49,153 nt of DNA, taken from contig JAZUDR010000239.1 in NCBI GenBank assembly GCA_045639725.1, positions 1 to 49,153 on the forward strand, in the 5' to 3' direction. The DNA comes from Candidatus Avigastranaerophilus sp. Lineage in GTDB: Bacteria > Muiribacteriota > Ozemobacteria > Ozemobacterales > Ozemobacteraceae. The notes under the pieces are model-generated. The model did not search any database. It saw nothing but the letters and a program-made list of their open reading frames with translations, and had not been told where the DNA came from. The stretch's first letter is position 1. Every line of letters starts with the position of its first letter. Made by a program: the position numbers and the translations under genes. Positions 1-49,153 of this stretch are shown piece by piece.

Positions 1-1044
1 TGTCTTCCTAAGACCGCTTTCCGACTTCTGGGCACAACCGAGTTTGCCATCAGGCTTACGAATACGCTTTTCCACAATACCGACGTCAACATTATAGCCT
101 CGATATCTTAGTTCGTTAAAAACCACATTTTCCATAAGATGAGGCTTTTCAATCTGGCTGAAACCAAGCTTTGCGTTTCTCAAGCCTACATCTTCAAAAT
201 AGTATTTAATTGGGCTTCCAATGTATTTGCGCCCCTTTACGTCATAACGCTTAGCTTCACAAATGATGAAAGCATCCTTTAAGTATTCGATATATTTAAA
301 GATAGTATTTAAGCAGATATTCGACTTGATACGACTTTTAAAAGTGGCTTCCAACCGGCTGGGATTTGTAAGGGAACCGATAGATGACGCCAATATGCTG
401 ACGATATCTTCTAATTCCTGAGTTTTTTCGATTTTATTTCTATTAACAATATCCTTTATATAGGTTTCAGCAAACAGATTTGAAAGATATGCAACCTTCT
501 GTTCTTCCGTTTTCATTGTGGAAACCAAAGGCAGACCACCATAAATCATGTAATCTGCAAAACCATTGTAAACATCGCCATTATAGACAGACATAAATTC
601 ATTAAAGCTAAGCGGATAAACATGGACTTCGTCACCACGTCCACGGAATTCTGTAATAATGTCTTTGGAAAGGAACTTTGAGTTGCTGCCGGTAACATAT
701 ACGTCAACATTATGTATGTGCAGCAAAGAGTTTAATACTGATTCAAAGTCATTTAGCAGTTGGATTTCGTCAATAAGAATGTAGTATTCTTTGTTGTCTT
801 TTAGGCATGATTTTATATATTCAAGAATATAGTCAGGGTCGCAATACTTTTTGTTTTCTCTTCTATCTAATTCTATTGAAATTATATGATTTTTTTTTAT
901 GCCTTGGCTAAGAAGGTATTCATAGAAAATTTTGAATATAAGATACGATTTACCAGATCTTCGTATGCCTGTAACAACCTTTATCATTCCGTTATGCATT
1001 CTATTTATAAGGTCATTCAGGTATTTGTCGCGTTTTATATTCAT
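1..1044 (-). CDS. AAA+ ATPase, DUF4143/COG1373-type (C-terminus runs off the window)
   Basis: Absent from the ORF track because no stop lies in the window. My reverse-strand translation from ATG 1044..1042 reads MNIKRDKYLNDLINRMHNGMIKVVTGIRRSGKSYL (Walker A GxxxxGKS), then YYILIDEIQ (Walker B). The frame stays open for 348 codons to position 1. An AGGTG RBS lies just upstream. Confidence 0.8.
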   Translation of the reverse strand, partial: MNIKRDKYLNDLINRMHNGMIKVVTGIRRSGKSYLIFKIFYEYLLSQGIKKNHIISIELDRRENKKYCDPDYILEYIKSCLKDNKEYYILIDEIQLLNDFESVLNSLLHIHNVDVYVTGSNSKFLSKDIITEFRGRGDEVHVYPLSFNEFMSVYNGDVYNGFADYMIYGGLPLVSTMKTEEQKVAYLSNLFAETYIKDIVNRNKIEKTQELEDIVSILASSIGSLTNPSRLEATFKSRIKSNICLNTIFKYIEYLKDAFIICEAKRYDVKGRKYIGSPIKYYFEDVGLRNAKLGFSQIEKPHLMENVVFNELRYRGYNVDVGIVEKRIRKPDGKLGCAQKSESGLRKT

Positions 1045-1054
1045 AACCACACCT

Positions 1055-1102
1055 GTTATAATGAAATAAAAGCGTAAATTTACGCTTTTATTTCATTATA
1101 AC
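1055..1102. repeat. 48-bp perfect palindrome (24+24) directly upstream of the ATPase RBS
   Basis: gttataatgaaataaaagcgtaaa | tttacgcttttatttcattataac, with the symmetry centre between 1078 and 1079. It contains TATAAT-like hexamers in both arms. Confidence 0.9.
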
Positions 1103-1252
1103 TAATTTTTATCAGCCAGTAAAGTTTAAAACTAGAAATTTGAAAGCTTATGCCAAATATTTTATAAAAGTTATCTTTTTAGATAACCCCAACCCCGGGG
1201 GTGAAAAGAGGTCTTAGTATAGAATAACGCACTGCAAGTTTTTTAAGCTGAT

Positions 1253-1385
1253 AGCGGCTGCTTGTTTTCGGCCAATAGCCAATAGCCAATAGCTACAAGC
1301 CTATTGCAACAAACGTTATACTTGCTTCGTATTTAATAATGTCCCGCTTCCCGCTTCTAGCTTCCTGCTTCTAGCTTTATGCTTC
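1253..1385 (+). repeat. Dispersed intergenic repeat, copy A (inverted relative to copy B at 42425..42570)
   Basis: It aligns by eye over about 130 nt with the reverse complement of 42425..42570. Shared blocks include gcggc(c)tgcttgtt(t/c)tcggcc, aagcctattgcaaca(a/g)acgttatact(t/c)gcttcgtatttaataatg and GCTTC-rich tails. It contains the 7-mer tandem CCAATAG x3 at 1272..1292. Confidence 0.8.
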
Positions 1386-1486
1386 ATTCACAGCCGCAGG
1401 CTCATTCATTGTATTAGCGAACCCAACCTCCAATTCCCAACTCCGCCTGTTGTACGAAGGTCACGTAGTGGGGCAGAGCATTCTCT

Positions 1487-1514
1487 TTGTAAATTCTAAC
1501 ATTTGTGCTATAAT
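1487..1514 (+). promoter_or_regulatory. Candidate sigma70-type promoter of the oxidoreductase operon
   Basis: TTGTAA (1487..1492), a 16-nt spacer, then TATAAT (1509..1514) preceded by TGc (extended -10). AAGGAG RBS at 1546..1551, ATG at 1561. Confidence 0.5.
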
Positions 1515-1560
1515 TCAAGGTTGAAATATTATCATAAGTATATTCTAAGGAGTTCTATCA

Positions 1561-2643
1561 ATGGCTAAGCGATTGATGAAAGGCTGTGAAGCATTGGCTG
1601 AAGCAGCCATTCTGGCCGGCTGTAGATATTATTTTGGTTCACCAGTAGCCCAGCAGAGTGAATTGTCTTCATATCTGATTAAGCATTTGGCACTGGTTGG
1701 CGGTTCTTATGTTCAAGCCGCAGATGAAATTTCTGCAATAAATATGGTTTATGGCGCCTCTGCAGCAGGTGCGCGCGTTATGACCGCTGGTTCAAGCACC
1801 GGAATGAGCCTCAAACAAGAAGGAATTTCTGGTATTGCTGCTTCTGAACTTCCATGTGTAATAGTAAACACTATGTGTGGCGGTTCTGTAGCAGGTGCTT
1901 CATGTCCAGCCCAGGCAGACTATTGGCAGGCAACCCGTGGCGGTACACATGGCGATTATAGAAACATCGTTCTTGCACCAAATTCCGTTCAGGAAATGGC
2001 TGATATGACTATTGCCGGCTTTAATTATGCAGACAGATTCAGAACTCCTGTTTTGATATTAGCTGATAGTATTGTATCCCAGATGATGGAACCTGTAGAA
2101 CTCCCAGAATCTCCATTAGACTATGATATGGATAGCAAAAAATGGTCTCTCGGTCTTCCTGGAACCAGCAAGCACAACAAGAATGTCTGTGCTTCTACCT
2201 TTACTGTTCAGGACGAGCTTGAAGAACACAACTGGCATCTTTATCAGAAGTATCAGGTTATTGGTAAACATTTTACTGAAGAAAACAAAGACCTGGCTAT
2301 TGAAGAATATATGTGCGATGACGCAGAAATCGTTCTTGTAGGCTATGGAATCATCGCCAGACTTCTTAAGACCGTTGTTGAAAAATGTAGAAAACGCGGT
2401 GTTAAGGCTGGTCTTGCCAGACCAAAGGTTTTGTGGCCATTCCCAACTCAGGCTTTCAAGAAGCTTGCTCAGAATACTGAAAAATTCATGGTTATTGAGA
2501 TGTCCTGCGGCCAGATGGTCGAAGACGTTAAGATGGCTGTGAACGGTTCTAAGCCTGTATACTTCTTTGGTAGAACCGGCGGCGCTGTTCCTTCTGATTT
2601 CGAAATCTTCAACGAAGTCAGCAAATTGGTTTGCTTAGACTGA
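1561..2643 (+). CDS. 2-oxoacid:ferredoxin oxidoreductase alpha-subunit-like protein (divergent)
   Basis: KGCEALAEAAILAGCRYYFGSP..., DEISAINMVYGASAAGARVMTAGSS and GTHGDY all match the KorA/PorA layout. The usual GYPITPSSE and RGGPSTGLPT motifs are altered to GSPVAQQSE and CGGSVAGASCPA. Confidence 0.7.
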   Translation: MAKRLMKGCEALAEAAILAGCRYYFGSPVAQQSELSSYLIKHLALVGGSYVQAADEISAINMVYGASAAGARVMTAGSSTGMSLKQEGISGIAASELPCVIVNTMCGGSVAGASCPAQADYWQATRGGTHGDYRNIVLAPNSVQEMADMTIAGFNYADRFRTPVLILADSIVSQMMEPVELPESPLDYDMDSKKWSLGLPGTSKHNKNVCASTFTVQDELEEHNWHLYQKYQVIGKHFTEENKDLAIEEYMCDDAEIVLVGYGIIARLLKTVVEKCRKRGVKAGLARPKVLWPFPTQAFKKLAQNTEKFMVIEMSCGQMVEDVKMAVNGSKPVYFFGRTGGAVPSDFEIFNEVSKLVCLD

Positions 2644-2657
2644 AAGGAGAAGACGAA

Positions 2658-3263
2658 ATGACTATGAATTTTCAACCAGATACTTTCCAGACCATGGTTG
2701 TGGAAGCTGTAAACAAAGTAAATCCTAAGAAGGGTATTGTTGGTGTTGCACCAGTAAGCTGTGGCGCATTTATATACGATGGTTTTGATTTCGACTTCTG
2801 TCAGTCTGTTCCAGGCTGCGCTCCTGCTGTTGCTTCCGGTATCAAAAGAGTAAGACCGGATGCTTTGGTATTTACTTATCAGAATGCTGTAGACCTCGCT
2901 GCTGCTGGTATTTCTGAAGTAATTCATGCTGCAAATAGAAACGAAAACGTAACCGTAATTTATATAAACAACGGTGGAGCAGGCTTCGACGGTGAAAATA
3001 GCGGTAGAATCAAGCTTTGCGAACTTGTTTCCAGCATCGGGAATGCTGCTTATGTCACTAGAGTTGCTGCTACAGAAAAAGACCAGACTGCTGCTGTTAA
3101 AGCTGTTGAAAACGCTTTCAAGCTTCAGCTGGAAGGTAAAGGCTTCACTTTTGTAGAAATCCTTTCTGTCTCTGATGATGAAGATGATCCAGAATCTAAG
3201 GCTTTATTGGCTGATTTGCCTGTTAAGACCTTTAAAGATAATTTTGGCGTTGAAAAAGCCTGA
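2658..3263 (+). CDS. 2-oxoacid:ferredoxin oxidoreductase beta-subunit-like protein (short, TPP/Mg motif degenerate)
   Basis: I prefer the internal ATG at 2658, with AAGGAG at 2644..2649, over the track start at 2631. EVIHAANRNENVTVIYINNGG aligns to the HxxRRN...NN part of the TPP-binding motif. The upstream GDG is QNA, and the N-terminal CPGCG region is missing. Confidence 0.6.
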   Translation: MTMNFQPDTFQTMVVEAVNKVNPKKGIVGVAPVSCGAFIYDGFDFDFCQSVPGCAPAVASGIKRVRPDALVFTYQNAVDLAAAGISEVIHAANRNENVTVIYINNGGAGFDGENSGRIKLCELVSSIGNAAYVTRVAATEKDQTAAVKAVENAFKLQLEGKGFTFVEILSVSDDEDDPESKALLADLPVKTFKDNFGVEKA

Positions 3264-3285
3264 CACTGAATAAAGGAGCAAAAAT

Positions 3286-3879
3286 ATGTCTTCAACTGTA
3301 GAAAGAGTAATATTGGCTGGTTTCAGTGGTCATGGTATTTTCTTTATGGGAAATGTTATGGCTGAAGCAGGCATGAGAGCCGGCAAAAATGTTTCTTTGG
3401 TTCCTTCATATAGCTCAGAACCAAAGGGCGGGCTTATCAACTGCGCTCTGCTTATGTCTGAAAAGGAAATCGCATCTCCGATGATTACTGTTCCTGATAC
3501 AGTAATTGCTATGAATAGAACTTCTGTAAATAAATTCAATCAGAAGATTAAAGGCGGCGGAATGCTGATGTATAACTCTTCTTTGATTGACCGCCAGGAA
3601 TTCCGCGATGATATAAGACTTGTCGAAATTCCCGCAACTGAAATAGCTGCTGACTTGGGAGAACAGAAATATGCCAATATGGTGATGGCTGGCGCTTATG
3701 CCAAGTTTAGCAAATTAATCACAATCGAAGAAATTGAAAATTCTCTCAGATTCTTATTGAAGGATGAAGACAAGGAAGTTATCGAGCTCAATCTTGAAGC
3801 AATCAAGAAGGGTTATGATTACGTTGAAGAAAAGAAATACATGTTTGGCCGTTATGTCCATTCTGTATTCCGTGTATGA
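3286..3879 (+). CDS. 2-oxoacid:ferredoxin oxidoreductase gamma-subunit-like protein
   Basis: VILAGFSGHGIFFMGNVMAEAG...SYSSEPKGG...SPMITVPDTVIAMN follows the POR-gamma pattern (GxGGQG...YGPExRGG...SP). Compact operon spacing with an RBS. Confidence 0.7.
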   Translation: MSSTVERVILAGFSGHGIFFMGNVMAEAGMRAGKNVSLVPSYSSEPKGGLINCALLMSEKEIASPMITVPDTVIAMNRTSVNKFNQKIKGGGMLMYNSSLIDRQEFRDDIRLVEIPATEIAADLGEQKYANMVMAGAYAKFSKLITIEEIENSLRFLLKDEDKEVIELNLEAIKKGYDYVEEKKYMFGRYVHSVFRV

Positions 3880-3891
3880 CTTGGAGTAAAT

Positions 3892-4230
3892 ATGTCACAG
3901 TTACCAGAACTCATTAAAATCGTTGTAGAACAGCTTCAGGACAAAAAGGCTGAAGATTTGGTTGTTCTTGATGTCAGAAAATTAGTTAATTACACAGATT
4001 ATCTGATTATTGCTACAGGTAATTCTGCACCTCATGCCCAGACTCTGGCTGATTCTGTTGGTAAGCTTATAAAGAGACCAGAAGAAGGTATCAAACAGGA
4101 AACTGACCCGACTTCAAACTGGTTGCTTATTGACGGCGGCGAATTCATTCTCCATGTATTCCAGCCAAATGCCAGAAAGTTCTATAATCTTGAAGACCTC
4201 TGGGAAGAAGCCGAAAGAGTAGAAATCTAA
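3892..4230 (+). CDS. rsfS: Ribosome silencing factor RsfS (iojap family)
   Basis: 112 aa. DYLIIATGNS...WLLIDGGEFILHVFQPNARKFYNLEDLW is the typical RsfS signature. GGAG RBS present. Confidence 0.85.
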   Translation: MSQLPELIKIVVEQLQDKKAEDLVVLDVRKLVNYTDYLIIATGNSAPHAQTLADSVGKLIKRPEEGIKQETDPTSNWLLIDGGEFILHVFQPNARKFYNLEDLWEEAERVEI

Positions 4231-4268
4231 TCTTATTTCCATACCCCCCCTAACCCCGGCTGTTTATT

Positions 4269-4967
4269 ATGATTCCTCATTGCCGCATAATTGAACCTAA
4301 TCTTTGTGGAGCACTCAGCGATGATAATCGTCATCGCATTGAACGTGTTCTGCGTTTACGGCCAGGTGATAAATTTGTTATTACCGATGGTTGTGGCAAT
4401 GAGGCAGAAGCTGTTTTGGAAAAGAACGGCCAATACAGTGCCGAAGCCTGGACTGAACCAGGTCGTGAACCGGATGTGGAAGTAACCCTTTTTGTGGCTA
4501 TTTCCAAAGGTGACCGTCTCGAATGGATAATTGAAAAAGCAGTAGAGATGGGAGTTAGACGCATCGTTCCTATTATTTCTGATAGATGTATTGTTAAGGA
4601 TCCAAGCAAAGGGAAAGCAGAGCGCTGGCAGAAAATCGCTGAATCTGCAATGATTCAGTGCGGCGGTTGTATTCTTCCTGAAGTAACTGCACCGGTGAAG
4701 CTTAATTCAATAGAAAAGCCAAAAGACGATGTTTACCCGGTTCTGTTACACGAAGAAACCTTAGATTGTTCTATTAAAGGCCTACAGGAAACCTCCTGCA
4801 GGAAGATATGGGTTGCTTCCGGACCAGAAGGTGGCTTTACTGATGCCGAAGTAAAATATTTTATTGATTCTGGCTGGAAAACAATATGGCTTGGCAAGCG
4901 TCTTTTCCGTATGGATACCGCTCCAATATTTGCTATTGCCAATATCATTGCTCCACGCTTGTTTTAA
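4269..4967 (+). CDS. rsmE: 16S rRNA (uracil1498-N3)-methyltransferase RsmE
   Basis: 232 aa. HRIERVLRLRPGDKFVITDG is the N-terminal PUA-like region, and SGPEGGFTDAEV is the SPOUT C-terminal motif. Confidence 0.8.
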   Translation: MIPHCRIIEPNLCGALSDDNRHRIERVLRLRPGDKFVITDGCGNEAEAVLEKNGQYSAEAWTEPGREPDVEVTLFVAISKGDRLEWIIEKAVEMGVRRIVPIISDRCIVKDPSKGKAERWQKIAESAMIQCGGCILPEVTAPVKLNSIEKPKDDVYPVLLHEETLDCSIKGLQETSCRKIWVASGPEGGFTDAEVKYFIDSGWKTIWLGKRLFRMDTAPIFAIANIIAPRLF

Positions 4968-5059
4968 GGCCTTTTACAAGCCACTAAACTATTATAAAAT
5001 AATTATAAACTATTTCCACTTATTGATGGTATACTTGTACAACGTTAAGGGAGTTGTAT

Positions 5060-6541
5060 ATGAAAAATAATCTGTCTCGTACATTGTTGATTCTAACAGC
5101 TTTAATGCTTATTAATAGCTATGACTCCAATTGTTATGCTTCACCATTCAGTGATGATGGAGACTTGTCTATAAAGGATAAAATTTCTGAAGGCTATAAG
5201 AACCTTAAGAAAAAAGCTAATGATGTTAAGGAAGATATCGTTGACGCAGTTTCTGATGGTTATGAAACTGTAAAAGATAAAGCAAGTGATATAAAAGAAG
5301 ACTTTGTAGAAGGGGTTGGAATTATTAAAGATACTATCAGCGACAAGGCTGATAAGGCAAAAAAGAAAGTAACCAGCGGTGCCGGCTCTGTTAAGAATTT
5401 CTTTGTTGATGGCTATCAGTCTGTTACAAAGAAGATAAATTCTGCATTTAATAACGATAGCTACCCGGGTTACATCAATAATGCTATTTTCTTGCCTGGT
5501 CACGAAAGTAAGGAAATGGTATGTCAGGGTATTGCATTCTTGAAGGTTGATGTAAAGAACGATTCTAATCAGGTTACAGGTACTTTTGACAGATATATTC
5601 TTCTTTCATATTATCCCAAATCAAGTGATCAGCCATCTCAGCTTGTTGTAATAGACAGAGCTAATGGCAATGGCAAACCAATCAGACGTTTCCCATTATA
5701 TAAGAGCGAAAGCAAGGCTTATACTGGTCATGCCGGCGGTATTGCTGTTGCAGGCAATTATGTCTGGGTTGCTTCTGGAAACAAGATTTTTGGTTTCAGC
5801 AAAGATGAAATACTTGATTTTATAAATGAAACAAATGTTCAGGCTGAAGCTGTAAATGGCTTGCCTGATAGCTTTGATGAACTTCCTGCCAAGAACCTGA
5901 TTTGTAAGCAGAGCTATGGCGTAGATAGTAAAGCTAGCTATGTAAGCTTTGACGGCACCTATATTTGGGTTGGCGACTTCACTAAGGCCTCCAGTAGTGA
6001 TTACAAGCCTGTAAAACATCATAAGGCTTTTGACCGTAATTGCTGGATAGCCGGTTATAAGGTGGATTCAACTGGTATGCCAACTTCTGATACAGAATAT
6101 ACATATACTGCAGGCGATTCCAGTTATACTGTTCATAAGCCGGACGCAGTTATTGCTATGCGTGAATCTGTTCAGGGTATGGCTGTATGTGGTAATCATG
6201 TTGCATTGACTATTTCATACGGTGCTCAGAATTCTAAGCTGGCCTTATACAATAACCCATTAACAACTGGCGCTACTCAATTCTCATATAAGCCGGCAGG
6301 GCAGGATGAAACCTTTACTGTTGACGCATGGGAACTTGAAAACAAGAAGAACTGGGTTAATACAGTAACTCTTGCTGCAGGCGCAGAAGACCTCGAATAC
6401 GATGGTAAAGACCTTTATGTAACCTTTGAATGCTCTTCAAAGAACTATAGGCAGAAATGGATTAACATAAATCCAACTATTAAACTGACTGACGATTTCT
6501 ACCTGATTGATGTAGATAAAGCAGTCGCTTATGATGACTAA
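5060..6541 (+). CDS. Secreted protein of unknown function (N-terminal amphipathic K/D/E repeats, large C-terminal globular domain)
   Basis: ATG at 5060 follows AAGGGAG; the track start at 5054 is TTG. A signal-peptide-like LLILTALMLINSYDSNCYA is present. Repeated ...DVKEDIVDAVSDGYETVKDKASDIKEDFVEG... units follow. I recognise no family for the C-terminal part. Confidence 0.6.
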   Translation: MKNNLSRTLLILTALMLINSYDSNCYASPFSDDGDLSIKDKISEGYKNLKKKANDVKEDIVDAVSDGYETVKDKASDIKEDFVEGVGIIKDTISDKADKAKKKVTSGAGSVKNFFVDGYQSVTKKINSAFNNDSYPGYINNAIFLPGHESKEMVCQGIAFLKVDVKNDSNQVTGTFDRYILLSYYPKSSDQPSQLVVIDRANGNGKPIRRFPLYKSESKAYTGHAGGIAVAGNYVWVASGNKIFGFSKDEILDFINETNVQAEAVNGLPDSFDELPAKNLICKQSYGVDSKASYVSFDGTYIWVGDFTKASSSDYKPVKHHKAFDRNCWIAGYKVDSTGMPTSDTEYTYTAGDSSYTVHKPDAVIAMRESVQGMAVCGNHVALTISYGAQNSKLALYNNPLTTGATQFSYKPAGQDETFTVDAWELENKKNWVNTVTLAAGAEDLEYDGKDLYVTFECSSKNYRQKWININPTIKLTDDFYLIDVDKAVAYDD

Positions 6542-6569
6542 TCTATAGCTTTTTAACTCCCTTTCATGC

Positions 6570-6610
6570 GCGGGGCTGTCTGAATACTCAGGCGGCCCCG
6601 CGTCTTTTAT
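6570..6610 (+). terminator. Rho-independent terminator after the secreted-protein gene
   Basis: The stem is cgcggggc (6570..6577) paired with gccccgcg (6596..6603), followed by tctttta. Confidence 0.65.
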
Positions 6611-6780
6611 CTCTCCAAACCACGCCAAAACAGTGCCAACCAGGCGACGCTGCCGCCAACAATGCCCACCAAACCAACAGCCTTATTGATAACATACCTT
6701 TTACTTTCTTTTATTTCATTTTTATATATGTTTACATAATATTTTATATTTTACTGTTTAAAAAATAAGCAAAATTTGAC

Positions 6781-6820
6781 AAAAAAAGTCCTCAAGGTTT
6801 CATATGAAACATTGAGGACT
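6781..6820 (-). terminator. Rho-independent terminator of the ligase-ACP-HMGR gene
   Basis: On the minus strand the hairpin agtcctcaatg...ccttgaggact (one mismatch) is followed by a T7 run, seen as an A-run at 6781..6787 on the plus strand. Confidence 0.7.
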
Positions 6821-6834
6821 TTTGTAATTTTAGA

Positions 6835-9800
6835 TTATTTTTGAGTCATTCCACCGTTGCGGCCATACTTGGCGTGGGCGTTGGTGAATTCATCTGAAGC
6901 CATTGCGCCAGTAATTGATATTTCGGCTGCAAGAACGGTTGCAGCAAGGATTTCAGCAAGCTTCTTGGCTTTGCCTGGACCTGAGCACTGCATGATTTCA
7001 AGGCATTTCTTCTGGGTTGGAAGTCTTGTTCCGCCGCCAACAGTGCCGACCATTATGTCTGGCAATGTTACGCTGACCTGAAGGTCACCGTCAATCAGTT
7101 TCATATAGGTTGTACCACAGGCTGATTCAGCAACACAGGCCGGGTCCTGACCACAGGCAATGTATACTGCAGCCAGTGGGTTGGCGTAATGAGCCTGAAC
7201 ACCGTAAGAATGAGCCTGTAATGAGGTTATCATTGTTAATTCGCCCAATCTGACGATTCTTTCCGGAGTAGTGTGCAGGAACTGCTTAACAATGTCGGCT
7301 GGAATGCGGACAACGGCAGTAACCTTCTTGCCGCGGTTTCTAGTGAAGTTAACAGCGTTAACCTTCTTGTCGCCGGAGAGGTTGGATTCCAGGAACCAAT
7401 CGTAAATAGAGCCGTCATAAGCATTGAGGATATAATCAATTGCAGCTCTTGTTGCAATAGTTGTCATATTCTGACCAGATGCATCACCAGTTGAATATAC
7501 GAATCTGAGAACCATCTGAGTGCCGATTGGATACTGTTCTACTTCTAGAAGCTTACCAAACTTAGTTGTGCTGTCGGCTGCTTTCTTTATAGCCGCAAAG
7601 TTGTTTTCAATCCATTTACCGAATTTTTCAAGATTTGAAAGGGTATCGAATTCAAAAACAGGTGTTCTTATGAGACTGTCAGCAAGAATGCGGACTTCAG
7701 CGCCACCTGACATTGTAATTATCTGGCAGCCGCGTGCTACAGATGATACCAGTGCTCCTTCGGTTGTTGCCAATGGAACATAGAAATCACCGTCAGCTTC
7801 CTGGCCTTTTACCTTTAATGGGCCAACAACGCCGATAGGAAGTGTTACAAAGCCTGCGAAGCCTTCAATATTGCCAGAATATGCTTCTGGATCATCTGGT
7901 TTGGGCAAAGAGAAATTCTGATTGCTGAGATTGTTTCTGATGAATTCCTGTCTTGCTTCAATTGCTTCAAGAGAATAATCCAGCAGTGGAGGCATATCTT
8001 TTGAGGAAGCGGTATCAGAACGGTCTGTTTCGCTTATTTTGCTTGTATCAACGTGAGTGGCAAGGAAAGAGAACAGATCGTCGAAGGTTTCGACAGAGCT
8101 GCCAATCAGTTCCTTGAAGGAAATGCCGAAGCGTTTTTCAAGCTTTAACAGCATTGCAATAATGCCGAGAGAGTCTAACTGAATGAAAGAGTCAAGTCTG
8201 GTTGTTAACTTGATTTTTTGATAGTCAGCCTTCAAGAAATCTGCAATTTCTTTGCGGAAAGCATCGAAGAGCTGTTCATTTCTTGGAGCAGAACTAATCT
8301 TTTCGTCCTTATGACCTAATTCAGCTGGCTTGTGGTCTTTGCCACTTAATGCGTCGGCTAATTCAAAACGTTTAACCTTGGCACTTGCTGAGCGTGGAAG
8401 CGGCGCGCCAAGCATGAAGATTTTTCTGATTTTTTCTGGTTCTGGCCAGTCTTCTGTTCTTGTGCGGATGTCGTTTTCAACAAATGCGAGCACGTCTTTA
8501 GCGTCTTTGCCTTCAAAAACACCCTTGCGAGGAACAAAAGCCAAAGCTGGAACTTCAAGGTTATCAAGCATAATGCCGAAAACAGAGTATTCTTCAGCAT
8601 ACTTTAACATTCCAAGTCTTACTTCAAGTTCATCCGGGTAGACATTTACGCCTGAACCGGAAATGATTACTTCCTTGGCTCTACCACGGATGTAGATATT
8701 ACCAGCTTCGTCTGTAGCTGCTAAGTCACCGGTTTTGAAGAAACCGTTTTCGAACAGACTCTGGTCTAATTCAGGCTGACCATAGATGCCTGAGAACATT
8801 GTTGGTGAGGATACTAATAATTCACCGACTCCGTTTTCGGGATTGGCAATCTTGAATTTTACTTCTTCCAGTGGCTTACCAATTGAATCTGGAGGACAAT
8901 TATTGTTGAAAATAATGCCTGCACAGGTTTCGGTCATGCCCCAGCCCTGAGAGATGTGCATACCCTTGGAGGCTAATAGCATCAAGGTCTTGGGGTTTGG
9001 AGCTGCGCCGCCAACAACGATGTTCAATGGTGGGAGCTTTAAGTCCGGGTTCTGCATGAATGTCATTGCAAGCAAATCGCAAAGTCTTGGAACTGCAAGC
9101 AGGAACTTGGACTGATATTTCATTATCAGACCAAACATTTCAGCAGGATTCAATGTGTTGCAGATAATTGTAGTGCAGTGCCAGTAAAGGGGAGCGATAC
9201 CTGATTCAACAAGGGCAAATACATGGCTGAATGGGAGAATTGCAACAACTTTATCACCTGCACAGCAGTTAACAAATTTCTTTGCTAATTTGGCTGCTTC
9301 GATGAAAGCCTTATGGCTAAGCATGATTCCCTTGGGTTTGCCTGTTGTGCCAGAAGTATACATTAATGCGGCGATATCATGAGGTTTAGGGTCACGATCT
9401 GCTGGATTATGACTGCTGTTATTGGCTTTTATCAGGATTTCATATTCATCTTCGAATATGAATTTGGGCTTATAGTCTTCTGGGATATACTGATTGAAGC
9501 GCTGAGAATATTTGCGCATCATTACGATTGCGGCTGGTTTACTGTTTTCAATTACTGCCTGGAATCTATCTATAGCTGTGTTCCCGTCTAATGGAACTGC
9601 AATTTTGCCAGAACTTGCAATGCCAAGAAAAATAGGCATCCAAAGAAGATGGTTTTCGGTAACCATGAGGACTCTTTCGCCTCTGGTAATGCCAACTTTA
9701 TTCAGTGCTTCCGTTATTTCCTGGGATTTTTCTTCTAATTGCTTATAAGTAAGCTTTGAAACTTTTCCAGCCTGTTCAAATACTAGGGCATCAACATCTG

Positions 9801-9843
9801 CAACTTCGCTGATATTGGCCATTTTCAGTGTATCGCCAAACAT
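6835..9843 (-). CDS. Tri-domain fusion: acyl-AMP/CoA ligase (adenylation) - phosphopantetheine carrier - class-I-like HMG-CoA reductase domain
   Basis: I prefer the ATG at 9843 with AGGAG upstream; the track start at 9867 is TTG. Adenylation motifs are YTSGTTGKPKG (nt 9327..9359), GWGMTET and FKTGDLA. The carrier motif is QLDSLG, with the Ser codon at 8170..8172. HMGR motifs are LPIGVVGPL, VPLATTEGALVSS (around 7756..7776), NRGKKV, GDASGQN and GTVGGGT. Confidence 0.85.
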   Translation of the reverse strand: MFGDTLKMANISEVADVDALVFEQAGKVSKLTYKQLEEKSQEITEALNKVGITRGERVLMVTENHLLWMPIFLGIASSGKIAVPLDGNTAIDRFQAVIENSKPAAIVMMRKYSQRFNQYIPEDYKPKFIFEDEYEILIKANNSSHNPADRDPKPHDIAALMYTSGTTGKPKGIMLSHKAFIEAAKLAKKFVNCCAGDKVVAILPFSHVFALVESGIAPLYWHCTTIICNTLNPAEMFGLIMKYQSKFLLAVPRLCDLLAMTFMQNPDLKLPPLNIVVGGAAPNPKTLMLLASKGMHISQGWGMTETCAGIIFNNNCPPDSIGKPLEEVKFKIANPENGVGELLVSSPTMFSGIYGQPELDQSLFENGFFKTGDLAATDEAGNIYIRGRAKEVIISGSGVNVYPDELEVRLGMLKYAEEYSVFGIMLDNLEVPALAFVPRKGVFEGKDAKDVLAFVENDIRTRTEDWPEPEKIRKIFMLGAPLPRSASAKVKRFELADALSGKDHKPAELGHKDEKISSAPRNEQLFDAFRKEIADFLKADYQKIKLTTRLDSFIQLDSLGIIAMLLKLEKRFGISFKELIGSSVETFDDLFSFLATHVDTSKISETDRSDTASSKDMPPLLDYSLEAIEARQEFIRNNLSNQNFSLPKPDDPEAYSGNIEGFAGFVTLPIGVVGPLKVKGQEADGDFYVPLATTEGALVSSVARGCQIITMSGGAEVRILADSLIRTPVFEFDTLSNLEKFGKWIENNFAAIKKAADSTTKFGKLLEVEQYPIGTQMVLRFVYSTGDASGQNMTTIATRAAIDYILNAYDGSIYDWFLESNLSGDKKVNAVNFTRNRGKKVTAVVRIPADIVKQFLHTTPERIVRLGELTMITSLQAHSYGVQAHYANPLAAVYIACGQDPACVAESACGTTYMKLIDGDLQVSVTLPDIMVGTVGGGTRLPTQKKCLEIMQCSGPGKAKKLAEILAATVLAAEISITGAMASDEFTNAHAKYGRNGGMTQK

Positions 9844-9965
9844 GAGTAAAAACTCTCCTGTATACAATTTTTCAGTGAAGCATTATATCAGAAATTTATA
9901 AATAAAAAAAGACCTCTCTATTAGATGGTTGCCTAAAAATATAAAAAAGACAAAATAAATATTTT

Positions 9966-11210
9966 TCAGGCTCTTTCTACTAATAGTCCTTGTTTATCTG
10001 CTTTAATGCCTTTGGCCAGCATTAGTGTATTACACATAGCTGAGTCGTTACATTGCATACGGCAGGGCACATATTCTTTGGAATAGCCATGTATCCAGCC
10101 ATCTTCAATGGTTTCCCACAATATTTCGACCTGACGCCCTTCAAATTTTTTGAAAAACTCATATGCATACTTTTGCCAAACTGCTTCAACACGGTCTGAA
10201 CGTTCTATCTTGACTTCATTTCTGATCTGGTTTGGCATTGTTGCGGCCGGGGTTCCGTCGCGCTGTGAATATCTGAAGATGTGAATCTTGGAAAATTTTA
10301 TTTCATCAAGAAAGTTTAAAGTTTCCTGGAAGTCTTCTTCGGTTTCGCCTGGGAAGCCTACAATAAGGTCTGTGGTTAAGGCAGCATCGGGCATTGTTTT
10401 TCTTACATGGTCTATTACTGCTTTGAATTCAGCGGTAACATAGGGTCTGTGCATACCTTTCAGCACTTTATCGCAGCCTGACTGAAGAGGAATATGGAAA
10501 TGATGGCATGATTTTGGGGAAGTGGCCATCCATTCTATAAGCTCGTCCTTTACTTCGATTGATTCTATTGAGCTTAATCTTATGCGTTCCAGTCCTTCTA
10601 TTTTTTCTAATTCCTTCAGAAGTGGAACTAGTGAAGGTTTGTAGTGACCAACGTGGATACCTGCCAAGACAAGTTCCTTGTGACCTTCTGCAACAAGCTC
10701 TCTAGCTTCTTTTACTGCGTCTTCGATAGGTCTGGACCATTCAGGGCCTCTTAGATGAGCGACTATACAGTATGAGCAGAACTGACTGCAACCATCCTGA
10801 ACCTTCAGGTAGGCTCTTGTCATATCGCTTACTGGAGCGTGTTTTATCTGGTTTTCATTGCAGCATTTTATATCAAGTGAAAGCGCTGACATCATTTTCT
10901 TTAATGATTCTTCGTCACCATAAGGAAGTAGCCAGTCTACTTCAGGAACATTGCTGTGGCGCTTTTCTACCAATCTAGCTTCGCAGCCTGCTAATACAAT
11001 TTTGCTATCAGCTTTGCCGCGTCTTACTGCTCTGATAATCTGGTTGGCTTTCTGTGAAGCACGACCAGTAACAGAACAACCATTAAGAATGAACAGGTCT
11101 GGCTGTTTTTCGCTTTCTTCCAAACCAAATTTTCTTAATTTTTCTGCTATTCTTTCGCCGTCATATTGGCTAACCTTGCAACCAAGGGAACGTATATAAA
11201 ATGTTGTCAT
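9966..11210 (-). CDS. mtaB: MiaB/MtaB-family radical SAM tRNA methylthiotransferase (MtaB-like)
   Basis: The N-terminal UPF0004 region reads YIRSLGCKVSQYDGE...NGCSVT. The radical SAM motif is CSQFCSYCIV. A C-terminal TRAM-like region is present. Confidence 0.75.
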   Translation of the reverse strand: MTTFYIRSLGCKVSQYDGERIAEKLRKFGLEESEKQPDLFILNGCSVTGRASQKANQIIRAVRRGKADSKIVLAGCEARLVEKRHSNVPEVDWLLPYGDEESLKKMMSALSLDIKCCNENQIKHAPVSDMTRAYLKVQDGCSQFCSYCIVAHLRGPEWSRPIEDAVKEARELVAEGHKELVLAGIHVGHYKPSLVPLLKELEKIEGLERIRLSSIESIEVKDELIEWMATSPKSCHHFHIPLQSGCDKVLKGMHRPYVTAEFKAVIDHVRKTMPDAALTTDLIVGFPGETEEDFQETLNFLDEIKFSKIHIFRYSQRDGTPAATMPNQIRNEVKIERSDRVEAVWQKYAYEFFKKFEGRQVEILWETIEDGWIHGYSKEYVPCRMQCNDSAMCNTLMLAKGIKADKQGLLVERA

Positions 11211-11320
11211 GATAATTCCTTTTCACAGCAGATTTTACCCCAAACCTTATAAAATGTAAACCTAATCCCCAATTCATAATTTGTGGTATAATGTTTAAAA
11301 TCTTTATTTGAGGCGATAAT

Positions 11321-12616
11321 ATGAGCAATTTGGTAGAAACCGTTAATAAACTTTGCAGCGAAAACTATGAAAAGGTTGTTGAATTACTTTCTGGTGTAAT
11401 TGCATGTAAATCCTATTCTGGTAAGGAACAGGACTGCGCAAAGGTTGTAACAGATTTTTTCAGAGAAAACTCAATTCCTTGTTTTGTTGATTCAAGAGGT
11501 AGTGTATTAGCTGTTTCTACTCCTTACTCAAAAGATTCATATGTGCCGGCCGAAAAAGGTCAGGAATGGGTAAAGCAGGCTCTGGCAGACGCAAAGAAAA
11601 ACGATGCAAAAGTGCTTGTATATAATGCCCATATGGACGTTGTTACTGCTGATAATGCTGAAGAATGGACAGATGACCCATTCAAGGCCGTTAGACGTGA
11701 TGGCAAAATATATGGCCGAGGAACCTGTGACATGAAAGGCGCATTGGCTTCTATGGCTTATTCTTTGGTAATGAGCAAGAAGCTTGATGAAGTTTTTAAC
11801 AGGAACATCGTTCTGCTGGGATGTTTTGTTACAGAAGAAGAAGTTAGTGAAGGCATGGCTTTTAAGGATGTTTTTGAAGAATTTTCTCTGAAGGCTGACA
11901 TGGTTCTTCTTGGCGAACCTTCTAAGATGCAGATATCAAGAGGTCAGCGCGGTAAACTTGAAATGTGTGTTGAAACAACAGGTATCCCTTCTCATACTTC
12001 AGTGCCAGAAACTGCTGTAAGTGCAGCTTATAAACTGGCAGACGTTCTTAAGGCTGTTGAAAAATTCGAGCTTGATGAAAGAGAAAAATACGGCTTAGGG
12101 GCTGAAAATACATTAAAGCGAACTACTCTTGCTGTTGCTTCAATTGAAAGCTGGCCAAAGAACAGAAGCTTTGTCCCTGACAGAGCTGCCGCCTACGTTA
12201 CCGGCAGATTAGCCTTGGGGCAGACAATGAAAACAGTATGTGAACGTCTTGAAAAATCAGAAAAATGGCCAGAAGGAACGACTTTCGAGCATTTTGTTTA
12301 TCATGGAAAATCTTATAAAGGTAAGAAGAGTGAATGGGTTTCAGAACACTCAGGTTGGGAAACCCCTGTTGAATCAGAATTTTTTAAGCTGACCTCTGAA
12401 GCCTATAAAGCTTTGACTGGTAAAGAACCAGTTCATAAAATATGGCCTTTCTCAACAGACGGGGTTTATAGTGCCAGTAGGGCAGGTATTCCAACATTAG
12501 GCTTAGGCCCCGGCTACGAAGAAATGGCCCACAAAATAGACGAATGGGTAACCGAAGAAGATTTCTCCCTATCCTTCAGAATCTACACCTTATTGCCATT
12601 TATAAACAATAAATAA
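11321..12616 (+). CDS. M20-family metallohydrolase (ArgE/DapE/YgeY-like)
   Basis: YNAHMDVVTADNAEEWTDDPFKAVRRDGKIYGRGTCDMKG carries the HxD...GRG.xDMKG metal/catalytic motifs. LGCFVTEEEVSEG supplies the EE motif. Confidence 0.75.
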   Translation: MSNLVETVNKLCSENYEKVVELLSGVIACKSYSGKEQDCAKVVTDFFRENSIPCFVDSRGSVLAVSTPYSKDSYVPAEKGQEWVKQALADAKKNDAKVLVYNAHMDVVTADNAEEWTDDPFKAVRRDGKIYGRGTCDMKGALASMAYSLVMSKKLDEVFNRNIVLLGCFVTEEEVSEGMAFKDVFEEFSLKADMVLLGEPSKMQISRGQRGKLEMCVETTGIPSHTSVPETAVSAAYKLADVLKAVEKFELDEREKYGLGAENTLKRTTLAVASIESWPKNRSFVPDRAAAYVTGRLALGQTMKTVCERLEKSEKWPEGTTFEHFVYHGKSYKGKKSEWVSEHSGWETPVESEFFKLTSEAYKALTGKEPVHKIWPFSTDGVYSASRAGIPTLGLGPGYEEMAHKIDEWVTEEDFSLSFRIYTLLPFINNK

Positions 12617-12696
12617 AAGACTTTCGCATAGCAAAGAGAACCTAAAAGCAGCAGAAATCATCTAATACCGAGGCTAAAAAAATCGGCCTGCGTCTA

Positions 12697-12730
12697 CCCC
12701 CTTTCGTAAAGGGGGACTAAGGGGGATTTT
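12697..12730. terminator. Possible shared terminator between the convergent M20 and DUF218 genes
   Basis: The hairpin is ccccc-ttt-cgt-aaa-ggggg (12697..12715). A second ggggg followed by atttt could pair as an alternative. A T-run lies some distance away on the minus strand. Confidence 0.35.
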
Positions 12731-12778
12731 CGGCCTGCTTGGCTGTTTATCCGTCCTCATCCTGTTATCCGTTGCTAA

Positions 12779-13576
12779 TCAAATTCTTCCGTTGATCCAA
12801 TACCACACCAAGCCTATCCATTCATGCATTGCTGCCCTGAACATTGACATATTGTCATCTGCGTAGACCGTTGTCTGGTTATTATGTGACGGGGCGGGGT
12901 AGACTTCTTCGAAGCCTGCTTTTTTGAATGTGAGACATGAACGGTAAATATGACCGTTACTGGTTGTTAGAAGTATTTTGCTGATACCATCCTCTGCCAG
13001 TCGCTTTCTGGCATAAGTGGCTTCTGTTTCCGTTGTTTTTATTTCTTCGCTTTTGAAAATAGTAATCTTGTCCTGGGGTATATCAAGCATCTGGGTTAAA
13101 GAAGCGACAGCATAATATTCCTGTAATTCATTGATAGGCGAGAACCCGGTGCTGATGTAAAGGTGTTCAGCCTGTCCGTTTTTTACAAGCTCGGCACCAT
13201 GAATTATTCTCTGGTAAGTCGCATAACATGGGTCGCCAGCCAGAGTTGCACCAGAAGCAAGGACAAGAACAGCTTTTGCTTTTTGTGTGGAATGCTCCAT
13301 TATTAGTGGCACTGTCATGTAACCGCCTATTGGAAAAGCCATTATTAGCAGAATAAAAGCAAAAATAATGCATGAACCTTTTTGAAAATCTATCTGATGT
13401 TCGCGCAGTATGCTGTTTTTTATGGCAGAGTTGTCTTTGAATATGTATATAAGTGATGCTATAGCATAGATTATGGCAAAGAAATACGAGGGTACTACGT
13501 GCAATTGTTGATATATTATAAAAGCGATAAAAGGTAGCAGCAAAAACACAAGTTTACATAATAATTTTGATTTCAT
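12779..13576 (-). CDS. DUF218 (YdcF/ElyC/SanA-like) membrane protein
   Basis: N-terminal TM helices are followed by VLVLASGATLAGDP...RIIHGAELVKNGQAEHLYISTG and LLTTSNGHIYRSCLTFKKAG, the typical DUF218 blocks. Confidence 0.65.
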   Translation of the reverse strand: MKSKLLCKLVFLLLPFIAFIIYQQLHVVPSYFFAIIYAIASLIYIFKDNSAIKNSILREHQIDFQKGSCIIFAFILLIMAFPIGGYMTVPLIMEHSTQKAKAVLVLASGATLAGDPCYATYQRIIHGAELVKNGQAEHLYISTGFSPINELQEYYAVASLTQMLDIPQDKITIFKSEEIKTTETEATYARKRLAEDGISKILLTTSNGHIYRSCLTFKKAGFEEVYPAPSHNNQTTVYADDNMSMFRAAMHEWIGLVWYWINGRI

Positions 13577-13583
13577 ACTTCTG

Positions 13584-15782
13584 TTATTTTCTTTGTCGAG
13601 TTATGGTAGTATTGCGCTGAACAAATCGCCAGCACCATTTTGCGAGCTTTTCTCTTAATACTAAGTGATTTTCTATGCACTCATCAAAGCAGTTATCATT
13701 AAGGATTAGCCTTAATTGCTCCTGAGCTGCCTGATAAAGAGTGCGACCATCCTCTAGTATTTCTGCCAGCTGAGTATCTACAACCCTTTCAGAATGAAAG
13801 GAATTCATGATTGAATCGGCTAATATCGCCATCGTCAGATAGCGGTCTTTGACAATAATATCTACCGACATTTCTTCCCGTGATAGTGGCGGATTCATTC
13901 TGGAACTTATTCTGTTCAGAATTTCATAGCCGGGTAGGGCTAACATAAAAATGTGGGCCTGAAGTAAACGTTCAGGTTCTTTTTTGAAAAGCTCTCTATT
14001 CATGTTGAACAGCCTGTAATAGAGATTCTGGCTTTCTACCGATAAACTGTTTACTGGAATGATTTCTTCGGATTTGTCCAAGTTATTATTTGGTATTCTT
14101 GGCAAATCACTTATCATATCGTCCATTGCGCCAACAATTTCAGGATTAGTGAATGGGTTAACAGGCTTTGAATCAGGCGCAAGAACAATTGTTTTATGTT
14201 CTTTGCCTAATAAGGTTGGCATTGCTTTTGAGTGCTGATCTATGCAGATTTTCACATCCTGCGGTCCAGGGAGTTTTCTTACAGGTATTTTGGTCAGATT
14301 TGGCTTTCCGCCAGCTTTTTCTACTAGTATCTTTATTTGCCATTTGTTAAAGGCTGTGGTAGCTAGCAATAATAGTGAATATATGGCTATAATTGTTGTT
14401 GTCCCCATGTTTCCAACGTAAAAATACATTCCTGGTATAGATTTGGCGTATTCCAAAAAACCTAAGAGAGTATCTAGCAAAACAGATAAACCTGGAGACA
14501 GGAACACTGCTAACGGTATGGAAATCATTGATAAAATGGCTATGAAAAAGGCCGTTGGAAGTATGAATGTAAAGGTCCAAAGTATCAATGGGTTAACAAG
14601 CAGGGCAGAAATAGAAACAGTGCCGAAAAGATACGCAACCATAGGCATTGTTCCAATATTGGCTGCAAATGTTACTGCAAGATATCTGCTTAATACATCC
14701 GGCATGTGTAATTTCGATATCGCAAATTCAAAAGGCTTGCGTAGGAAAATTATTGATAATACTGCTATAAAGCTTAATACGAAGGCCGCGCTTTTTAATA
14801 GGGCAGGGTCGTAAAGAAGCATAATGAAAGCTGCTATTGATATTGGTCGTATTGGTGACGATGCTGATTCCAGATGTATGACTGTTGCTACTGAAATATA
14901 CATTATCAGTGCGCGCCATATTGAGGGACTGCCGACTGTTACTGTTGCATAGAATGCCAGCATGATTGATATCAATACGCTTCTTGATATTGGCGGTATC
15001 TTAAACCAATGAAGTATAGAGGCAACTAGAAATACCAGTATCATAATATGCTGACCGGATATTGCCAGCAGATGACTTACACCGGTTTCTGTGAAAATGC
15101 TTTTATCAGAAATCTGTGCTGTGTCTCCAAGTATGAAACCGGCTATCATGGCTGCGTGCTCTTTCTTTAATACAGAAGTTAAACCATGAATGATTTTTCC
15201 TTGAATTGTTTTGGAAACTGCGGATAAAGAATTGACACCGGATTCAAAGTTTGTAAAGCTGGCTACATTGAAGGTTGGACGCTTATCGAAGTCGATAATT
15301 CTCATGGTGCCTGTCATTGAATAATACTGCTCTGGATAAAGTCTTTCGCGATTAACTGTGCATCTGCAGTTTATTTCGATTGGAAGTGTTATTTCCTGTT
15401 CATTTGTCTGATAGACAAGCTTATCGAAAGTATAATTGATTTTGTTGCCGGATCTGTTTGATTTGCCTGTATAGCGCCCTGATAATGTGCCTGTTGAGTT
15501 GTCTAGCAGCAGTAAATCTGAAAAGTCAGTTTCGGGTAAATATCTGACAGAACCATAAAACATTGATGAGAACAATGCTGCGACAAGAAGGCTGACTGTT
15601 TTATGCTGATTGTTTTTCAGGAAAAACGATAGGACGAATGCGCCCAAAGCAAGGCCTAGCCATGCAATGTAAGAATCAGATGTGAATCTTTCAGATAGCA
15701 AAAGACCTGATATGAATATTGCTACAAAAATAGAGAATATTTCAGGATAAGAATTGAATAGCTTTGGAGTTTTCTTTTTCAT
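13584..15782 (-). CDS. comEC: ComEC/Rec2 DNA internalisation channel (no recognisable metallo-beta-lactamase domain)
   Basis: The competence-domain hallmark TGVSHLLAISGQHIMIL sits within a polytopic membrane core. The C-terminal ~230 aa are soluble and helical, with no HxHxDH motif. Confidence 0.8.
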   Translation of the reverse strand: MKKKTPKLFNSYPEIFSIFVAIFISGLLLSERFTSDSYIAWLGLALGAFVLSFFLKNNQHKTVSLLVAALFSSMFYGSVRYLPETDFSDLLLLDNSTGTLSGRYTGKSNRSGNKINYTFDKLVYQTNEQEITLPIEINCRCTVNRERLYPEQYYSMTGTMRIIDFDKRPTFNVASFTNFESGVNSLSAVSKTIQGKIIHGLTSVLKKEHAAMIAGFILGDTAQISDKSIFTETGVSHLLAISGQHIMILVFLVASILHWFKIPPISRSVLISIMLAFYATVTVGSPSIWRALIMYISVATVIHLESASSPIRPISIAAFIMLLYDPALLKSAAFVLSFIAVLSIIFLRKPFEFAISKLHMPDVLSRYLAVTFAANIGTMPMVAYLFGTVSISALLVNPLILWTFTFILPTAFFIAILSMISIPLAVFLSPGLSVLLDTLLGFLEYAKSIPGMYFYVGNMGTTTIIAIYSLLLLATTAFNKWQIKILVEKAGGKPNLTKIPVRKLPGPQDVKICIDQHSKAMPTLLGKEHKTIVLAPDSKPVNPFTNPEIVGAMDDMISDLPRIPNNNLDKSEEIIPVNSLSVESQNLYYRLFNMNRELFKKEPERLLQAHIFMLALPGYEILNRISSRMNPPLSREEMSVDIIVKDRYLTMAILADSIMNSFHSERVVDTQLAEILEDGRTLYQAAQEQLRLILNDNCFDECIENHLVLREKLAKWCWRFVQRNTTITRQRK

Positions 15783-16216
15783 AGATCTGTAATTTCCTGT
15801 TCGGAGGAATCTATTCTTACTCCTGCGTCTTTCAATATCTGTATCTGAATAGGTGATATGCTCTTAATTCTTCTTTGGAAATTCTTCCAGCTATAAAATG
15901 GGGATATCTTTCTTTCTTCAATTATTGCTAATGCTTTTTGGCGGCCAATTCCCGGACAGCACATCAAGTCTTCCAGGCTGGAATCATTGATGATTACTTT
16001 ACTTGGAGAAATTTTGCCTTTCTGTTCTACTTCAAGAATCTCTACGTTTGTGCCATCGTCGGACATAGAAATTTCTGCATGATTGCTGCCTTTTATTACG
16101 GCGTCTTTTAAGAATATGCGCTTAGGGGCAAAGGACAGATAGAAAATGCCTGATAGTATTACTATAGCTATCAATATTCTTATCTGAATCTGTTCTGTTC
16201 TGTTCAGGCTAAGCAA
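15779..16216 (-). CDS. comEA: ComEA-like helix-hairpin-helix DNA-binding protein
   Basis: An N-terminal TM anchor is followed by LEDLMCCPGIGRQKALAIIEERK (HhH motif). Its stop overlaps the comEC start (ATGA). Confidence 0.65.
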   Translation of the reverse strand: MLSLNRTEQIQIRILIAIVILSGIFYLSFAPKRIFLKDAVIKGSNHAEISMSDDGTNVEILEVEQKGKISPSKVIINDSSLEDLMCCPGIGRQKALAIIEERKISPFYSWKNFQRRIKSISPIQIQILKDAGVRIDSSEQEITDL

Positions 16217-16983
16217 ATTCGTATGCCCTCATCTTCTTTAATTAGTTTTATTTTGTGACCGCTAATGGCTTTTTTTACCCATTTAAGCTTCAGCAATTCC
16301 TCTTCCGGGGTGCTTAGAAATGCCTTGCGAGCAAATACGTGCCAATGCCAACCGCCATTTTCCAATGCTATTCTAGCACAATAAAAGTCAGAAAAACTAT
16401 CAATAATAGTTTTGATTGAGGGTACATTGTTTTCCGGGAAGAGCCTGGCAATAGCATATACTGGAGCAAAGGGAAATATTGCAGCAGCTACTAGCGATAT
16501 TTCGTTTGCTGTTAAGGAAGAATCGGGAGAGGCTTCCTTGAAGGCTTTCATAGCTAAGGCCAATGCCAGACGGTCTGAATTCCTGCTGATGATGTGGTCT
16601 TTGGCTTGTATTATAGCTTCTATCCAAGGAACTGGATTAAAGCTTTTGTCTGAATTCATGCAGATTGTGTCGTGCAATCTGGCAAGCCATTTGAAGGAAG
16701 GTTCAAGCAGAAGGTCCTGAGATTGATTCCCAGAATTTATTGCAGCTAATCTACAAGCGTCCGTGCCATATTCAGAGATAATTTCCTTATCAAATGGAAG
16801 AACGCATGAAAATGGATTTATGAGGCCTGACTTGTTTGCAGAATTGTCGCTCCAAAGCTGATTTACTCTAAGAATGATATCTTTGTGTAAATCAGTTTCA
16901 GAAAATAAAACAGGCCATTGTCTGACCTGTTTTTCAATAGACTGTGGATTGTAGCGAAACGTCACTGTCTGAGTAAACTCCAA
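16204..16983 (-). CDS. Stand-alone protein resembling the C-terminal (post-KMSKS/anticodon-binding) part of leucyl-tRNA synthetase
   Basis: SANKSGLINPF...IISEYGTDACRLAAINSGNQSQDLLLEPSFKWLARLHDTI aligns by eye to LeuRS KMSKSKGNVVDP...YGADTxRLFxxFxxPxxxxLEWxxxGxxGxxRFLxRVW. The KMSKS motif is degenerate. Confidence 0.4.
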   Translation of the reverse strand: MEFTQTVTFRYNPQSIEKQVRQWPVLFSETDLHKDIILRVNQLWSDNSANKSGLINPFSCVLPFDKEIISEYGTDACRLAAINSGNQSQDLLLEPSFKWLARLHDTICMNSDKSFNPVPWIEAIIQAKDHIISRNSDRLALALAMKAFKEASPDSSLTANEISLVAAAIFPFAPVYAIARLFPENNVPSIKTIIDSFSDFYCARIALENGGWHWHVFARKAFLSTPEEELLKLKWVKKAISGHKIKLIKEDEGIRICLA

Positions 16984-17699
16984 AGTAACTTGGTCTTTTC
17001 GTCTTCTCCAAATACGTGAGTTAAGTCGAAAAGCTGTTTTCTGGCTTCACTTATTAATATCGGTTCGTTAAAGGATTTGCCACAAGCAATCAGGAAGCGG
17101 ATTTCAAAGATTGTGTAATCGTAATCTGAGGCTTCAAGAGCTTCGTTACCAACTTTTAAAGAATCTTTAACAAGCTGCTGATATTTTTCTGCCGGAAGAT
17201 TTTCTTCCTTTAAGCAGGCATTATATCTGCCACAGAATTTGTCGGCTGCTTCTGCTCTTGAAATGAAGTTGGCAAGAGCTAATCTTGTTTCTCCATCGTC
17301 AACGTTTTCTATTTCACGTTTTGCGTTAGTAATCCAGTTACTGGCTGATTCTAATTTGAACAGGCTATCATAAGCTTCTGACTGGCAAATAAGAACGATA
17401 GCTTCGTTAACTTCTGCCTTAGTGAGATAGGTTCCAGTAGCTAATTCACGATATAAATCCAAGGAATCGCAGAAAGTAGAGCGGGCTTCGATGAGCTTCA
17501 GATAAGCTGCTTCAGGCTGTTTCTGGCTGAAGAAATTGAATGCTTCGGCCCAAAGCTTTGTTTGGGTTTCCTGCATTTCTTTGCCTGTTTTATAAGAATA
17601 ACCAAAGCTTACACCAGCTATTATGGCTATTAATACGATTATGCCGATTATTATGCCTGCTGCACCGCCAAATCGGTTGTTCTTCTTGAAATTATTCAT
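16962..17699 (-). CDS. Membrane-anchored helical protein, unknown function
   Basis: A single N-terminal TM (GGAAGIIIGIIVLIAIIAGV) is followed by an all-helical-looking domain. It overlaps both neighbours. Confidence 0.5.
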   Translation of the reverse strand: MNNFKKNNRFGGAAGIIIGIIVLIAIIAGVSFGYSYKTGKEMQETQTKLWAEAFNFFSQKQPEAAYLKLIEARSTFCDSLDLYRELATGTYLTKAEVNEAIVLICQSEAYDSLFKLESASNWITNAKREIENVDDGETRLALANFISRAEAADKFCGRYNACLKEENLPAEKYQQLVKDSLKVGNEALEASDYDYTIFEIRFLIACGKSFNEPILISEARKQLFDLTHVFGEDEKTKLLWSLLRQ

Positions 17700-18684
17700 A
17701 GCTGCTATCGTCTCCGTCAGTTTCTTCTATTTCTTCGCTTTCGCCAGCGTCTGTTTCTGTAATAGACTCATCATGGCGCATATCACGAGCCTGGTTAACA
17801 AACCAGAGAATTACACCCTGGGCACCGGCACTACCGTAAATAATTTGTTCAAGGAACTTATTGCTTTCTGGGATATTGCCAAGGATTCTGTTGGCTCCAG
17901 CAAGAATATACATTACTTCAAAAACGCGTGACTGAGGAAGATTTTCCTTAGGAATTCTGGTTCCATCAGGGAAAAATGCGTCATCAACACCTGTAGCAAG
18001 GTTGGTAATGTTCAAAAATCCTATGGCTTCTTTCAGATATGCCATTTCAAAAGCTTTGTATCTTGCTTTTAATTCAGGATTTTCTGTTTCGTCATAAGCA
18101 TCTCTTGCTGTCCATGCGCCAGAAAGATAAGTGTATCCAAGAATTCTATGGTTGGCTTTTCTTGCTTTATAACATATTGCTGCTAATTCCCATGAACGGA
18201 TAACAGATTCAAGATCGCCTTCTTTTTGAAGTTCATTTATGGGCTTATCTTTTTTCTTGATGTCAATAGCTACTCTATTCAAAAGAGGACTAATCTGTCT
18301 AAGAATAGAGATGTTTACCGGAGTAAGTTCCTTTAGCTTTTCTGATTCAATGTCTTTCCAAATCTGCTGACCATTAGCAGCGGCTCTAACACGGTTAGCT
18401 GCTTCCCATTGAGATTTGTGACTTTCTAGTAAAGCGTGTTTTCTGGCTTCTTCTGCTGTCATTGCCGGGCAAAAATATTTGTCTTCACCTGCATAAAAAC
18501 AATTCGGGCATACACATACAGAATAATAACGAGGCTTAATTGCTCCAAGGTATGTTGGTCTGTAATCTATGTCGCGCTTATCCAGGCTGAATTGATTCTT
18601 TTTCAATTTGTAGCGTGTGAATCTGTGACCACAGATCGGACAGGCTATTTCTTGGGGTATGAAGAGTTTGTCGTTTATTGCCAT
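17692..18684 (-). CDS. DUF2225-like zinc-ribbon protein with helical C-terminal domain and acidic tail
   Basis: I prefer the ATG at 18684; the track start at 18723 is TTG. CPICGHRF...YYSVCVCPNCFYAG is the CxxC...CPxC pattern I associate with DUF2225. The tail reads ETDAGESEEIEETDGDD. Confidence 0.55.
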   Translation of the reverse strand: MAINDKLFIPQEIACPICGHRFTRYKLKKNQFSLDKRDIDYRPTYLGAIKPRYYSVCVCPNCFYAGEDKYFCPAMTAEEARKHALLESHKSQWEAANRVRAAANGQQIWKDIESEKLKELTPVNISILRQISPLLNRVAIDIKKKDKPINELQKEGDLESVIRSWELAAICYKARKANHRILGYTYLSGAWTARDAYDETENPELKARYKAFEMAYLKEAIGFLNITNLATGVDDAFFPDGTRIPKENLPQSRVFEVMYILAGANRILGNIPESNKFLEQIIYGSAGAQGVILWFVNQARDMRHDESITETDAGESEEIEETDGDDSSYE

Positions 18685-18779
18685 AAATACACCACTTACT
18701 AGAATATAATTATATTTATACAAAATACAGCAAATTTATATAATCTGCAACTTTTGATTTGCTTAGTAAAAACTTTTAT

Positions 18780-20807
18780 TCATTTCAAGCTTTCTATGCT
18801 GACACCAACCATTTCGCAAAGCTCAAATTCATTTATGATAGGCTTTGATAGCTGAATTGCTTTTGTCTTTTTGGTTGAAGAAAAGTCTTCGCCTTCAAGG
18901 GAGCCTATTACAAGATAATCTGTTTTTACTGAAACGGAACTCTTGGTCTGACCGCCAGAGGACTTTATCAGATCTTCCAGTTTTCGTCTCGGAACACTTG
19001 CTTCACCGGTAACAACAAAGGATTTCCCTTCGAGCTTGTTGCTGGCTTTGCTTGCTTCAAGTTCTTCCGCACTAGGTCCATGCCACCAGTTCTTCACTGC
19101 TGATATGAAATTCTGGTTGTTGGGGCTGGAAATGAAGCTGATTATGCCTTGAGCTATTTTGTCCTGAATGCCTTCTATATTTTGCAGCTTTTCGGGAGTG
19201 ACAGCGAGGAACTCTTCAAGAGACTGATGGACAGCCTTAGCTATGCTTTCACTTACTACAATACCTACATTGGCTATACCTAAGGCCGAAATAAGTCTGT
19301 ATAGCGGTTTAGATGAAGCTTTGTTTATGCTTGCAACAATCTTTGATGCTGATTTTAAGCCCATTCTGTCTACAGAAGCCAATTGTTCTTCTGTAAGTCT
19401 AAGTATGTCTTCGGGCTGAGAGATGAGCTTTTGTTCCAATAAACGGTCCACAAGCTGTGGCCCAAAGTTTTCTATTTCAAGCTGGGTAATGAAGTGGGTG
19501 GTCCGTCTTGCTTTTACGCCAAGACATAATTCGTTATCGCAACGGGCTATCGTAGATGCATCGTCTTCGTCTTTGGTTACTGTGACTTTACCGCCACAGG
19601 CAGGACAGAATTCAGGAACTTGTATTTCCTGTTCCTGACCCGTTCTTTCTTCTTTAACCGGACCAACAACGTAAGGAATTATGTATGCCGCTTTTTCTAC
19701 CAACACTAAGTCGCCTAAGCGGATATCTTTTTCCCGTATCTGGTCTATGTTGTGGAGGCTTGCTCTGGAGACCGTTGTTCCACAGAGTTCAACTGGCTCT
19801 AGACAGGCAACAGGTGTGAGCTTTGAACGCCCAACCTGCCATTCTACGTTCAAAAGACGTGAACGAGCTCTTTCCTGCGGATATTTGTAGGCAATAACCC
19901 AGCGTGGAGCTTTGGCTGTAGTTCCAAGCTCTTCTTGTTTATCCAGGTCGTCAATCTTTAAGACAACGCCGTCTATGTCAAAGTTCAGGTCTTTGCGAAG
20001 CGCGTCAATTCTTGATATAAAATTCTGAACATCTTCAACATTGTTGCAGATTTGAATTTCCTGATTGAGCTTAAAGCCCTGCTGCTTTAAAAAATTAAGA
20101 GCCTCTGAGTGCTTTTTGAAGCCTAATTCTTTTGCCTGAGCTATTCCATAAACCATGACGCCAAGCTTACGCTGAGCTGCTACATTGGGGTCCAGTGACT
20201 TGACTGTGCCTGAAGTAAGATTGCGGCAATTCTTGAATGGTTCAAGGCCTTCGGCAATACGTGCATCGTTCAGTTCCTTTAATACAGAACGAGGGGTGTA
20301 TATTTCTCCTCTTACGTCTATGTCAAGCTTACTTGATATGTTCAGTGGTAACGACTTAACTGTTTTTATGTTGTTGGTTACCAGGTCGCCTTCTATGCCG
20401 TTGCCGCGTGTTGCGCCATTTATCAATATGCCTTCATTATAATTAAAGGAACCTGAGATGCCGTCTATCTTCAATTCAGCGACAACTGGAAACGGACTGC
20501 GATTAAGAAGTTTTTCGCAGCGGTCTATCCATTCCATGATGTCAGGAAGTGAATATGAGTTTTCTATGCTCATCATTGGAACGCGGTGCCTGATCGAATC
20601 AAAGGAGGTTACAGAACCGCCTACACGCTGGGTTGGAGAATCCGGTGTTACTAGTTCAGGATATTGCTTTTCCAGTTCTTCAAGCTGTTTTAAAAGAATA
20701 TCGAATTCTTTGTCTGAAATTTCCGGGTTAGATTCTACATAATATAGATACTCGTGTCTGCGTATCTGTTGTCGTAAGGACTCCAGTTTTTCTTTTATTT
20801 CCTGCAT
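18780..20807 (-). CDS. ligA: NAD-dependent DNA ligase LigA
   Basis: 675 aa. The adenylation motif is ELKIDGIS (KxDG). A Zn finger CPACGGKV...C, HhH repeats and a C-terminal BRCT (GKSFVVTG) are present. Confidence 0.95.
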   Translation of the reverse strand: MQEIKEKLESLRQQIRRHEYLYYVESNPEISDKEFDILLKQLEELEKQYPELVTPDSPTQRVGGSVTSFDSIRHRVPMMSIENSYSLPDIMEWIDRCEKLLNRSPFPVVAELKIDGISGSFNYNEGILINGATRGNGIEGDLVTNNIKTVKSLPLNISSKLDIDVRGEIYTPRSVLKELNDARIAEGLEPFKNCRNLTSGTVKSLDPNVAAQRKLGVMVYGIAQAKELGFKKHSEALNFLKQQGFKLNQEIQICNNVEDVQNFISRIDALRKDLNFDIDGVVLKIDDLDKQEELGTTAKAPRWVIAYKYPQERARSRLLNVEWQVGRSKLTPVACLEPVELCGTTVSRASLHNIDQIREKDIRLGDLVLVEKAAYIIPYVVGPVKEERTGQEQEIQVPEFCPACGGKVTVTKDEDDASTIARCDNELCLGVKARRTTHFITQLEIENFGPQLVDRLLEQKLISQPEDILRLTEEQLASVDRMGLKSASKIVASINKASSKPLYRLISALGIANVGIVVSESIAKAVHQSLEEFLAVTPEKLQNIEGIQDKIAQGIISFISSPNNQNFISAVKNWWHGPSAEELEASKASNKLEGKSFVVTGEASVPRRKLEDLIKSSGGQTKSSVSVKTDYLVIGSLEGEDFSSTKKTKAIQLSKPIINEFELCEMVGVSIESLK

Positions 20808-21956
20808 TTAATCTACCACCGCTGTGTTGATATACTGAATACCATTGGCTGTTCCAATCCATAAAATGTCGCCATGGACTGCAAGCTTTCTGATTTCTTC
20901 TGGATTTTCGCCAGATAATGGTGAAATTGTCTGTATCTGATTGTTGCGGAATCTTGCTAAGCCTTTTGCTGTTCCGAGCCATAGAGAATTTTTGTGATAA
21001 ACCATGGTGTTTATTTTGGAAGACGGAAGTCCGTTGGGTTCTGTATAGCTGATTGATTCCCGCGAAAAGTCATATAACTGCTTCATGGAAGTTTTTAATA
21101 GGATTAATCCTGATGGTGTAGCCAGCCATATGTTGTTTCCATCAAAAGCGATGTCGTTAATTGGTCTTGGAATGTTGGTCTTTGTGTGCTCGAGATTCTT
21201 CCATACTGTTGGATTTGCTGCCGGATACTGTATGTTCCAAATGCTTAATCCACTGTCATTGGCTACTGCGAGGTATTGGTTGAATTGCAGGAGTCTTGTG
21301 CACCAATCGCTTTTAAGACCATTGTTGGTGCTGTCTTTGGTTAGACAATCAATCTGGTTGTTTGAATTCTTGAAAACAACGCCCTTTGTTGTTGCCAGCC
21401 AAAGATTGCTGTTATCCCACAGAATGGATAATATTACCTTTGATGGCAGGGGATACTTGTCGCTTTCATTCTTGAATACATCGTTCTTACTAAGCTTGCA
21501 GAGTCCATACAGGCTGCCTGCAAAGATTTCATTCTGCAAACACTCGATGCATTCTGCCTGTGGAAAAGGAAATTTGTTGTTCTGATTTGTGTAAGCAGTT
21601 AGTTCATTGTTGCTTAACTTGTATACTCCACTATTGGTAGCTAACCAGACATTTCCTGACTGGTCTATCTTTATATCGTTGATTGGAGGAGTCTGGATGC
21701 GCTTACTGAAAGGAACCGGCAGATTCTTTCGGTTCTTTGAGCTTGCCACATTCTGTATCGGAATATGGTTTTCAGCAGTATTGCTTTCCACTGCAACCGG
21801 TGGCTGTTCAAGCTTAATTGCTTCTGTGGCAGGTGTTTGGGAAAATTTTGCGACTATAAATACAATTAATAATACAGCTATAATCGATAATGTGATTATT
21901 ACCGGCTTCTTATGATTCTGAAGGAAATTTTTGAAGTTTTCTATGCTTAGTTTCAT
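20808..21956 (-). CDS. Membrane-anchored beta-propeller protein with Reg_prop-type repeats
   Basis: An N-terminal TM is followed by the repeated blades GNVWLATNSGVYKL, NLWLATTKGVVF, NNIWLATPSGLILL, SLWLGTAKGLARF and DILWIGTANGIQYI. Its stop abuts the ligA start. Confidence 0.65.
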   Translation of the reverse strand: MKLSIENFKNFLQNHKKPVIITLSIIAVLLIVFIVAKFSQTPATEAIKLEQPPVAVESNTAENHIPIQNVASSKNRKNLPVPFSKRIQTPPINDIKIDQSGNVWLATNSGVYKLSNNELTAYTNQNNKFPFPQAECIECLQNEIFAGSLYGLCKLSKNDVFKNESDKYPLPSKVILSILWDNSNLWLATTKGVVFKNSNNQIDCLTKDSTNNGLKSDWCTRLLQFNQYLAVANDSGLSIWNIQYPAANPTVWKNLEHTKTNIPRPINDIAFDGNNIWLATPSGLILLKTSMKQLYDFSRESISYTEPNGLPSSKINTMVYHKNSLWLGTAKGLARFRNNQIQTISPLSGENPEEIRKLAVHGDILWIGTANGIQYINTAVVD

Positions 21957-23132
21957 TTAAAACAAACCCTCCAGGGAAACGGGGATAGCTTGTTTTTCTT
22001 TTATTATGGCTATTTCTGCAGGTCTTACCTGGTTGCCATAATTGTCAAAACCGCCTGAACCTATGATACTATCCCAACCATGACAGGAAGCCAGACTTTC
22101 TCTGAGTGATTGTTCCTGCTTGGTGGCTGTGTTTTCTAAGGCAAAAGCAAGGACCATTACAGATTCGTAACCGGTAGCCGCGTCAGCATCAGCTTGTCGG
22201 CCATAGACTTCCTGAAAGGAATTTAAAAAATTGTCTGATAATTGGCCACCTGCTCGCGGATTATAGGGCAGGGTAGTTATGACACCTTCTGAATAAATCC
22301 CGGCTAACTGCAAGAATTCGCTGGAGTTACACTGATTTGCACCTATTATCAGGTTCTTGAATCGCATTTCTCTAGCTTGTCTTACTATTAATGCAGATTC
22401 TGCTGCCGGTGCCAGAATGACTAATGAATCCGGGCGAGATTTAAATAGTTCGGCAAGGTGGGTTTTGAAATTTACTGTTCCTTTACTGAAGGAAACACTG
22501 CTTGTTATTTGCTGATAATATTTTGCACTGATTTCAGAATATTTTCTGGCACTTTCTTCACCGTAGAGGTCCATATCGTAGATTATGGCAGGACGTCTTA
22601 TATCGTAACGGCTGCTGGAATAAGAAGAAAGAATATCAAACTGGTGCTGGTCATCTGTTATTGTTCTGAAGGTATAGGCCGATGCCTGGGCTATTTCAAA
22701 ATGAGTGCAGATGCCTGTTATGAAAGGTATCAGGGCTCTTTCTGATATGTATTGTATTTTTCTTGTTTCTTCAGAAGTAAAACCGCCTAGTATGGCTTCT
22801 GATTTTGAATCATAGATTAAATCACGGGTAGCTTCAGTAACATCGTTCAGACTGCTGTCTTTTATGTGAAGCTCAATTCTGCGGTTGTTTATGCCGCCTT
22901 GATTGTTTATGTGCCTGATTGCCAGATTGATTCCGTCCAGATGATTCTGGACTCTGTTCTTAAAACCGCCAGACAAGGGCAGGACTACCCCTATGTTTAT
23001 GTTATTACTCTTAAAATCTATTGAGAACAATAAAAGCAGAAGTAATACAGGGATTACCAGTAGCTGAAAAAGATCGAGCTTACGAAAGAAACGTTTAATG
23101 GATTTTGTGATTTTTTTTAACTTAGCTTTCAT
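21957..23132 (-). CDS. LivK-like (Peripla_BP_6) solute-binding protein, membrane-anchored
   Basis: INIGVVLPLSGGFKNRVQNHLDGINLAIRHINNQGGINNRRIELHIKDS matches the type-I periplasmic binding-protein N-terminal pattern. Confidence 0.65.
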   Translation of the reverse strand: MKAKLKKITKSIKRFFRKLDLFQLLVIPVLLLLLLFSIDFKSNNINIGVVLPLSGGFKNRVQNHLDGINLAIRHINNQGGINNRRIELHIKDSSLNDVTEATRDLIYDSKSEAILGGFTSEETRKIQYISERALIPFITGICTHFEIAQASAYTFRTITDDQHQFDILSSYSSSRYDIRRPAIIYDMDLYGEESARKYSEISAKYYQQITSSVSFSKGTVNFKTHLAELFKSRPDSLVILAPAAESALIVRQAREMRFKNLIIGANQCNSSEFLQLAGIYSEGVITTLPYNPRAGGQLSDNFLNSFQEVYGRQADADAATGYESVMVLAFALENTATKQEQSLRESLASCHGWDSIIGSGGFDNYGNQVRPAEIAIIKEKQAIPVSLEGLF

Positions 23133-23494
23133 ACGCAGCTATTTTTTATATAGGTTAATATCAATAGGAAAAGACCAACATAAAGCGCTAAACTGAAGAA
23201 ATACAACAGGGCAAAAAACAAGAATGGAAGCTCCTTCAGCACTTTATTGAAGAATTCATTTTCTACTTCCTTTAAGATAGGTTCCATGTTGGACAGGCGG
23301 TCAAATAGAAAGAATATTATCCCTCCCAATCCAAAAAAGCCTACAGCAAATCCAAAACCAGAGGCAAACAAAGGTGTGTATTCGTTATGTGGAGCTGTGT
23401 TATAAAGCAGATAGGCAACACAAAGACTTAATGCTAGTGAAAAACAGAATACTAGCGAAGCCCAGAATAACCACTTCCAAACAAATTCTTTCAT
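23129..23494 (-). CDS. Small polytopic membrane protein, unknown function
   Basis: The hydrophobic ORF has its first ATG at 23494. The track extends it to a TTG at 23572, so the start is uncertain. Its stop overlaps the next gene's start. Confidence 0.45.
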   Translation of the reverse strand: MKEFVWKWLFWASLVFCFSLALSLCVAYLLYNTAPHNEYTPLFASGFGFAVGFFGLGGIIFFLFDRLSNMEPILKEVENEFFNKVLKELPFLFFALLYFFSLALYVGLFLLILTYIKNSCV

Positions 23495-23668
23495 CTTACT
23501 TTGCCCCAAATATAGATATAATTTTATACCACAAGCAAGACATAAAAAGCAATAAACTATAAAAGCAGTCAAAGCTTAAAACTATATTTGAATTGCAATG
23601 TCGGTTTCCTAAAAATATTGCTCAAAATGCTAATAAATGATAACTTAATTTTAGGTGAAATTAATACG

Positions 23669-24130
23669 ATGAAGAGAATTTTCAAAAACAGGGCGTTTAC
23701 GTTGCCAGAGCTGTTAATCACTATTTTGTTGCTGGCTATTCTTTTTACTCTCGGAATTATTATGACGTCAGGTTTTGACCAATCCAAGAAGCTTAGAGAT
23801 TATAGCGTTGCTGTGGCATTGGCTCAACAGGCTCTGGAGATTGCGCGCTCATCACCTTTCGAAATTCTTGACGACGAGGACGCCGGTTCCAATAGTGTCG
23901 AAACAGATTTTAATTCTGTGAACGGTGAGAATGATCTCATTGTTCCTGATTATGATTCTGGCTTTGCAAAGTATCACAGATTTGTTGAAATTCATGATGT
24001 GAAAGCTGCTACTGATAATAATCGGTCTATTGGTCTCAAGACAATAAAGGTTACTGTAGAATGGAACGCCGATGAATCTGCCAAGAAAGAGAAATTTGTT
24101 GTTTCGTCTTCTATAGCTGATATTAACTAA
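23669..24130 (+). CDS. Prepilin-type N-terminal methylation-domain protein (pseudopilin/minor pilin)
   Basis: ATG at 23669 follows AGGTGA; the track start at 23588 is less likely. MKRIFKNRAFTLPELLITILLLAILF is the class III signal-peptide motif, with Glu at +5. Confidence 0.8.
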   Translation: MKRIFKNRAFTLPELLITILLLAILFTLGIIMTSGFDQSKKLRDYSVAVALAQQALEIARSSPFEILDDEDAGSNSVETDFNSVNGENDLIVPDYDSGFAKYHRFVEIHDVKAATDNNRSIGLKTIKVTVEWNADESAKKEKFVVSSSIADIN

Positions 24131-24141
24131 GGGCGCTTATT

Positions 24142-24888
24142 ATGAAGAGAAGATTTGCTTTTACTATAGTAGAAACCTTGATGGTGGCACTTATTATGTG
24201 CTTCATTCTCGGTTTTGCGTATAAGATTTTCTTCTCTCAGACAAGAGCTGTAACTCAGACAATCGATGCTTTGCAGACTAATGAAGGATTTAGACGTGTT
24301 CTGGCTTTCATGGGTGACGACATCCGTGAAGCGACTAGAATTGTTAAACCTACACCAGTTACTTTAGATCAGGTGAGCTCTATTGAAACAACCACGGGCT
24401 CAATAATGATTGTGCAGAGTTCTGAAATAGACCCGAAGATTCCTTTTGATAGCCCATTGGGAGGGCAGATTTCGCAGATATCGACTATCGAATATGAGCT
24501 TGAACCAATGAATAAACCTTCTGAAAACGGTCAGCTCTCCAGTGATGACGGGCCTGTCAGATACAGATTAGTAAGAAACGCTCATGTCGAAGAAAAAAAT
24601 GGTGAACAGAGCCGCCAAAGGCAGGTTATAGCTGACAATATCAAGGAATTGATAATCTATAGAACTGTTCGCAAGCCTTTTAAGGCAGCCAATATAGAAT
24701 CTTCCAGCGATAAGCTTATTGAACAGATTCCTTTAAGTGAAGCAGGAACCGGTAATAGCTTGATTCACGTAAAGATGGTCATAGAAAGACACCGCAACGA
24801 AAACGAAAAAGACAGGAAGAATATTTATACAATTACTATGAATACAAGCTTCTATAAGCGCGGAAAAGAGATATTCCTACACCCATGA
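24142..24888 (+). CDS. Prepilin-type N-terminal domain protein (minor pseudopilin)
   Basis: MKRRFAFTIVETLMVALIM is a prepilin-like leader plus hydrophobic helix. The gene is adjacent to and co-oriented with the previous one. Confidence 0.7.
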   Translation: MKRRFAFTIVETLMVALIMCFILGFAYKIFFSQTRAVTQTIDALQTNEGFRRVLAFMGDDIREATRIVKPTPVTLDQVSSIETTTGSIMIVQSSEIDPKIPFDSPLGGQISQISTIEYELEPMNKPSENGQLSSDDGPVRYRLVRNAHVEEKNGEQSRQRQVIADNIKELIIYRTVRKPFKAANIESSSDKLIEQIPLSEAGTGNSLIHVKMVIERHRNENEKDRKNIYTITMNTSFYKRGKEIFLHP

Positions 24889-27209
24889 TTAAATATATGA
24901 GAAATTCCAAAAGAGGTTCCGGATATTTAATAGTATTGGTCTTTGTATCATTACTATTGATTTTCTTTTATATTTTCGGAAGGGTAAGAAGTGGTCATCA
25001 TCAACTTCAGTCTAAGGATGTCAGACGCTTTGTCGCTTCTAATCTTGGTGAGTCTGCACTTAATTGTATCATGGCGGAACTGAATGCCAACAGAGCATAC
25101 AATACTCATCGTTATTATTCGGTTAAATCGCCCAAAAGATGGACTTCTCCTGTAAAAAGCCGTGATTCACTTCTCGGAAAAATGGACAACCTGACACTTA
25201 CCGGTGTAAAAAACGGTATATACGGTGGATACACTGATTATGGTGAATTTAAAGCTAAGTTTGCTCAGAATTTTGGTTCCAGAGAAAATGCCAAGACAAG
25301 GGCTCTCCGGGAATCAGAAATGTATACTAGAGTTGAAATCGTTGTAAAGGTTGGCGGTGGCTGGGGCATAAGGGAAGAAACCTATAGAAAGATCAGTGCC
25401 CTTCTGGAAAGAAGATACCCCGCTGGTGAACATCTGCTGTTTGATGGAGAAATGCTTGATGTTGGCGCCCTTGGCCCCTATGATAAACGAGAAAACAAAC
25501 TTATTGGCGGCAGACTATACGGCCATAACTGGATAACGTTTAATACTGCTGGTGGAGCATGCAAAGGCTCTGAAGTTGTCGATAATGAAAAGATTGAAAG
25601 CCCAGGGCTTATAAGGGCGTTGAAAGATACTGATTTACAGTTTAAAAATAAAGAAACCCATAAATTAACTAATAAGAACGATTCTGTATTTGTTTCCGAT
25701 TTCGAAGACTTTGACGGTTATATTGTAGATGGTCCTCACGGGGCACATCCAATAAAACTTACCAGACTGCCAAAAGAAAGAATTAAAAGAACGGCCACTA
25801 ACAACAAGACTTATGGCGTTATCATTGATTCTAAGACAAAACTTCCTGTAAGCAGTTATAAGAATCCTTATGACCCCAGTGCTAAGTATTATGACTTAGA
25901 TTTTAAGGATTACAGAGTAAATGCTGTTCCAAGGGATGACGACGATACAAGAACTACGAGGGCATCTTCGAGTGAAGAAGAGTCTCTGGGCGACGAAGAA
26001 GAAGTGGTAGATAACTTGGAATCCCTGGATTCTGATGACCCTGATATTATTAAAAAGTGTTCAGGCAGAAAGATTCTTGTTTATTCTGAGGTTCCACTCA
26101 GGATATGGGGATGTCCGGATAAGAGCATAACAATATATAGTACAAAAGATATTGTTATTGCCGGTGATTTTAACCAGAATCCTAAGACCTGTCAGGTCTA
26201 TAAAGACAATTATTATTCTGATTACAAGAAGACACTTAAAAATGGTAAGGATAACAATAAGATAGGGGCAATGGTAATGTCCGAAGGCCGAATTCTTATT
26301 GATGTCTCAAAACCAAGCAAGTTTATAAAAAATGAAGTTAAGCCATATTTTCTGTATTGCTTAGCCAAGAGCATGCATCCTTCAACTATTGAAATTGAAA
26401 ATGAATTAATAAAAATAGTATGTCCGGTAGAACCGGAAGAAAGAGATTCAATTCGTGGAGTTTCCAGTTCTGTTGGTGAAGATGGATTGCCAGAACCAAG
26501 ATTTGGCACAATGGCTTTCTTATACAATTATCCTGAAATAAACTCCAGCGGAAGCTATTATGCTAACATCGAAGACCTTCAGACGTTTTTTATGCCAGGT
26601 GGTACCGCTTTGGATCCTAAATTTGGCATAAAAGATAGTAAGGTTCGCGATGATATTATTGAATACATTAAACAAGCTGTTAGAAGTGGTGGGGATTTAA
26701 CTGTTGATGAACAGGATAGAATCTTTGAAATGGCTTGGAATCAGGCAATACTTGAAGAAGAACAGGAGTTTGACCCTGGTTGCGGCGCAGCGGGACTTAT
26801 TTCTGGGCTTTTTAATGAAGCTGTTAAGGATGCCAATGACGGTCTGTATGTTCCTGAAATTACTATAAATGCTACTTTGATTAGCTCTTGCCGCCGTTCT
26901 TCTGATTGGCGTATTGGGAATTCCAGCAAGAAAGTAAAAGATGAAATCGGTAATCCTGAAGAATATTTGAAGAAGCCAGGTTTTATTATTCAGAGAATCT
27001 ATGGTGGTGATATCAGGATTGGTAGAGCAGAACCTGAATATTATATTGATGGTTCTAACAGTGGTAATAATATTCTAAGAAAAAGAGTCTGGGATAACAC
27101 AAATCTAGCCAATAGGGATTTTAAACCATTGGAAGCTCCTGCTGTGCATAATATTTTAACATTCACAGAAGAACAGATCTCAGCAAAAGAATATAATAAT
27201 TTCAAATAA
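24885..27209 (+). CDS. Large (774 aa) N-terminally anchored protein in the pseudopilin operon (GspK/PilX-like position), acidic low-complexity insert
   Basis: KRGSGYLIVLVFVSLLLIFF is the N-terminal anchor. Its start overlaps the previous stop (ATGA). An acidic tract DDDDTRTTRASSSEEESLGDEEE is present. I recognise no further family. Confidence 0.5.
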   Translation: MIKYMRNSKRGSGYLIVLVFVSLLLIFFYIFGRVRSGHHQLQSKDVRRFVASNLGESALNCIMAELNANRAYNTHRYYSVKSPKRWTSPVKSRDSLLGKMDNLTLTGVKNGIYGGYTDYGEFKAKFAQNFGSRENAKTRALRESEMYTRVEIVVKVGGGWGIREETYRKISALLERRYPAGEHLLFDGEMLDVGALGPYDKRENKLIGGRLYGHNWITFNTAGGACKGSEVVDNEKIESPGLIRALKDTDLQFKNKETHKLTNKNDSVFVSDFEDFDGYIVDGPHGAHPIKLTRLPKERIKRTATNNKTYGVIIDSKTKLPVSSYKNPYDPSAKYYDLDFKDYRVNAVPRDDDDTRTTRASSSEEESLGDEEEVVDNLESLDSDDPDIIKKCSGRKILVYSEVPLRIWGCPDKSITIYSTKDIVIAGDFNQNPKTCQVYKDNYYSDYKKTLKNGKDNNKIGAMVMSEGRILIDVSKPSKFIKNEVKPYFLYCLAKSMHPSTIEIENELIKIVCPVEPEERDSIRGVSSSVGEDGLPEPRFGTMAFLYNYPEINSSGSYYANIEDLQTFFMPGGTALDPKFGIKDSKVRDDIIEYIKQAVRSGGDLTVDEQDRIFEMAWNQAILEEEQEFDPGCGAAGLISGLFNEAVKDANDGLYVPEITINATLISSCRRSSDWRIGNSSKKVKDEIGNPEEYLKKPGFIIQRIYGGDIRIGRAEPEYYIDGSNSGNNILRKRVWDNTNLANRDFKPLEAPAVHNILTFTEEQISAKEYNNFK

Positions 27210-27537
27210 AACGGGCAAAAAAAAAGGCCACACTTCTATGAGGTAGCCTTGATCAAGGAAAGGAATGATTGAAGACAACTGACGAATAAGTCGTGCAGTG
27301 TTGCCATGTATTATGCAACATCCGTGCCAAGTTTTAAAATTTTGCAAAAATATTTTGATATTATGGCCAGATGCTTGAAGTAGTGCGGATATAGACAAAT
27401 AAAAATATTTTTTGGTGTGCATCGGTTGGTGCGTTATTACTAAGTGTGTACTATTTAACCATTATTTCTTTTTAAGATTTTGAATATTTTTTAAACAAAC
27501 TGCCAAAAGGTGTTCAAAAATTATACAATTAATTGGC

Positions 27538-27569
27538 ATAAAAAAAGACCGCATATTAAATGCGGTCTT
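27538..27569 (-). terminator. Rho-independent terminator of hfq
   Basis: The stem is aagaccgca (27545..27553) paired with tgcggtctt (27561..27569), with a 7-nt loop. A T-run follows on the minus strand. Confidence 0.8.
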
Positions 27570-27583
27570 TCAAAACTCTATCT

Positions 27584-27808
27584 TCAGTTTTCGGTTGGAA
27601 GATTGAAATTGTCTGGCAGTTGAAGTGTTGAAATTGCATGCTTGTAAATCAACTGCTTCTTTCCTTCTGATTCCAGAAGAATGACAAATGTGTCAAAATC
27701 TAAAACTGTACCTTGAATCTGGAAGCCCTTCATCAAAAAAATCTTAACGGCTTCTTTTTCTTCTTTGAGATACTGAAGAATATTGTCTTGAATATTAATT
27801 GCTGGCAT
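27584..27808 (-). CDS. hfq: RNA chaperone Hfq
   Basis: The start at 27808 follows GGAGG plus 7 nt. The 74-aa product reads MPAINIQDNILQYLKEEKEAVKIFLMKGFQIQGTVLDFDTFVILLESEGKKQLIYKHAISTL, covering Sm1/Sm2 including YKHAIST. Confidence 0.9.
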   Translation of the reverse strand: MPAINIQDNILQYLKEEKEAVKIFLMKGFQIQGTVLDFDTFVILLESEGKKQLIYKHAISTLQLPDNFNLPTEN

Positions 27809-27896
27809 TGAAATACCTCCGTTTTTATTTCTATGTGACATTGTATATAAAAAAGCAAATCTTTGCAAGTGGTCGGACTTGCTTTTTTGTTAACGA

Positions 27897-30644
27897 TTAT
27901 TTAGCCGCTGGTAGAACTTGCTTTATAATTGGTAGCAATGATTTTATTCTACTATTTAACAAATCGACCTTTTGGCTTAACCACGTTAATGGTTGTTCAA
28001 AATCTGTTGAAATATAAACCATATCCTTTTCCTGCTGCATTTTTATGGTTGTGGGCAGGTTCATATTTTTAGCATTAAGCTTGAATTGGAATAGACGTCT
28101 TGCTAATTTTTTCATGAAGGCGTCATCTTCGGTTTTACCGGTTGAGCCAATGATAAACTCATTGAGAACATCGTCTGTATAGGTATAGCTTGATTGCAAT
28201 CTTGTAAATGGTTCAACAGGATTACTTATAAAACCAACTACAAGCTGTGGGATTCTTGTTTTGAATTCGTTCCAATCGATGTAGAATTCAAGCATATAGC
28301 CTTTCCTGTATGGCAATACGTTGGCAAGACTGTCTACTATTTCCTGGGTTAACTTGTTCTTTGAAAAATAGACTGCATTGCCATTTATCATACTGTAATA
28401 GTTGCCTGATATCAGTTTTATCTGACAATTATCTGGTGACATTTCCTGACTTTTTTCTTTTTTATAGCCAAACATGTTTATTATTGCCTGTTGCAATTCA
28501 GTAGCATTGTTTTTGTCTGATTCGATTCTTGTTATTGCAGTAGCTGAAGGTGCTATGAATCTGTCGATAAATATCGTTACATTGCAGTCCTTGTAGCCGT
28601 TCAGCTTAGGAACATATTCTCCTATGGCTTTGAATAATTCAGAACAGAATGAAACAGCAACCGGATATTTTATCGGAGCTGGAAGAGTTATTATATTAGA
28701 ATCTGTAGAAGTCTTGTTTTCGCTGCTTTTTGGGGCAGGTTCTTCTGAAGGTGCTGCAGAAGACGGTTCTTCGGATTCTTCATCAGGTTCCAAGATTGCG
28801 TCTTCATCTTCATCCTCTTCTTCGGCTTCTGTTTCAGATGCTTCTTCTTCGTTGTCGTCTTCTTCAGCTTGATCTGCTTCTTCGGAAGATTCCTTTACAG
28901 GAGCCTCCGGTTTGTTTTGAGTTTCTTTTACGACTGCATAATGAAGCTTATAGCTATTAAGTAGAGGTTCTTTGAGAGTTTTTAATCCCTTTTGCAGGTC
29001 TGAACAGATTCTTGTGATTTCTATAGATTTTTCGTAAAGACCTTCTTCCTGGTAGAGTCTGGAAATACCAGTAAGTATATTTATTACCTTTTCTTTATCT
29101 GCTTTTTCACCTAGTAGACCATGATAATCAGCCATTGCTTCATGATATGCTTTCAAGCGGATTGTAAGATAAAGGGTTTCGTCCGGATCTTCCATTCCAG
29201 GGGCTGATTTGAAAGCTTCCTTAACGAAGGTTAAAGCATTTTCAAATTCGTTTTTGTCCAGATATACTCTTCCAAGATGAAGCAGGATTTCGCCTTGGCC
29301 CGGAACAAGATTATTTGCTTTCTGAAGGTTGGTGAGAGCGTTTTCTAAGTCGCCGTTTCTGTAATATGCCCAGCCTAGTGTGTCTAGGTAAGAAGCGTTA
29401 TTGGGTTCCAGCTCATTAGCTGTTACTGCCATCTTTAATGCTTCTTGCGCATTTTTATTCTGTTCTGTGTAGAGATAAGCAAGATTGTTTAAGGTTTCTG
29501 CTGAATCAGGTCTGAGCTTAACTGCGATTTCATACTGTTCGGCAGCCTTATCTAATTGTTTTGTAGAATAATACACTGTGGCGAGGTGATTATGGGATTC
29601 ATATACATTGCCACGCATTTCAATTGATTTTTGAAGTGATTCTTCTGCAAGCTGATAGTTTCTATTCTTAAAGGCTGCCCAGCCAAGACTGTCATAAAAG
29701 CCTGGATTTTCTGGAGAAAAATCTACAGCTCTTTGGCATAAATCTTGTGCTGTTTGTGTATTTACACCATATTCAGCATATAAATAACCAAGGTTGTTCA
29801 GAGCATGAGGATTCCCTGGTGACATTTCAAGAATCTTTTTGTAAACAGCTTCTTCCAACCAGAAGGGTTCCTGTTTGTTCTTTTGCTGATATTCTTCGTG
29901 AAGACCCATGTAAATGCTGAGGAGAGAGTTCTGAAGCTTCTGATTGTGCGGGTCTAGTGAAGATGCCTTTTCGTAGGAGGCTATTGCAAGGAATAAGGCT
30001 GATTCACTACCGCCTATGTATCTGAAGCACTGACCCATTACATAATAATATTGAGCAGTCTTAGGAATGATTGTTAAGGCAGCTTTGAGGTCTTCCTCTG
30101 GCTTCATTAATTGAAAATAATTGTTGGGGCGGTCTCTTAATGCGTTGAAGATAATGCCCTTAGCTATCCAATAATTGGCATTTTCTGCTAAGTCATCTTC
30201 ATTGTCGAGGAGGAGTTCCTCAAATTCCTGATCTTTCTTATTTTCAGGATCTTCTGTTTTGTCTGATTGCAAGAGGAGACCAGCATAAAAGATTTCTCTG
30301 AGCTTTTCTTCCTGAGTTGGTTTCTTTTTGTCTTTGGTTGAAAAATATTTATTCCCTGCAGCTAGTAATTCTGCATGGCGTGGGGTATCTGATAGCTTTA
30401 TGAGTGTGAACCAGCGGTTAATTGCATGAAACTGCGCAAGAACATCATTGTCATGTTCAAGAATGTATTTTTTTAAAAGCTGAAGATTATAGTCTGTTGG
30501 CTTGGTTTTCTCAAAATTTACTTCTTCCTGCTTGAAAAGTGGTAATGCAAAATCAAAATTGATTTCTGCACTGAGCTTTGTACATAAGCCCAAGACCAGT
30601 ATTGCAATTGTGCAAAATACGGTGCGCACACGTCCCTTGAACAT
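27897..30644 (-). CDS. Exported TPR-repeat protein with poly-acidic linker and uncharacterised C-terminal domain
   Basis: I prefer the ATG at 30644 (AGGAGG plus 6 nt) over the track start at 30671. The signal/anchor is MFKGRVRTVFCTIAILVLGLC. Many TPR units are visible (ALNNLGYLY, AWAAFKNRNY, LGWAYYRNGD...). The linker is an E/D-rich tract (EEADQAEEDDNEEEASETEAEEEDEDED), and ~270 aa of unknown domain follow it. Confidence 0.7.
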   Translation of the reverse strand: MFKGRVRTVFCTIAILVLGLCTKLSAEINFDFALPLFKQEEVNFEKTKPTDYNLQLLKKYILEHDNDVLAQFHAINRWFTLIKLSDTPRHAELLAAGNKYFSTKDKKKPTQEEKLREIFYAGLLLQSDKTEDPENKKDQEFEELLLDNEDDLAENANYWIAKGIIFNALRDRPNNYFQLMKPEEDLKAALTIIPKTAQYYYVMGQCFRYIGGSESALFLAIASYEKASSLDPHNQKLQNSLLSIYMGLHEEYQQKNKQEPFWLEEAVYKKILEMSPGNPHALNNLGYLYAEYGVNTQTAQDLCQRAVDFSPENPGFYDSLGWAAFKNRNYQLAEESLQKSIEMRGNVYESHNHLATVYYSTKQLDKAAEQYEIAVKLRPDSAETLNNLAYLYTEQNKNAQEALKMAVTANELEPNNASYLDTLGWAYYRNGDLENALTNLQKANNLVPGQGEILLHLGRVYLDKNEFENALTFVKEAFKSAPGMEDPDETLYLTIRLKAYHEAMADYHGLLGEKADKEKVINILTGISRLYQEEGLYEKSIEITRICSDLQKGLKTLKEPLLNSYKLHYAVVKETQNKPEAPVKESSEEADQAEEDDNEEEASETEAEEEDEDEDAILEPDEESEEPSSAAPSEEPAPKSSENKTSTDSNIITLPAPIKYPVAVSFCSELFKAIGEYVPKLNGYKDCNVTIFIDRFIAPSATAITRIESDKNNATELQQAIINMFGYKKEKSQEMSPDNCQIKLISGNYYSMINGNAVYFSKNKLTQEIVDSLANVLPYRKGYMLEFYIDWNEFKTRIPQLVVGFISNPVEPFTRLQSSYTYTDDVLNEFIIGSTGKTEDDAFMKKLARRLFQFKLNAKNMNLPTTIKMQQEKDMVYISTDFEQPLTWLSQKVDLLNSRIKSLLPIIKQVLPAAK

Positions 30645-30732
30645 TTTTTGCCTCCTGAGATGCTGTTCCATCTCATATATAAGTGGCAGGGAATATACTG
30701 TTTGTCTTTTCCCTGCCAGAATTTCTATTATA

Positions 30733-33700
30733 TTAACCGAGAGTTGTTGTCTGCTTTTGACTGCGGATTATTGCGAACTGGTCATGATAATCCTGAAGTA
30801 TCTTCTGGATGCCACGCTTGATTGAAAGCAATTCATCGCTTGAAGCCCTGACTTCATGATTCTGTTTGATTTCCTGTTCAATGGCTTCTTCAATCTTTTT
30901 CACCTTAGCACTGATGAATGGCAGATATCTGTTGACAAATTCTTCCTGCTTCGGGAATGGAAGTGATTTCCAATATTCATTGTAAACAGTTCTTATTAGA
31001 TAGAGACCCATAGTGTTGTTCTTCAGGTAGTCAAACAACTGAATAAGGGTTCTGCCGATTGGCTGCGGCTTATCCTGCTGATACCACAATTCATACTGAA
31101 CAAGTTCTGAATTGTATTCAATACCGTGTTTGCCGTGAACATTGTCAGCCATGAGTTCATAGCGAAGCAGCAAATAAACCATGTAATGTTCTTCAAGCTT
31201 CTTGGCTGGAATCAGACTGTAGCTGGACCAGAGAATCGGGTAGGCGTCATTGTTGAGAATAGCATGGCAGTTAATCTTGGCGTTATTCTTTCTATAGAGA
31301 TTATGCCACTGTGCGATAGAACTCAGATTGTATGGGGCGATACCATGCAGAGTCTGAAGAAGACTGATTTCGTAAGGATTTCTTGTTGGAGCAACAGAAA
31401 CACCTATGTCACCCTTGCGCAGGCTTTCCTTGATTTCTTCTGTGAGCTTGCTGTTTTCATCAGAAATACCAAGGGTTACTATGTTCATGCGCTGTGGCTG
31501 ATTGTTGCCACGGTCATTGAGAGTAACCAACGGAGTAGACTGATTCATGAGGCTTTCTACAAGACTCTTCTTGTAGCCCTTCTTTACCGAATCCTTCCAA
31601 TGGATGAAATCTTCGATACCGCCGAATAATCTGCGCTGAATTGAATCACGGCAGTATTTTACGATATCTTCTTCAAGAGTATTGGTTTCATGGGTTGTAT
31701 ATTTGTCCCAGTTTTCCTTGAGATTTAACTTAATAAGGAAATTTCCTTCGATGTCATTGTTGGACAAATCGCCAAGCAGATATTTGTAGAAAGGTTCGAT
31801 ATCTCTTTCTTCAAAGATATATGTTCTGATGAATTTCTGAACCTTTGAATACGGCTTAATCTTTTCTAGGCAACGTTCATACTGGCGTTCAAGGTTACCA
31901 TCCTTGGAAATCTGAATAAGTCTGTTGTTAAATACTTCAACTTTTTTGCGGATATTCTGGGCTTGAACATTCAAATACTTCAGGAAGTCTTCAACACAAT
32001 TCATACAGAACATTTCATATTCCATGTCAATTGCTTCTCTGGTTTCTTTGAGCAATTTGTCGCGGAATTCACCAAGCTTGGTTTTCCTGAAAACATCTGC
32101 TATTTTGCTCTTAAGGCCCATGAAGCCGCTAAGTTCATCTTTTAGCTGAATAGCAACTTCTGTATATTCGCGTTTTTCCTTATCAAGCTTTGCTTTGATT
32201 TCCTGAGATTTGCGAACAAGCTGATCCTTGGGATATCTGATAAGGTATTTTTCAAAAGCTATTAAGAAATCTATTGAAACCTGAGCGCCAAGGTCTGGAT
32301 CGTTTATGATTTCAATAACCTTGTCTCTAAGATGTTCGCCAGCTTTCTTTGCGGCTTCTTCAAATTTTATGCGAACCTGAGCTCTGATATCGTCTTTCTT
32401 AACTCTGTCAGAGTCAGTTTCCTGAATCTGTCTTAATATGAATGCAGAACCAGATTCATTTTCCTTCTGCTTGTTTGAAACTTTAACGGTATGGAAACGA
32501 GGATTATCCCAGTATTCCTTGCGCTTGATAATATCTTTGCTGAGTGCAAGCAAACCTTCCGGAGTTAAATCCAATACGCTTGGATTGTTTTCTGCAAATT
32601 CCTGAACCATGGCGTCAAGAAGGATTCTGTCCTTAGATAGCTTGAGCCAGTAGTTTACGTCCATTGAAAGCTTGTAGGTATAAAGCTCTCTGATTATATC
32701 TAATGGATAGTAGAAACTCTTGAAACCTGCGGAACTGAAGCACTTCAACTGCTTGCCTTCCAGGTCTGAACTGAATTGGCCAAGAATCTGGGAGGCATTG
32801 TCAAGCATTGAATTCTGTGCCTGACGAAGCTGAGTTGCAAGCTTTGTGAAAATCAGTTCAGAAGCTATTGCATAATAGGTCTGAATATCATCCATATTGC
32901 TAGTACCAAGCAAATAGCACTGATCAAATGGAGGTTCCTCTGCAACAGTACCGAAGGTGGTTGTGTCATTGCTCTTGCCAATTGGACCATAATTAACCAT
33001 GAATTTGTTGCGGCGGTCCTGGGCAATGATGTCTTTGGCAGACTGAGTCGGCGGGAATTTTTCTTTGTTCATAAAGTAATAGGTTTCTGCTAATGAAGCG
33101 TAACCATTACCTTCAATTCTACCTGTGGAGTTTACATTTGGGTCTATGGCAATCTGGGTGAATGCTTCAGGAGTGAGTTCAATGCCTATGATTGATGGCT
33201 TGCCTTTACCACCAGAAAGCTGATAATAAGCCATCTTGAGCAAATAGGCCATATCCATGAACATACCAGCACCGGAACCACCACACATTGAACCAACTAC
33301 ATAGAATTCAGGAGTAAGAATCTGGCCCTGCTTGTTGGTTAACGGAACAATGATGTCTTCTTGGTTTACATTACCACGGGCCATGATTTTGCTAATCTTG
33401 CTCTTCAGCAACATGAAAATCTTCTGGACATCTACAAAAACGCCAAAACGGCCTGTAAATCTAAATTGGTGAGCACCTTGACTTATCTGGCCAATATGGG
33501 TTTTTAACTTCTGAGGAAACCATTCGTAAAGATAACCATAAGTGTCTGTATCCAGATTGTTGGTTATCTGACCTGCATTTTGAATGTTAATCTGATGATA
33601 TTCGCTTTCACTAAGCTTTACTGCAGATTTTTCCTCTTCTTTCTCTGGCTGGTTTGCATCAAAAATGTCTGTGTCGATGCATAACAAATCTATGAAATCA

Positions 33701-33864
33701 GGAAGAGAGGTTTCTGTTTGTCCAGATTGTTCGTAGGCCCTTCTTATCTGTGGACTTGTCAAAAAGGTTTCCTTGAAATTCATCAGGGCTTTTTTGCCTG
33801 TTCCACCAAGACCAACGATTAATGCTGGATTTAATGCTATTCTGTTTTCGTAGTTGACACTCAT
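30733..33864 (-). CDS. Giant tubulin/FtsZ-superfamily-like GTPase (Tubulin_2-type N-terminal domain, long coiled-coil/helical C-terminal region)
   Basis: ATG at 33864 follows GGGAG; the track start at 33879 is TTG. The T1-like loop is LIVGLGGTGKKAL (nt 33790..33813). GAHQFRFTGRFG is also present. The T4/signature-like loop is VVGSMCGGSGAGMFMD (nt 33265..33294, verified by back-translation). There is no signal peptide. Confidence 0.65.
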   Translation of the reverse strand: MSVNYENRIALNPALIVGLGGTGKKALMNFKETFLTSPQIRRAYEQSGQTETSLPDFIDLLCIDTDIFDANQPEKEEEKSAVKLSESEYHQINIQNAGQITNNLDTDTYGYLYEWFPQKLKTHIGQISQGAHQFRFTGRFGVFVDVQKIFMLLKSKISKIMARGNVNQEDIIVPLTNKQGQILTPEFYVVGSMCGGSGAGMFMDMAYLLKMAYYQLSGGKGKPSIIGIELTPEAFTQIAIDPNVNSTGRIEGNGYASLAETYYFMNKEKFPPTQSAKDIIAQDRRNKFMVNYGPIGKSNDTTTFGTVAEEPPFDQCYLLGTSNMDDIQTYYAIASELIFTKLATQLRQAQNSMLDNASQILGQFSSDLEGKQLKCFSSAGFKSFYYPLDIIRELYTYKLSMDVNYWLKLSKDRILLDAMVQEFAENNPSVLDLTPEGLLALSKDIIKRKEYWDNPRFHTVKVSNKQKENESGSAFILRQIQETDSDRVKKDDIRAQVRIKFEEAAKKAGEHLRDKVIEIINDPDLGAQVSIDFLIAFEKYLIRYPKDQLVRKSQEIKAKLDKEKREYTEVAIQLKDELSGFMGLKSKIADVFRKTKLGEFRDKLLKETREAIDMEYEMFCMNCVEDFLKYLNVQAQNIRKKVEVFNNRLIQISKDGNLERQYERCLEKIKPYSKVQKFIRTYIFEERDIEPFYKYLLGDLSNNDIEGNFLIKLNLKENWDKYTTHETNTLEEDIVKYCRDSIQRRLFGGIEDFIHWKDSVKKGYKKSLVESLMNQSTPLVTLNDRGNNQPQRMNIVTLGISDENSKLTEEIKESLRKGDIGVSVAPTRNPYEISLLQTLHGIAPYNLSSIAQWHNLYRKNNAKINCHAILNNDAYPILWSSYSLIPAKKLEEHYMVYLLLRYELMADNVHGKHGIEYNSELVQYELWYQQDKPQPIGRTLIQLFDYLKNNTMGLYLIRTVYNEYWKSLPFPKQEEFVNRYLPFISAKVKKIEEAIEQEIKQNHEVRASSDELLSIKRGIQKILQDYHDQFAIIRSQKQTTTLG

Positions 33865-34066
33865 TGTAAATGCTCCCAAATTAGACTAGTCAATGATTCA
33901 GTATAGCAACTTTATTATCTATAATCAATTTTTATTATTAAGGTGCAGTTTTTTTATTATTGCTAAAAACTTAAAACGGAATATTTGTCTTTTGATGTTT
34001 GTTGGTGTAAACTAAAAAAAACTTTACGTTAAATGAAAGTAAAATACTACTACATGGAGTGATAGT

Positions 34067-35029
34067 ATGAAATTGAGAATGTTATTGGTTGTCGCTTTGT
34101 TTGTGACTATTTTTGCCGCTTCTGCACAGGCTGCTCCTCTTACAGTCGGTCTTGTTCTTTCTACTGGCGGTTTGCATGACGAATCATTCAATGATGCTGC
34201 TTATGAAGGCGCTATGATTCTTCGTAAGGAAGGCTGCATTGTTGAAGTTGTAGATCCAGGTTCTATCAGTGGTATTGAACCAGCTCTCAGATTCTTCTGC
34301 AGAAGAAAGCTTGACATGGTTTGTGCTGTTGGCGTTTTCGCTAATGAAGCTGTTAGACATATTTCTAATGAATTCCCGGATACTAAGATCGTTCTTATCG
34401 ACTCTGTTGTTTCTGCTCAGAATGTTCTTTCTGTTCTTTTCGATGAAGAACAGGGTTCTTTCTTCGCAGGTGCTTTTGCTGCACTCGTAAGCAAGACAGG
34501 TTGTGTTGGCTTCATGGGTGGTATGGACTCTCCAGTAATTGCTGGCTTCGAAAGAGGATTCAAGAACGGTGCTGCATTTGTTAATTCAGATGTAAAATTT
34601 GTTTCTAAGTATCTTGGTAATACTCCAGAAGCTTTTGACTCTGTAGAAAAAGCAGAAGAAGTAGGTGTTGAACTGAATCAGGCCGGTGCTGATATTATTT
34701 ATCATGCTGCTGGTAAGAGTGGTATTGGTCTCATCAATGCTGCACGTCGTGGTAACTTCTGTGTTATCGGTGTTGACTCTGACCAGAGCAAGACTGCACC
34801 AGGCAAGGTTGCTGCCAGTCTCGTAAAGAGAATTGATATTGCTCTTGTTAAGGCTGCTGAAGTTGTTAAAAAAGGTAGCTTTAATGGTGGCGTCTGGACT
34901 CTTGGACTTCAGGACCATGGTATTGAACTTGCTTATTCTAGATTCAACCGTGACCTCATCACTCATGAAGTTAGCTTGAAGCTTGACGAAATCGAAGATT
35001 TCCTTATCAACAAAGAAAACGATAAGTAA
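34067..35029 (+). CDS. BMP-family (PnrA/Med-like) ABC-transporter substrate-binding lipoprotein-like protein, orphan
   Basis: A signal peptide is followed by LTVGLVLSTGGLHDESFNDAAYEG, then FMGGMDSPVIAGFERGF and GVDSDQS blocks typical of the Bmp family. Confidence 0.75.
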   Translation: MKLRMLLVVALFVTIFAASAQAAPLTVGLVLSTGGLHDESFNDAAYEGAMILRKEGCIVEVVDPGSISGIEPALRFFCRRKLDMVCAVGVFANEAVRHISNEFPDTKIVLIDSVVSAQNVLSVLFDEEQGSFFAGAFAALVSKTGCVGFMGGMDSPVIAGFERGFKNGAAFVNSDVKFVSKYLGNTPEAFDSVEKAEEVGVELNQAGADIIYHAAGKSGIGLINAARRGNFCVIGVDSDQSKTAPGKVAASLVKRIDIALVKAAEVVKKGSFNGGVWTLGLQDHGIELAYSRFNRDLITHEVSLKLDEIEDFLINKENDK

Positions 35030-35055
35030 TTAATTTTTGATTTTTTCAAAATAAA

Positions 35056-35117
35056 GCAAACCCGCAAGTGAATGTACAAAAAAATAGTGTACAGACTCTT
35101 GCGGGTTTGCCTTTTTA
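35056..35117 (+). terminator. Terminator hairpin after the BMP gene
   Basis: A 13-bp perfect stem, gcaaacccgcaag (35056..35068) paired with cttgcgggtttgc (35098..35110), has a 29-nt loop and is followed by cttttta. Confidence 0.65.
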
Positions 35118-35200
35118 TGAATATAATAGTATAAAATAAGCCGCTTTATAAGATGCGTGTTAAAAGTAAGCTTTCATAAGAAAAAGCAGGAGGTCTCATT

Positions 35201-35974
35201 ATGATGACTATGACTTACAACAAACGCCAGGGATTATCTATCCTTTTGGTGCTCTCAATGGTATTCACTATGTGGATGACCGTTTCTCCAATGAACCAGG
35301 CTAATGCCGGCATTCTTAGTGCTGTTGGCAGCATTGCTAGAACTTTGTTCGTAAATGTTGGTGGTTTGGCAGCTGGTGCTATGGGTGCTGTTGTAGGTGC
35401 TGCAGTCGGTGGTGGTCCTCTTGGTATGGCAATCGGTGGTGTTGCTGGTTTCTGCGTTGGCAAAAAGCTTCTCAATTGGTGTACTTCAAGTGTTGCTAAT
35501 GTTGCAACAGTTGCTGGTGCCGTAGCTGGTGGTTGTCTCTGCGCTGGTATGGGGTTCCCAATGCTTGCTATCGGTATTATCGGTGGTGGCGTTGTTTCCA
35601 GATTGCTTGTTAAAGGCGTTGGCGCACTTATCGATAGAATTACCAATGGTAAGACTATAACAGTAAGTAAGAGTGATGTTGACGAAGCCGCTGCTAAGGA
35701 AGAAAGCGATGCAGTTGCTGCTTTTATCAATGGCCTTCAGGATGATGATACTACTGTAACTACTACCGTTAAGAAAGAAACTCCAAAGGTTGAAGAAAAG
35801 AATACTTCTTCTGATGTAAAGGATTCTCAGGCTGCTTATAATGCTTATACTGCTGCATATCAGAAATATGTAGACTGCGCTCAGAAGGGTGATGCCGAAG
35901 GCGCTAAGGCTGCTATGGAAGAATACCGCACTAACATTAACCTTTATCAGGCTCTTTTGAAAGCTGGCTTATAA
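35201..35974 (+). CDS. Secreted/membrane glycine-zipper protein with helical Ala/Tyr-rich C-terminus
   Basis: AGGAGG RBS. The signal-like N-terminus ends in NQANAG. Long GxxxG arrays follow (GGLAAGAMGAVVGAAVGGGPLGMAIGGVAGF..., AGAVAGGCLCAGMG). Confidence 0.6.
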   Translation: MMTMTYNKRQGLSILLVLSMVFTMWMTVSPMNQANAGILSAVGSIARTLFVNVGGLAAGAMGAVVGAAVGGGPLGMAIGGVAGFCVGKKLLNWCTSSVANVATVAGAVAGGCLCAGMGFPMLAIGIIGGGVVSRLLVKGVGALIDRITNGKTITVSKSDVDEAAAKEESDAVAAFINGLQDDDTTVTTTVKKETPKVEEKNTSSDVKDSQAAYNAYTAAYQKYVDCAQKGDAEGAKAAMEEYRTNINLYQALLKAGL

Positions 35975-35991
35975 TTAATTAAACAAAAATG

Positions 35992-36022
35992 GCGGTTCGC
36001 GATTAGCGAACCGCTTTTTTTT
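35992..36022. terminator. Bidirectional rho-independent terminator between convergent genes
   Basis: The stem is gcggttcgc (35992..36000) paired with gcgaaccgc (36006..36014), with loop gatta and a T8 run on the plus strand. An A/T-rich run also lies on the other side. Confidence 0.8.
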
Positions 36023-36041
36023 GCTCATTTTATGGTAGAGA

Positions 36042-36296
36042 TTAATGATGGAAACCAGTTTTTCCCTCTACAAACCATTTGTCATCTTCGTGAAACAAAA
36101 AGGTTTCTTTGCCCAGGACCATAATTGTATATCTGACACCACAGCCTCCAACCTTTGTTGAAGCTGCTCTGCATTCTCTTTTTATTCTATCAATTTCGTA
36201 TACATGACCATCTTCCCAGGTTATAGACAGTGGCTTTATGTGCCCATATTTATCATTCATTACAGTTACATCTACATAAATTTTTATTCTTTCCAT
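36042..36296 (-). CDS. Small (84 aa) protein translationally coupled to the Y-family polymerase, unknown function
   Basis: Its ATG (36296..36294) shares one base with the polymerase TAA (36298..36296). I recognise no motif. Its position is analogous to accessory subunits of TLS polymerases. Confidence 0.55.
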   Translation of the reverse strand: MERIKIYVDVTVMNDKYGHIKPLSITWEDGHVYEIDRIKRECRAASTKVGGCGVRYTIMVLGKETFLFHEDDKWFVEGKTGFHH

Positions 36297-37531
36297 TATC
36301 TGAATACTCCAGTGGGCATTGTTATCTCAGGTCTGCTTTTGGGCAAAGTGCTAGGAAAAAGTAATATGGCGTTTTTTATAGCTCCCTTGCCAAATCTGTG
36401 CCTGATTTCTTCTATTGTGAGGTCTAGTCTTTCCCGCTTCCTGATTGCTTCATAGTCCGTAAAAAGGTCATATTGCACCTCCTGGGCTTCCTCTATGAGG
36501 TCTATTGCTCTCAAGGTTACTGATCTTATGGGAAACTCCCATGCATAGCTTTGCTGAAAAAGCATAAAAGCTGTTTTTACGATATTGCTGGAGCTTTGTG
36601 TGGGTGATGGAAGCTTGCACTGCCATTCCTGACAGCAGAGCTGATTGTTGCGTATAACAATAGATACACCGCAGGCTTTCTTTTTGTGTTTACGCAGTCT
36701 GGTGCCAATATCCTGAACCAGGTCTATCATTACGGCCCAGACTTCTGAGTCTGTTTCTAGGTCTTGAATAGTAGTAATTCCATGACCAATGCTTTTTATG
36801 GGAAAGACATAATCTGTTCTATGAACAACAGAACAATCCGACCCGTTGGCAAAAGCAATGAGGGCCAACCCGTTTTTGCCAAGCCGCCTTTGAATTAATT
36901 CTTTAGGAGCGTTTGCCAGGTCACCGATAGTGGAAATACCGAATCTGTTTAAGACTCTGGTAGTGGCTCTACCAACTCCAAGAAGGTCTGAAGCTGGTAA
37001 CCCCCATATTTTCTCCTTGAATGAATCTTTGTCTATGCAGGTTACTGCGTCTGGTTTCTTTAAATCGCTGCCAAGCTTTGCAAATATCTTATTAAAGCTG
37101 ACTCCAACGGAAATTGTCAGACCAAGCTCAAATTTTATTGTCCGTCTTATTTTGTGGGCTATTTGAAGCCCTGTGCCAAAGGCTTTCTGGCTGCCAGTGA
37201 TGTCTAGGAAGCATTCATCCATTCCGTAGGGTTCTATCTGGTTGGTATAGCGGCTGTATATTTCTCGGGCAAGTTTTGAGAACTTTATATATTGCTCGTA
37301 GTGTGGTTCTACGATTACTACTTTGTTGAATTTCTGTTTGGCTTGCCATATAGCGTCTCCTGTTGCAATGCCCACTGCTTTTGCCTTGTAATTTTTGGCT
37401 AATACAATGCCATGGCGGTTTTCTACAGACCCGGCAACAGCAACTGCTTTGTCTTTTAGACTAGGGTCCAGCATGCATTCTACGCTTGCAAAAAAGTTAT
37501 TCATGTCGCAATGCAGTATAGTTCTTTCCAT
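36296..37531 (-). CDS. Y-family (translesion) DNA polymerase, PolY2/UvrX/UmuC-like
   Basis: ILHCDMNNFFASVEC, YGMDECFLDITG (catalytic acidic residues) and SVGVSFNKIFAKLGSDLKKPD are all present. Confidence 0.85.
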   Translation of the reverse strand: MERTILHCDMNNFFASVECMLDPSLKDKAVAVAGSVENRHGIVLAKNYKAKAVGIATGDAIWQAKQKFNKVVIVEPHYEQYIKFSKLAREIYSRYTNQIEPYGMDECFLDITGSQKAFGTGLQIAHKIRRTIKFELGLTISVGVSFNKIFAKLGSDLKKPDAVTCIDKDSFKEKIWGLPASDLLGVGRATTRVLNRFGISTIGDLANAPKELIQRRLGKNGLALIAFANGSDCSVVHRTDYVFPIKSIGHGITTIQDLETDSEVWAVMIDLVQDIGTRLRKHKKKACGVSIVIRNNQLCCQEWQCKLPSPTQSSSNIVKTAFMLFQQSYAWEFPIRSVTLRAIDLIEEAQEVQYDLFTDYEAIRKRERLDLTIEEIRHRFGKGAIKNAILLFPSTLPKSRPEITMPTGVFR

Positions 37532-37553
37532 AAACTGTTTCTCTTGACATAAT

Positions 37554-37653
37554 GAGAAGTTCTGATTATATTAATAGGAAGTTAAACTTCCCATGTTTAA
37601 ATGATAAGAAGTTTAACTTCTAAAGTCAAGCAAAAATGAGAAGTTTAACTTCT
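37554..37653. promoter_or_regulatory. Operator array: three perfect 13-bp palindromes GAAGTT-N-AACTTC plus one half-site, in the divergent promoter region between the polymerase and the XRE gene
   Basis: The sites are ggaagttaaacttcc (37577..37591), agaagtttaacttct (37607..37621) and agaagtttaacttct (37639..37653), with a gaagtt half-site at 37556..37561. Centre-to-centre spacing is 30 and 32 bp. On the minus strand, TTGACT (37629..37624), 17 nt, then TATCAT (37606..37601) has site 2 filling the spacer. On the plus strand, TTGACA (37544..37549), 17 nt, then TATATT. Confidence 0.7.
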
Positions 37654-37750
37654 ATCTTGGCGGCTTGTTAAAAAATGTATTGCAATACGGCTGTTGGCTC
37701 GGTTGGCGTTGTAATTGTGCATTGTGAATTTATTAGGAAGGTTGATAATA

Positions 37751-38158
37751 ATGACTTTTGGTGAAAAAGTCCGGGCAGCACGGACAAAACTCAAGCTAAC
37801 ACAAGATGTGTTGGCTGAAAGAGTAGGGGTTTCCAGAAGAGTAATAACCTCTTACGAAACAGATAAATCACGTCCCCGTGGCACTGCAGGCTATCAGCGG
37901 CTAGCAGATGCTCTTGAAGTGAACATAAATTATTTGCTTCAGGAAGAAGAAGCTTTTATTGCTGAAGCAGAAGAACAATTCGGCTATCGTGGCAAGAAAG
38001 GCGCAGAAAAGCTTCTTTCAGAAGTAACAGGTCTATTTGCTGGCGGTGATATGGCCGAAGAAGACATGGATGAGCTCATGCTTGCTATTCAGGAAGCCTA
38101 TATTCTTGCCAAAAAACGCAATAAAAAATACGCTAAGACTAACAAAGATATACGCTAA
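37751..38158 (+). CDS. XRE-family helix-turn-helix transcriptional repressor (ImmR/DdrO-like position)
   Basis: ATG at 37751 follows AGGAAGG; the track start at 37715 is less likely. LKLTQDVLAERVGVSRRVITSYETDKSRP is an HTH_3 motif. Confidence 0.8.
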   Translation: MTFGEKVRAARTKLKLTQDVLAERVGVSRRVITSYETDKSRPRGTAGYQRLADALEVNINYLLQEEEAFIAEAEEQFGYRGKKGAEKLLSEVTGLFAGGDMAEEDMDELMLAIQEAYILAKKRNKKYAKTNKDIR

Positions 38159-38170
38159 TAAAGCTAATGA

Positions 38171-38252
38171 CAGCTTTTAGCTGCTAGCTATTGGCTATTT
38201 GCTAGAGCAATGATTTTTCCCGGCCAAAAGTAACGTCTAACAGCCATAAGCT
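38171..38252. repeat. Degenerate/rearranged fragment of the dispersed intergenic repeat family (copy C)
   Basis: It shares the 12-mer tagctattggct (38185..38196 = 42521..42532) and taacgtct (38231..38238 = 42491..42498) with copy B, in the opposite order. It lies between the XRE and ImmA genes. Confidence 0.45.
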
Positions 38253-38291
38253 TATTAGAACATACTTTTAATTCGGTCTATAAATATAACT

Positions 38292-38792
38292 ATGAATATT
38301 TTCTCCAAAGTTAAACAGATACTAAATCGTTATCACACTACTAATGCTGATAAATTAGCTGAAGAACTCGGTATTATCGTTTTGCCACGTCCTTTTAAAC
38401 GCCAGAAGGGTGTTTATAAAATAATCGAGCGTAACCGTTTTATATTCATAAAAGAAGACCTGCATCCGGTGATGCATAATATTGTGCTTTTGCATGAAAT
38501 AGGCCATGACGTGCTTCATAGAAAAGAAGCGCTGCTTGCCGGCGGTTTTAAGGAATTTAACCTCTTTGATATGGCTAATAATCGTATGGAATACGAAGCA
38601 AATATGTTTGCTGCCCTGATTTCACTGCCAGATGAAGAAATTATTGATTATATAACTCAAGGCTATGATGTAGCTCAGATTGCCGCTCTTATGAACTCTG
38701 ATATAAACCTTGTGGCATTGAAGGTGGCTGACTTGAATAACCGTGGCACCAATTTCATAAAACCAGCTCACAGAAACGATTTCCTGAAATAA
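38292..38792 (+). CDS. ImmA/IrrE-family (COG2856) zinc metalloprotease
   Basis: LLHEIGHDVLH carries the HExxH motif. The 166-aa size and pairing with an upstream XRE gene are typical. Confidence 0.8.
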   Translation: MNIFSKVKQILNRYHTTNADKLAEELGIIVLPRPFKRQKGVYKIIERNRFIFIKEDLHPVMHNIVLLHEIGHDVLHRKEALLAGGFKEFNLFDMANNRMEYEANMFAALISLPDEEIIDYITQGYDVAQIAALMNSDINLVALKVADLNNRGTNFIKPAHRNDFLK

Positions 38793-38793
38793 C

Positions 38794-39054
38794 TCAATCC
38801 TCGTAATGGCCTTTACAAGCTATTATCAATAAATTACCGGAACTGTCTATGTCATATATTAGTCGGTTTTTTTCATCAATGCGACGACTCCAGACATTTC
38901 TGTATTTTAATAATTCTGGTTTTTCAATACCCTCATTAAGACCGTTTCTCTCAATGTCTTTTATTAATTCATTTATTCTTTTTAAAGTCTTTTTATCTAT
39001 TGTTTGCCAATAGATATAATCATCCCAGGCTCTATCGGACCATAGTTTCTGCAT
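38794..39054 (-). CDS. yoeB: YoeB/Txe-family type II toxin (mRNA interferase)
   Basis: MQKLWSDRAWDDYIYWQTIDKKTLKRINELIKDIERN...WSRRIDEKNRLIY...IIACKGHY is near-colinear with canonical YoeB. Confidence 0.9.
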   Translation of the reverse strand: MQKLWSDRAWDDYIYWQTIDKKTLKRINELIKDIERNGLNEGIEKPELLKYRNVWSRRIDEKNRLIYDIDSSGNLLIIACKGHYED

Positions 39055-39057
39055 TGG

Positions 39058-39303
39058 TTAGTCCTCTATTAGTTCATGGGGAGTGCCATTGCCGGATCTT
39101 AGTTGTTCTATTGATTTGTCTAAATTATATAAATATTCAGCATTTCTAGCTGCCTTAGATATTCTATTCCATTCATCCAGACTTAGCATTACTACGTTTT
39201 TTTCGTTTTTTCTTGTAATTATGACTATTTCTTCATCGTCGGACACTTTGTCGCAATAATTTTTAAAATTTTCTCTGATGGTTGAATAGTTAACGGCAAT
39301 CAT
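39058..39303 (-). CDS. yefM: YefM/Phd-family antitoxin
   Basis: 81 aa. MIAVNYSTIRENFKNYCDKVSDDEEIVIITRKNEKNVVMLSLDEW. It lies 3 nt upstream of yoeB. Confidence 0.85.
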   Translation of the reverse strand: MIAVNYSTIRENFKNYCDKVSDDEEIVIITRKNEKNVVMLSLDEWNRISKAARNAEYLYNLDKSIEQLRSGNGTPHELIED

Positions 39304-39330
39304 ATTAACTTAATTCTTGTAAATTTATCT

Positions 39331-39368
39331 AAAATAAAAACTCCCCCACAATGTGAGGGAGTCTTTTT
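39331..39368. terminator. Terminator hairpin downstream of the LRR gene (T-runs on both sides)
   Basis: actcccccaca-atg-tgagggagt has one mismatch and is flanked by aaaataaaaa and cttttta. Confidence 0.6.
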
Positions 39369-39376
39369 ATTGCTTA

Positions 39377-40789
39377 TTATCTGAGACTTACAGTGATTTT
39401 CTTGGTTTCTTTGAGTTCTTTTTGGAATTCTTCAGTAATAGCACCCTTAGTAAGGTTTACATATGAGCCTTCTGGTAATTCCTTGAGGAAGTCGTAGTTA
39501 GTAATTCCTTCAACCTTGGTGAGTGTGAGTCTTTCAAGCTTTGGACAATTCTTTACAAGGCTTTCTGCATTAGCAACCTTGGTATCTGTGATAACAAGAT
39601 TCTTGGCGTTAGCAGCTACCAAAGTTGAAAGGTCGAATGGCTTTTCATCTTTATTATTAATCTTGTATAATTCTATTCTTTCTACTGCAGGACCAAGCTT
39701 GGCCAGGTCTTTAATCTGAACTTCAGAATACTGAACTTCTTTAAGTTTTGGCATGTTAGCCATGAAAGAAGTATCAATAGCGGTTTCTGGTGAGTTGCAA
39801 TCTTTTACAGTTAAAATCTTGAGGTCTTCAAGATTTGTTAAATTGCTGAGACCTTCCCAGTTGATAACATTCTTGGTGGACCATATTTTCAATTTCTTAA
39901 GAGACTGAGCTTTGCCCATTTTGTTACCGTCAAGGTCCATGCTGTTGTGAGCCCAATACATAATGCTTTCAAGGCTTTTGCAGTTTTCAAGGGTTTCATA
40001 GTCTTCTAATTTTTCAGCTAGGAATTCAATGTTCTTAACATTGGGTAAATCCTTCATGAAAGCCAAAGATTTCATTTCTGTGAGACCGGCCTTGATGTCT
40101 TCAAGAGACTTGATTTCAGAAAGGTGATCATAATTCAATTCTGCATCTTTATTTGGTTTAGTTGCATATATGTTGATTTTTTTCAGACTTGACATTGTAG
40201 CAAGGTGAGCAAAATCGTCAATATTGCAGCCGTAGAGGCTTAATTCTTTAACATTAGTAAGGGTTCCAAGTGGTTTAATGGTGTTGCTGAGGATGTTGCA
40301 AGAATAGAAGGTTACTGTGGTAAGACCAGTGCAACTGGAAATAGGAGAAAGGTCCTGAACCTTAGCGCCGGAAATATAAACCTTAGTGAGTTTGCTGTTA
40401 TCTTTTAAAGCGCTGATGTCTAATGGTTCAAACTTAGAATCATAAGTGATTGATATTTCTTCAAGATTTGGAAGATTTTTGATAAATTCCAGGTTGCCAA
40501 CTTCAACACCATTCAAAACGATAGTCTTTACGCCGGAGAAAGCTTCTAAAGCTTTGAGTGCTTCTTCTTTTGATATTTTATTAAGACTTAAAGAGGTCTT
40601 GGCTATTTCGCCACTTTTGGCTTCAAAATCTGCCTTGGCTTTGGCAAGAACAGCTTCAGAGCAGTCTTCATTGATTGTAATATAGGTTTTGCTAATGTTC
40701 ATTGATGGATTAGCGTTTACAGATGAAGCACCAGCAATGATTGATGCGGCTACAAATGCTACGGTTGAGAGTTTTTTGAAATTCATCAT
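39377..40789 (-). CDS. Secreted leucine-rich-repeat (LRR) protein
   Basis: The start is probably MMNFKKLSTVAFVAASIIAGASSVNA (ATG at 40789 or 40786, after GAGG); the track extends it to 40894. Repeated LxxLxxLxLxxN-type units are visible (NLPNLEEISITY, CTGLTTVTFYSC, LTNVKELSLYGC, LTNLEDLKILTV...). Confidence 0.7.
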   Translation of the reverse strand: MMNFKKLSTVAFVAASIIAGASSVNANPSMNISKTYITINEDCSEAVLAKAKADFEAKSGEIAKTSLSLNKISKEEALKALEAFSGVKTIVLNGVEVGNLEFIKNLPNLEEISITYDSKFEPLDISALKDNSKLTKVYISGAKVQDLSPISSCTGLTTVTFYSCNILSNTIKPLGTLTNVKELSLYGCNIDDFAHLATMSSLKKINIYATKPNKDAELNYDHLSEIKSLEDIKAGLTEMKSLAFMKDLPNVKNIEFLAEKLEDYETLENCKSLESIMYWAHNSMDLDGNKMGKAQSLKKLKIWSTKNVINWEGLSNLTNLEDLKILTVKDCNSPETAIDTSFMANMPKLKEVQYSEVQIKDLAKLGPAVERIELYKINNKDEKPFDLSTLVAANAKNLVITDTKVANAESLVKNCPKLERLTLTKVEGITNYDFLKELPEGSYVNLTKGAITEEFQKELKETKKITVSLR

Positions 40790-40861
40790 ATACCTCTGTA
40801 TTAGAAAATTTAATGAACGCAATTTATACTTATTTGTTTTTTTTGTCAACAAACTTACAAT

Positions 40862-40902
40862 ACTAAAACAACAAAGCCCCTTGAATTGCTTCAAGAGGCT
40901 TT
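40862..40902 (-). terminator. Rho-independent terminator of asnS
   Basis: On the minus strand the hairpin aaagcctcttgaa-gcaa-ttcaaggggcttt is followed by gttgtttt. Confidence 0.6.
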
Positions 40903-40919
40903 ATTGCTAGATTACAACA

Positions 40920-42269
40920 TCACGGCCAAATCTTGTCCATCATTCTTGGGAATGGGATTGTTTCTCTTACGTGAGTCAAGCCACAGAGCCAAGAAACTGT
41001 GCGTTCGATACCGAGACCGAAGCCAGAGTGTGGAACAGAACCGTAACGGCGGATATCAAGATACCATTTGAATGGTTCAAGGCTCATGCCCTGCTTTTCA
41101 ATCTTCTTGGTAAGAACATCGATATCTGCTTCACGTTCGCTGGCGCCGATGATTTCGCCGTAGCCTTCAGGAGCGATCATGTCGAAGCACAATACGCGGC
41201 CCTTGTGTTCTGGGTCTTCCTTCATGTAGAAGGCCTTAACTTCGCTTGGATAGCGGTGGATCATAACTGGCTTGTCATGGTTGATACCAATGCAGGTTTC
41301 GTCTGCTGCGCCAAGGTCATCGCCAACGCCGCCCTTGAGGATATCTTCAGCGAGTTTGCGCTTTTCTTCGTCATCAGAAGCAGCATATTCTGCTTTCTTC
41401 TTAGCGAGGAATTCACAGGCTTCGTCATAAGACATTCTATAGAATGGAGCTTTGATTTTCTTAAGCTTTTCAATATCGCGTTCAAGAGTCTTGAGTTCTT
41501 CTTCGCAGTTTGCTACTACGTGCTGAACAACGCTTTCAACAAACTGTTCTGCAAGTTCCATATCTTCTGCGAGTTCCATGTAAGCAACTTCTGGTTCTAC
41601 CATCCAGAATTCAGTGAGATGGCGGCGGGTTTTGCTCTTTTCGGCTCTGAAGGTTGGACCGAAGCAGTAAACCTTACCAAAAGACATTGCTGCGGCTTCC
41701 ATATAAAGCTGACCGCTCTGAGAGAGGTAAGCCTTCTGGTCGAAATATGTGGTTTCGAACAGGTTAGTGGTGCCTTCAGCTGCGTTTGGAGTGAAGATTG
41801 GAGCATCAACATTGATGAATCCGCGTTCATTGAAGAAATTGCGGATAGCCATGGTAATGTGATGGCGGATGCGAAGAATAGCATGCTGTCTCTTAGAGCG
41901 GAGCCACAGGTGTCTGTTTTCCATAAGGAAAGCAACGCCGTGTTCCTTTGGAGTGATTGGGTAATCAACACTCTGAGAAACGATCTTGATATCGCTCAGT
42001 TCGAGTTCATAACCACCAACCTGGCGGTCATCCTTCTTTACCTTACCTGTTGCAATAACAGAGGTTTCCTGATTGATTTCTTCACAAATCTTGGCGATTT
42101 CAGCAGAAAGACCTGGCAGGAATGCAACACACTGGCACATTGCGCTACCATCTCTTACGATGATGAAGTGAAGCTTCTTAGAACTGCGCTTGTTATAGCA
42201 CCAGCCTGCGATAGTTACTTCTTCGCCAACGTGATTCTTGAAATCAGCTATTGGTGTGTACTCTTTCAT
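40920..42269 (-). CDS. asnS: Asparaginyl-tRNA synthetase
   Basis: 449 aa with an N-terminal OB fold. Class II motif 2 is [21 protein letters not shown] (AsnRS-type), motif 3 is [10 protein letters not shown], and the C-terminus is IPFPR. Confidence 0.9.
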
Positions 42270-42424
42270 AGAATATCCTTTATTTACAGAGCTTTAAGCT
42301 TGTTCAGCCCAAACTCCGGTTTGTTACTAGAGCAAGAATGTCACAATATAATATTAGCTTATAAAGTGACCAAAGAAGTATAGTACTCTAGCGATTTTTT
42401 TTCAACTACTTTGTAAAAAATAGT

Positions 42425-42570
42425 CGGAAGGAAGCTGGAAGCTAGAAGCTTGAAGCTTGAAGCAGGGCATTATTAAATACGAAGCGAGTATAACGTCTGT
42501 TGCAATAGGCTTTTGGCTATTAGCTATTGGCTGCTGGCCGAGAACAAGCAGGCCGCTTGAAGCTGGAAGC
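42425..42570 (-). repeat. Dispersed intergenic repeat, copy B (inverted relative to copy A at 1253..1385)
   Basis: See copy A. Tandem GAAGCT(T/G/A)-type octamers occupy the left end (42428..42463). gaagctggaagc recurs at 42431..42442 and 42558..42569. Confidence 0.8.
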
Positions 42571-42623
42571 CAAACATTCAATTACATCTGACGCAAAGCG
42601 GCAGTTTTTCACGCCCGCGAGGC

Positions 42624-42652
42624 TTGACATAATGCTTTACTTGCCTTATTAT
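42624..42652 (+). promoter_or_regulatory. Candidate sigma70-type promoter for the 42722 gene
   Basis: TTGACA (42624..42629), a 17-nt spacer, then TATTAT (42647..42652). Confidence 0.45.
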
Positions 42653-42721
42653 TTGCCACGATAACAGTATTGCCAAAACTGATGAAATACAAATAATACT
42701 GTTAGAAAGGTAACTTATAAA

Positions 42722-43312
42722 TTGAACGAACTTGTTGAAAAAATAAAGTATGCTTTATGCCTGCTTGGCGTATTTTTGATTACTGCTGGGATATATTCAT
42801 ATGTTAAATATAATGAAAAACCAGTTAAATTTGAAACCTTAAAGGTAAGTGAAATTAAAAACGGCATGATGGTTGAAGGACAGGTAAACCTCAACTTTGG
42901 TATCTATGAAGAAAAAGCAAGTAGCCGTTATGGTATTATTACTTCAAAAAAATATTATTACATTATTCCTATAGAAGATAAATATATGGGTATTTCAGTA
43001 GATGCTAATTCTAAAAGATACCCAATTTTTACTGCCCAGACCAAGAAGACCTATGAACATATTAAAAATAACGGTGCTCAACCAACTCCAATACGCATAA
43101 AGGGCACTATTCAAGCTATGAAGACGAAAGAAGTTGGATTTTTGGGAGAAGCAATTACTAAAATTAAGCTTACCGAAGAAGACGCCGGTAAAGTTATTGT
43201 TCCTTATTATATTGTTTGTGATGCATTCTCTGACTATTTAACAAAATTTATTATCGGTGTTATTTGCTTGATTCTAGGTATTGTTTTGGTTATAAAGACC
43301 AGGAACTCTTAA
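42722..43312 (+). CDS. Bitopic membrane protein, unknown function (TTG start)
   Basis: TM helices lie at both ends (ALCLLGVFLITAGIYSY and FIIGVICLILGIVLVI). There is no in-frame ATG near the start, so the start is uncertain. Confidence 0.45.
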   Translation: MNELVEKIKYALCLLGVFLITAGIYSYVKYNEKPVKFETLKVSEIKNGMMVEGQVNLNFGIYEEKASSRYGIITSKKYYYIIPIEDKYMGISVDANSKRYPIFTAQTKKTYEHIKNNGAQPTPIRIKGTIQAMKTKEVGFLGEAITKIKLTEEDAGKVIVPYYIVCDAFSDYLTKFIIGVICLILGIVLVIKTRNS

Positions 43313-43313
43313 T

Positions 43314-44027
43314 ATGAAGAATAAAAAGATAGAGTCTGCTGTTCAGCAGAAGCTATTTGAACTTCAGGACCTTAAATATCGTAGTTTTCATGCAAAGCTG
43401 ATGCCTACTGTCAGCTTTGATCGAATCATTGGAATAAGAGTTCCTGTATTGCGTAAATTTGCTAAAGAATTTGCAAAGACCGAAGACGCAAAAGAGTATT
43501 TAAATATACTTCCACATAAATATTACGAAGAATACAATCTTCACGGTTTTGTCATTGAAAGCTGCAAGGATTTTGATGAGACAATAAGATTGCTTGATGA
43601 ATTTCTTCCCTACGTTGATAATTGGGCTACATGCGATAGCGTTTCTCCAAAAGTTTTGAAAAAGAATCTGCCGGCTTTGCAGAATAAAATCGTGGAATGG
43701 ATGGCTTCTAAGCATTGCTGGACCGTTCGCTACGGTATCGAAATGCTGATGAATTTCTTTTTGGATGAGCACTTTGATAAGGCTTTCCCCAAAATGGTGG
43801 CCAAGATAAAATCTGACGAATACTATGTGAAGATGATGGTGGCATGGTATTTTGCAACCGCTTTGGCTAAGCAGCCGGATGCAATAATGCCATATTTCGA
43901 AAATAAAATACTGGAGCCATGGACACACAATAAGGCAATTCAGAAATGCATTGAGAGCTTCCGAATATCTGATGAAACTAAAAAATACCTGAAAACTTTG
44001 AAGTATGATAAAAGCATGGCGAAGTAA
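43314..44027 (+). CDS. DNA alkylation repair protein (AlkD-like HEAT-repeat family)
   Basis: FHAKLMPTVSFDRIIGIRVPVLRKFAKEF...YEEYNLHGFVI...DNWATCDS matches the DNA_alkylation family pattern as I remember it. Confidence 0.7.
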   Translation: MKNKKIESAVQQKLFELQDLKYRSFHAKLMPTVSFDRIIGIRVPVLRKFAKEFAKTEDAKEYLNILPHKYYEEYNLHGFVIESCKDFDETIRLLDEFLPYVDNWATCDSVSPKVLKKNLPALQNKIVEWMASKHCWTVRYGIEMLMNFFLDEHFDKAFPKMVAKIKSDEYYVKMMVAWYFATALAKQPDAIMPYFENKILEPWTHNKAIQKCIESFRISDETKKYLKTLKYDKSMAK

Positions 44028-44042
44028 ACTAGGAAAACTAAC

Positions 44043-45074
44043 ATGAATAATCTGTTAGATAAATTAGCTACCGAGCATAGTCTTGATTTGAATGAATATG
44101 AGCAGCTTGTAAAGAGTTTTTGCCCGGAGTTGGCCGACTGTGCTTCGCAAAAAGCTGTAGACCAAAGAAAGCTTTGCTATGGTAATTCAGTATTTATACG
44201 TGGATTGATAGAAATCAGCAATATCTGCAAAAATGACTGCTTATACTGCGGCATTAGGCGTAGTAATAAAACCTGCGAACGTTACAGACTAACTTCTGAG
44301 GAAATTCTAGAATGTTGCAAAAACGGCTATGAGCTTGGTTTCAGAACCTTTGTTCTACAGGGTGGCGAGGATTCGTATTTTAGCAATGAAATTCTATGTC
44401 AGCTAATTACAGAAATAAAGCAGGATTACCCTGATTGTGCAGTAACTTTATCTCTTGGGGAAAGAACCATCGAAAGCTATTCCCTGTTGAAGAATGCTGG
44501 TGCTGACCGCTATCTTTTGCGTCATGAAACTGCTGATAAAGAACACTACCAGAAGCTTCATCCATCTGATATGTCTTTTGATAACCGAATGTTATGTCTT
44601 CAGAATTTGAAGAAGCTCGGGTATCAGACGGGTTGCGGGTTTATGGTTGATTCTCCGTTTCAGACAGCATCAACTATTGCAAAGGATCTGAAATTTATAG
44701 AAGAATTCAGGCCGGCTATGTGCGGGATAGGTCCATTTATACCAGCCGCTAACACTCCATTTGCAGATAAGACAGCCGGCTCTGTTGATTTTACTTGTTA
44801 CCTTCTTTCCATAATAAGATTGATACACCCGTCTATTTTGCTTCCTGCAACGACAGCTCTGGGAACCTTAGATCCACAGGGCAGGGAAAAAGGTATTCTT
44901 GCCGGGGCAAACGTTATTATGCCAAACTTGTCTCCGGCAAAGTCTCGTGGTAAATATGAAATATACAATGGAAAAGTATATAATAATGATTTGGCCGATG
45001 ATTTAGAACAACTGAAAGCAAATATGAGGGCTATTGGCTATGAAATAGTAAATGGCCGTGGAGATGCTGTTTAG
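44043..45074 (+). CDS. hydE: [FeFe]-hydrogenase H-cluster maturase HydE (radical SAM)
   Basis: CKNDCLYCGIRRSN is the CxxxCxxC motif. The BioB-like 343-aa length and clustering with hydG/hydF support the call. Confidence 0.8.
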   Translation: MNNLLDKLATEHSLDLNEYEQLVKSFCPELADCASQKAVDQRKLCYGNSVFIRGLIEISNICKNDCLYCGIRRSNKTCERYRLTSEEILECCKNGYELGFRTFVLQGGEDSYFSNEILCQLITEIKQDYPDCAVTLSLGERTIESYSLLKNAGADRYLLRHETADKEHYQKLHPSDMSFDNRMLCLQNLKKLGYQTGCGFMVDSPFQTASTIAKDLKFIEEFRPAMCGIGPFIPAANTPFADKTAGSVDFTCYLLSIIRLIHPSILLPATTALGTLDPQGREKGILAGANVIMPNLSPAKSRGKYEIYNGKVYNNDLADDLEQLKANMRAIGYEIVNGRGDAV

Positions 45075-45114
45075 CTGTGTTAAAGAAAGCAGATAATGGA
45101 GAAAGCAGATTATT

Positions 45115-46791
45115 ATGAGTCTTATCAGAAAAACTTTTGAAGGCAATGCCACTGGGATTTCAGAGGCTTGCAACTTTGCGAAAGAAACGCTGAGCAGCTA
45201 CAAAATTAATAAAAAGGCAATTGTCAGAGCTGATTTAAGTCTTGAAGAATCTGCTTTGAAACTGATTGAATCTGCTAAAAAAGAAGTTAAGATAGAGGTT
45301 GCTGTTAGAAAGACCTTTTTCGAATATAGACTTGAATTATCTGTTCCCGGTGAAGAAATTAGCTTTTATGACAGTTCTCTGATTGGCGAAAGCAATAAAT
45401 CTGAATTAGACCAATATACAGAATCGGCTCTACGAAATGTTCTTATCGGTGCTTTGGGCGATACATTGAGCTACATGCATAAAGACGGCTATAATAAGGT
45501 TCAGATTAAGGTTCAGAAGATTGAACGTTCACTGCTGTTTGCTGCTGTTATGGCTATGATATTAGCCCTTATAACAGGATTATTGTTTAAGAATCTAGCA
45601 TCTCATGAAATACAGCAGATGGTTTGTGATAATGCCTTGAGTCCATTAACAACAATGTTTATGAATGCTTTAAAGATGCTTGTTGTGCCTGTTGTTTTCT
45701 TTTCTATTATAACCAGTGTGTCGCAATTTTCTAATTTTTCAGAGTTTGGTAAAATAGGTGGTAGGATTATAGGACTTTATGCGATTACAACCATTATTGC
45801 GTCTATTATTGCCATATTGGTTTTTAATCTGATAAATCCAGGCGAATTTGGTTCTTGTAAGCAAACATTTGAAAACACTAATACATCAATCGAGTCAAGC
45901 AGAGTAAAATCTATTGATGATTTTTCAATCATGAAAACTATTGTCAATATTGTTCCTGATAATATTGTTAAACCATATGCCGAGTCTAATACTCTTCAAA
46001 TCATATTTATAGCTGTTTTATTAGGGGCAGCTGTTAGTATGATTGGGGAATACTCTTCTTCTATTAAAAACCTGCTAGACGGGTGTAATTTGTTGTTTAG
46101 TAATGCTACAAAATTGGTAATAAAAACAATGCCAATCGCTATTTTTACCTCTATTACCGATCTTATAATAAAAACCAACTTAGATACCGTATTACAGATA
46201 GGTGGTTATTTCATTGCATTTATTGTTGCTTTAACCATGATGGTATTGTTTTACTCATTCATGCTGGGTTTTATTGTAAAACTCAATATCATTGTTTTTT
46301 TTAAGAAGTTTGCTGATGTAATGATAAAGGCGTTTTCATTTGGTTCCAGCAGTGCATGTATTCCTGATACTATATTGTGTTGCAAGAAGTTAGGGGTTTC
46401 TGAAAAAATATCTGCTTTCTCTATTCCGATGGGTTCAACTATCAATATGAATGGAACCTGTATTCATTTGGTTTTGGCTACTCTTTTCTTAGGAAAGCTA
46501 TGTGGCTTTACATTCGTTAGCAGTAATTATGTAATAATTGTATTTTCTGCGTTAATTATGTCTATCGGTTGTCCTGCTATTCCTGGAGCCTCTCTTGTAT
46601 GTCTTTCTGTTATGATGATGCAGTTTGGTATTCCTACTGGTGCTATTGCCTTATTTATGGGTATAGATTCTGTTCTTAATATGTTCAGAACGCTTTTTAA
46701 TGTTATAGGTGATGCTGTATCCACAATTATAGTAGCCAAACGTGAAAAACTTCTGGACGAAGATATTTATTATTCTGATAGTGCTGAATAA
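45115..46791 (+). CDS. Dicarboxylate/amino acid:cation symporter (DAACS/SDF family) with ~140-aa N-terminal cytoplasmic extension
   Basis: Polytopic core with PMGSTINMNGT and FNVIGDAVST blocks typical of GltP/SstT-type carriers. The first ~140 aa are soluble and of unrecognised family. Confidence 0.75.
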   Translation: MSLIRKTFEGNATGISEACNFAKETLSSYKINKKAIVRADLSLEESALKLIESAKKEVKIEVAVRKTFFEYRLELSVPGEEISFYDSSLIGESNKSELDQYTESALRNVLIGALGDTLSYMHKDGYNKVQIKVQKIERSLLFAAVMAMILALITGLLFKNLASHEIQQMVCDNALSPLTTMFMNALKMLVVPVVFFSIITSVSQFSNFSEFGKIGGRIIGLYAITTIIASIIAILVFNLINPGEFGSCKQTFENTNTSIESSRVKSIDDFSIMKTIVNIVPDNIVKPYAESNTLQIIFIAVLLGAAVSMIGEYSSSIKNLLDGCNLLFSNATKLVIKTMPIAIFTSITDLIIKTNLDTVLQIGGYFIAFIVALTMMVLFYSFMLGFIVKLNIIVFFKKFADVMIKAFSFGSSSACIPDTILCCKKLGVSEKISAFSIPMGSTINMNGTCIHLVLATLFLGKLCGFTFVSSNYVIIVFSALIMSIGCPAIPGASLVCLSVMMMQFGIPTGAIALFMGIDSVLNMFRTLFNVIGDAVSTIIVAKREKLLDEDIYYSDSAE

Positions 46792-46986
46792 CTTAGATAG
46801 TGCTATTTCATATCAATTCTAGCCGAAAATAGCATCAAGTTTATATCATACGGTTTCTAGTCATATGGTTCTATTCATATGTTTTGGAAATTAAGTTTAC
46901 AAAGAAACTCGCAAGTGATATAATTCACAAAGTAGTAAATTAAATCTAACGGGAAAGTAACTACTGACCCAGAAGAGGTAAATAAT

Positions 46987-48444
46987 ATGGCTATTTTTGC
47001 CCCAAAATCTTTGCGCGCTGAAGAATTTATCAACGACGAAGAAATCAAGGCTACTCTTGCTTATGCAGAGGCCAACAAAAACAACGTTGAGCTTATCAAT
47101 GAGATACTTGAAAAAGCTCGCCCACAGAAAACAGCAACAGGCCACGTATGTGCTGGTCTTACTCATCGTGAAGCCTCTGTTTTACTAGCCTGTGAAATTC
47201 CTGAAGTAATTGAAAAGATTTATAAGATTGCAGAAGAAATCAAGCTTGCTTTCTATGGCAACCGAATTGTAATCTTTGCCCCTCTGTATCTTTCTAATTA
47301 CTGTGTAAATGGTTGTGTTTACTGTCCGTATCATTTCAAGAACAAGCATATTTGCAGAAAGAAACTTACTCAGGAAGAAGTAAAGGCTGAAGTAATCGCC
47401 CTTCAGGATATGGGCCACAAACGCCTAGCTATTGAATCCGGTGAAGACCCTGTTAATAATCCGATTGAATACATTCTTGACTGTATTAAGACAATTTACA
47501 GTGTTCATCATAAGAATGGCGATATCCGCAGAGTTAATGTAAATATTGCCGCTACAACTGTTGAAAACTATCGTAAACTCAAGGAAGCTGGCATTGGCAC
47601 TTATATTCTTTTCCAGGAAACCTATCATAAGGAAAGCTACGAAAAGCTTCACCCAACGGGACCAAAGCACAACTATGCATACCATACTGAAGCAATGGAC
47701 CGTGCAATGGAAGGTGGCATCGACGATGTTGGATTAGGAGTTCTATTCGGTCTTGAACTTTATAAATACGAATTTGTAGGTTTGCTGATGCATGCCGAAC
47801 ATCTTGAAGCTGTTCATGGCGTAGGTCCGCACACTATAAGTGTTCCACGCATCAAACATGCTGATGATATTGATCCGAATGCTTTTGATAACTCAATCTC
47901 CGATGAAATATTTGCGAAGATTACAGCCTGTATCAGACTTGCCGTTCCTTATACCGGAATGATTATTTCTACCCGTGAAACCGAACAGGTTCGCTCAAAG
48001 CTTCTGAGATTGGGTGTTTCTCAGGTCAGCGGTGGCTCCAGAACCTCAGTTGGAGGTTATGCAGGCTATTCTGCTGAAGAACGACCTCATGATACGGAAC
48101 AGTTTGACGTTTCTGACCAGCGTTCTCTTGATGAAGTTGTTCGTTGGTTGATGGAAAACGGTCATATTCCTTCTTTCTGCACAGCCTGCTATAGAGAAGG
48201 CAGAACTGGTGACAGATTCATGAGTCTTTGCAAGAGCGGCCAGATATTGAATTGCTGCCACCCGAATGCTTTAATGACACTTTCCGAATATCTTGAAGAC
48301 TATGCTTCAGAAAAAACAAAAGAAGTAGGTTACAAGATGGTTGAAGAAGAATTGAAGAAGATTCCTCATGCAAAGGTTAGAGGAATTGCTACTGATAATA
48401 TTCAGGCAATCAGAAACTCTAATCGCAGAGATTTCAGATTCTAA
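46987..48444 (+). CDS. hydG: [FeFe]-hydrogenase maturase HydG (tyrosine lyase, radical SAM)
   Basis: The N-terminal radical SAM motif is CVNGCVYCPY. The C-terminal auxiliary-cluster motif is CTACYREGRTGDRFMSLCKSGQILNCCHPN. Confidence 0.9.
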   Translation: MAIFAPKSLRAEEFINDEEIKATLAYAEANKNNVELINEILEKARPQKTATGHVCAGLTHREASVLLACEIPEVIEKIYKIAEEIKLAFYGNRIVIFAPLYLSNYCVNGCVYCPYHFKNKHICRKKLTQEEVKAEVIALQDMGHKRLAIESGEDPVNNPIEYILDCIKTIYSVHHKNGDIRRVNVNIAATTVENYRKLKEAGIGTYILFQETYHKESYEKLHPTGPKHNYAYHTEAMDRAMEGGIDDVGLGVLFGLELYKYEFVGLLMHAEHLEAVHGVGPHTISVPRIKHADDIDPNAFDNSISDEIFAKITACIRLAVPYTGMIISTRETEQVRSKLLRLGVSQVSGGSRTSVGGYAGYSAEERPHDTEQFDVSDQRSLDEVVRWLMENGHIPSFCTACYREGRTGDRFMSLCKSGQILNCCHPNALMTLSEYLEDYASEKTKEVGYKMVEEELKKIPHAKVRGIATDNIQAIRNSNRRDFRF

Positions 48445-48456
48445 GGAGCTTTCCAA

Positions 48457-49153
48457 ATGGGTTTAAATGAATTAGCCAGTGGCGAACGTATTCATATAGC
48501 CTTTTTTGGAATGCGGAACGCAGGTAAATCCAGTGTCGTAAATGCATTAACCGGATTGGATTTATCTGTTGTCTCCGATGTGAAAGGGACTACCACAGAC
48601 CCTGTTAAGCGTTCGATGGAACTGCTTCCTCTTGGGCCTGTGGTAATCATCGATACTCCCGGTCTTGACGATGAAGGGGAACTTGGGTTGAAGCGTGTCG
48701 AAAAGACAAAACAGATTGTTGCTCAGACCGATATTGCTGTCTTAGTAGTAGACGCAACTATTGGCTTGAGCGATTTCGATAAGGATTTGCTTTCAAGCTT
48801 TGAAGCCCGTAAGCTTCCATGTGTGATAGCTTATAACAAAACTGATCTTCTGCCTGAGATTCCAACTATAGTTGCAAATGGAACAACACCTGCTGTATAT
48901 GTCAGTTCAAAGACTTTATCTGGAATAAATTCTTTGAAAGAAGCTCTTGGTTCTTTTGCAGGCGCTCTAAAAAAAGAAAAATACTTGGTTGCTGACCTGG
49001 TAAAACCGAAATCAACAGTAATCTTAGTTATTCCTATTGATGAATCTGCACCAAAAGGGCGTATTATCATGCCTCAGCAGATTGCGATAAGGGACTTGCT
49101 GGATTCTCATTGCGTTTCAATATGCTGTCAGGTAGATGAATTGAAGACAGTAT
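48457..49153 (+). CDS. hydF: [FeFe]-hydrogenase maturase GTPase HydF (partial, runs off the window)
   Basis: Not in the ORF track because no stop lies in the window. ATG 48457 gives MGLNELASGERIHIAFFGMRNAGKSSVVNALTG (G1). DTPGLDD (G3) and YNKTDL (G4) follow. Confidence 0.85.
   Translation, partial: MGLNELASGERIHIAFFGMRNAGKSSVVNALTGLDLSVVSDVKGTTTDPVKRSMELLPLGPVVIIDTPGLDDEGELGLKRVEKTKQIVAQTDIAVLVVDATIGLSDFDKDLLSSFEARKLPCVIAYNKTDLLPEIPTIVANGTTPAVYVSSKTLSGINSLKEALGSFAGALKKEKYLVADLVKPKSTVILVIPIDESAPKGRIIMPQQIAIRDLLDSHCVSICCQVDELKTV

What the first reader, a model, noticed from the sequence alone, without database searches (positions are those of the whole stretch)
6835..9843. Adenylation - carrier protein - HMG-CoA-reductase-domain fusion: a predicted 4-electron carboxylate-to-alcohol reductase unrelated to SDR-type R domains
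One polypeptide combines three parts:
- An acyl-AMP/CoA ligase domain (YTSGTTGKPKG, GWGMTET, FKTGDLA).
- A phosphopantetheine attachment site (QLDSLG).
- A class-I-like HMGR catalytic domain (VPLATTEGALVSS, NRGKKV, GDASGQN, GTVGGGT).

HMGR chemistry reduces a thioester to a primary alcohol using 2 NAD(P)H. Tethered to an A-T didomain, it would act on a carrier-bound acyl group. That would be analogous to carboxylic-acid reductases and NRPS terminal R domains, but with a different fold.

No mevalonate-pathway genes are nearby, so a role in isoprenoid synthesis is unlikely. By my eye alignment, the position of the catalytic His of class I HMGR (AAGHLVKSH) reads ASDEFTNAH. That could fit a pantetheine rather than CoA leaving group, but the alignment is uncertain.

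The substrate is unknown. Fatty or hydroxy acids leading to alcohols for ether or unusual lipids are one possibility.
Basis: partly seen in the sequence, partly recalled or inferred. Interest (0 to 1): 0.65.

Follow-up and report, generated by a model that had tools for sequence, protein, structure and literature searches.

The report
Fatty-acid-to-alcohol reductase fused to its loader
One 1002-residue protein joins a fatty-acid-activating domain, a carrier domain and a reductase that looks like HMG-CoA reductase but belongs to the fatty-acyl reductase family FcrA described in 2025. It most likely turns a fatty acid into a fatty alcohol and has nothing to do with isoprenoid synthesis.

Summary
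A single intact minus-strand gene (6835-9843, 1002 aa) encodes three parts:
- a FadD-type adenylation domain;
- a carrier domain with the phosphopantetheine serine (S558);
- a full-length class-I HMG-CoA-reductase fold.

The fusion is no assembly artefact. It is intact in about 70 homologues and in 2 of 11 families of its phylum (Riflebacteria).

The reductase is not a mevalonate enzyme.
- The catalytic residues, including the His, are invariant.
- The three HMG-pocket positions carry the signature published for FcrA, an HMGR homologue shown in 2025 to reduce C14+ acyl-CoA to fatty alcohol (PMC11948995). Human S684 is Glu here, K735 is deleted and L862 is Phe.
- In my tree the domain falls on the FcrA-like side of a 100%-supported split from canonical HMGRs.
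- The genome has IspG and IspH. I found no HMG-CoA synthase, no mevalonate kinase and no second HMGR.

However, the reductase family is already described, and that paper's Fig. S11 legend already flags "FadD+ACP" fusions.

Still open:
- where the alcohol goes, since I found no wax synthase and no AGPS-type domain;
- why a formyltransferase-like gene follows the fusion in about 45 relatives but is missing from this genus.

The parts
6835..9843 (-). Whole CDS, 1002 aa plus stop: FadD-type A domain, carrier (T) domain and FcrA-type HMGR-fold reductase
   Evidence: Open frame. Pfam. Full-length homologues. AF2 model.
8338..9798 (-). Adenylation (ANL/FadD-type) domain, residues about 16-502, including the C-terminal subdomain and invariant K489 (assigned as the A10 lysine from its motif position, which is my knowledge and not a tool result)
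   Evidence: Pfam AMP-binding 6e-62. NCBIfam PRK06187 long-chain-fatty-acid-CoA ligase covers residues 19-502. The nearest solved structure is M. tuberculosis FadD13, 3r44, 5e-38. K489 is invariant.
8029..8277 (-). Carrier (T/ACP-like) domain, residues 523-605. The phosphopantetheine serine S558 (codon 8170-8172) lies in 'QLDSLG'.
   Evidence: PP-binding E 0.0027 in this copy; it matches in 29/43 homologues, best 1e-12. S558 is conserved in 41/43. The AF2 4-helix bundle has helix 2 starting at S558, and the flanking linkers 504-520 and 606-614 have pLDDT below 50.
6859..7962 (-). FcrA-type class-I HMGR-fold reductase domain, residues 628-995. The catalytic residues E695, K826, D900 and H990 are kept. 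The pocket signature is E819 (codon 7387-7389, human S684), a deletion at human K735, and F986 (codon 6886-6888, human L862).
   Evidence: Pfam HMG-CoA_red 1.6e-110. PDB alignments. Family-wide residue counts. Tree. Signature as published in PMC11948995.
9855..9890 (-). Putative translation and transcription signals: AGGAG at 9859-9855, 11 nt before the ATG, and TGnTATAAT at 9890-9882
   Evidence: Read directly from the sequence. This is a consensus resemblance only. The promoter scan did not list it, because it lacks a -35 match.
6568..6603 (.). GC-rich 16-bp hairpin between the convergent genes, a likely shared terminator
   Evidence: Terminator-like site. It lies about 230 nt past the stop of the fusion gene.

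Best explanation
The gene encodes a self-contained fatty acid reductase of the FcrA type.

Proposed steps:
1. The N-terminal FadD-like domain adenylates a free, probably long-chain, fatty acid.
2. The acyl group is passed to the phosphopantetheine arm on S558 of the protein's own carrier domain.
3. The arm delivers the thioester to the C-terminal HMGR-fold domain.
4. That domain uses HMGR chemistry. A first hydride from NAD(P)H gives a hemithioacetal. It collapses with H990 protonating the leaving thiol. A second hydride then reduces the bound aldehyde, releasing a primary fatty alcohol.

Shown here:
- the domain architecture and its conservation;
- intact catalytic residues;
- the FcrA pocket signature and placement on the FcrA-like side of the tree;
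- no mevalonate pathway found in the genome.

Taken from the literature: FcrA activity (C14+ acyl-CoA to alcohol, NADPH-dependent, no activity on HMG-CoA, statin-insensitive).

Inferred:
- that the thioester reduced here is carrier-bound rather than CoA-bound;
- the chain length;
- the use of NADPH.
For: - Architecture and fold.
- Conservation as one ORF: about 70 homologues. In the phylum, family f1 has it in most genomes and family f11 in 9/9.
- Catalytic residues invariant: E695, K826, N888 and H990 in 43/43; D900 in 42/43.
- FcrA signature: E819 in 43/43 at human S684, no Lys at human K735, F986 in 43/43 at human L862. These are the three differences PMC11948995 reports between FcrA and HMGR.
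- Across 99 aligned domains, all 6 canonical HMGRs read S/K/L. All 93 bacterial HMGR-like domains lack K735 and carry F or W at L862, and most have E or D at S684 (8 have S, A or T; 2 outliers differ further).
- Tree: canonical versus FcrA-like split at 100% SH-aLRT. The Riflebacteria fusion clade is at 100%. The FcrA-like side includes Promineifilaceae and Caldilineaceae, relatives of the organism whose FcrA was characterised.
- Genome (97.8% complete): the only PF00368 hit is this gene. IspG and IspH are present. No HMG-CoA synthase C domain was found. Mevalonate kinase gave only sub-threshold GHMP hits.
- The A domain is closest to long-chain FadD enzymes.
- A related locus, L008, places a 33%-identical fusion among lipid genes: A-T-PlsC, a NAD_binding_4 reductase, ACP and FtsX permeases.
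Against: - No biochemical data exist for any A-T-fused member. The characterised FcrA sits in a different subclade (Trp at L862, N-terminal Lad domain).
- No phosphopantetheinyl transferase was found in this assembly. 24/26 relatives, including 5/6 congeners, have one, so an assembly gap is likely.
- The known consumers of fatty alcohols were not found: no WS/DGAT and no FAD-oxidase_C, hence no AGPS.
- PP-binding is below Pfam's gathering score in this particular copy.
- Comparison of CoA-contact residues does not discriminate carrier-bound from CoA-bound substrate.
- The tight linkage to a formyltransferase-like gene in relatives is not explained by simple fatty alcohol synthesis.
Confidence: 0.68

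Rival explanations
1. The FadD domain makes free acyl-CoA in the ordinary way, and the FcrA domain reduces acyl-CoA as the characterised enzyme does. The carrier domain is only an accessory lipid-handling or shuttle module, as PMC11948995 suggests for the Lad and ACP extensions.
For: - The characterised FcrA uses acyl-CoA.
- The A domain is closest to true CoA ligases such as FadD13.
- FadD-FcrA fusions without any carrier domain exist: P0077, AMP-binding plus HMG-CoA_red, 902 aa, 99 member sequences.
- R568 and S565, two CoA contacts, are retained.
Against: - The Ppant serine is conserved in 41/43 members at the start of helix 2. This is hard to explain if the arm is not used.
- Flexible linkers flank the carrier domain, as in A-T-R enzymes.
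- The CoA contacts N567, K722 and S865 are changed to A/S, H and A, though many stand-alone FcrA-like proteins show the same changes.
Confidence: 0.17
2. The substrate is not a plain long-chain fatty acid but another carboxylic acid, for example a hydroxy-, amino- or short or branched acid. The alcohol would be an intermediate of a specialised lipid or metabolite pathway that ancestrally also needs a 10-formyl-THF-dependent transferase.
For: - A 252-aa Formyl_trans_N-like gene with an intact N-H-D triad lies immediately downstream in about 45 of 47 fusion-bearing genomes outside this genus.
- Some relatives add UbiA-like, Rph/PEP-synthase-like and DUF3419 genes.
- HMGR-like domains are also fused to DUF3419 and to APH/EcKL kinases.
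- PMC11948995 reports that 12 of 59 modelled FcrA pockets fit only smaller molecules.
- No wax synthase or AGPS was found here.
Against: - The A domain shows acyl-CoA-synthetase-type similarity rather than NRPS amino-acid type. PRK06187 scores 232 bits against 153 bits for AA-adenyl-dom, which is below its cutoff.
- This genus keeps the fusion intact (83-100% identity) without the formyltransferase-like gene, so that partner is dispensable for the fusion's function here.
Confidence: 0.13
3. It is a genuine HMG-CoA reductase making mevalonate, with an unrelated N-terminal fusion.
For: - The NCBIfam best hit is TIGR00533, HMG_CoA_R_NADP.
- It shares 42-43% identity with archaeal HMGR 6hr7.
Against: - The score is below the equivalog cutoff (358.6 against 441.8 bits).
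- The HMG-carboxylate binders are lost: S684 is Glu and K735 is deleted.
- No HMG-CoA synthase or mevalonate kinase was found, and the MEP-pathway genes IspG and IspH are present.
- The domain falls outside the canonical clade at 100% support.
Confidence: 0.02

Closest known systems
FcrA, the HMGR-fold fatty acyl-CoA reductase (Ca. Promineifilum breve Pb-FcrA; Natronomonas pharaonis FcrA; ISME J 2025, PMC11948995)
   Same: - Class-I HMGR fold with the E/K/D/H catalytic set.
- Glu at human S684, loss of K735 and a bulky aromatic residue at L862.
- The host lacks the mevalonate pathway.
- Falls on the same side of the canonical versus FcrA-like split.
- The paper's Fig. S11 legend already lists 'FadD+ACP' as one of two N-terminal fusion types.
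   Different: - The characterised enzymes carry an N-terminal Lad beta-domain, have Trp at L862 and act on free acyl-CoA.
- This protein sits in a separate, well-supported Riflebacteria subclade, has Phe at L862, and carries its own adenylation and carrier domains.
- No fused member has been assayed.
- The host has no wax synthase.
Carboxylic acid reductases (CAR; A-T-R) and NRPS terminal R domains
   Same: The logic is the same: adenylate a free acid, load it on an in-cis phosphopantetheine arm, and reduce the thioester with NADPH.
   Different: - The CAR and NRPS R domain is an SDR (NAD_binding_4) fold. CAR stops at the aldehyde after 2 electrons.
- Here the reductase has the HMGR fold and is expected to go to the alcohol in 4 electrons without releasing the aldehyde.
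ElbD of Myxococcus (FadD-ACP-FAR-PlsC multidomain ether-lipid enzyme)
   Same: FadD plus ACP fused to a fatty-acyl reductase, with a lipid-cluster context in distant relatives (L008).
   Different: ElbD's reductase is the SDR-type FAR, and ElbD carries a PlsC-like domain. Neither is present here.
Canonical class-I HMG-CoA reductase (human 1DQ8/1DQA; M. thermolithotrophicus 6HR7)
   Same: Fold, dimer-interface active-site residues, the NADPH-site motif family (DAxGxN, GTVGGGT) and the C-terminal helix with the catalytic His.
   Different: The HMG-binding residues are changed, there is no mevalonate pathway, and the phylogenetic placement is outside the canonical clade.

Membership tests
FcrA (HMGR-fold fatty acyl reductase, PMC11948995) | Class-I HMGR homology and fold | tested here: met
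   PF00368 full length, 1.6e-110. 6hr7 at 2.5e-91. Foldseek TM 0.78.
FcrA (HMGR-fold fatty acyl reductase, PMC11948995) | Catalytic Glu559, Lys691, Asp767 and His866 conserved | tested here: met
   E695, K826 and H990 are 43/43 in the family; D900 is 42/43.
FcrA (HMGR-fold fatty acyl reductase, PMC11948995) | Ser684 replaced by Glu | tested here: met
   E819 is invariant, 43/43.
FcrA (HMGR-fold fatty acyl reductase, PMC11948995) | The HMG-carboxylate Lys (K735; printed 'Lys795' in the paper) replaced by a small residue or lost | tested here: met
   One-residue deletion or Leu at that position, and no Lys in residues 866-875 of any member.
FcrA (HMGR-fold fatty acyl reductase, PMC11948995) | Leu862 replaced by a bulky residue | tested here: met
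   F986 is invariant, 43/43. The characterised subclade has Trp.
FcrA (HMGR-fold fatty acyl reductase, PMC11948995) | Placement in the monophyletic FcrA clade, apart from canonical class-I HMGR | tested here: met
   100% SH-aLRT split: 93 FcrA-like against 6 canonical. Promineifilaceae and Caldilineaceae relatives stood in for them.
FcrA (HMGR-fold fatty acyl reductase, PMC11948995) | NADPH-dependent reduction of C14+ acyl thioester to alcohol, with no HMG-CoA activity and no statin inhibition | not testable with these tools
   This needs an enzyme assay.
Canonical HMG-CoA reductase (EC 1.1.1.34) | HMG-binding residues S684 and K735, and a score above the equivalog cutoff | tested here: not met
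   E819, and a deletion at K735. TIGR00533 scores 358.6, below the 441.8 cutoff.
Canonical HMG-CoA reductase (EC 1.1.1.34) | Genomic context of a mevalonate pathway | tested here: not met
   No HMG_CoA_synt_C. No mevalonate kinase above cutoff. IspG and IspH are present. The genome is 97.8% complete.
Carboxylic acid reductase (CAR, A-T-R) | A domain plus carrier domain in cis | tested here: met
Carboxylic acid reductase (CAR, A-T-R) | SDR/NAD_binding_4 reductase domain | tested here: not met
   No SDR-family hit on the protein. The reductase has the HMGR fold.
Functional carrier domain (holo-T) | A phosphopantetheinyl transferase encoded in the genome | tested here: inconclusive
   None was found in this assembly: PF01648, TIGR00556, and tblastn with a congener's PPTase. 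It is present in 24/26 relatives, including 5/6 congeners.

The most novel reading that the evidence does not exclude
The Riflebacteria A-T-FcrA may be a CoA-independent, single-polypeptide, 4-electron carboxylic acid reductase that reduces the acyl group on its own pantetheine arm. Ancestrally it may work as an obligate pair with a 10-formyl-THF-dependent transferase, and in some lineages with UbiA-like, Rph-like kinase and BtaA-like (DUF3419) enzymes, to build an undescribed alcohol-derived lipid such as a formylated or amino-carboxypropylated alkyl lipid. This genus would have lost the later steps and kept only the alcohol-forming step.
Probability: 0.25. Interest if true: 0.65.

Novelty: new member of a known kind. 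Interest (0 to 1): 0.35.

Why it matters
- **Annotation.** Databases name these proteins 'hydroxymethylglutaryl-CoA reductase' or 'AMP-binding protein'. Read that way, a mevalonate step would be credited to an organism for which I found only MEP-pathway genes (IspG, IspH) and no mevalonate genes.
- **Biochemistry.** A fused A-T-FcrA would take a free fatty acid to the alcohol in one polypeptide, without CoA and without a separate aldehyde reductase. That is a compact alternative to CAR plus alcohol dehydrogenase for making fatty alcohols. It would also be the first HMGR-fold enzyme acting on a carrier-bound thioester.
- **Biology.** Riflebacteria have no cultured model. The fate of the alcohol is unknown, since I found no wax synthase or AGPS-type domain. 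The near-universal formyltransferase-like partner points to lipid chemistry that has not been described.

Tried and rejected
- **Canonical HMGR or mevalonate role.** Rejected on pocket residues, tree placement and genome content.
- **Frameshift or assembly chimera.** Rejected on conservation as one ORF across independent assemblies.
Rejected.
- **Local operon clues.** The neighbours are housekeeping genes: 2-oxoacid:ferredoxin oxidoreductase, RsfS, RsmE, a MiaB-like radical SAM enzyme, an M20 peptidase, ComEC and LigA. The convergent 495-aa secreted protein has no family hit.
- **Relatives' partner genes in this genome.** Not found: formyltransferase-like, UbiA-like, DUF3419.
- **Known fatty-alcohol consumers.** Not found: WS/DGAT and FAD-oxidase_C, hence AGPS.
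- **PPTase.** Not found in this assembly.
- **CoA-contact residues as a test of carrier-bound against CoA-bound substrate.** Inconclusive.
- **Literature.** Searches for the fused architecture under several phrasings found only PMC11948995. The Istvan 2000 paper is not held.
Full report
**1. What is there**

The window carries an uninterrupted minus-strand frame at 6835-9867.
- The biological start is the ATG at 9843. It is preceded by AGGAG at 9859-9855 and a TGnTATAAT at 9890-9882.
- It coincides with the aligned N-termini of homologues; M1 is at least 90% conserved.

Pfam finds three domains:
- AMP-binding, residues 16-354, 6e-62;
- PP-binding, residues 528-577, E 0.0027, just under the gathering score;
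- HMG-CoA_red over its whole profile, residues 628-995, 1.6e-110.

The carrier domain is real despite its weak score in this copy.
- The same region matches PP-binding in 29 of 43 family members, best 1e-12.
- The 'DSLG' serine (S558) is kept in 41/43.
- An AlphaFold2 model (mean pLDDT 80.8) folds residues 523-605 into a four-helix bundle whose second helix begins at S558. Low-confidence linkers flank it at 504-520 and 606-614.
- Foldseek matches the model to archaeal and human HMGR (TM 0.75-0.78) and to an ANL ligase (TM 0.77).

**2. It is not an artefact**

- A search of 5.8 billion proteins returned about 70 full-length homologues of about 1000 aa (33-99% identity) with the same architecture. 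Where they are named, they come from Candidatus Riflebacteria or Ozemobacter MAGs.
- I searched 87 genomes of the phylum. The intact full-length ORF is present in most of the window's own family and in 9/9 genomes of a second family. It is absent from most of the others.
- Seven genomes of the window's genus, counting its own, hold it at 83-100% identity with no stops.

**3. The reductase domain is FcrA-type, not a mevalonate enzyme**

The alignment to solved HMGRs shows the catalytic set intact.

| Human residue | This protein |
|---|---|
| E559 | E695 |
| D690-K691-K692 | D825-K826-K827 |
| N755 | N888 |
| D767 | D900 |
| H866 | H990 |

By my count back from the C-terminus of human HMGR (my own knowledge of that sequence), H866 is the His of 'LVKSH'. 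It aligns with 'FTNAH', and H990 is invariant in the family.

Three pocket positions do differ:
- human S684 is Glu (E819, 43/43);
- the HMG-carboxylate partner K735 falls in a one-residue deletion, and no Lys lies nearby;
- human L862 is Phe (F986, 43/43).

A full-text search found that exactly these three changes define FcrA (PMC11948995; ISME J 2025).
- FcrA is a class-I HMGR homologue whose representative from Ca. Promineifilum breve reduces C14+ acyl-CoA to fatty alcohol with NADPH.
- It does not reduce HMG-CoA and is not inhibited by simvastatin.
- The paper reports that FcrA sequences form one clade and occur in bacteria without a mevalonate pathway.
- Its Supplementary Fig. S11 legend names two N-terminal fusion types, 'FadD+ACP' and 'Lad'.

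I tested membership directly. I fetched 80 named loci, extracted the HMGR-like domain of each, and aligned them. I added further fusion types and six canonical enzymes: human, M. thermolithotrophicus, a Bathyarchaeote, two plants and a nematode.
- All six canonical enzymes read S/K/L at the three positions.
- All 93 bacterial HMGR-like domains lack K735 and carry F or W at L862. Most have E or D at S684; 8 have S, A or T, and 2 outliers differ further.
- A maximum-likelihood tree (IQ-TREE quick search, LG+C20) splits canonical from FcrA-like at 100% SH-aLRT.
- The Riflebacteria fusions form their own clade, also at 100%.
- That clade is separate from the one holding Promineifilaceae, Caldilineaceae and Hymenobacter proteins with the roughly 160-aa N-terminal extension and Trp at L862. 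Those are relatives of the organism whose enzyme was characterised.

**4. Genome context**

The window's assembly (3.86 Mb, 365 contigs, 97.8% complete) gave these results:
- This gene is its only PF00368 match.
- IspG and IspH are present.
- No HMG-CoA synthase C domain was found.
- Mevalonate kinase gave only sub-threshold GHMP hits.

Isoprenoids therefore appear to come from the MEP route, though I tested only IspG and IspH. The local neighbours are housekeeping genes.

The A domain resembles long-chain fatty-acid ligases: PRK06187 across residues 19-502 and M. tuberculosis FadD13 as the best structure.

**5. How it most likely works**

A free fatty acid is adenylated and loaded on S558-phosphopantetheine. 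It is then reduced in two NAD(P)H steps at the HMGR-type site, through a hemithioacetal and a bound aldehyde, and the alcohol is released.
- Assignment of the reductase to the FcrA type is well supported.
- The carrier-bound route is inferred from the conserved serine and the linker architecture.
- The main rival is that the FadD domain releases acyl-CoA for the reductase and the carrier domain is accessory, as PMC11948995 suggested.
- A comparison of published CoA-contact residues across groups was not discriminating.

**6. Loose ends**

(a) No PPTase is detectable in this assembly. In contrast, 24/26 relatives, including 5/6 congeners, have an Sfp-type one. An assembly gap is the simplest reading.

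(b) Neither WS/DGAT nor any FAD-oxidase_C protein, hence no AGPS, was found. The fate of the alcohol in this organism is unknown.

(c) A formyltransferase-like partner is tightly linked in relatives but absent here.
- In about 45 of 47 fusion-bearing genomes outside this genus, a 252-aa Formyl_trans_N-like gene follows the fusion on the same strand within 10-100 bp (coordinates).
- Its Asn-His-Asp triad is intact: 'INIHHGLLPDNRG…DDG'.
- All seven genomes of this genus lack it.
- Some relatives add UbiA-like, Rph/PEP-synthase-like and DUF3419 genes.
- FcrA-like domains are elsewhere fused to DUF3419, to APH/EcKL kinases and to PilZ.
- These links suggest that FcrA-made alcohols feed several undescribed pathways.

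**7. Verdict**

- It is wrong on the His, and the novelty is overstated. The reductase family and the FadD+ACP fusion type were published in 2025.
- This protein is a new, uncharacterised member in a distinct Riflebacteria subclade.

Noticed in passing
Relatives: L011 13017-13772, L012 13018-13773, L013 10529-11284, L015 about 13036-13791; absent from the window and its genus: A 252-aa Formyl_trans_N-like gene with an intact N-H-D triad lies immediately downstream of the A-T-FcrA gene. This holds in about 45 of 47 fusion-bearing Riflebacteria genomes outside this genus. It is missing from all 7 genomes of the window's genus. No known fatty-alcohol pathway explains a formyltransferase partner.
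   Followed up: partly
L006/L011 14003-19807; L007/L015 14356-15270: In some relatives, the fusion and the formyltransferase-like gene are followed by four more genes. They are a UbiA-like membrane prenyltransferase homologue, a 920-aa PEP-synthase/Rph-like phosphotransferase, a DUF3419 (BtaA-like) protein and a LolA/TP_0789-like protein. Together they look like an undescribed lipid cluster.
   Followed up: partly
Proteins P0071, P0075, P0078, P0076, P0083-P0101, P0073, P0074, P0077: FcrA-signature HMGR-like domains occur in several other fusions:
- with DUF3419;
- with PilZ;
- with APH/EcKL-type kinases in cultured Streptomyces, Actinomadura, Nonomuraea and Rhodococcus;
- as A-T-FcrA-kinase (about 1490 aa);
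- as FadD-FcrA without a carrier domain (902 aa).

The kinase fusions suggest alcohol phosphorylation.
   Followed up: partly
Whole genome G000: No phosphopantetheinyl transferase was detectable in the assembly with PF01648, TIGR00556, or tblastn with a congener's enzyme. Yet 24/26 relatives have one. This is probably an assembly gap.
   Followed up: yes
L017, L027, L034, L035, L042 and other Vibrio loci: The long-puzzling Vibrio class-I 'HMGR' carries Asp at S684, the K735 deletion and Phe at L862, and groups on the FcrA-like side of the tree. This fits the view of PMC11948995 that most bacterial class-I 'HMGRs' are not mevalonate enzymes.
   Followed up: partly
window 5054-6541 (+): A convergent 495-aa protein has an N-terminal signal-peptide-like segment and no family match. 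Homologues lie next to the fusion in L010 and within 10 kb in L011.
   Followed up: partly
window 1561-4967 and 9966-11210, compared with L007/L015: The block 2-oxoacid:ferredoxin oxidoreductase, RsfS, RsmE and MiaB-like radical SAM is syntenic with Ca. Ozemobacter. In the window, the segment from the radical SAM gene to the fusion is inverted relative to it.
   Followed up: no
window 6589-6696: An earlier first-reader note proposes a 35-codon mini-ORF in the spacer downstream of the fusion gene, overlapping the 6568-6603 hairpin. I did not examine it.
   Followed up: no

Follow-up and report, generated by a model that had tools for sequence, protein, structure and literature searches.

An FtsZl1-type relative of tubulin and FtsZ is kept under strong selection in a Riflebacteria lineage that has lost its usual partner genes

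Introduction

The window analysed here, a stretch of 49,153 nucleotides, carries on its minus strand (30733..33864) a gene whose product had been read as a tubulin/FtsZ-superfamily GTPase with a very long tail, possibly acting together with a large TPR/acidic protein encoded next to it. This raises the questions of what kind of protein this is, and of whether the genes that surround it, or once did, indicate what it may do.

The FtsZl1 family was described computationally by Makarova and Koonin in 2010 (PMC2875224) as proteins of about 1000 aa comprising an FtsZ-like head, an extended coiled coil and a conserved C-terminal domain, with Huta_2051 of Halorhabdus utahensis (1051 aa) as the type example. 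In that study the T6-H7 region was unalignable and the family was thought possibly not to form filaments, a doubt repeated in a 2011 review; an operon with a vWA-domain protein was found for most, not all, members, and a divergent P-loop GTPase was also found (PMC2875224). Kaur, Burroughs, Iyer and Aravind (eLife 2020, PMC7159879) class as conflict systems the combination of TM-vWA proteins and paired TRAFAC GTPases with proteins that join tubulin to a coiled-coil/alpha-helical C-domain. The searchable literature holds computational treatments alone, as the initial annotation had supposed for Tubulin_2 proteins, and contains no biochemical evidence for any FtsZl1 family member. Whilst the family and its head-plus-tail architecture are therefore known already, what is new here is that a Riflebacteria lineage keeps FtsZl1 under strong selection after loss of the usual partner genes.

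Results

The 1043-aa reading frame (plus stop codon) claimed for 30733..33864 is borne out on the minus strand by the ORF list, the PF13809 match described below, full-length Riflebacteria orthologues (63-88% identity) and dN/dS. Its ATG is preceded, 8 nt 5′, by a good Shine-Dalgarno sequence read directly from the DNA (GGGAG, 33873..33877, minus strand), and is the start codon because the alternative TTG at 33879 overlaps this element. The divergent intergenic region upstream (33865..34066, 202 bp), shared with a Bmp/PnrA lipoprotein gene and presumed from its composition to be a promoter region, is indeed AT-rich (GC 25%, against 39.5% for the whole window); its description as the gene's own promoter finds no such support, as hexamer scans performed at chance level (18 promoter-like hexamers against 17.7 expected in shuffled sequence); the weak -35/-10-like sites at 33941-33914 and 33928-33900, both on the minus strand, are hits of this kind. 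Neighbours of the gene in the window include Bmp, TPR, Hfq, LigA and ComEC.

The gene product is a very divergent tubulin/FtsZ relative belonging to the FtsZl1 (Pfam Tubulin_2) branch. A Pfam search matched it to Tubulin_2 (PF13809) with 175.1 bits (gathering cut-off 27, E=3.2e-51), residues 15-402 aligning with profile positions 1-353 of 356; PF00091 (Tubulin/FtsZ), for which the window protein gave no match, is also matched by 20 of 26 diverse FtsZl1 members (best E=1.8e-6). Relatives at E<=1e-3 comprise 1031 representative clusters, and some distant ones are hosted by conflict-type islands. The head (residues 1-410; 32635..33864, minus strand), 91% identical to its closest orthologues, was modelled with AF2 as residues 1-420 (pLDDT 82.5, pTM 0.83), and the top 50 Foldseek matches of this model in the PDB are exclusively TubZ, FtsZ and tubulin, at a probability of ~1.0 and with low TM-scores (0.24-0.47), rather than any other P-loop or Rossmann family. 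The best match is TubZ from the Bacillus thuringiensis plasmid pBtoxis (2XKA; 2xka_E), a plasmid-partition tubulin that is, like FtsZl1, a divergent tubulin-superfamily GTPase (E=3.7e-5, ~360 aligned columns, rmsd ~8 A, identity 9-11%, TM-scores 0.32-0.36). However, TubZ has about 400-480 aa and lacks the 640-aa stalk plus C-terminal domain of FtsZl1, and the window contains no TubR/tubC partition context. FtsZ structures (S. aureus, B. subtilis and others) matched with E=6.5e-5 to 1.3e-3. The protein has no transmembrane segment or signal peptide (maximum 19-residue hydropathy 0.99) and is accordingly predicted to be soluble and cytoplasmic. On each of these points, i.e. a GTPase head of Tubulin_2 type, a long tail unlike that of FtsZ and the lack of a signal peptide, the initial annotation was correct.

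The three nucleotide-binding motifs that it had placed in the N-terminal ~400 aa begin at residues 15 (LIVGLGGTGKKAL), 130 (GAHQFRFTGRFG) and 189 (VVGSMCGGSGAGMFMD), and their conservation was examined in 127 distant relatives, in a 26-sequence alignment (A1) and in 46 Riflebacteria orthologues. Across the distant relatives G18xGGTG, D64, GAxQxRxxGR, SxCGG[ST]G[SA]G, D204 and N253 are 94-99% conserved, such that the GGTG and GGSGAG loops, on whose conservation the assignment had been made to depend, are retained family-wide (96-99%). The T1 loop (G18-L-G-G-T-G23, 33796..33813, minus strand) is 97-98% conserved in this set and invariant in A1. D64-T-D66 (33667..33675, minus strand; D64 99% conserved), located after strand 58-64 of the AF2 model at the end of S2, is probably equivalent to the T2 loop, judging from known FtsZ motifs (cf. 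NTD in FtsZ). Likewise, G130-A-H-Q-F-R-F-T-G-R139 (33448..33477, minus strand; 97-99% conserved, and GAHQ[FY]RFTGR in 46/46 Riflebacteria orthologues) would correspond to T3, with the spacing of FtsZ GAGANPEVGR, although the family-specific Q133 and R135 stand where FtsZ has N and P. The S4-T4 signature (S192-M-C-G-G-S-G-A-G200 ... D204, 33253..33291, minus strand; 96-99% conserved), the G195-G-S-G-A-G200 columns of which are invariant in A1 and the GGSGAG form of which is Riflebacteria-wide, is aligned by hhalign with FtsZ GGGTGTG, the whole S4-T4-H4-S5-T5 block being paired. N253 (33106..33108, minus strand; 99% conserved), in the ANxYAAL motif of helix 246-265 of the model, is a candidate guanine-contacting Asn. 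FtsZl1 and canonical FtsZ have in common a Rossmann-like GTPase fold with equivalents of T1 to T5, and because the T1, T2, T3 and T4 loops are intact the head most likely binds GTP.

In contrast to canonical FtsZ, FtsZl1 contains large inserts, lies outside a dcw-type context and has neither FtsZ_C nor the C-terminal FtsA/ZipA-binding peptide, its own C-terminus being poorly conserved and unrelated to this anchor-binding sequence. No Pfam match to FtsZ_C or Tubulin_C was obtained for the window protein or 25 diverse relatives, consistent with the original remark that a canonical FtsZ C-terminal domain was not visible, and after residue 240 the head model contains just two short strands in place of the four-stranded C-terminal sheet; profile searches and model thus indicate that the GTPase-activation domain of FtsZ and tubulin is absent. 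Neither sequence nor model permitted confident assignment of a T7 'synergy' loop, the catalytic acidic residue of which acts on the adjacent subunit; the protein may therefore neither form filaments nor show GTPase activity stimulated by polymerisation. The nearest candidate for a T7-like element, from conservation and the model, is S352-M-L-D-N356 (32797..32811, minus strand), which ends helix 346-361 and precedes a low-confidence loop (364-371, pLDDT <50); N356 is invariant in A1, and S.LDN is found in 46/46 Riflebacteria orthologues.

These features bear on an alternative in which FtsZl1 would be a GTP switch that does not polymerise, a stalk-mediated dimer or oligomer whose C-terminal domain would bind or not according to nucleotide state. 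The missing FtsZ_C and Tubulin_C domains and C-terminal sheet, the published doubts about filaments (PMC2875224 and the 2011 review) and a long helical hairpin in the tail model, typical of dimerising stalks, all favour such an arrangement. Nevertheless, we consider it unlikely: the best structural match is a protofilament subunit, TubZ, over ~360 aligned columns, the conserved SxxDN that follows a long helix might be a counterpart of T7, and strongly conserved surface motifs of the head outside the nucleotide pocket (W115, Y207, Y292 and P312-F313) are compatible with polymer contacts.

The remainder of the protein had been described as a coiled-coil/helical tail of ~640 aa. This holds for the charged helical stalk and bundle (residues 411-760; 31585..32634, minus strand; K+R 18%, D+E 19%), in which the AF2 model of the tail (pLDDT 84.8) has long helices at about 490-521, 526-579 and 589-654; PDB matches of the stalk are generic coiled-coil only, and it is the least conserved region (75-79% identity to close orthologues). 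The tail is not purely helical, however, as the model of the conserved C-terminal domain (residues 761-1043; 30736..31584, minus strand) comprises an alpha/beta module (~793-860), a four-strand beta-meander (~905-937) and a terminal helical hairpin. This domain, 87-95% identical in close orthologues, has no relative in the PDB or BFVD and contains motifs found family-wide (PLxxL, GIxD, TxNPxxI, QxxHGxP, Y857 and H867). Nor is the tail, in which the initial annotation recognised no family, peculiar to this protein: it is homologous across the family, with alignments spanning ~850 residues and tail motifs kept, in members typically of 900-1200 aa, and the architecture is that of published FtsZl1 (PMC2875224). 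The window protein and Huta_2051 share Pfam family, three-part architecture and size class, and the T1/T4 loops, the T1-T4 inserts and an unalignable FtsZ C-terminal domain are common to the published family and the window protein; the predicted alpha/beta module and beta-meander differ from the published description of the C-terminal domain as 'mostly alpha-helical'.

The published operon of vWA and divergent GTPase genes is also found beside related Riflebacteria orthologues. Deep Riflebacteria have the order FtsZl1-small TM-vWA-GTPase-GTPase-TPR-Hfq, Rifleibacterium has FtsZl1-vWA-TPR-Hfq and the window clade FtsZl1-TPR-Hfq, a series in which the window gene order arose by stepwise deletions, of the GTPases first and then of vWA. 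The vWA gene adjoins FtsZl1 orthologues at <=80% identity to the window protein, and there is none in the 49-kb window or in four window-clade loci; the divergent P-loop GTPase, paired in deep Riflebacteria, is absent from the window and Rifleibacterium loci, and no membrane partner of any kind is encoded in the window. Where retained, the Riflebacteria vWA partner is TM-anchored with an intact MIDAS site, and the small partner is a multi-TM protein; an invariant cytoplasmic N-terminal peptide (MVEVxP...) is common to both in >25 loci. The GTPases of deep Riflebacteria match MMR_HSR1 and Dynamin_N, and weakly LeoA/LeoBC, with marginal scores (for Dynamin_N at or below the gathering cut-off) and a hydrophobic segment in each; any likeness to dynamin-like pairs (DynA/DynB, or LeoA/LeoBC of Eleos) concerns these lost partners only. 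A phylum-level Riflebacteria sample retains Bmp (upstream) and TPR-Hfq (downstream) on either side of the variable segment, which argues for FtsZl1 as a vertically inherited core locus.

In contrast to the published operon, the locus of the window lacks vWA and GTPase genes, yet its protein remains strongly constrained. Against the closest orthologue dN/dS is ~0.03 (dN 0.08-0.10, dS saturated), which places the gene under strong purifying selection in this lineage, and the ratio of FtsZl1 to flank divergence is equal in clades with and without partners, indicating no relaxation after partner loss. That the gene is a decaying remnant, left when vWA, the small TM protein and both GTPases went missing from the window-clade locus, is hardly credible given these values, a 1043-aa frame uninterrupted in all five window-clade loci and nucleotide-binding motifs that are all intact; the selection analysis effectively refutes it.

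The ancestral operon also resembles the GAP1-N2 'GTPase-centric' systems of Kaur et al. (eLife 2020) in its theme of tubulin with a coiled-coil or alpha-helical C-domain, TM-anchored vWA and paired membrane-associated TRAFAC GTPases, and FtsZl1 could be a component of such an anti-phage or immune conflict system, assembling on an infection signal and organising effectors at the membrane. Consistent with this, the island that contains a full-length homologue of 39% identity (P0055) also encodes four TIR proteins, a PIN protein and a DUF4011 helicase-like protein, the ancestral GTPases show a weak likeness to LeoA and LeoBC of the Eleos defence system, and the window contains, at a distance of 4-5 kb, a TA pair and an HTH/ImmA pair. 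However, PADLOC-DB v2 gave no match for FtsZl1 (from the window or from locus L002) or for vWA; neither the locus nor the Riflebacteria operons revealed an effector or a GAP1 or FNIII component, nor did the window reveal any of the GAP1-type set (DO-GTPase, GAP1, FNIII-repeat/GASH, effectors), GAP1 being judged by gene content as the libraries used hold no GAP1 profile. Defence islands are usually mobile and patchy, whereas the FtsZl1 locus is syntenic, with a fixed chromosomal position and housekeeping flanks in the whole Riflebacteria sample, and FtsZl1, with its dN/dS of ~0.03, is, unlike fast-evolving conflict proteins, more conserved than its neighbours. A role in conflict thus appears improbable.

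The large TPR/acidic reading frame is present on the same strand (27897..30671, minus strand; Pfam TPR families) and specifies a secreted protein with an acidic linker, which we include as a syntenic neighbour for context; its probable start codon is the second ATG (30644), preceded by an AGGAGG Shine-Dalgarno sequence. Its suggested partnership with FtsZl1 does not withstand comparison of neighbourhoods, and we consider it very unlikely. The two genes are separated by 61-88 bp in which no terminator can be recognised; an inverted repeat read in this interval (GGCAGGG-N19-CCCTGCC, 30685..30717, minus strand) has no T-run after it and was not called as a terminator. TPR-Hfq also follows the FtsZl1 operon in most Riflebacteria sampled, but two to four genes ancestrally lay between TPR and FtsZl1, the present adjacency being a product of the deletions, and Bmp is equally syntenic upstream, so that conserved order reflects a stable chromosome region. 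The TPR proteins of loci L003 (51%) and L005 (42%) are orthologous to that of the window; the L005 gene lies 8 kb upstream of FtsZl1 on the opposite strand, and no TPR gene occurs within 10 kb of FtsZl1 in L002 or L036. Furthermore, FtsZl1 evolves at about half the rate of the TPR protein, whose classic Sec signal peptide (...LSA|EINFDF) predicts an extracytoplasmic location, in contrast to cytoplasmic FtsZl1; an indirect connection in the periplasm, by way of the vWA domain, could be envisaged only in lineages that retain vWA.

Discussion

FtsZl1 is most likely a GTP-regulated cytoplasmic scaffold at the membrane. We propose that GTP binding to the head controls self-association, whether by head-to-tail contacts of the kind made by TubZ and FtsZ or by means of the stalk, that assembly would take place under the inner membrane, and that the C-terminal domain would dock membrane proteins. 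The ancestral partners, i.e. vWA, the small TM protein and two membrane-associated dynamin-like GTPases, may together with FtsZl1 have formed an envelope or membrane-remodelling machine, as suggested by co-encoding of a TM-anchored vWA protein, a multi-TM protein and dynamin-like GTPases and by the peptide common to the first two. As selection on FtsZl1 is undiminished after the deletions at the locus, in the window lineage it would work either without these partners or with unlinked ones; because membrane partners are all missing from the 49-kb window, the link to the membrane is indirect there. Taken as a whole, this account, combining a three-part FtsZl1, GTP-controlled assembly under the membrane, C-terminal docking and loss of partners, is one that we hold with slightly better than even confidence.

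A bolder proposal, which we regard as distinctly unlikely, is that FtsZl1 is a self-sufficient and previously unseen kind of tubulin-superfamily polymer in which family-specific elements replace the activation domain and T7; the replacements would be the T3 loop with Q133 and R135, the SxxDN element and perhaps, acting in trans, the alpha/beta module located at the distal end of the stalk. If this were true, the core activity of FtsZl1 would be an autonomous cytoskeletal or envelope-organising one, and not an adjunct of vWA/dynamin machinery or of a defence system, since the window clade shed every operon partner and kept strong constraint on this protein.

A divergent tubulin/FtsZ-type head

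The 1043-codon open reading frame at 30733..33864 (- strand) encodes a protein that belongs, almost certainly, to FtsZ-like 1 (FtsZl1), a family defined from the 1051-residue Huta_2051 by Makarova and Koonin (Biol Direct 2010, PMC2875224) and identified with Pfam Tubulin_2 by Santana-Molina et al. (2023). Within the tubulin/FtsZ superfamily this is the branch that has diverged furthest. The Tubulin_2 model (PF13809) matches residues 15-402 with E=3.2e-51 over 353 of its 356 profile positions; no NCBIfam or PADLOC model matches the protein, and phmmer against PDB sequences gave no relevant or direct match. Family diversity was taken from an HMMER scan run exhaustively over 1.84 billion cluster representatives, which returned 1031 relatives at E<=1e-3, 208 of them at E<=1e-10, the majority between 900 and 1200 residues long, rather than from a second, profile-based search with word-based candidate selection, which added six further distant members only. 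The search thus recovered more than 1000 sequence clusters of the family, in both bacteria and archaea; Deinococcus, Myxococcales, cyanobacteria, Planctomycetes and haloarchaea are among the groups reported to have it (PMC2875224).

The initial annotation had proposed a tubulin/FtsZ-superfamily GTPase-like head on the basis of three nucleotide-loop peptides. These are present, at residues 15, 130 and 189, and lie among the best conserved columns in 127 distant members: the T1 loop G18xGGTG23 is 97-98% conserved, G130AxQxRxxGR139 97-99% and the T4 loop S192xCGG[ST]G[SA]G200 96-99%, as are the single residues D64 (99%), E88 (94%), D204 (98%) and N253 (99%). We take D64-T-D to be the counterpart of the 'NTD' of FtsZ T2, and the spacing of GAxQxRxxGR presumably corresponds to that of 'GAGANPEVGR' in FtsZ T3. 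GGSGAG in T4 is no local degeneration, this being the spelling throughout Riflebacteria.

An AlphaFold2 (AF2) model of residues 1-420, built from a 78-sequence alignment cut from 138 sequences, was confident (pLDDT 82.5, pTM 0.83), and its best 50 Foldseek matches in the PDB were exclusively TubZ, FtsZ and alpha-, beta- and gamma-tubulin, led by the TubZ protofilament subunit 2xka_E (E=3.7e-5). TM-scores were low (0.24-0.47), as expected because of the large inserts. As modelled, the head does have the TubZ/FtsZ fold. Of 26 diverse family members, 20 match the canonical Tubulin/FtsZ GTPase model PF00091 (best E=1.8e-6), and the window protein is not among them. Alignment of the head profile by hhalign with a two-sequence FtsZ reference (approximate sequences) recovered the S4-T5 block alone, at 5% probability, and was used for loop mapping only and not as evidence of homology. 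We checked for placement in a non-tubulin P-loop or Rossmann family and for loss of the loops in homologues, and found neither; the proposed assignment of the head therefore stands.

The absence of a canonical FtsZ C-terminal domain, also noted initially, is borne out: Pfam finds no FtsZ_C or Tubulin_C domain in any of the 26 diverse members, the window protein included, and the head model has almost no beta structure past residue 240. In the original description neither T6-H7 nor the FtsZ C-terminal domain could be aligned (PMC2875224). A conserved S352xxD-N356 motif, which in the model and alignments ends a long helix and precedes a low-confidence loop, may be an analogue of T7. The lack of an activation domain and of a T7 loop would suit a GTP switch that does not polymerise, a role that we regard as unlikely. 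A 2011 review described the function of FtsZl1 as unknown and considered that filaments may not form. No canonical FtsZ was found by tblastn within the window or ~1.3 Mb of fetched Riflebacteria loci, a result that bears on these stretches alone.

The FtsZl1 gene and its flanks

A GGGAG Shine-Dalgarno sequence lies 8 nt 5' of the annotated ATG, and the alternative TTG at 33879 falls inside it, so that the ATG start is correct. The highest 19-mer hydropathy is 0.99, in agreement with the reported lack of a signal peptide, and since it has no hydrophobic segment the protein is cytoplasmic. The 202-bp upstream intergenic region, common to FtsZl1 and a divergent gene for a Bmp/PnrA-type lipoprotein, is indeed AT-rich (25% GC against 39.5% in the window), but the promoter of its own that had been ascribed to the gene is plausible and no more, because promoter-like hexamers, though present, are no more frequent there than in shuffled sequence. 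A terminator scan at the locus gave chance-level results; it makes no call at an inverted repeat with 7-bp arms (GGCAGGG-N19-CCCTGCC, 30685..30717, - strand) which lies, with no T-run, in the spacer between the FtsZl1 stop and the start of the next gene.

A conserved multi-domain tail

Several distant members align with FtsZl1 across ~850 residues, and the C-terminal third carries recurrent conserved blocks (PLxxL, GIxD, TxNPxxI, QxxHGxP, Y857 and H867); the tail belongs to the family and is no add-on. The ~640-residue tail had been described as coiled-coil or helical. A confident AF2 model of residues 401-1043 (pLDDT 84.8) agrees as far as its long helices (residues ~490-521, ~526-579 and ~589-654) and a helical bundle extending to residue ~775 are concerned, but also contains an alpha/beta module (~793-860), which bears the conserved motifs, and a four-strand beta-meander (~905-937), as well as a terminal helical hairpin. 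The middle part of the tail is highly charged and is the least conserved region, with 75-79% identity to close orthologues compared with 91% for the head and 87-95% for the C-terminal domain.

Foldseek searches of the whole tail against the PDB and BFVD identified no significant structural relative; matches to ClyA-type toxin, cohesin HEAT and tape-measure proteins had TM-scores below 0.2 and were rejected as generic long-helix similarity. When the profile of the 26-sequence family alignment was compared with PDB sequences, the tail matched nothing beyond generic coiled coils, and the resemblance of the stalk to apolipoprotein and to designed coiled coils was judged compositional. Several domains make up the tail, which is conserved as a unit and has no relative of solved structure.

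Loss of ancestral partners under undiminished constraint

Orthologue source names place the host in the Riflebacteria/Rifleibacteriota, and full-length FtsZl1 orthologues (63-88% identity) are found across the phylum. Neighbourhoods were sampled through eight protein look-ups and 35 GTDB Riflebacteria genomes reached via the vWA partner. Deep lineages, with FtsZl1 64-68% identical to the window protein, have divergent Bmp (- strand) followed by FtsZl1, a small multi-TM protein, vWA, two successive GTPases and, often, TPR and Hfq genes; in Rifleibacterium (75-81%) the order is Bmp (-), FtsZl1, vWA, TPR, Hfq, and in the five loci of the window clade (84-100%) it is Bmp (-), FtsZl1, TPR, Hfq. FtsZl1 was ancestrally linked to three kinds of membrane protein, and its locus in Riflebacteria is a stable, vertically inherited chromosomal feature, which is more in keeping with a housekeeping function than with mobile defence. 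Two contigs labelled 'Erysipelotrichia bacterium' (SABV01000042.1) and 'Candidatus Methylomirabilis sp.' (DYKG01000006.1) carry a typical Rifleibacterium FtsZl1-vWA-TPR-Hfq block (77-79% identity) and, as MAG contigs, are probably mis-binned or mislabelled.

The vWA partner (~346 aa) is TM-anchored with an intact MIDAS motif, and the partner GTPases match MMR_HSR1 and Dynamin_N, and weakly LeoA and LeoBC, each having a hydrophobic segment. The vWA protein and the unrelated 84-116 aa multi-TM protein share an invariant N-terminal peptide, MVEVxPxxx(E/P)(I/L)(K/R)I, immediately before the first TM helix. Present in more than 25 Riflebacteria loci (fetched loci L001, L002, L005 and L011-L043; for example L005:13210-13464 and L005:13504-14541), though absent from the window, this sequence motif may serve FtsZl1 as a docking peptide in the cytoplasm. 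A distant vWA partner in locus L078 lacks it.

Neither vWA, GTPase nor MVEV-TM genes occur anywhere in the 49-kb window. A fusion of vWA into the TPR protein was rejected, tblastn with vWA finding nothing in the window, and the Riflebacteria vWA orthologues seen all lay at this locus, although the window clade may be unrepresented in the genome collection. Loss of the partners left constraint on FtsZl1 unrelaxed. Compared with its closest orthologue, FtsZl1 shows a dN of 0.079 and saturation at synonymous sites (dN/dS ~0.03), and constraint is seen in each of the three regions of the protein. Its divergence relative to that of the flanking TPR and Bmp genes is 0.54 and 0.63, respectively, for the window clade, 0.54 and 0.61 in deep lineages with all partners, and 0.38 and 0.53 in Rifleibacterium. 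The gene is therefore not a remnant, and we give the idea that it is decaying virtually no credence.

The TPR neighbour

Pfam confirms that the downstream, same-strand gene encodes the large TPR protein with an acidic linker previously described. Its first ATG (30671) has no good Shine-Dalgarno sequence; the second (30644) has AGGAGG 6 nt upstream, and translation from there yields a textbook signal peptide, MFKGRVRTVFCTIAILVLGLCTKLSA, followed by EINFDF, so the true start is probably 30644 (30644..30671, - strand). Comparison of neighbourhoods, suggested earlier as a check on whether this protein is a conserved partner, speaks against it. The two genes are separated in older lineages, in L005 by 8 kb and on opposite strands, and their adjacency is accordingly a product of deletions in a stable region; the TPR protein is secreted and evolves about twice as fast as FtsZl1, and the upstream Bmp gene is equally syntenic. 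The adjacency is not evidence of partnership, and a functional partnership, for which adjacency was the ground, seems very unlikely.

Other features of the window

The operon-like set at 23588..27209 (+ strand), kept beside Hfq in three fetched loci (L006, L007 and L009), encodes a pseudopilin-like protein that has a prepilin N-methylation motif, together with a 248-aa protein and a 774-aa protein that is anchored at its N-terminus, has an acidic stretch and matches no Pfam family. In an ORF of 1010 aa (6835..9867, - strand) an AMP-binding domain of acyl/aryl-CoA ligase type (residues 24-362) is joined to a complete HMG-CoA reductase domain (636-1003), an unusual architecture. Small modules of stress or mobile type cluster at 36042..39303: a DinB-type polymerase (IMS) with an overlapping 84-aa ORF (36042..37531, -), an HTH regulator with an M78/ImmA-like peptidase (37715..38792, +), and a small ORF pair that by eye, from translations, resembles YoeB/YefM-type toxin-antitoxin (38794..39303, -). 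The polymerase and HTH/peptidase part recurs in L007.

Membrane machine or conflict system

Typical operon companions of FtsZl1 are a vWA protein, a divergent P-loop GTPase, and OmpA-family proteins or kinases, and a membrane-remodelling machine was predicted (PMC2875224). Neighbourhoods that combine tubulin, vWA and paired GTPases were reinterpreted by Kaur et al. (2020, PMC7159879) as 'GTPase-centric' conflict systems. An island rich in TIR proteins around P0055, a full-length homologue with 39% identity, accords with that reading. This island (L001:1-23114) includes four TIR-domain proteins, a PIN protein, a 1839-aa TIR/DUF4011/MTES_1575 protein, a vWA-HATPase-STAS protein and, on the opposite strand, a 346-aa vWA orthologue, and has the look of a conflict island, which the Riflebacteria loci do not. 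That FtsZl1 here is a conflict-system component is nevertheless improbable given the Riflebacteria synteny, its slow evolution, and the lack of effectors and PADLOC matches.

Two other kinds of homologue were seen. Tandem pairs of distant family members, in L078:7071-21640 and on two ENA contigs with the homologue P0206, comprise a Tubulin_2 protein of ~1190 aa and then a weak Tubulin_2 match of ~1325 aa with a signal-peptide-like N-terminus; upstream lies a protein of 933-964 aa (a vWA in L078, without a recorded Pfam match on the P0206 contigs), and downstream are protein kinases and very large proteins. P0048 (730 aa), which shares 99% identity with the window protein's N-terminal half and has a CheB methylesterase Pfam match, is probably an assembly chimera, suspected because its ENA contig is so short (2464 bp).

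The explanation towards which we lean, with reserve, is a composite one. The FtsZl1 head would bind GTP, and nucleotide state would govern self-assembly, either head-to-tail as in TubZ or via the stalk; the C-terminal domain may dock membrane partners, and the ancestral complex would have remodelled or maintained the envelope. In the window lineage FtsZl1 may act alone or with unlinked partners. That it is an autonomous, mechanistically new tubulin-superfamily polymer we think decidedly unlikely.

As the initial annotation stated, the searchable literature treats Tubulin_2 computationally only: we found no experimental study of its activity, structure or phenotype, a planctomycete division-gene paper cites the family and did not test it, and nothing useful was found on Riflebacteria cell biology. 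The family itself, defined computationally, is already known; what we believe to be new is that the head fold is confirmed structurally, which domains the tail contains, that the operon was reduced step by step while constraint held, and that two ancestral partners share the MVEV peptide. Each is an incremental advance. The membrane-remodelling and conflict-system readings are incompatible, and this locus does not decide between them. Nevertheless, the MVEV peptide of the ancestral partners would offer a concrete binding hypothesis, and these natural 'minimal' versions, where the protein is kept although the vWA and dynamin-like partners are gone, make FtsZl1 a simple target for biochemistry: one protein, with no partners needed.
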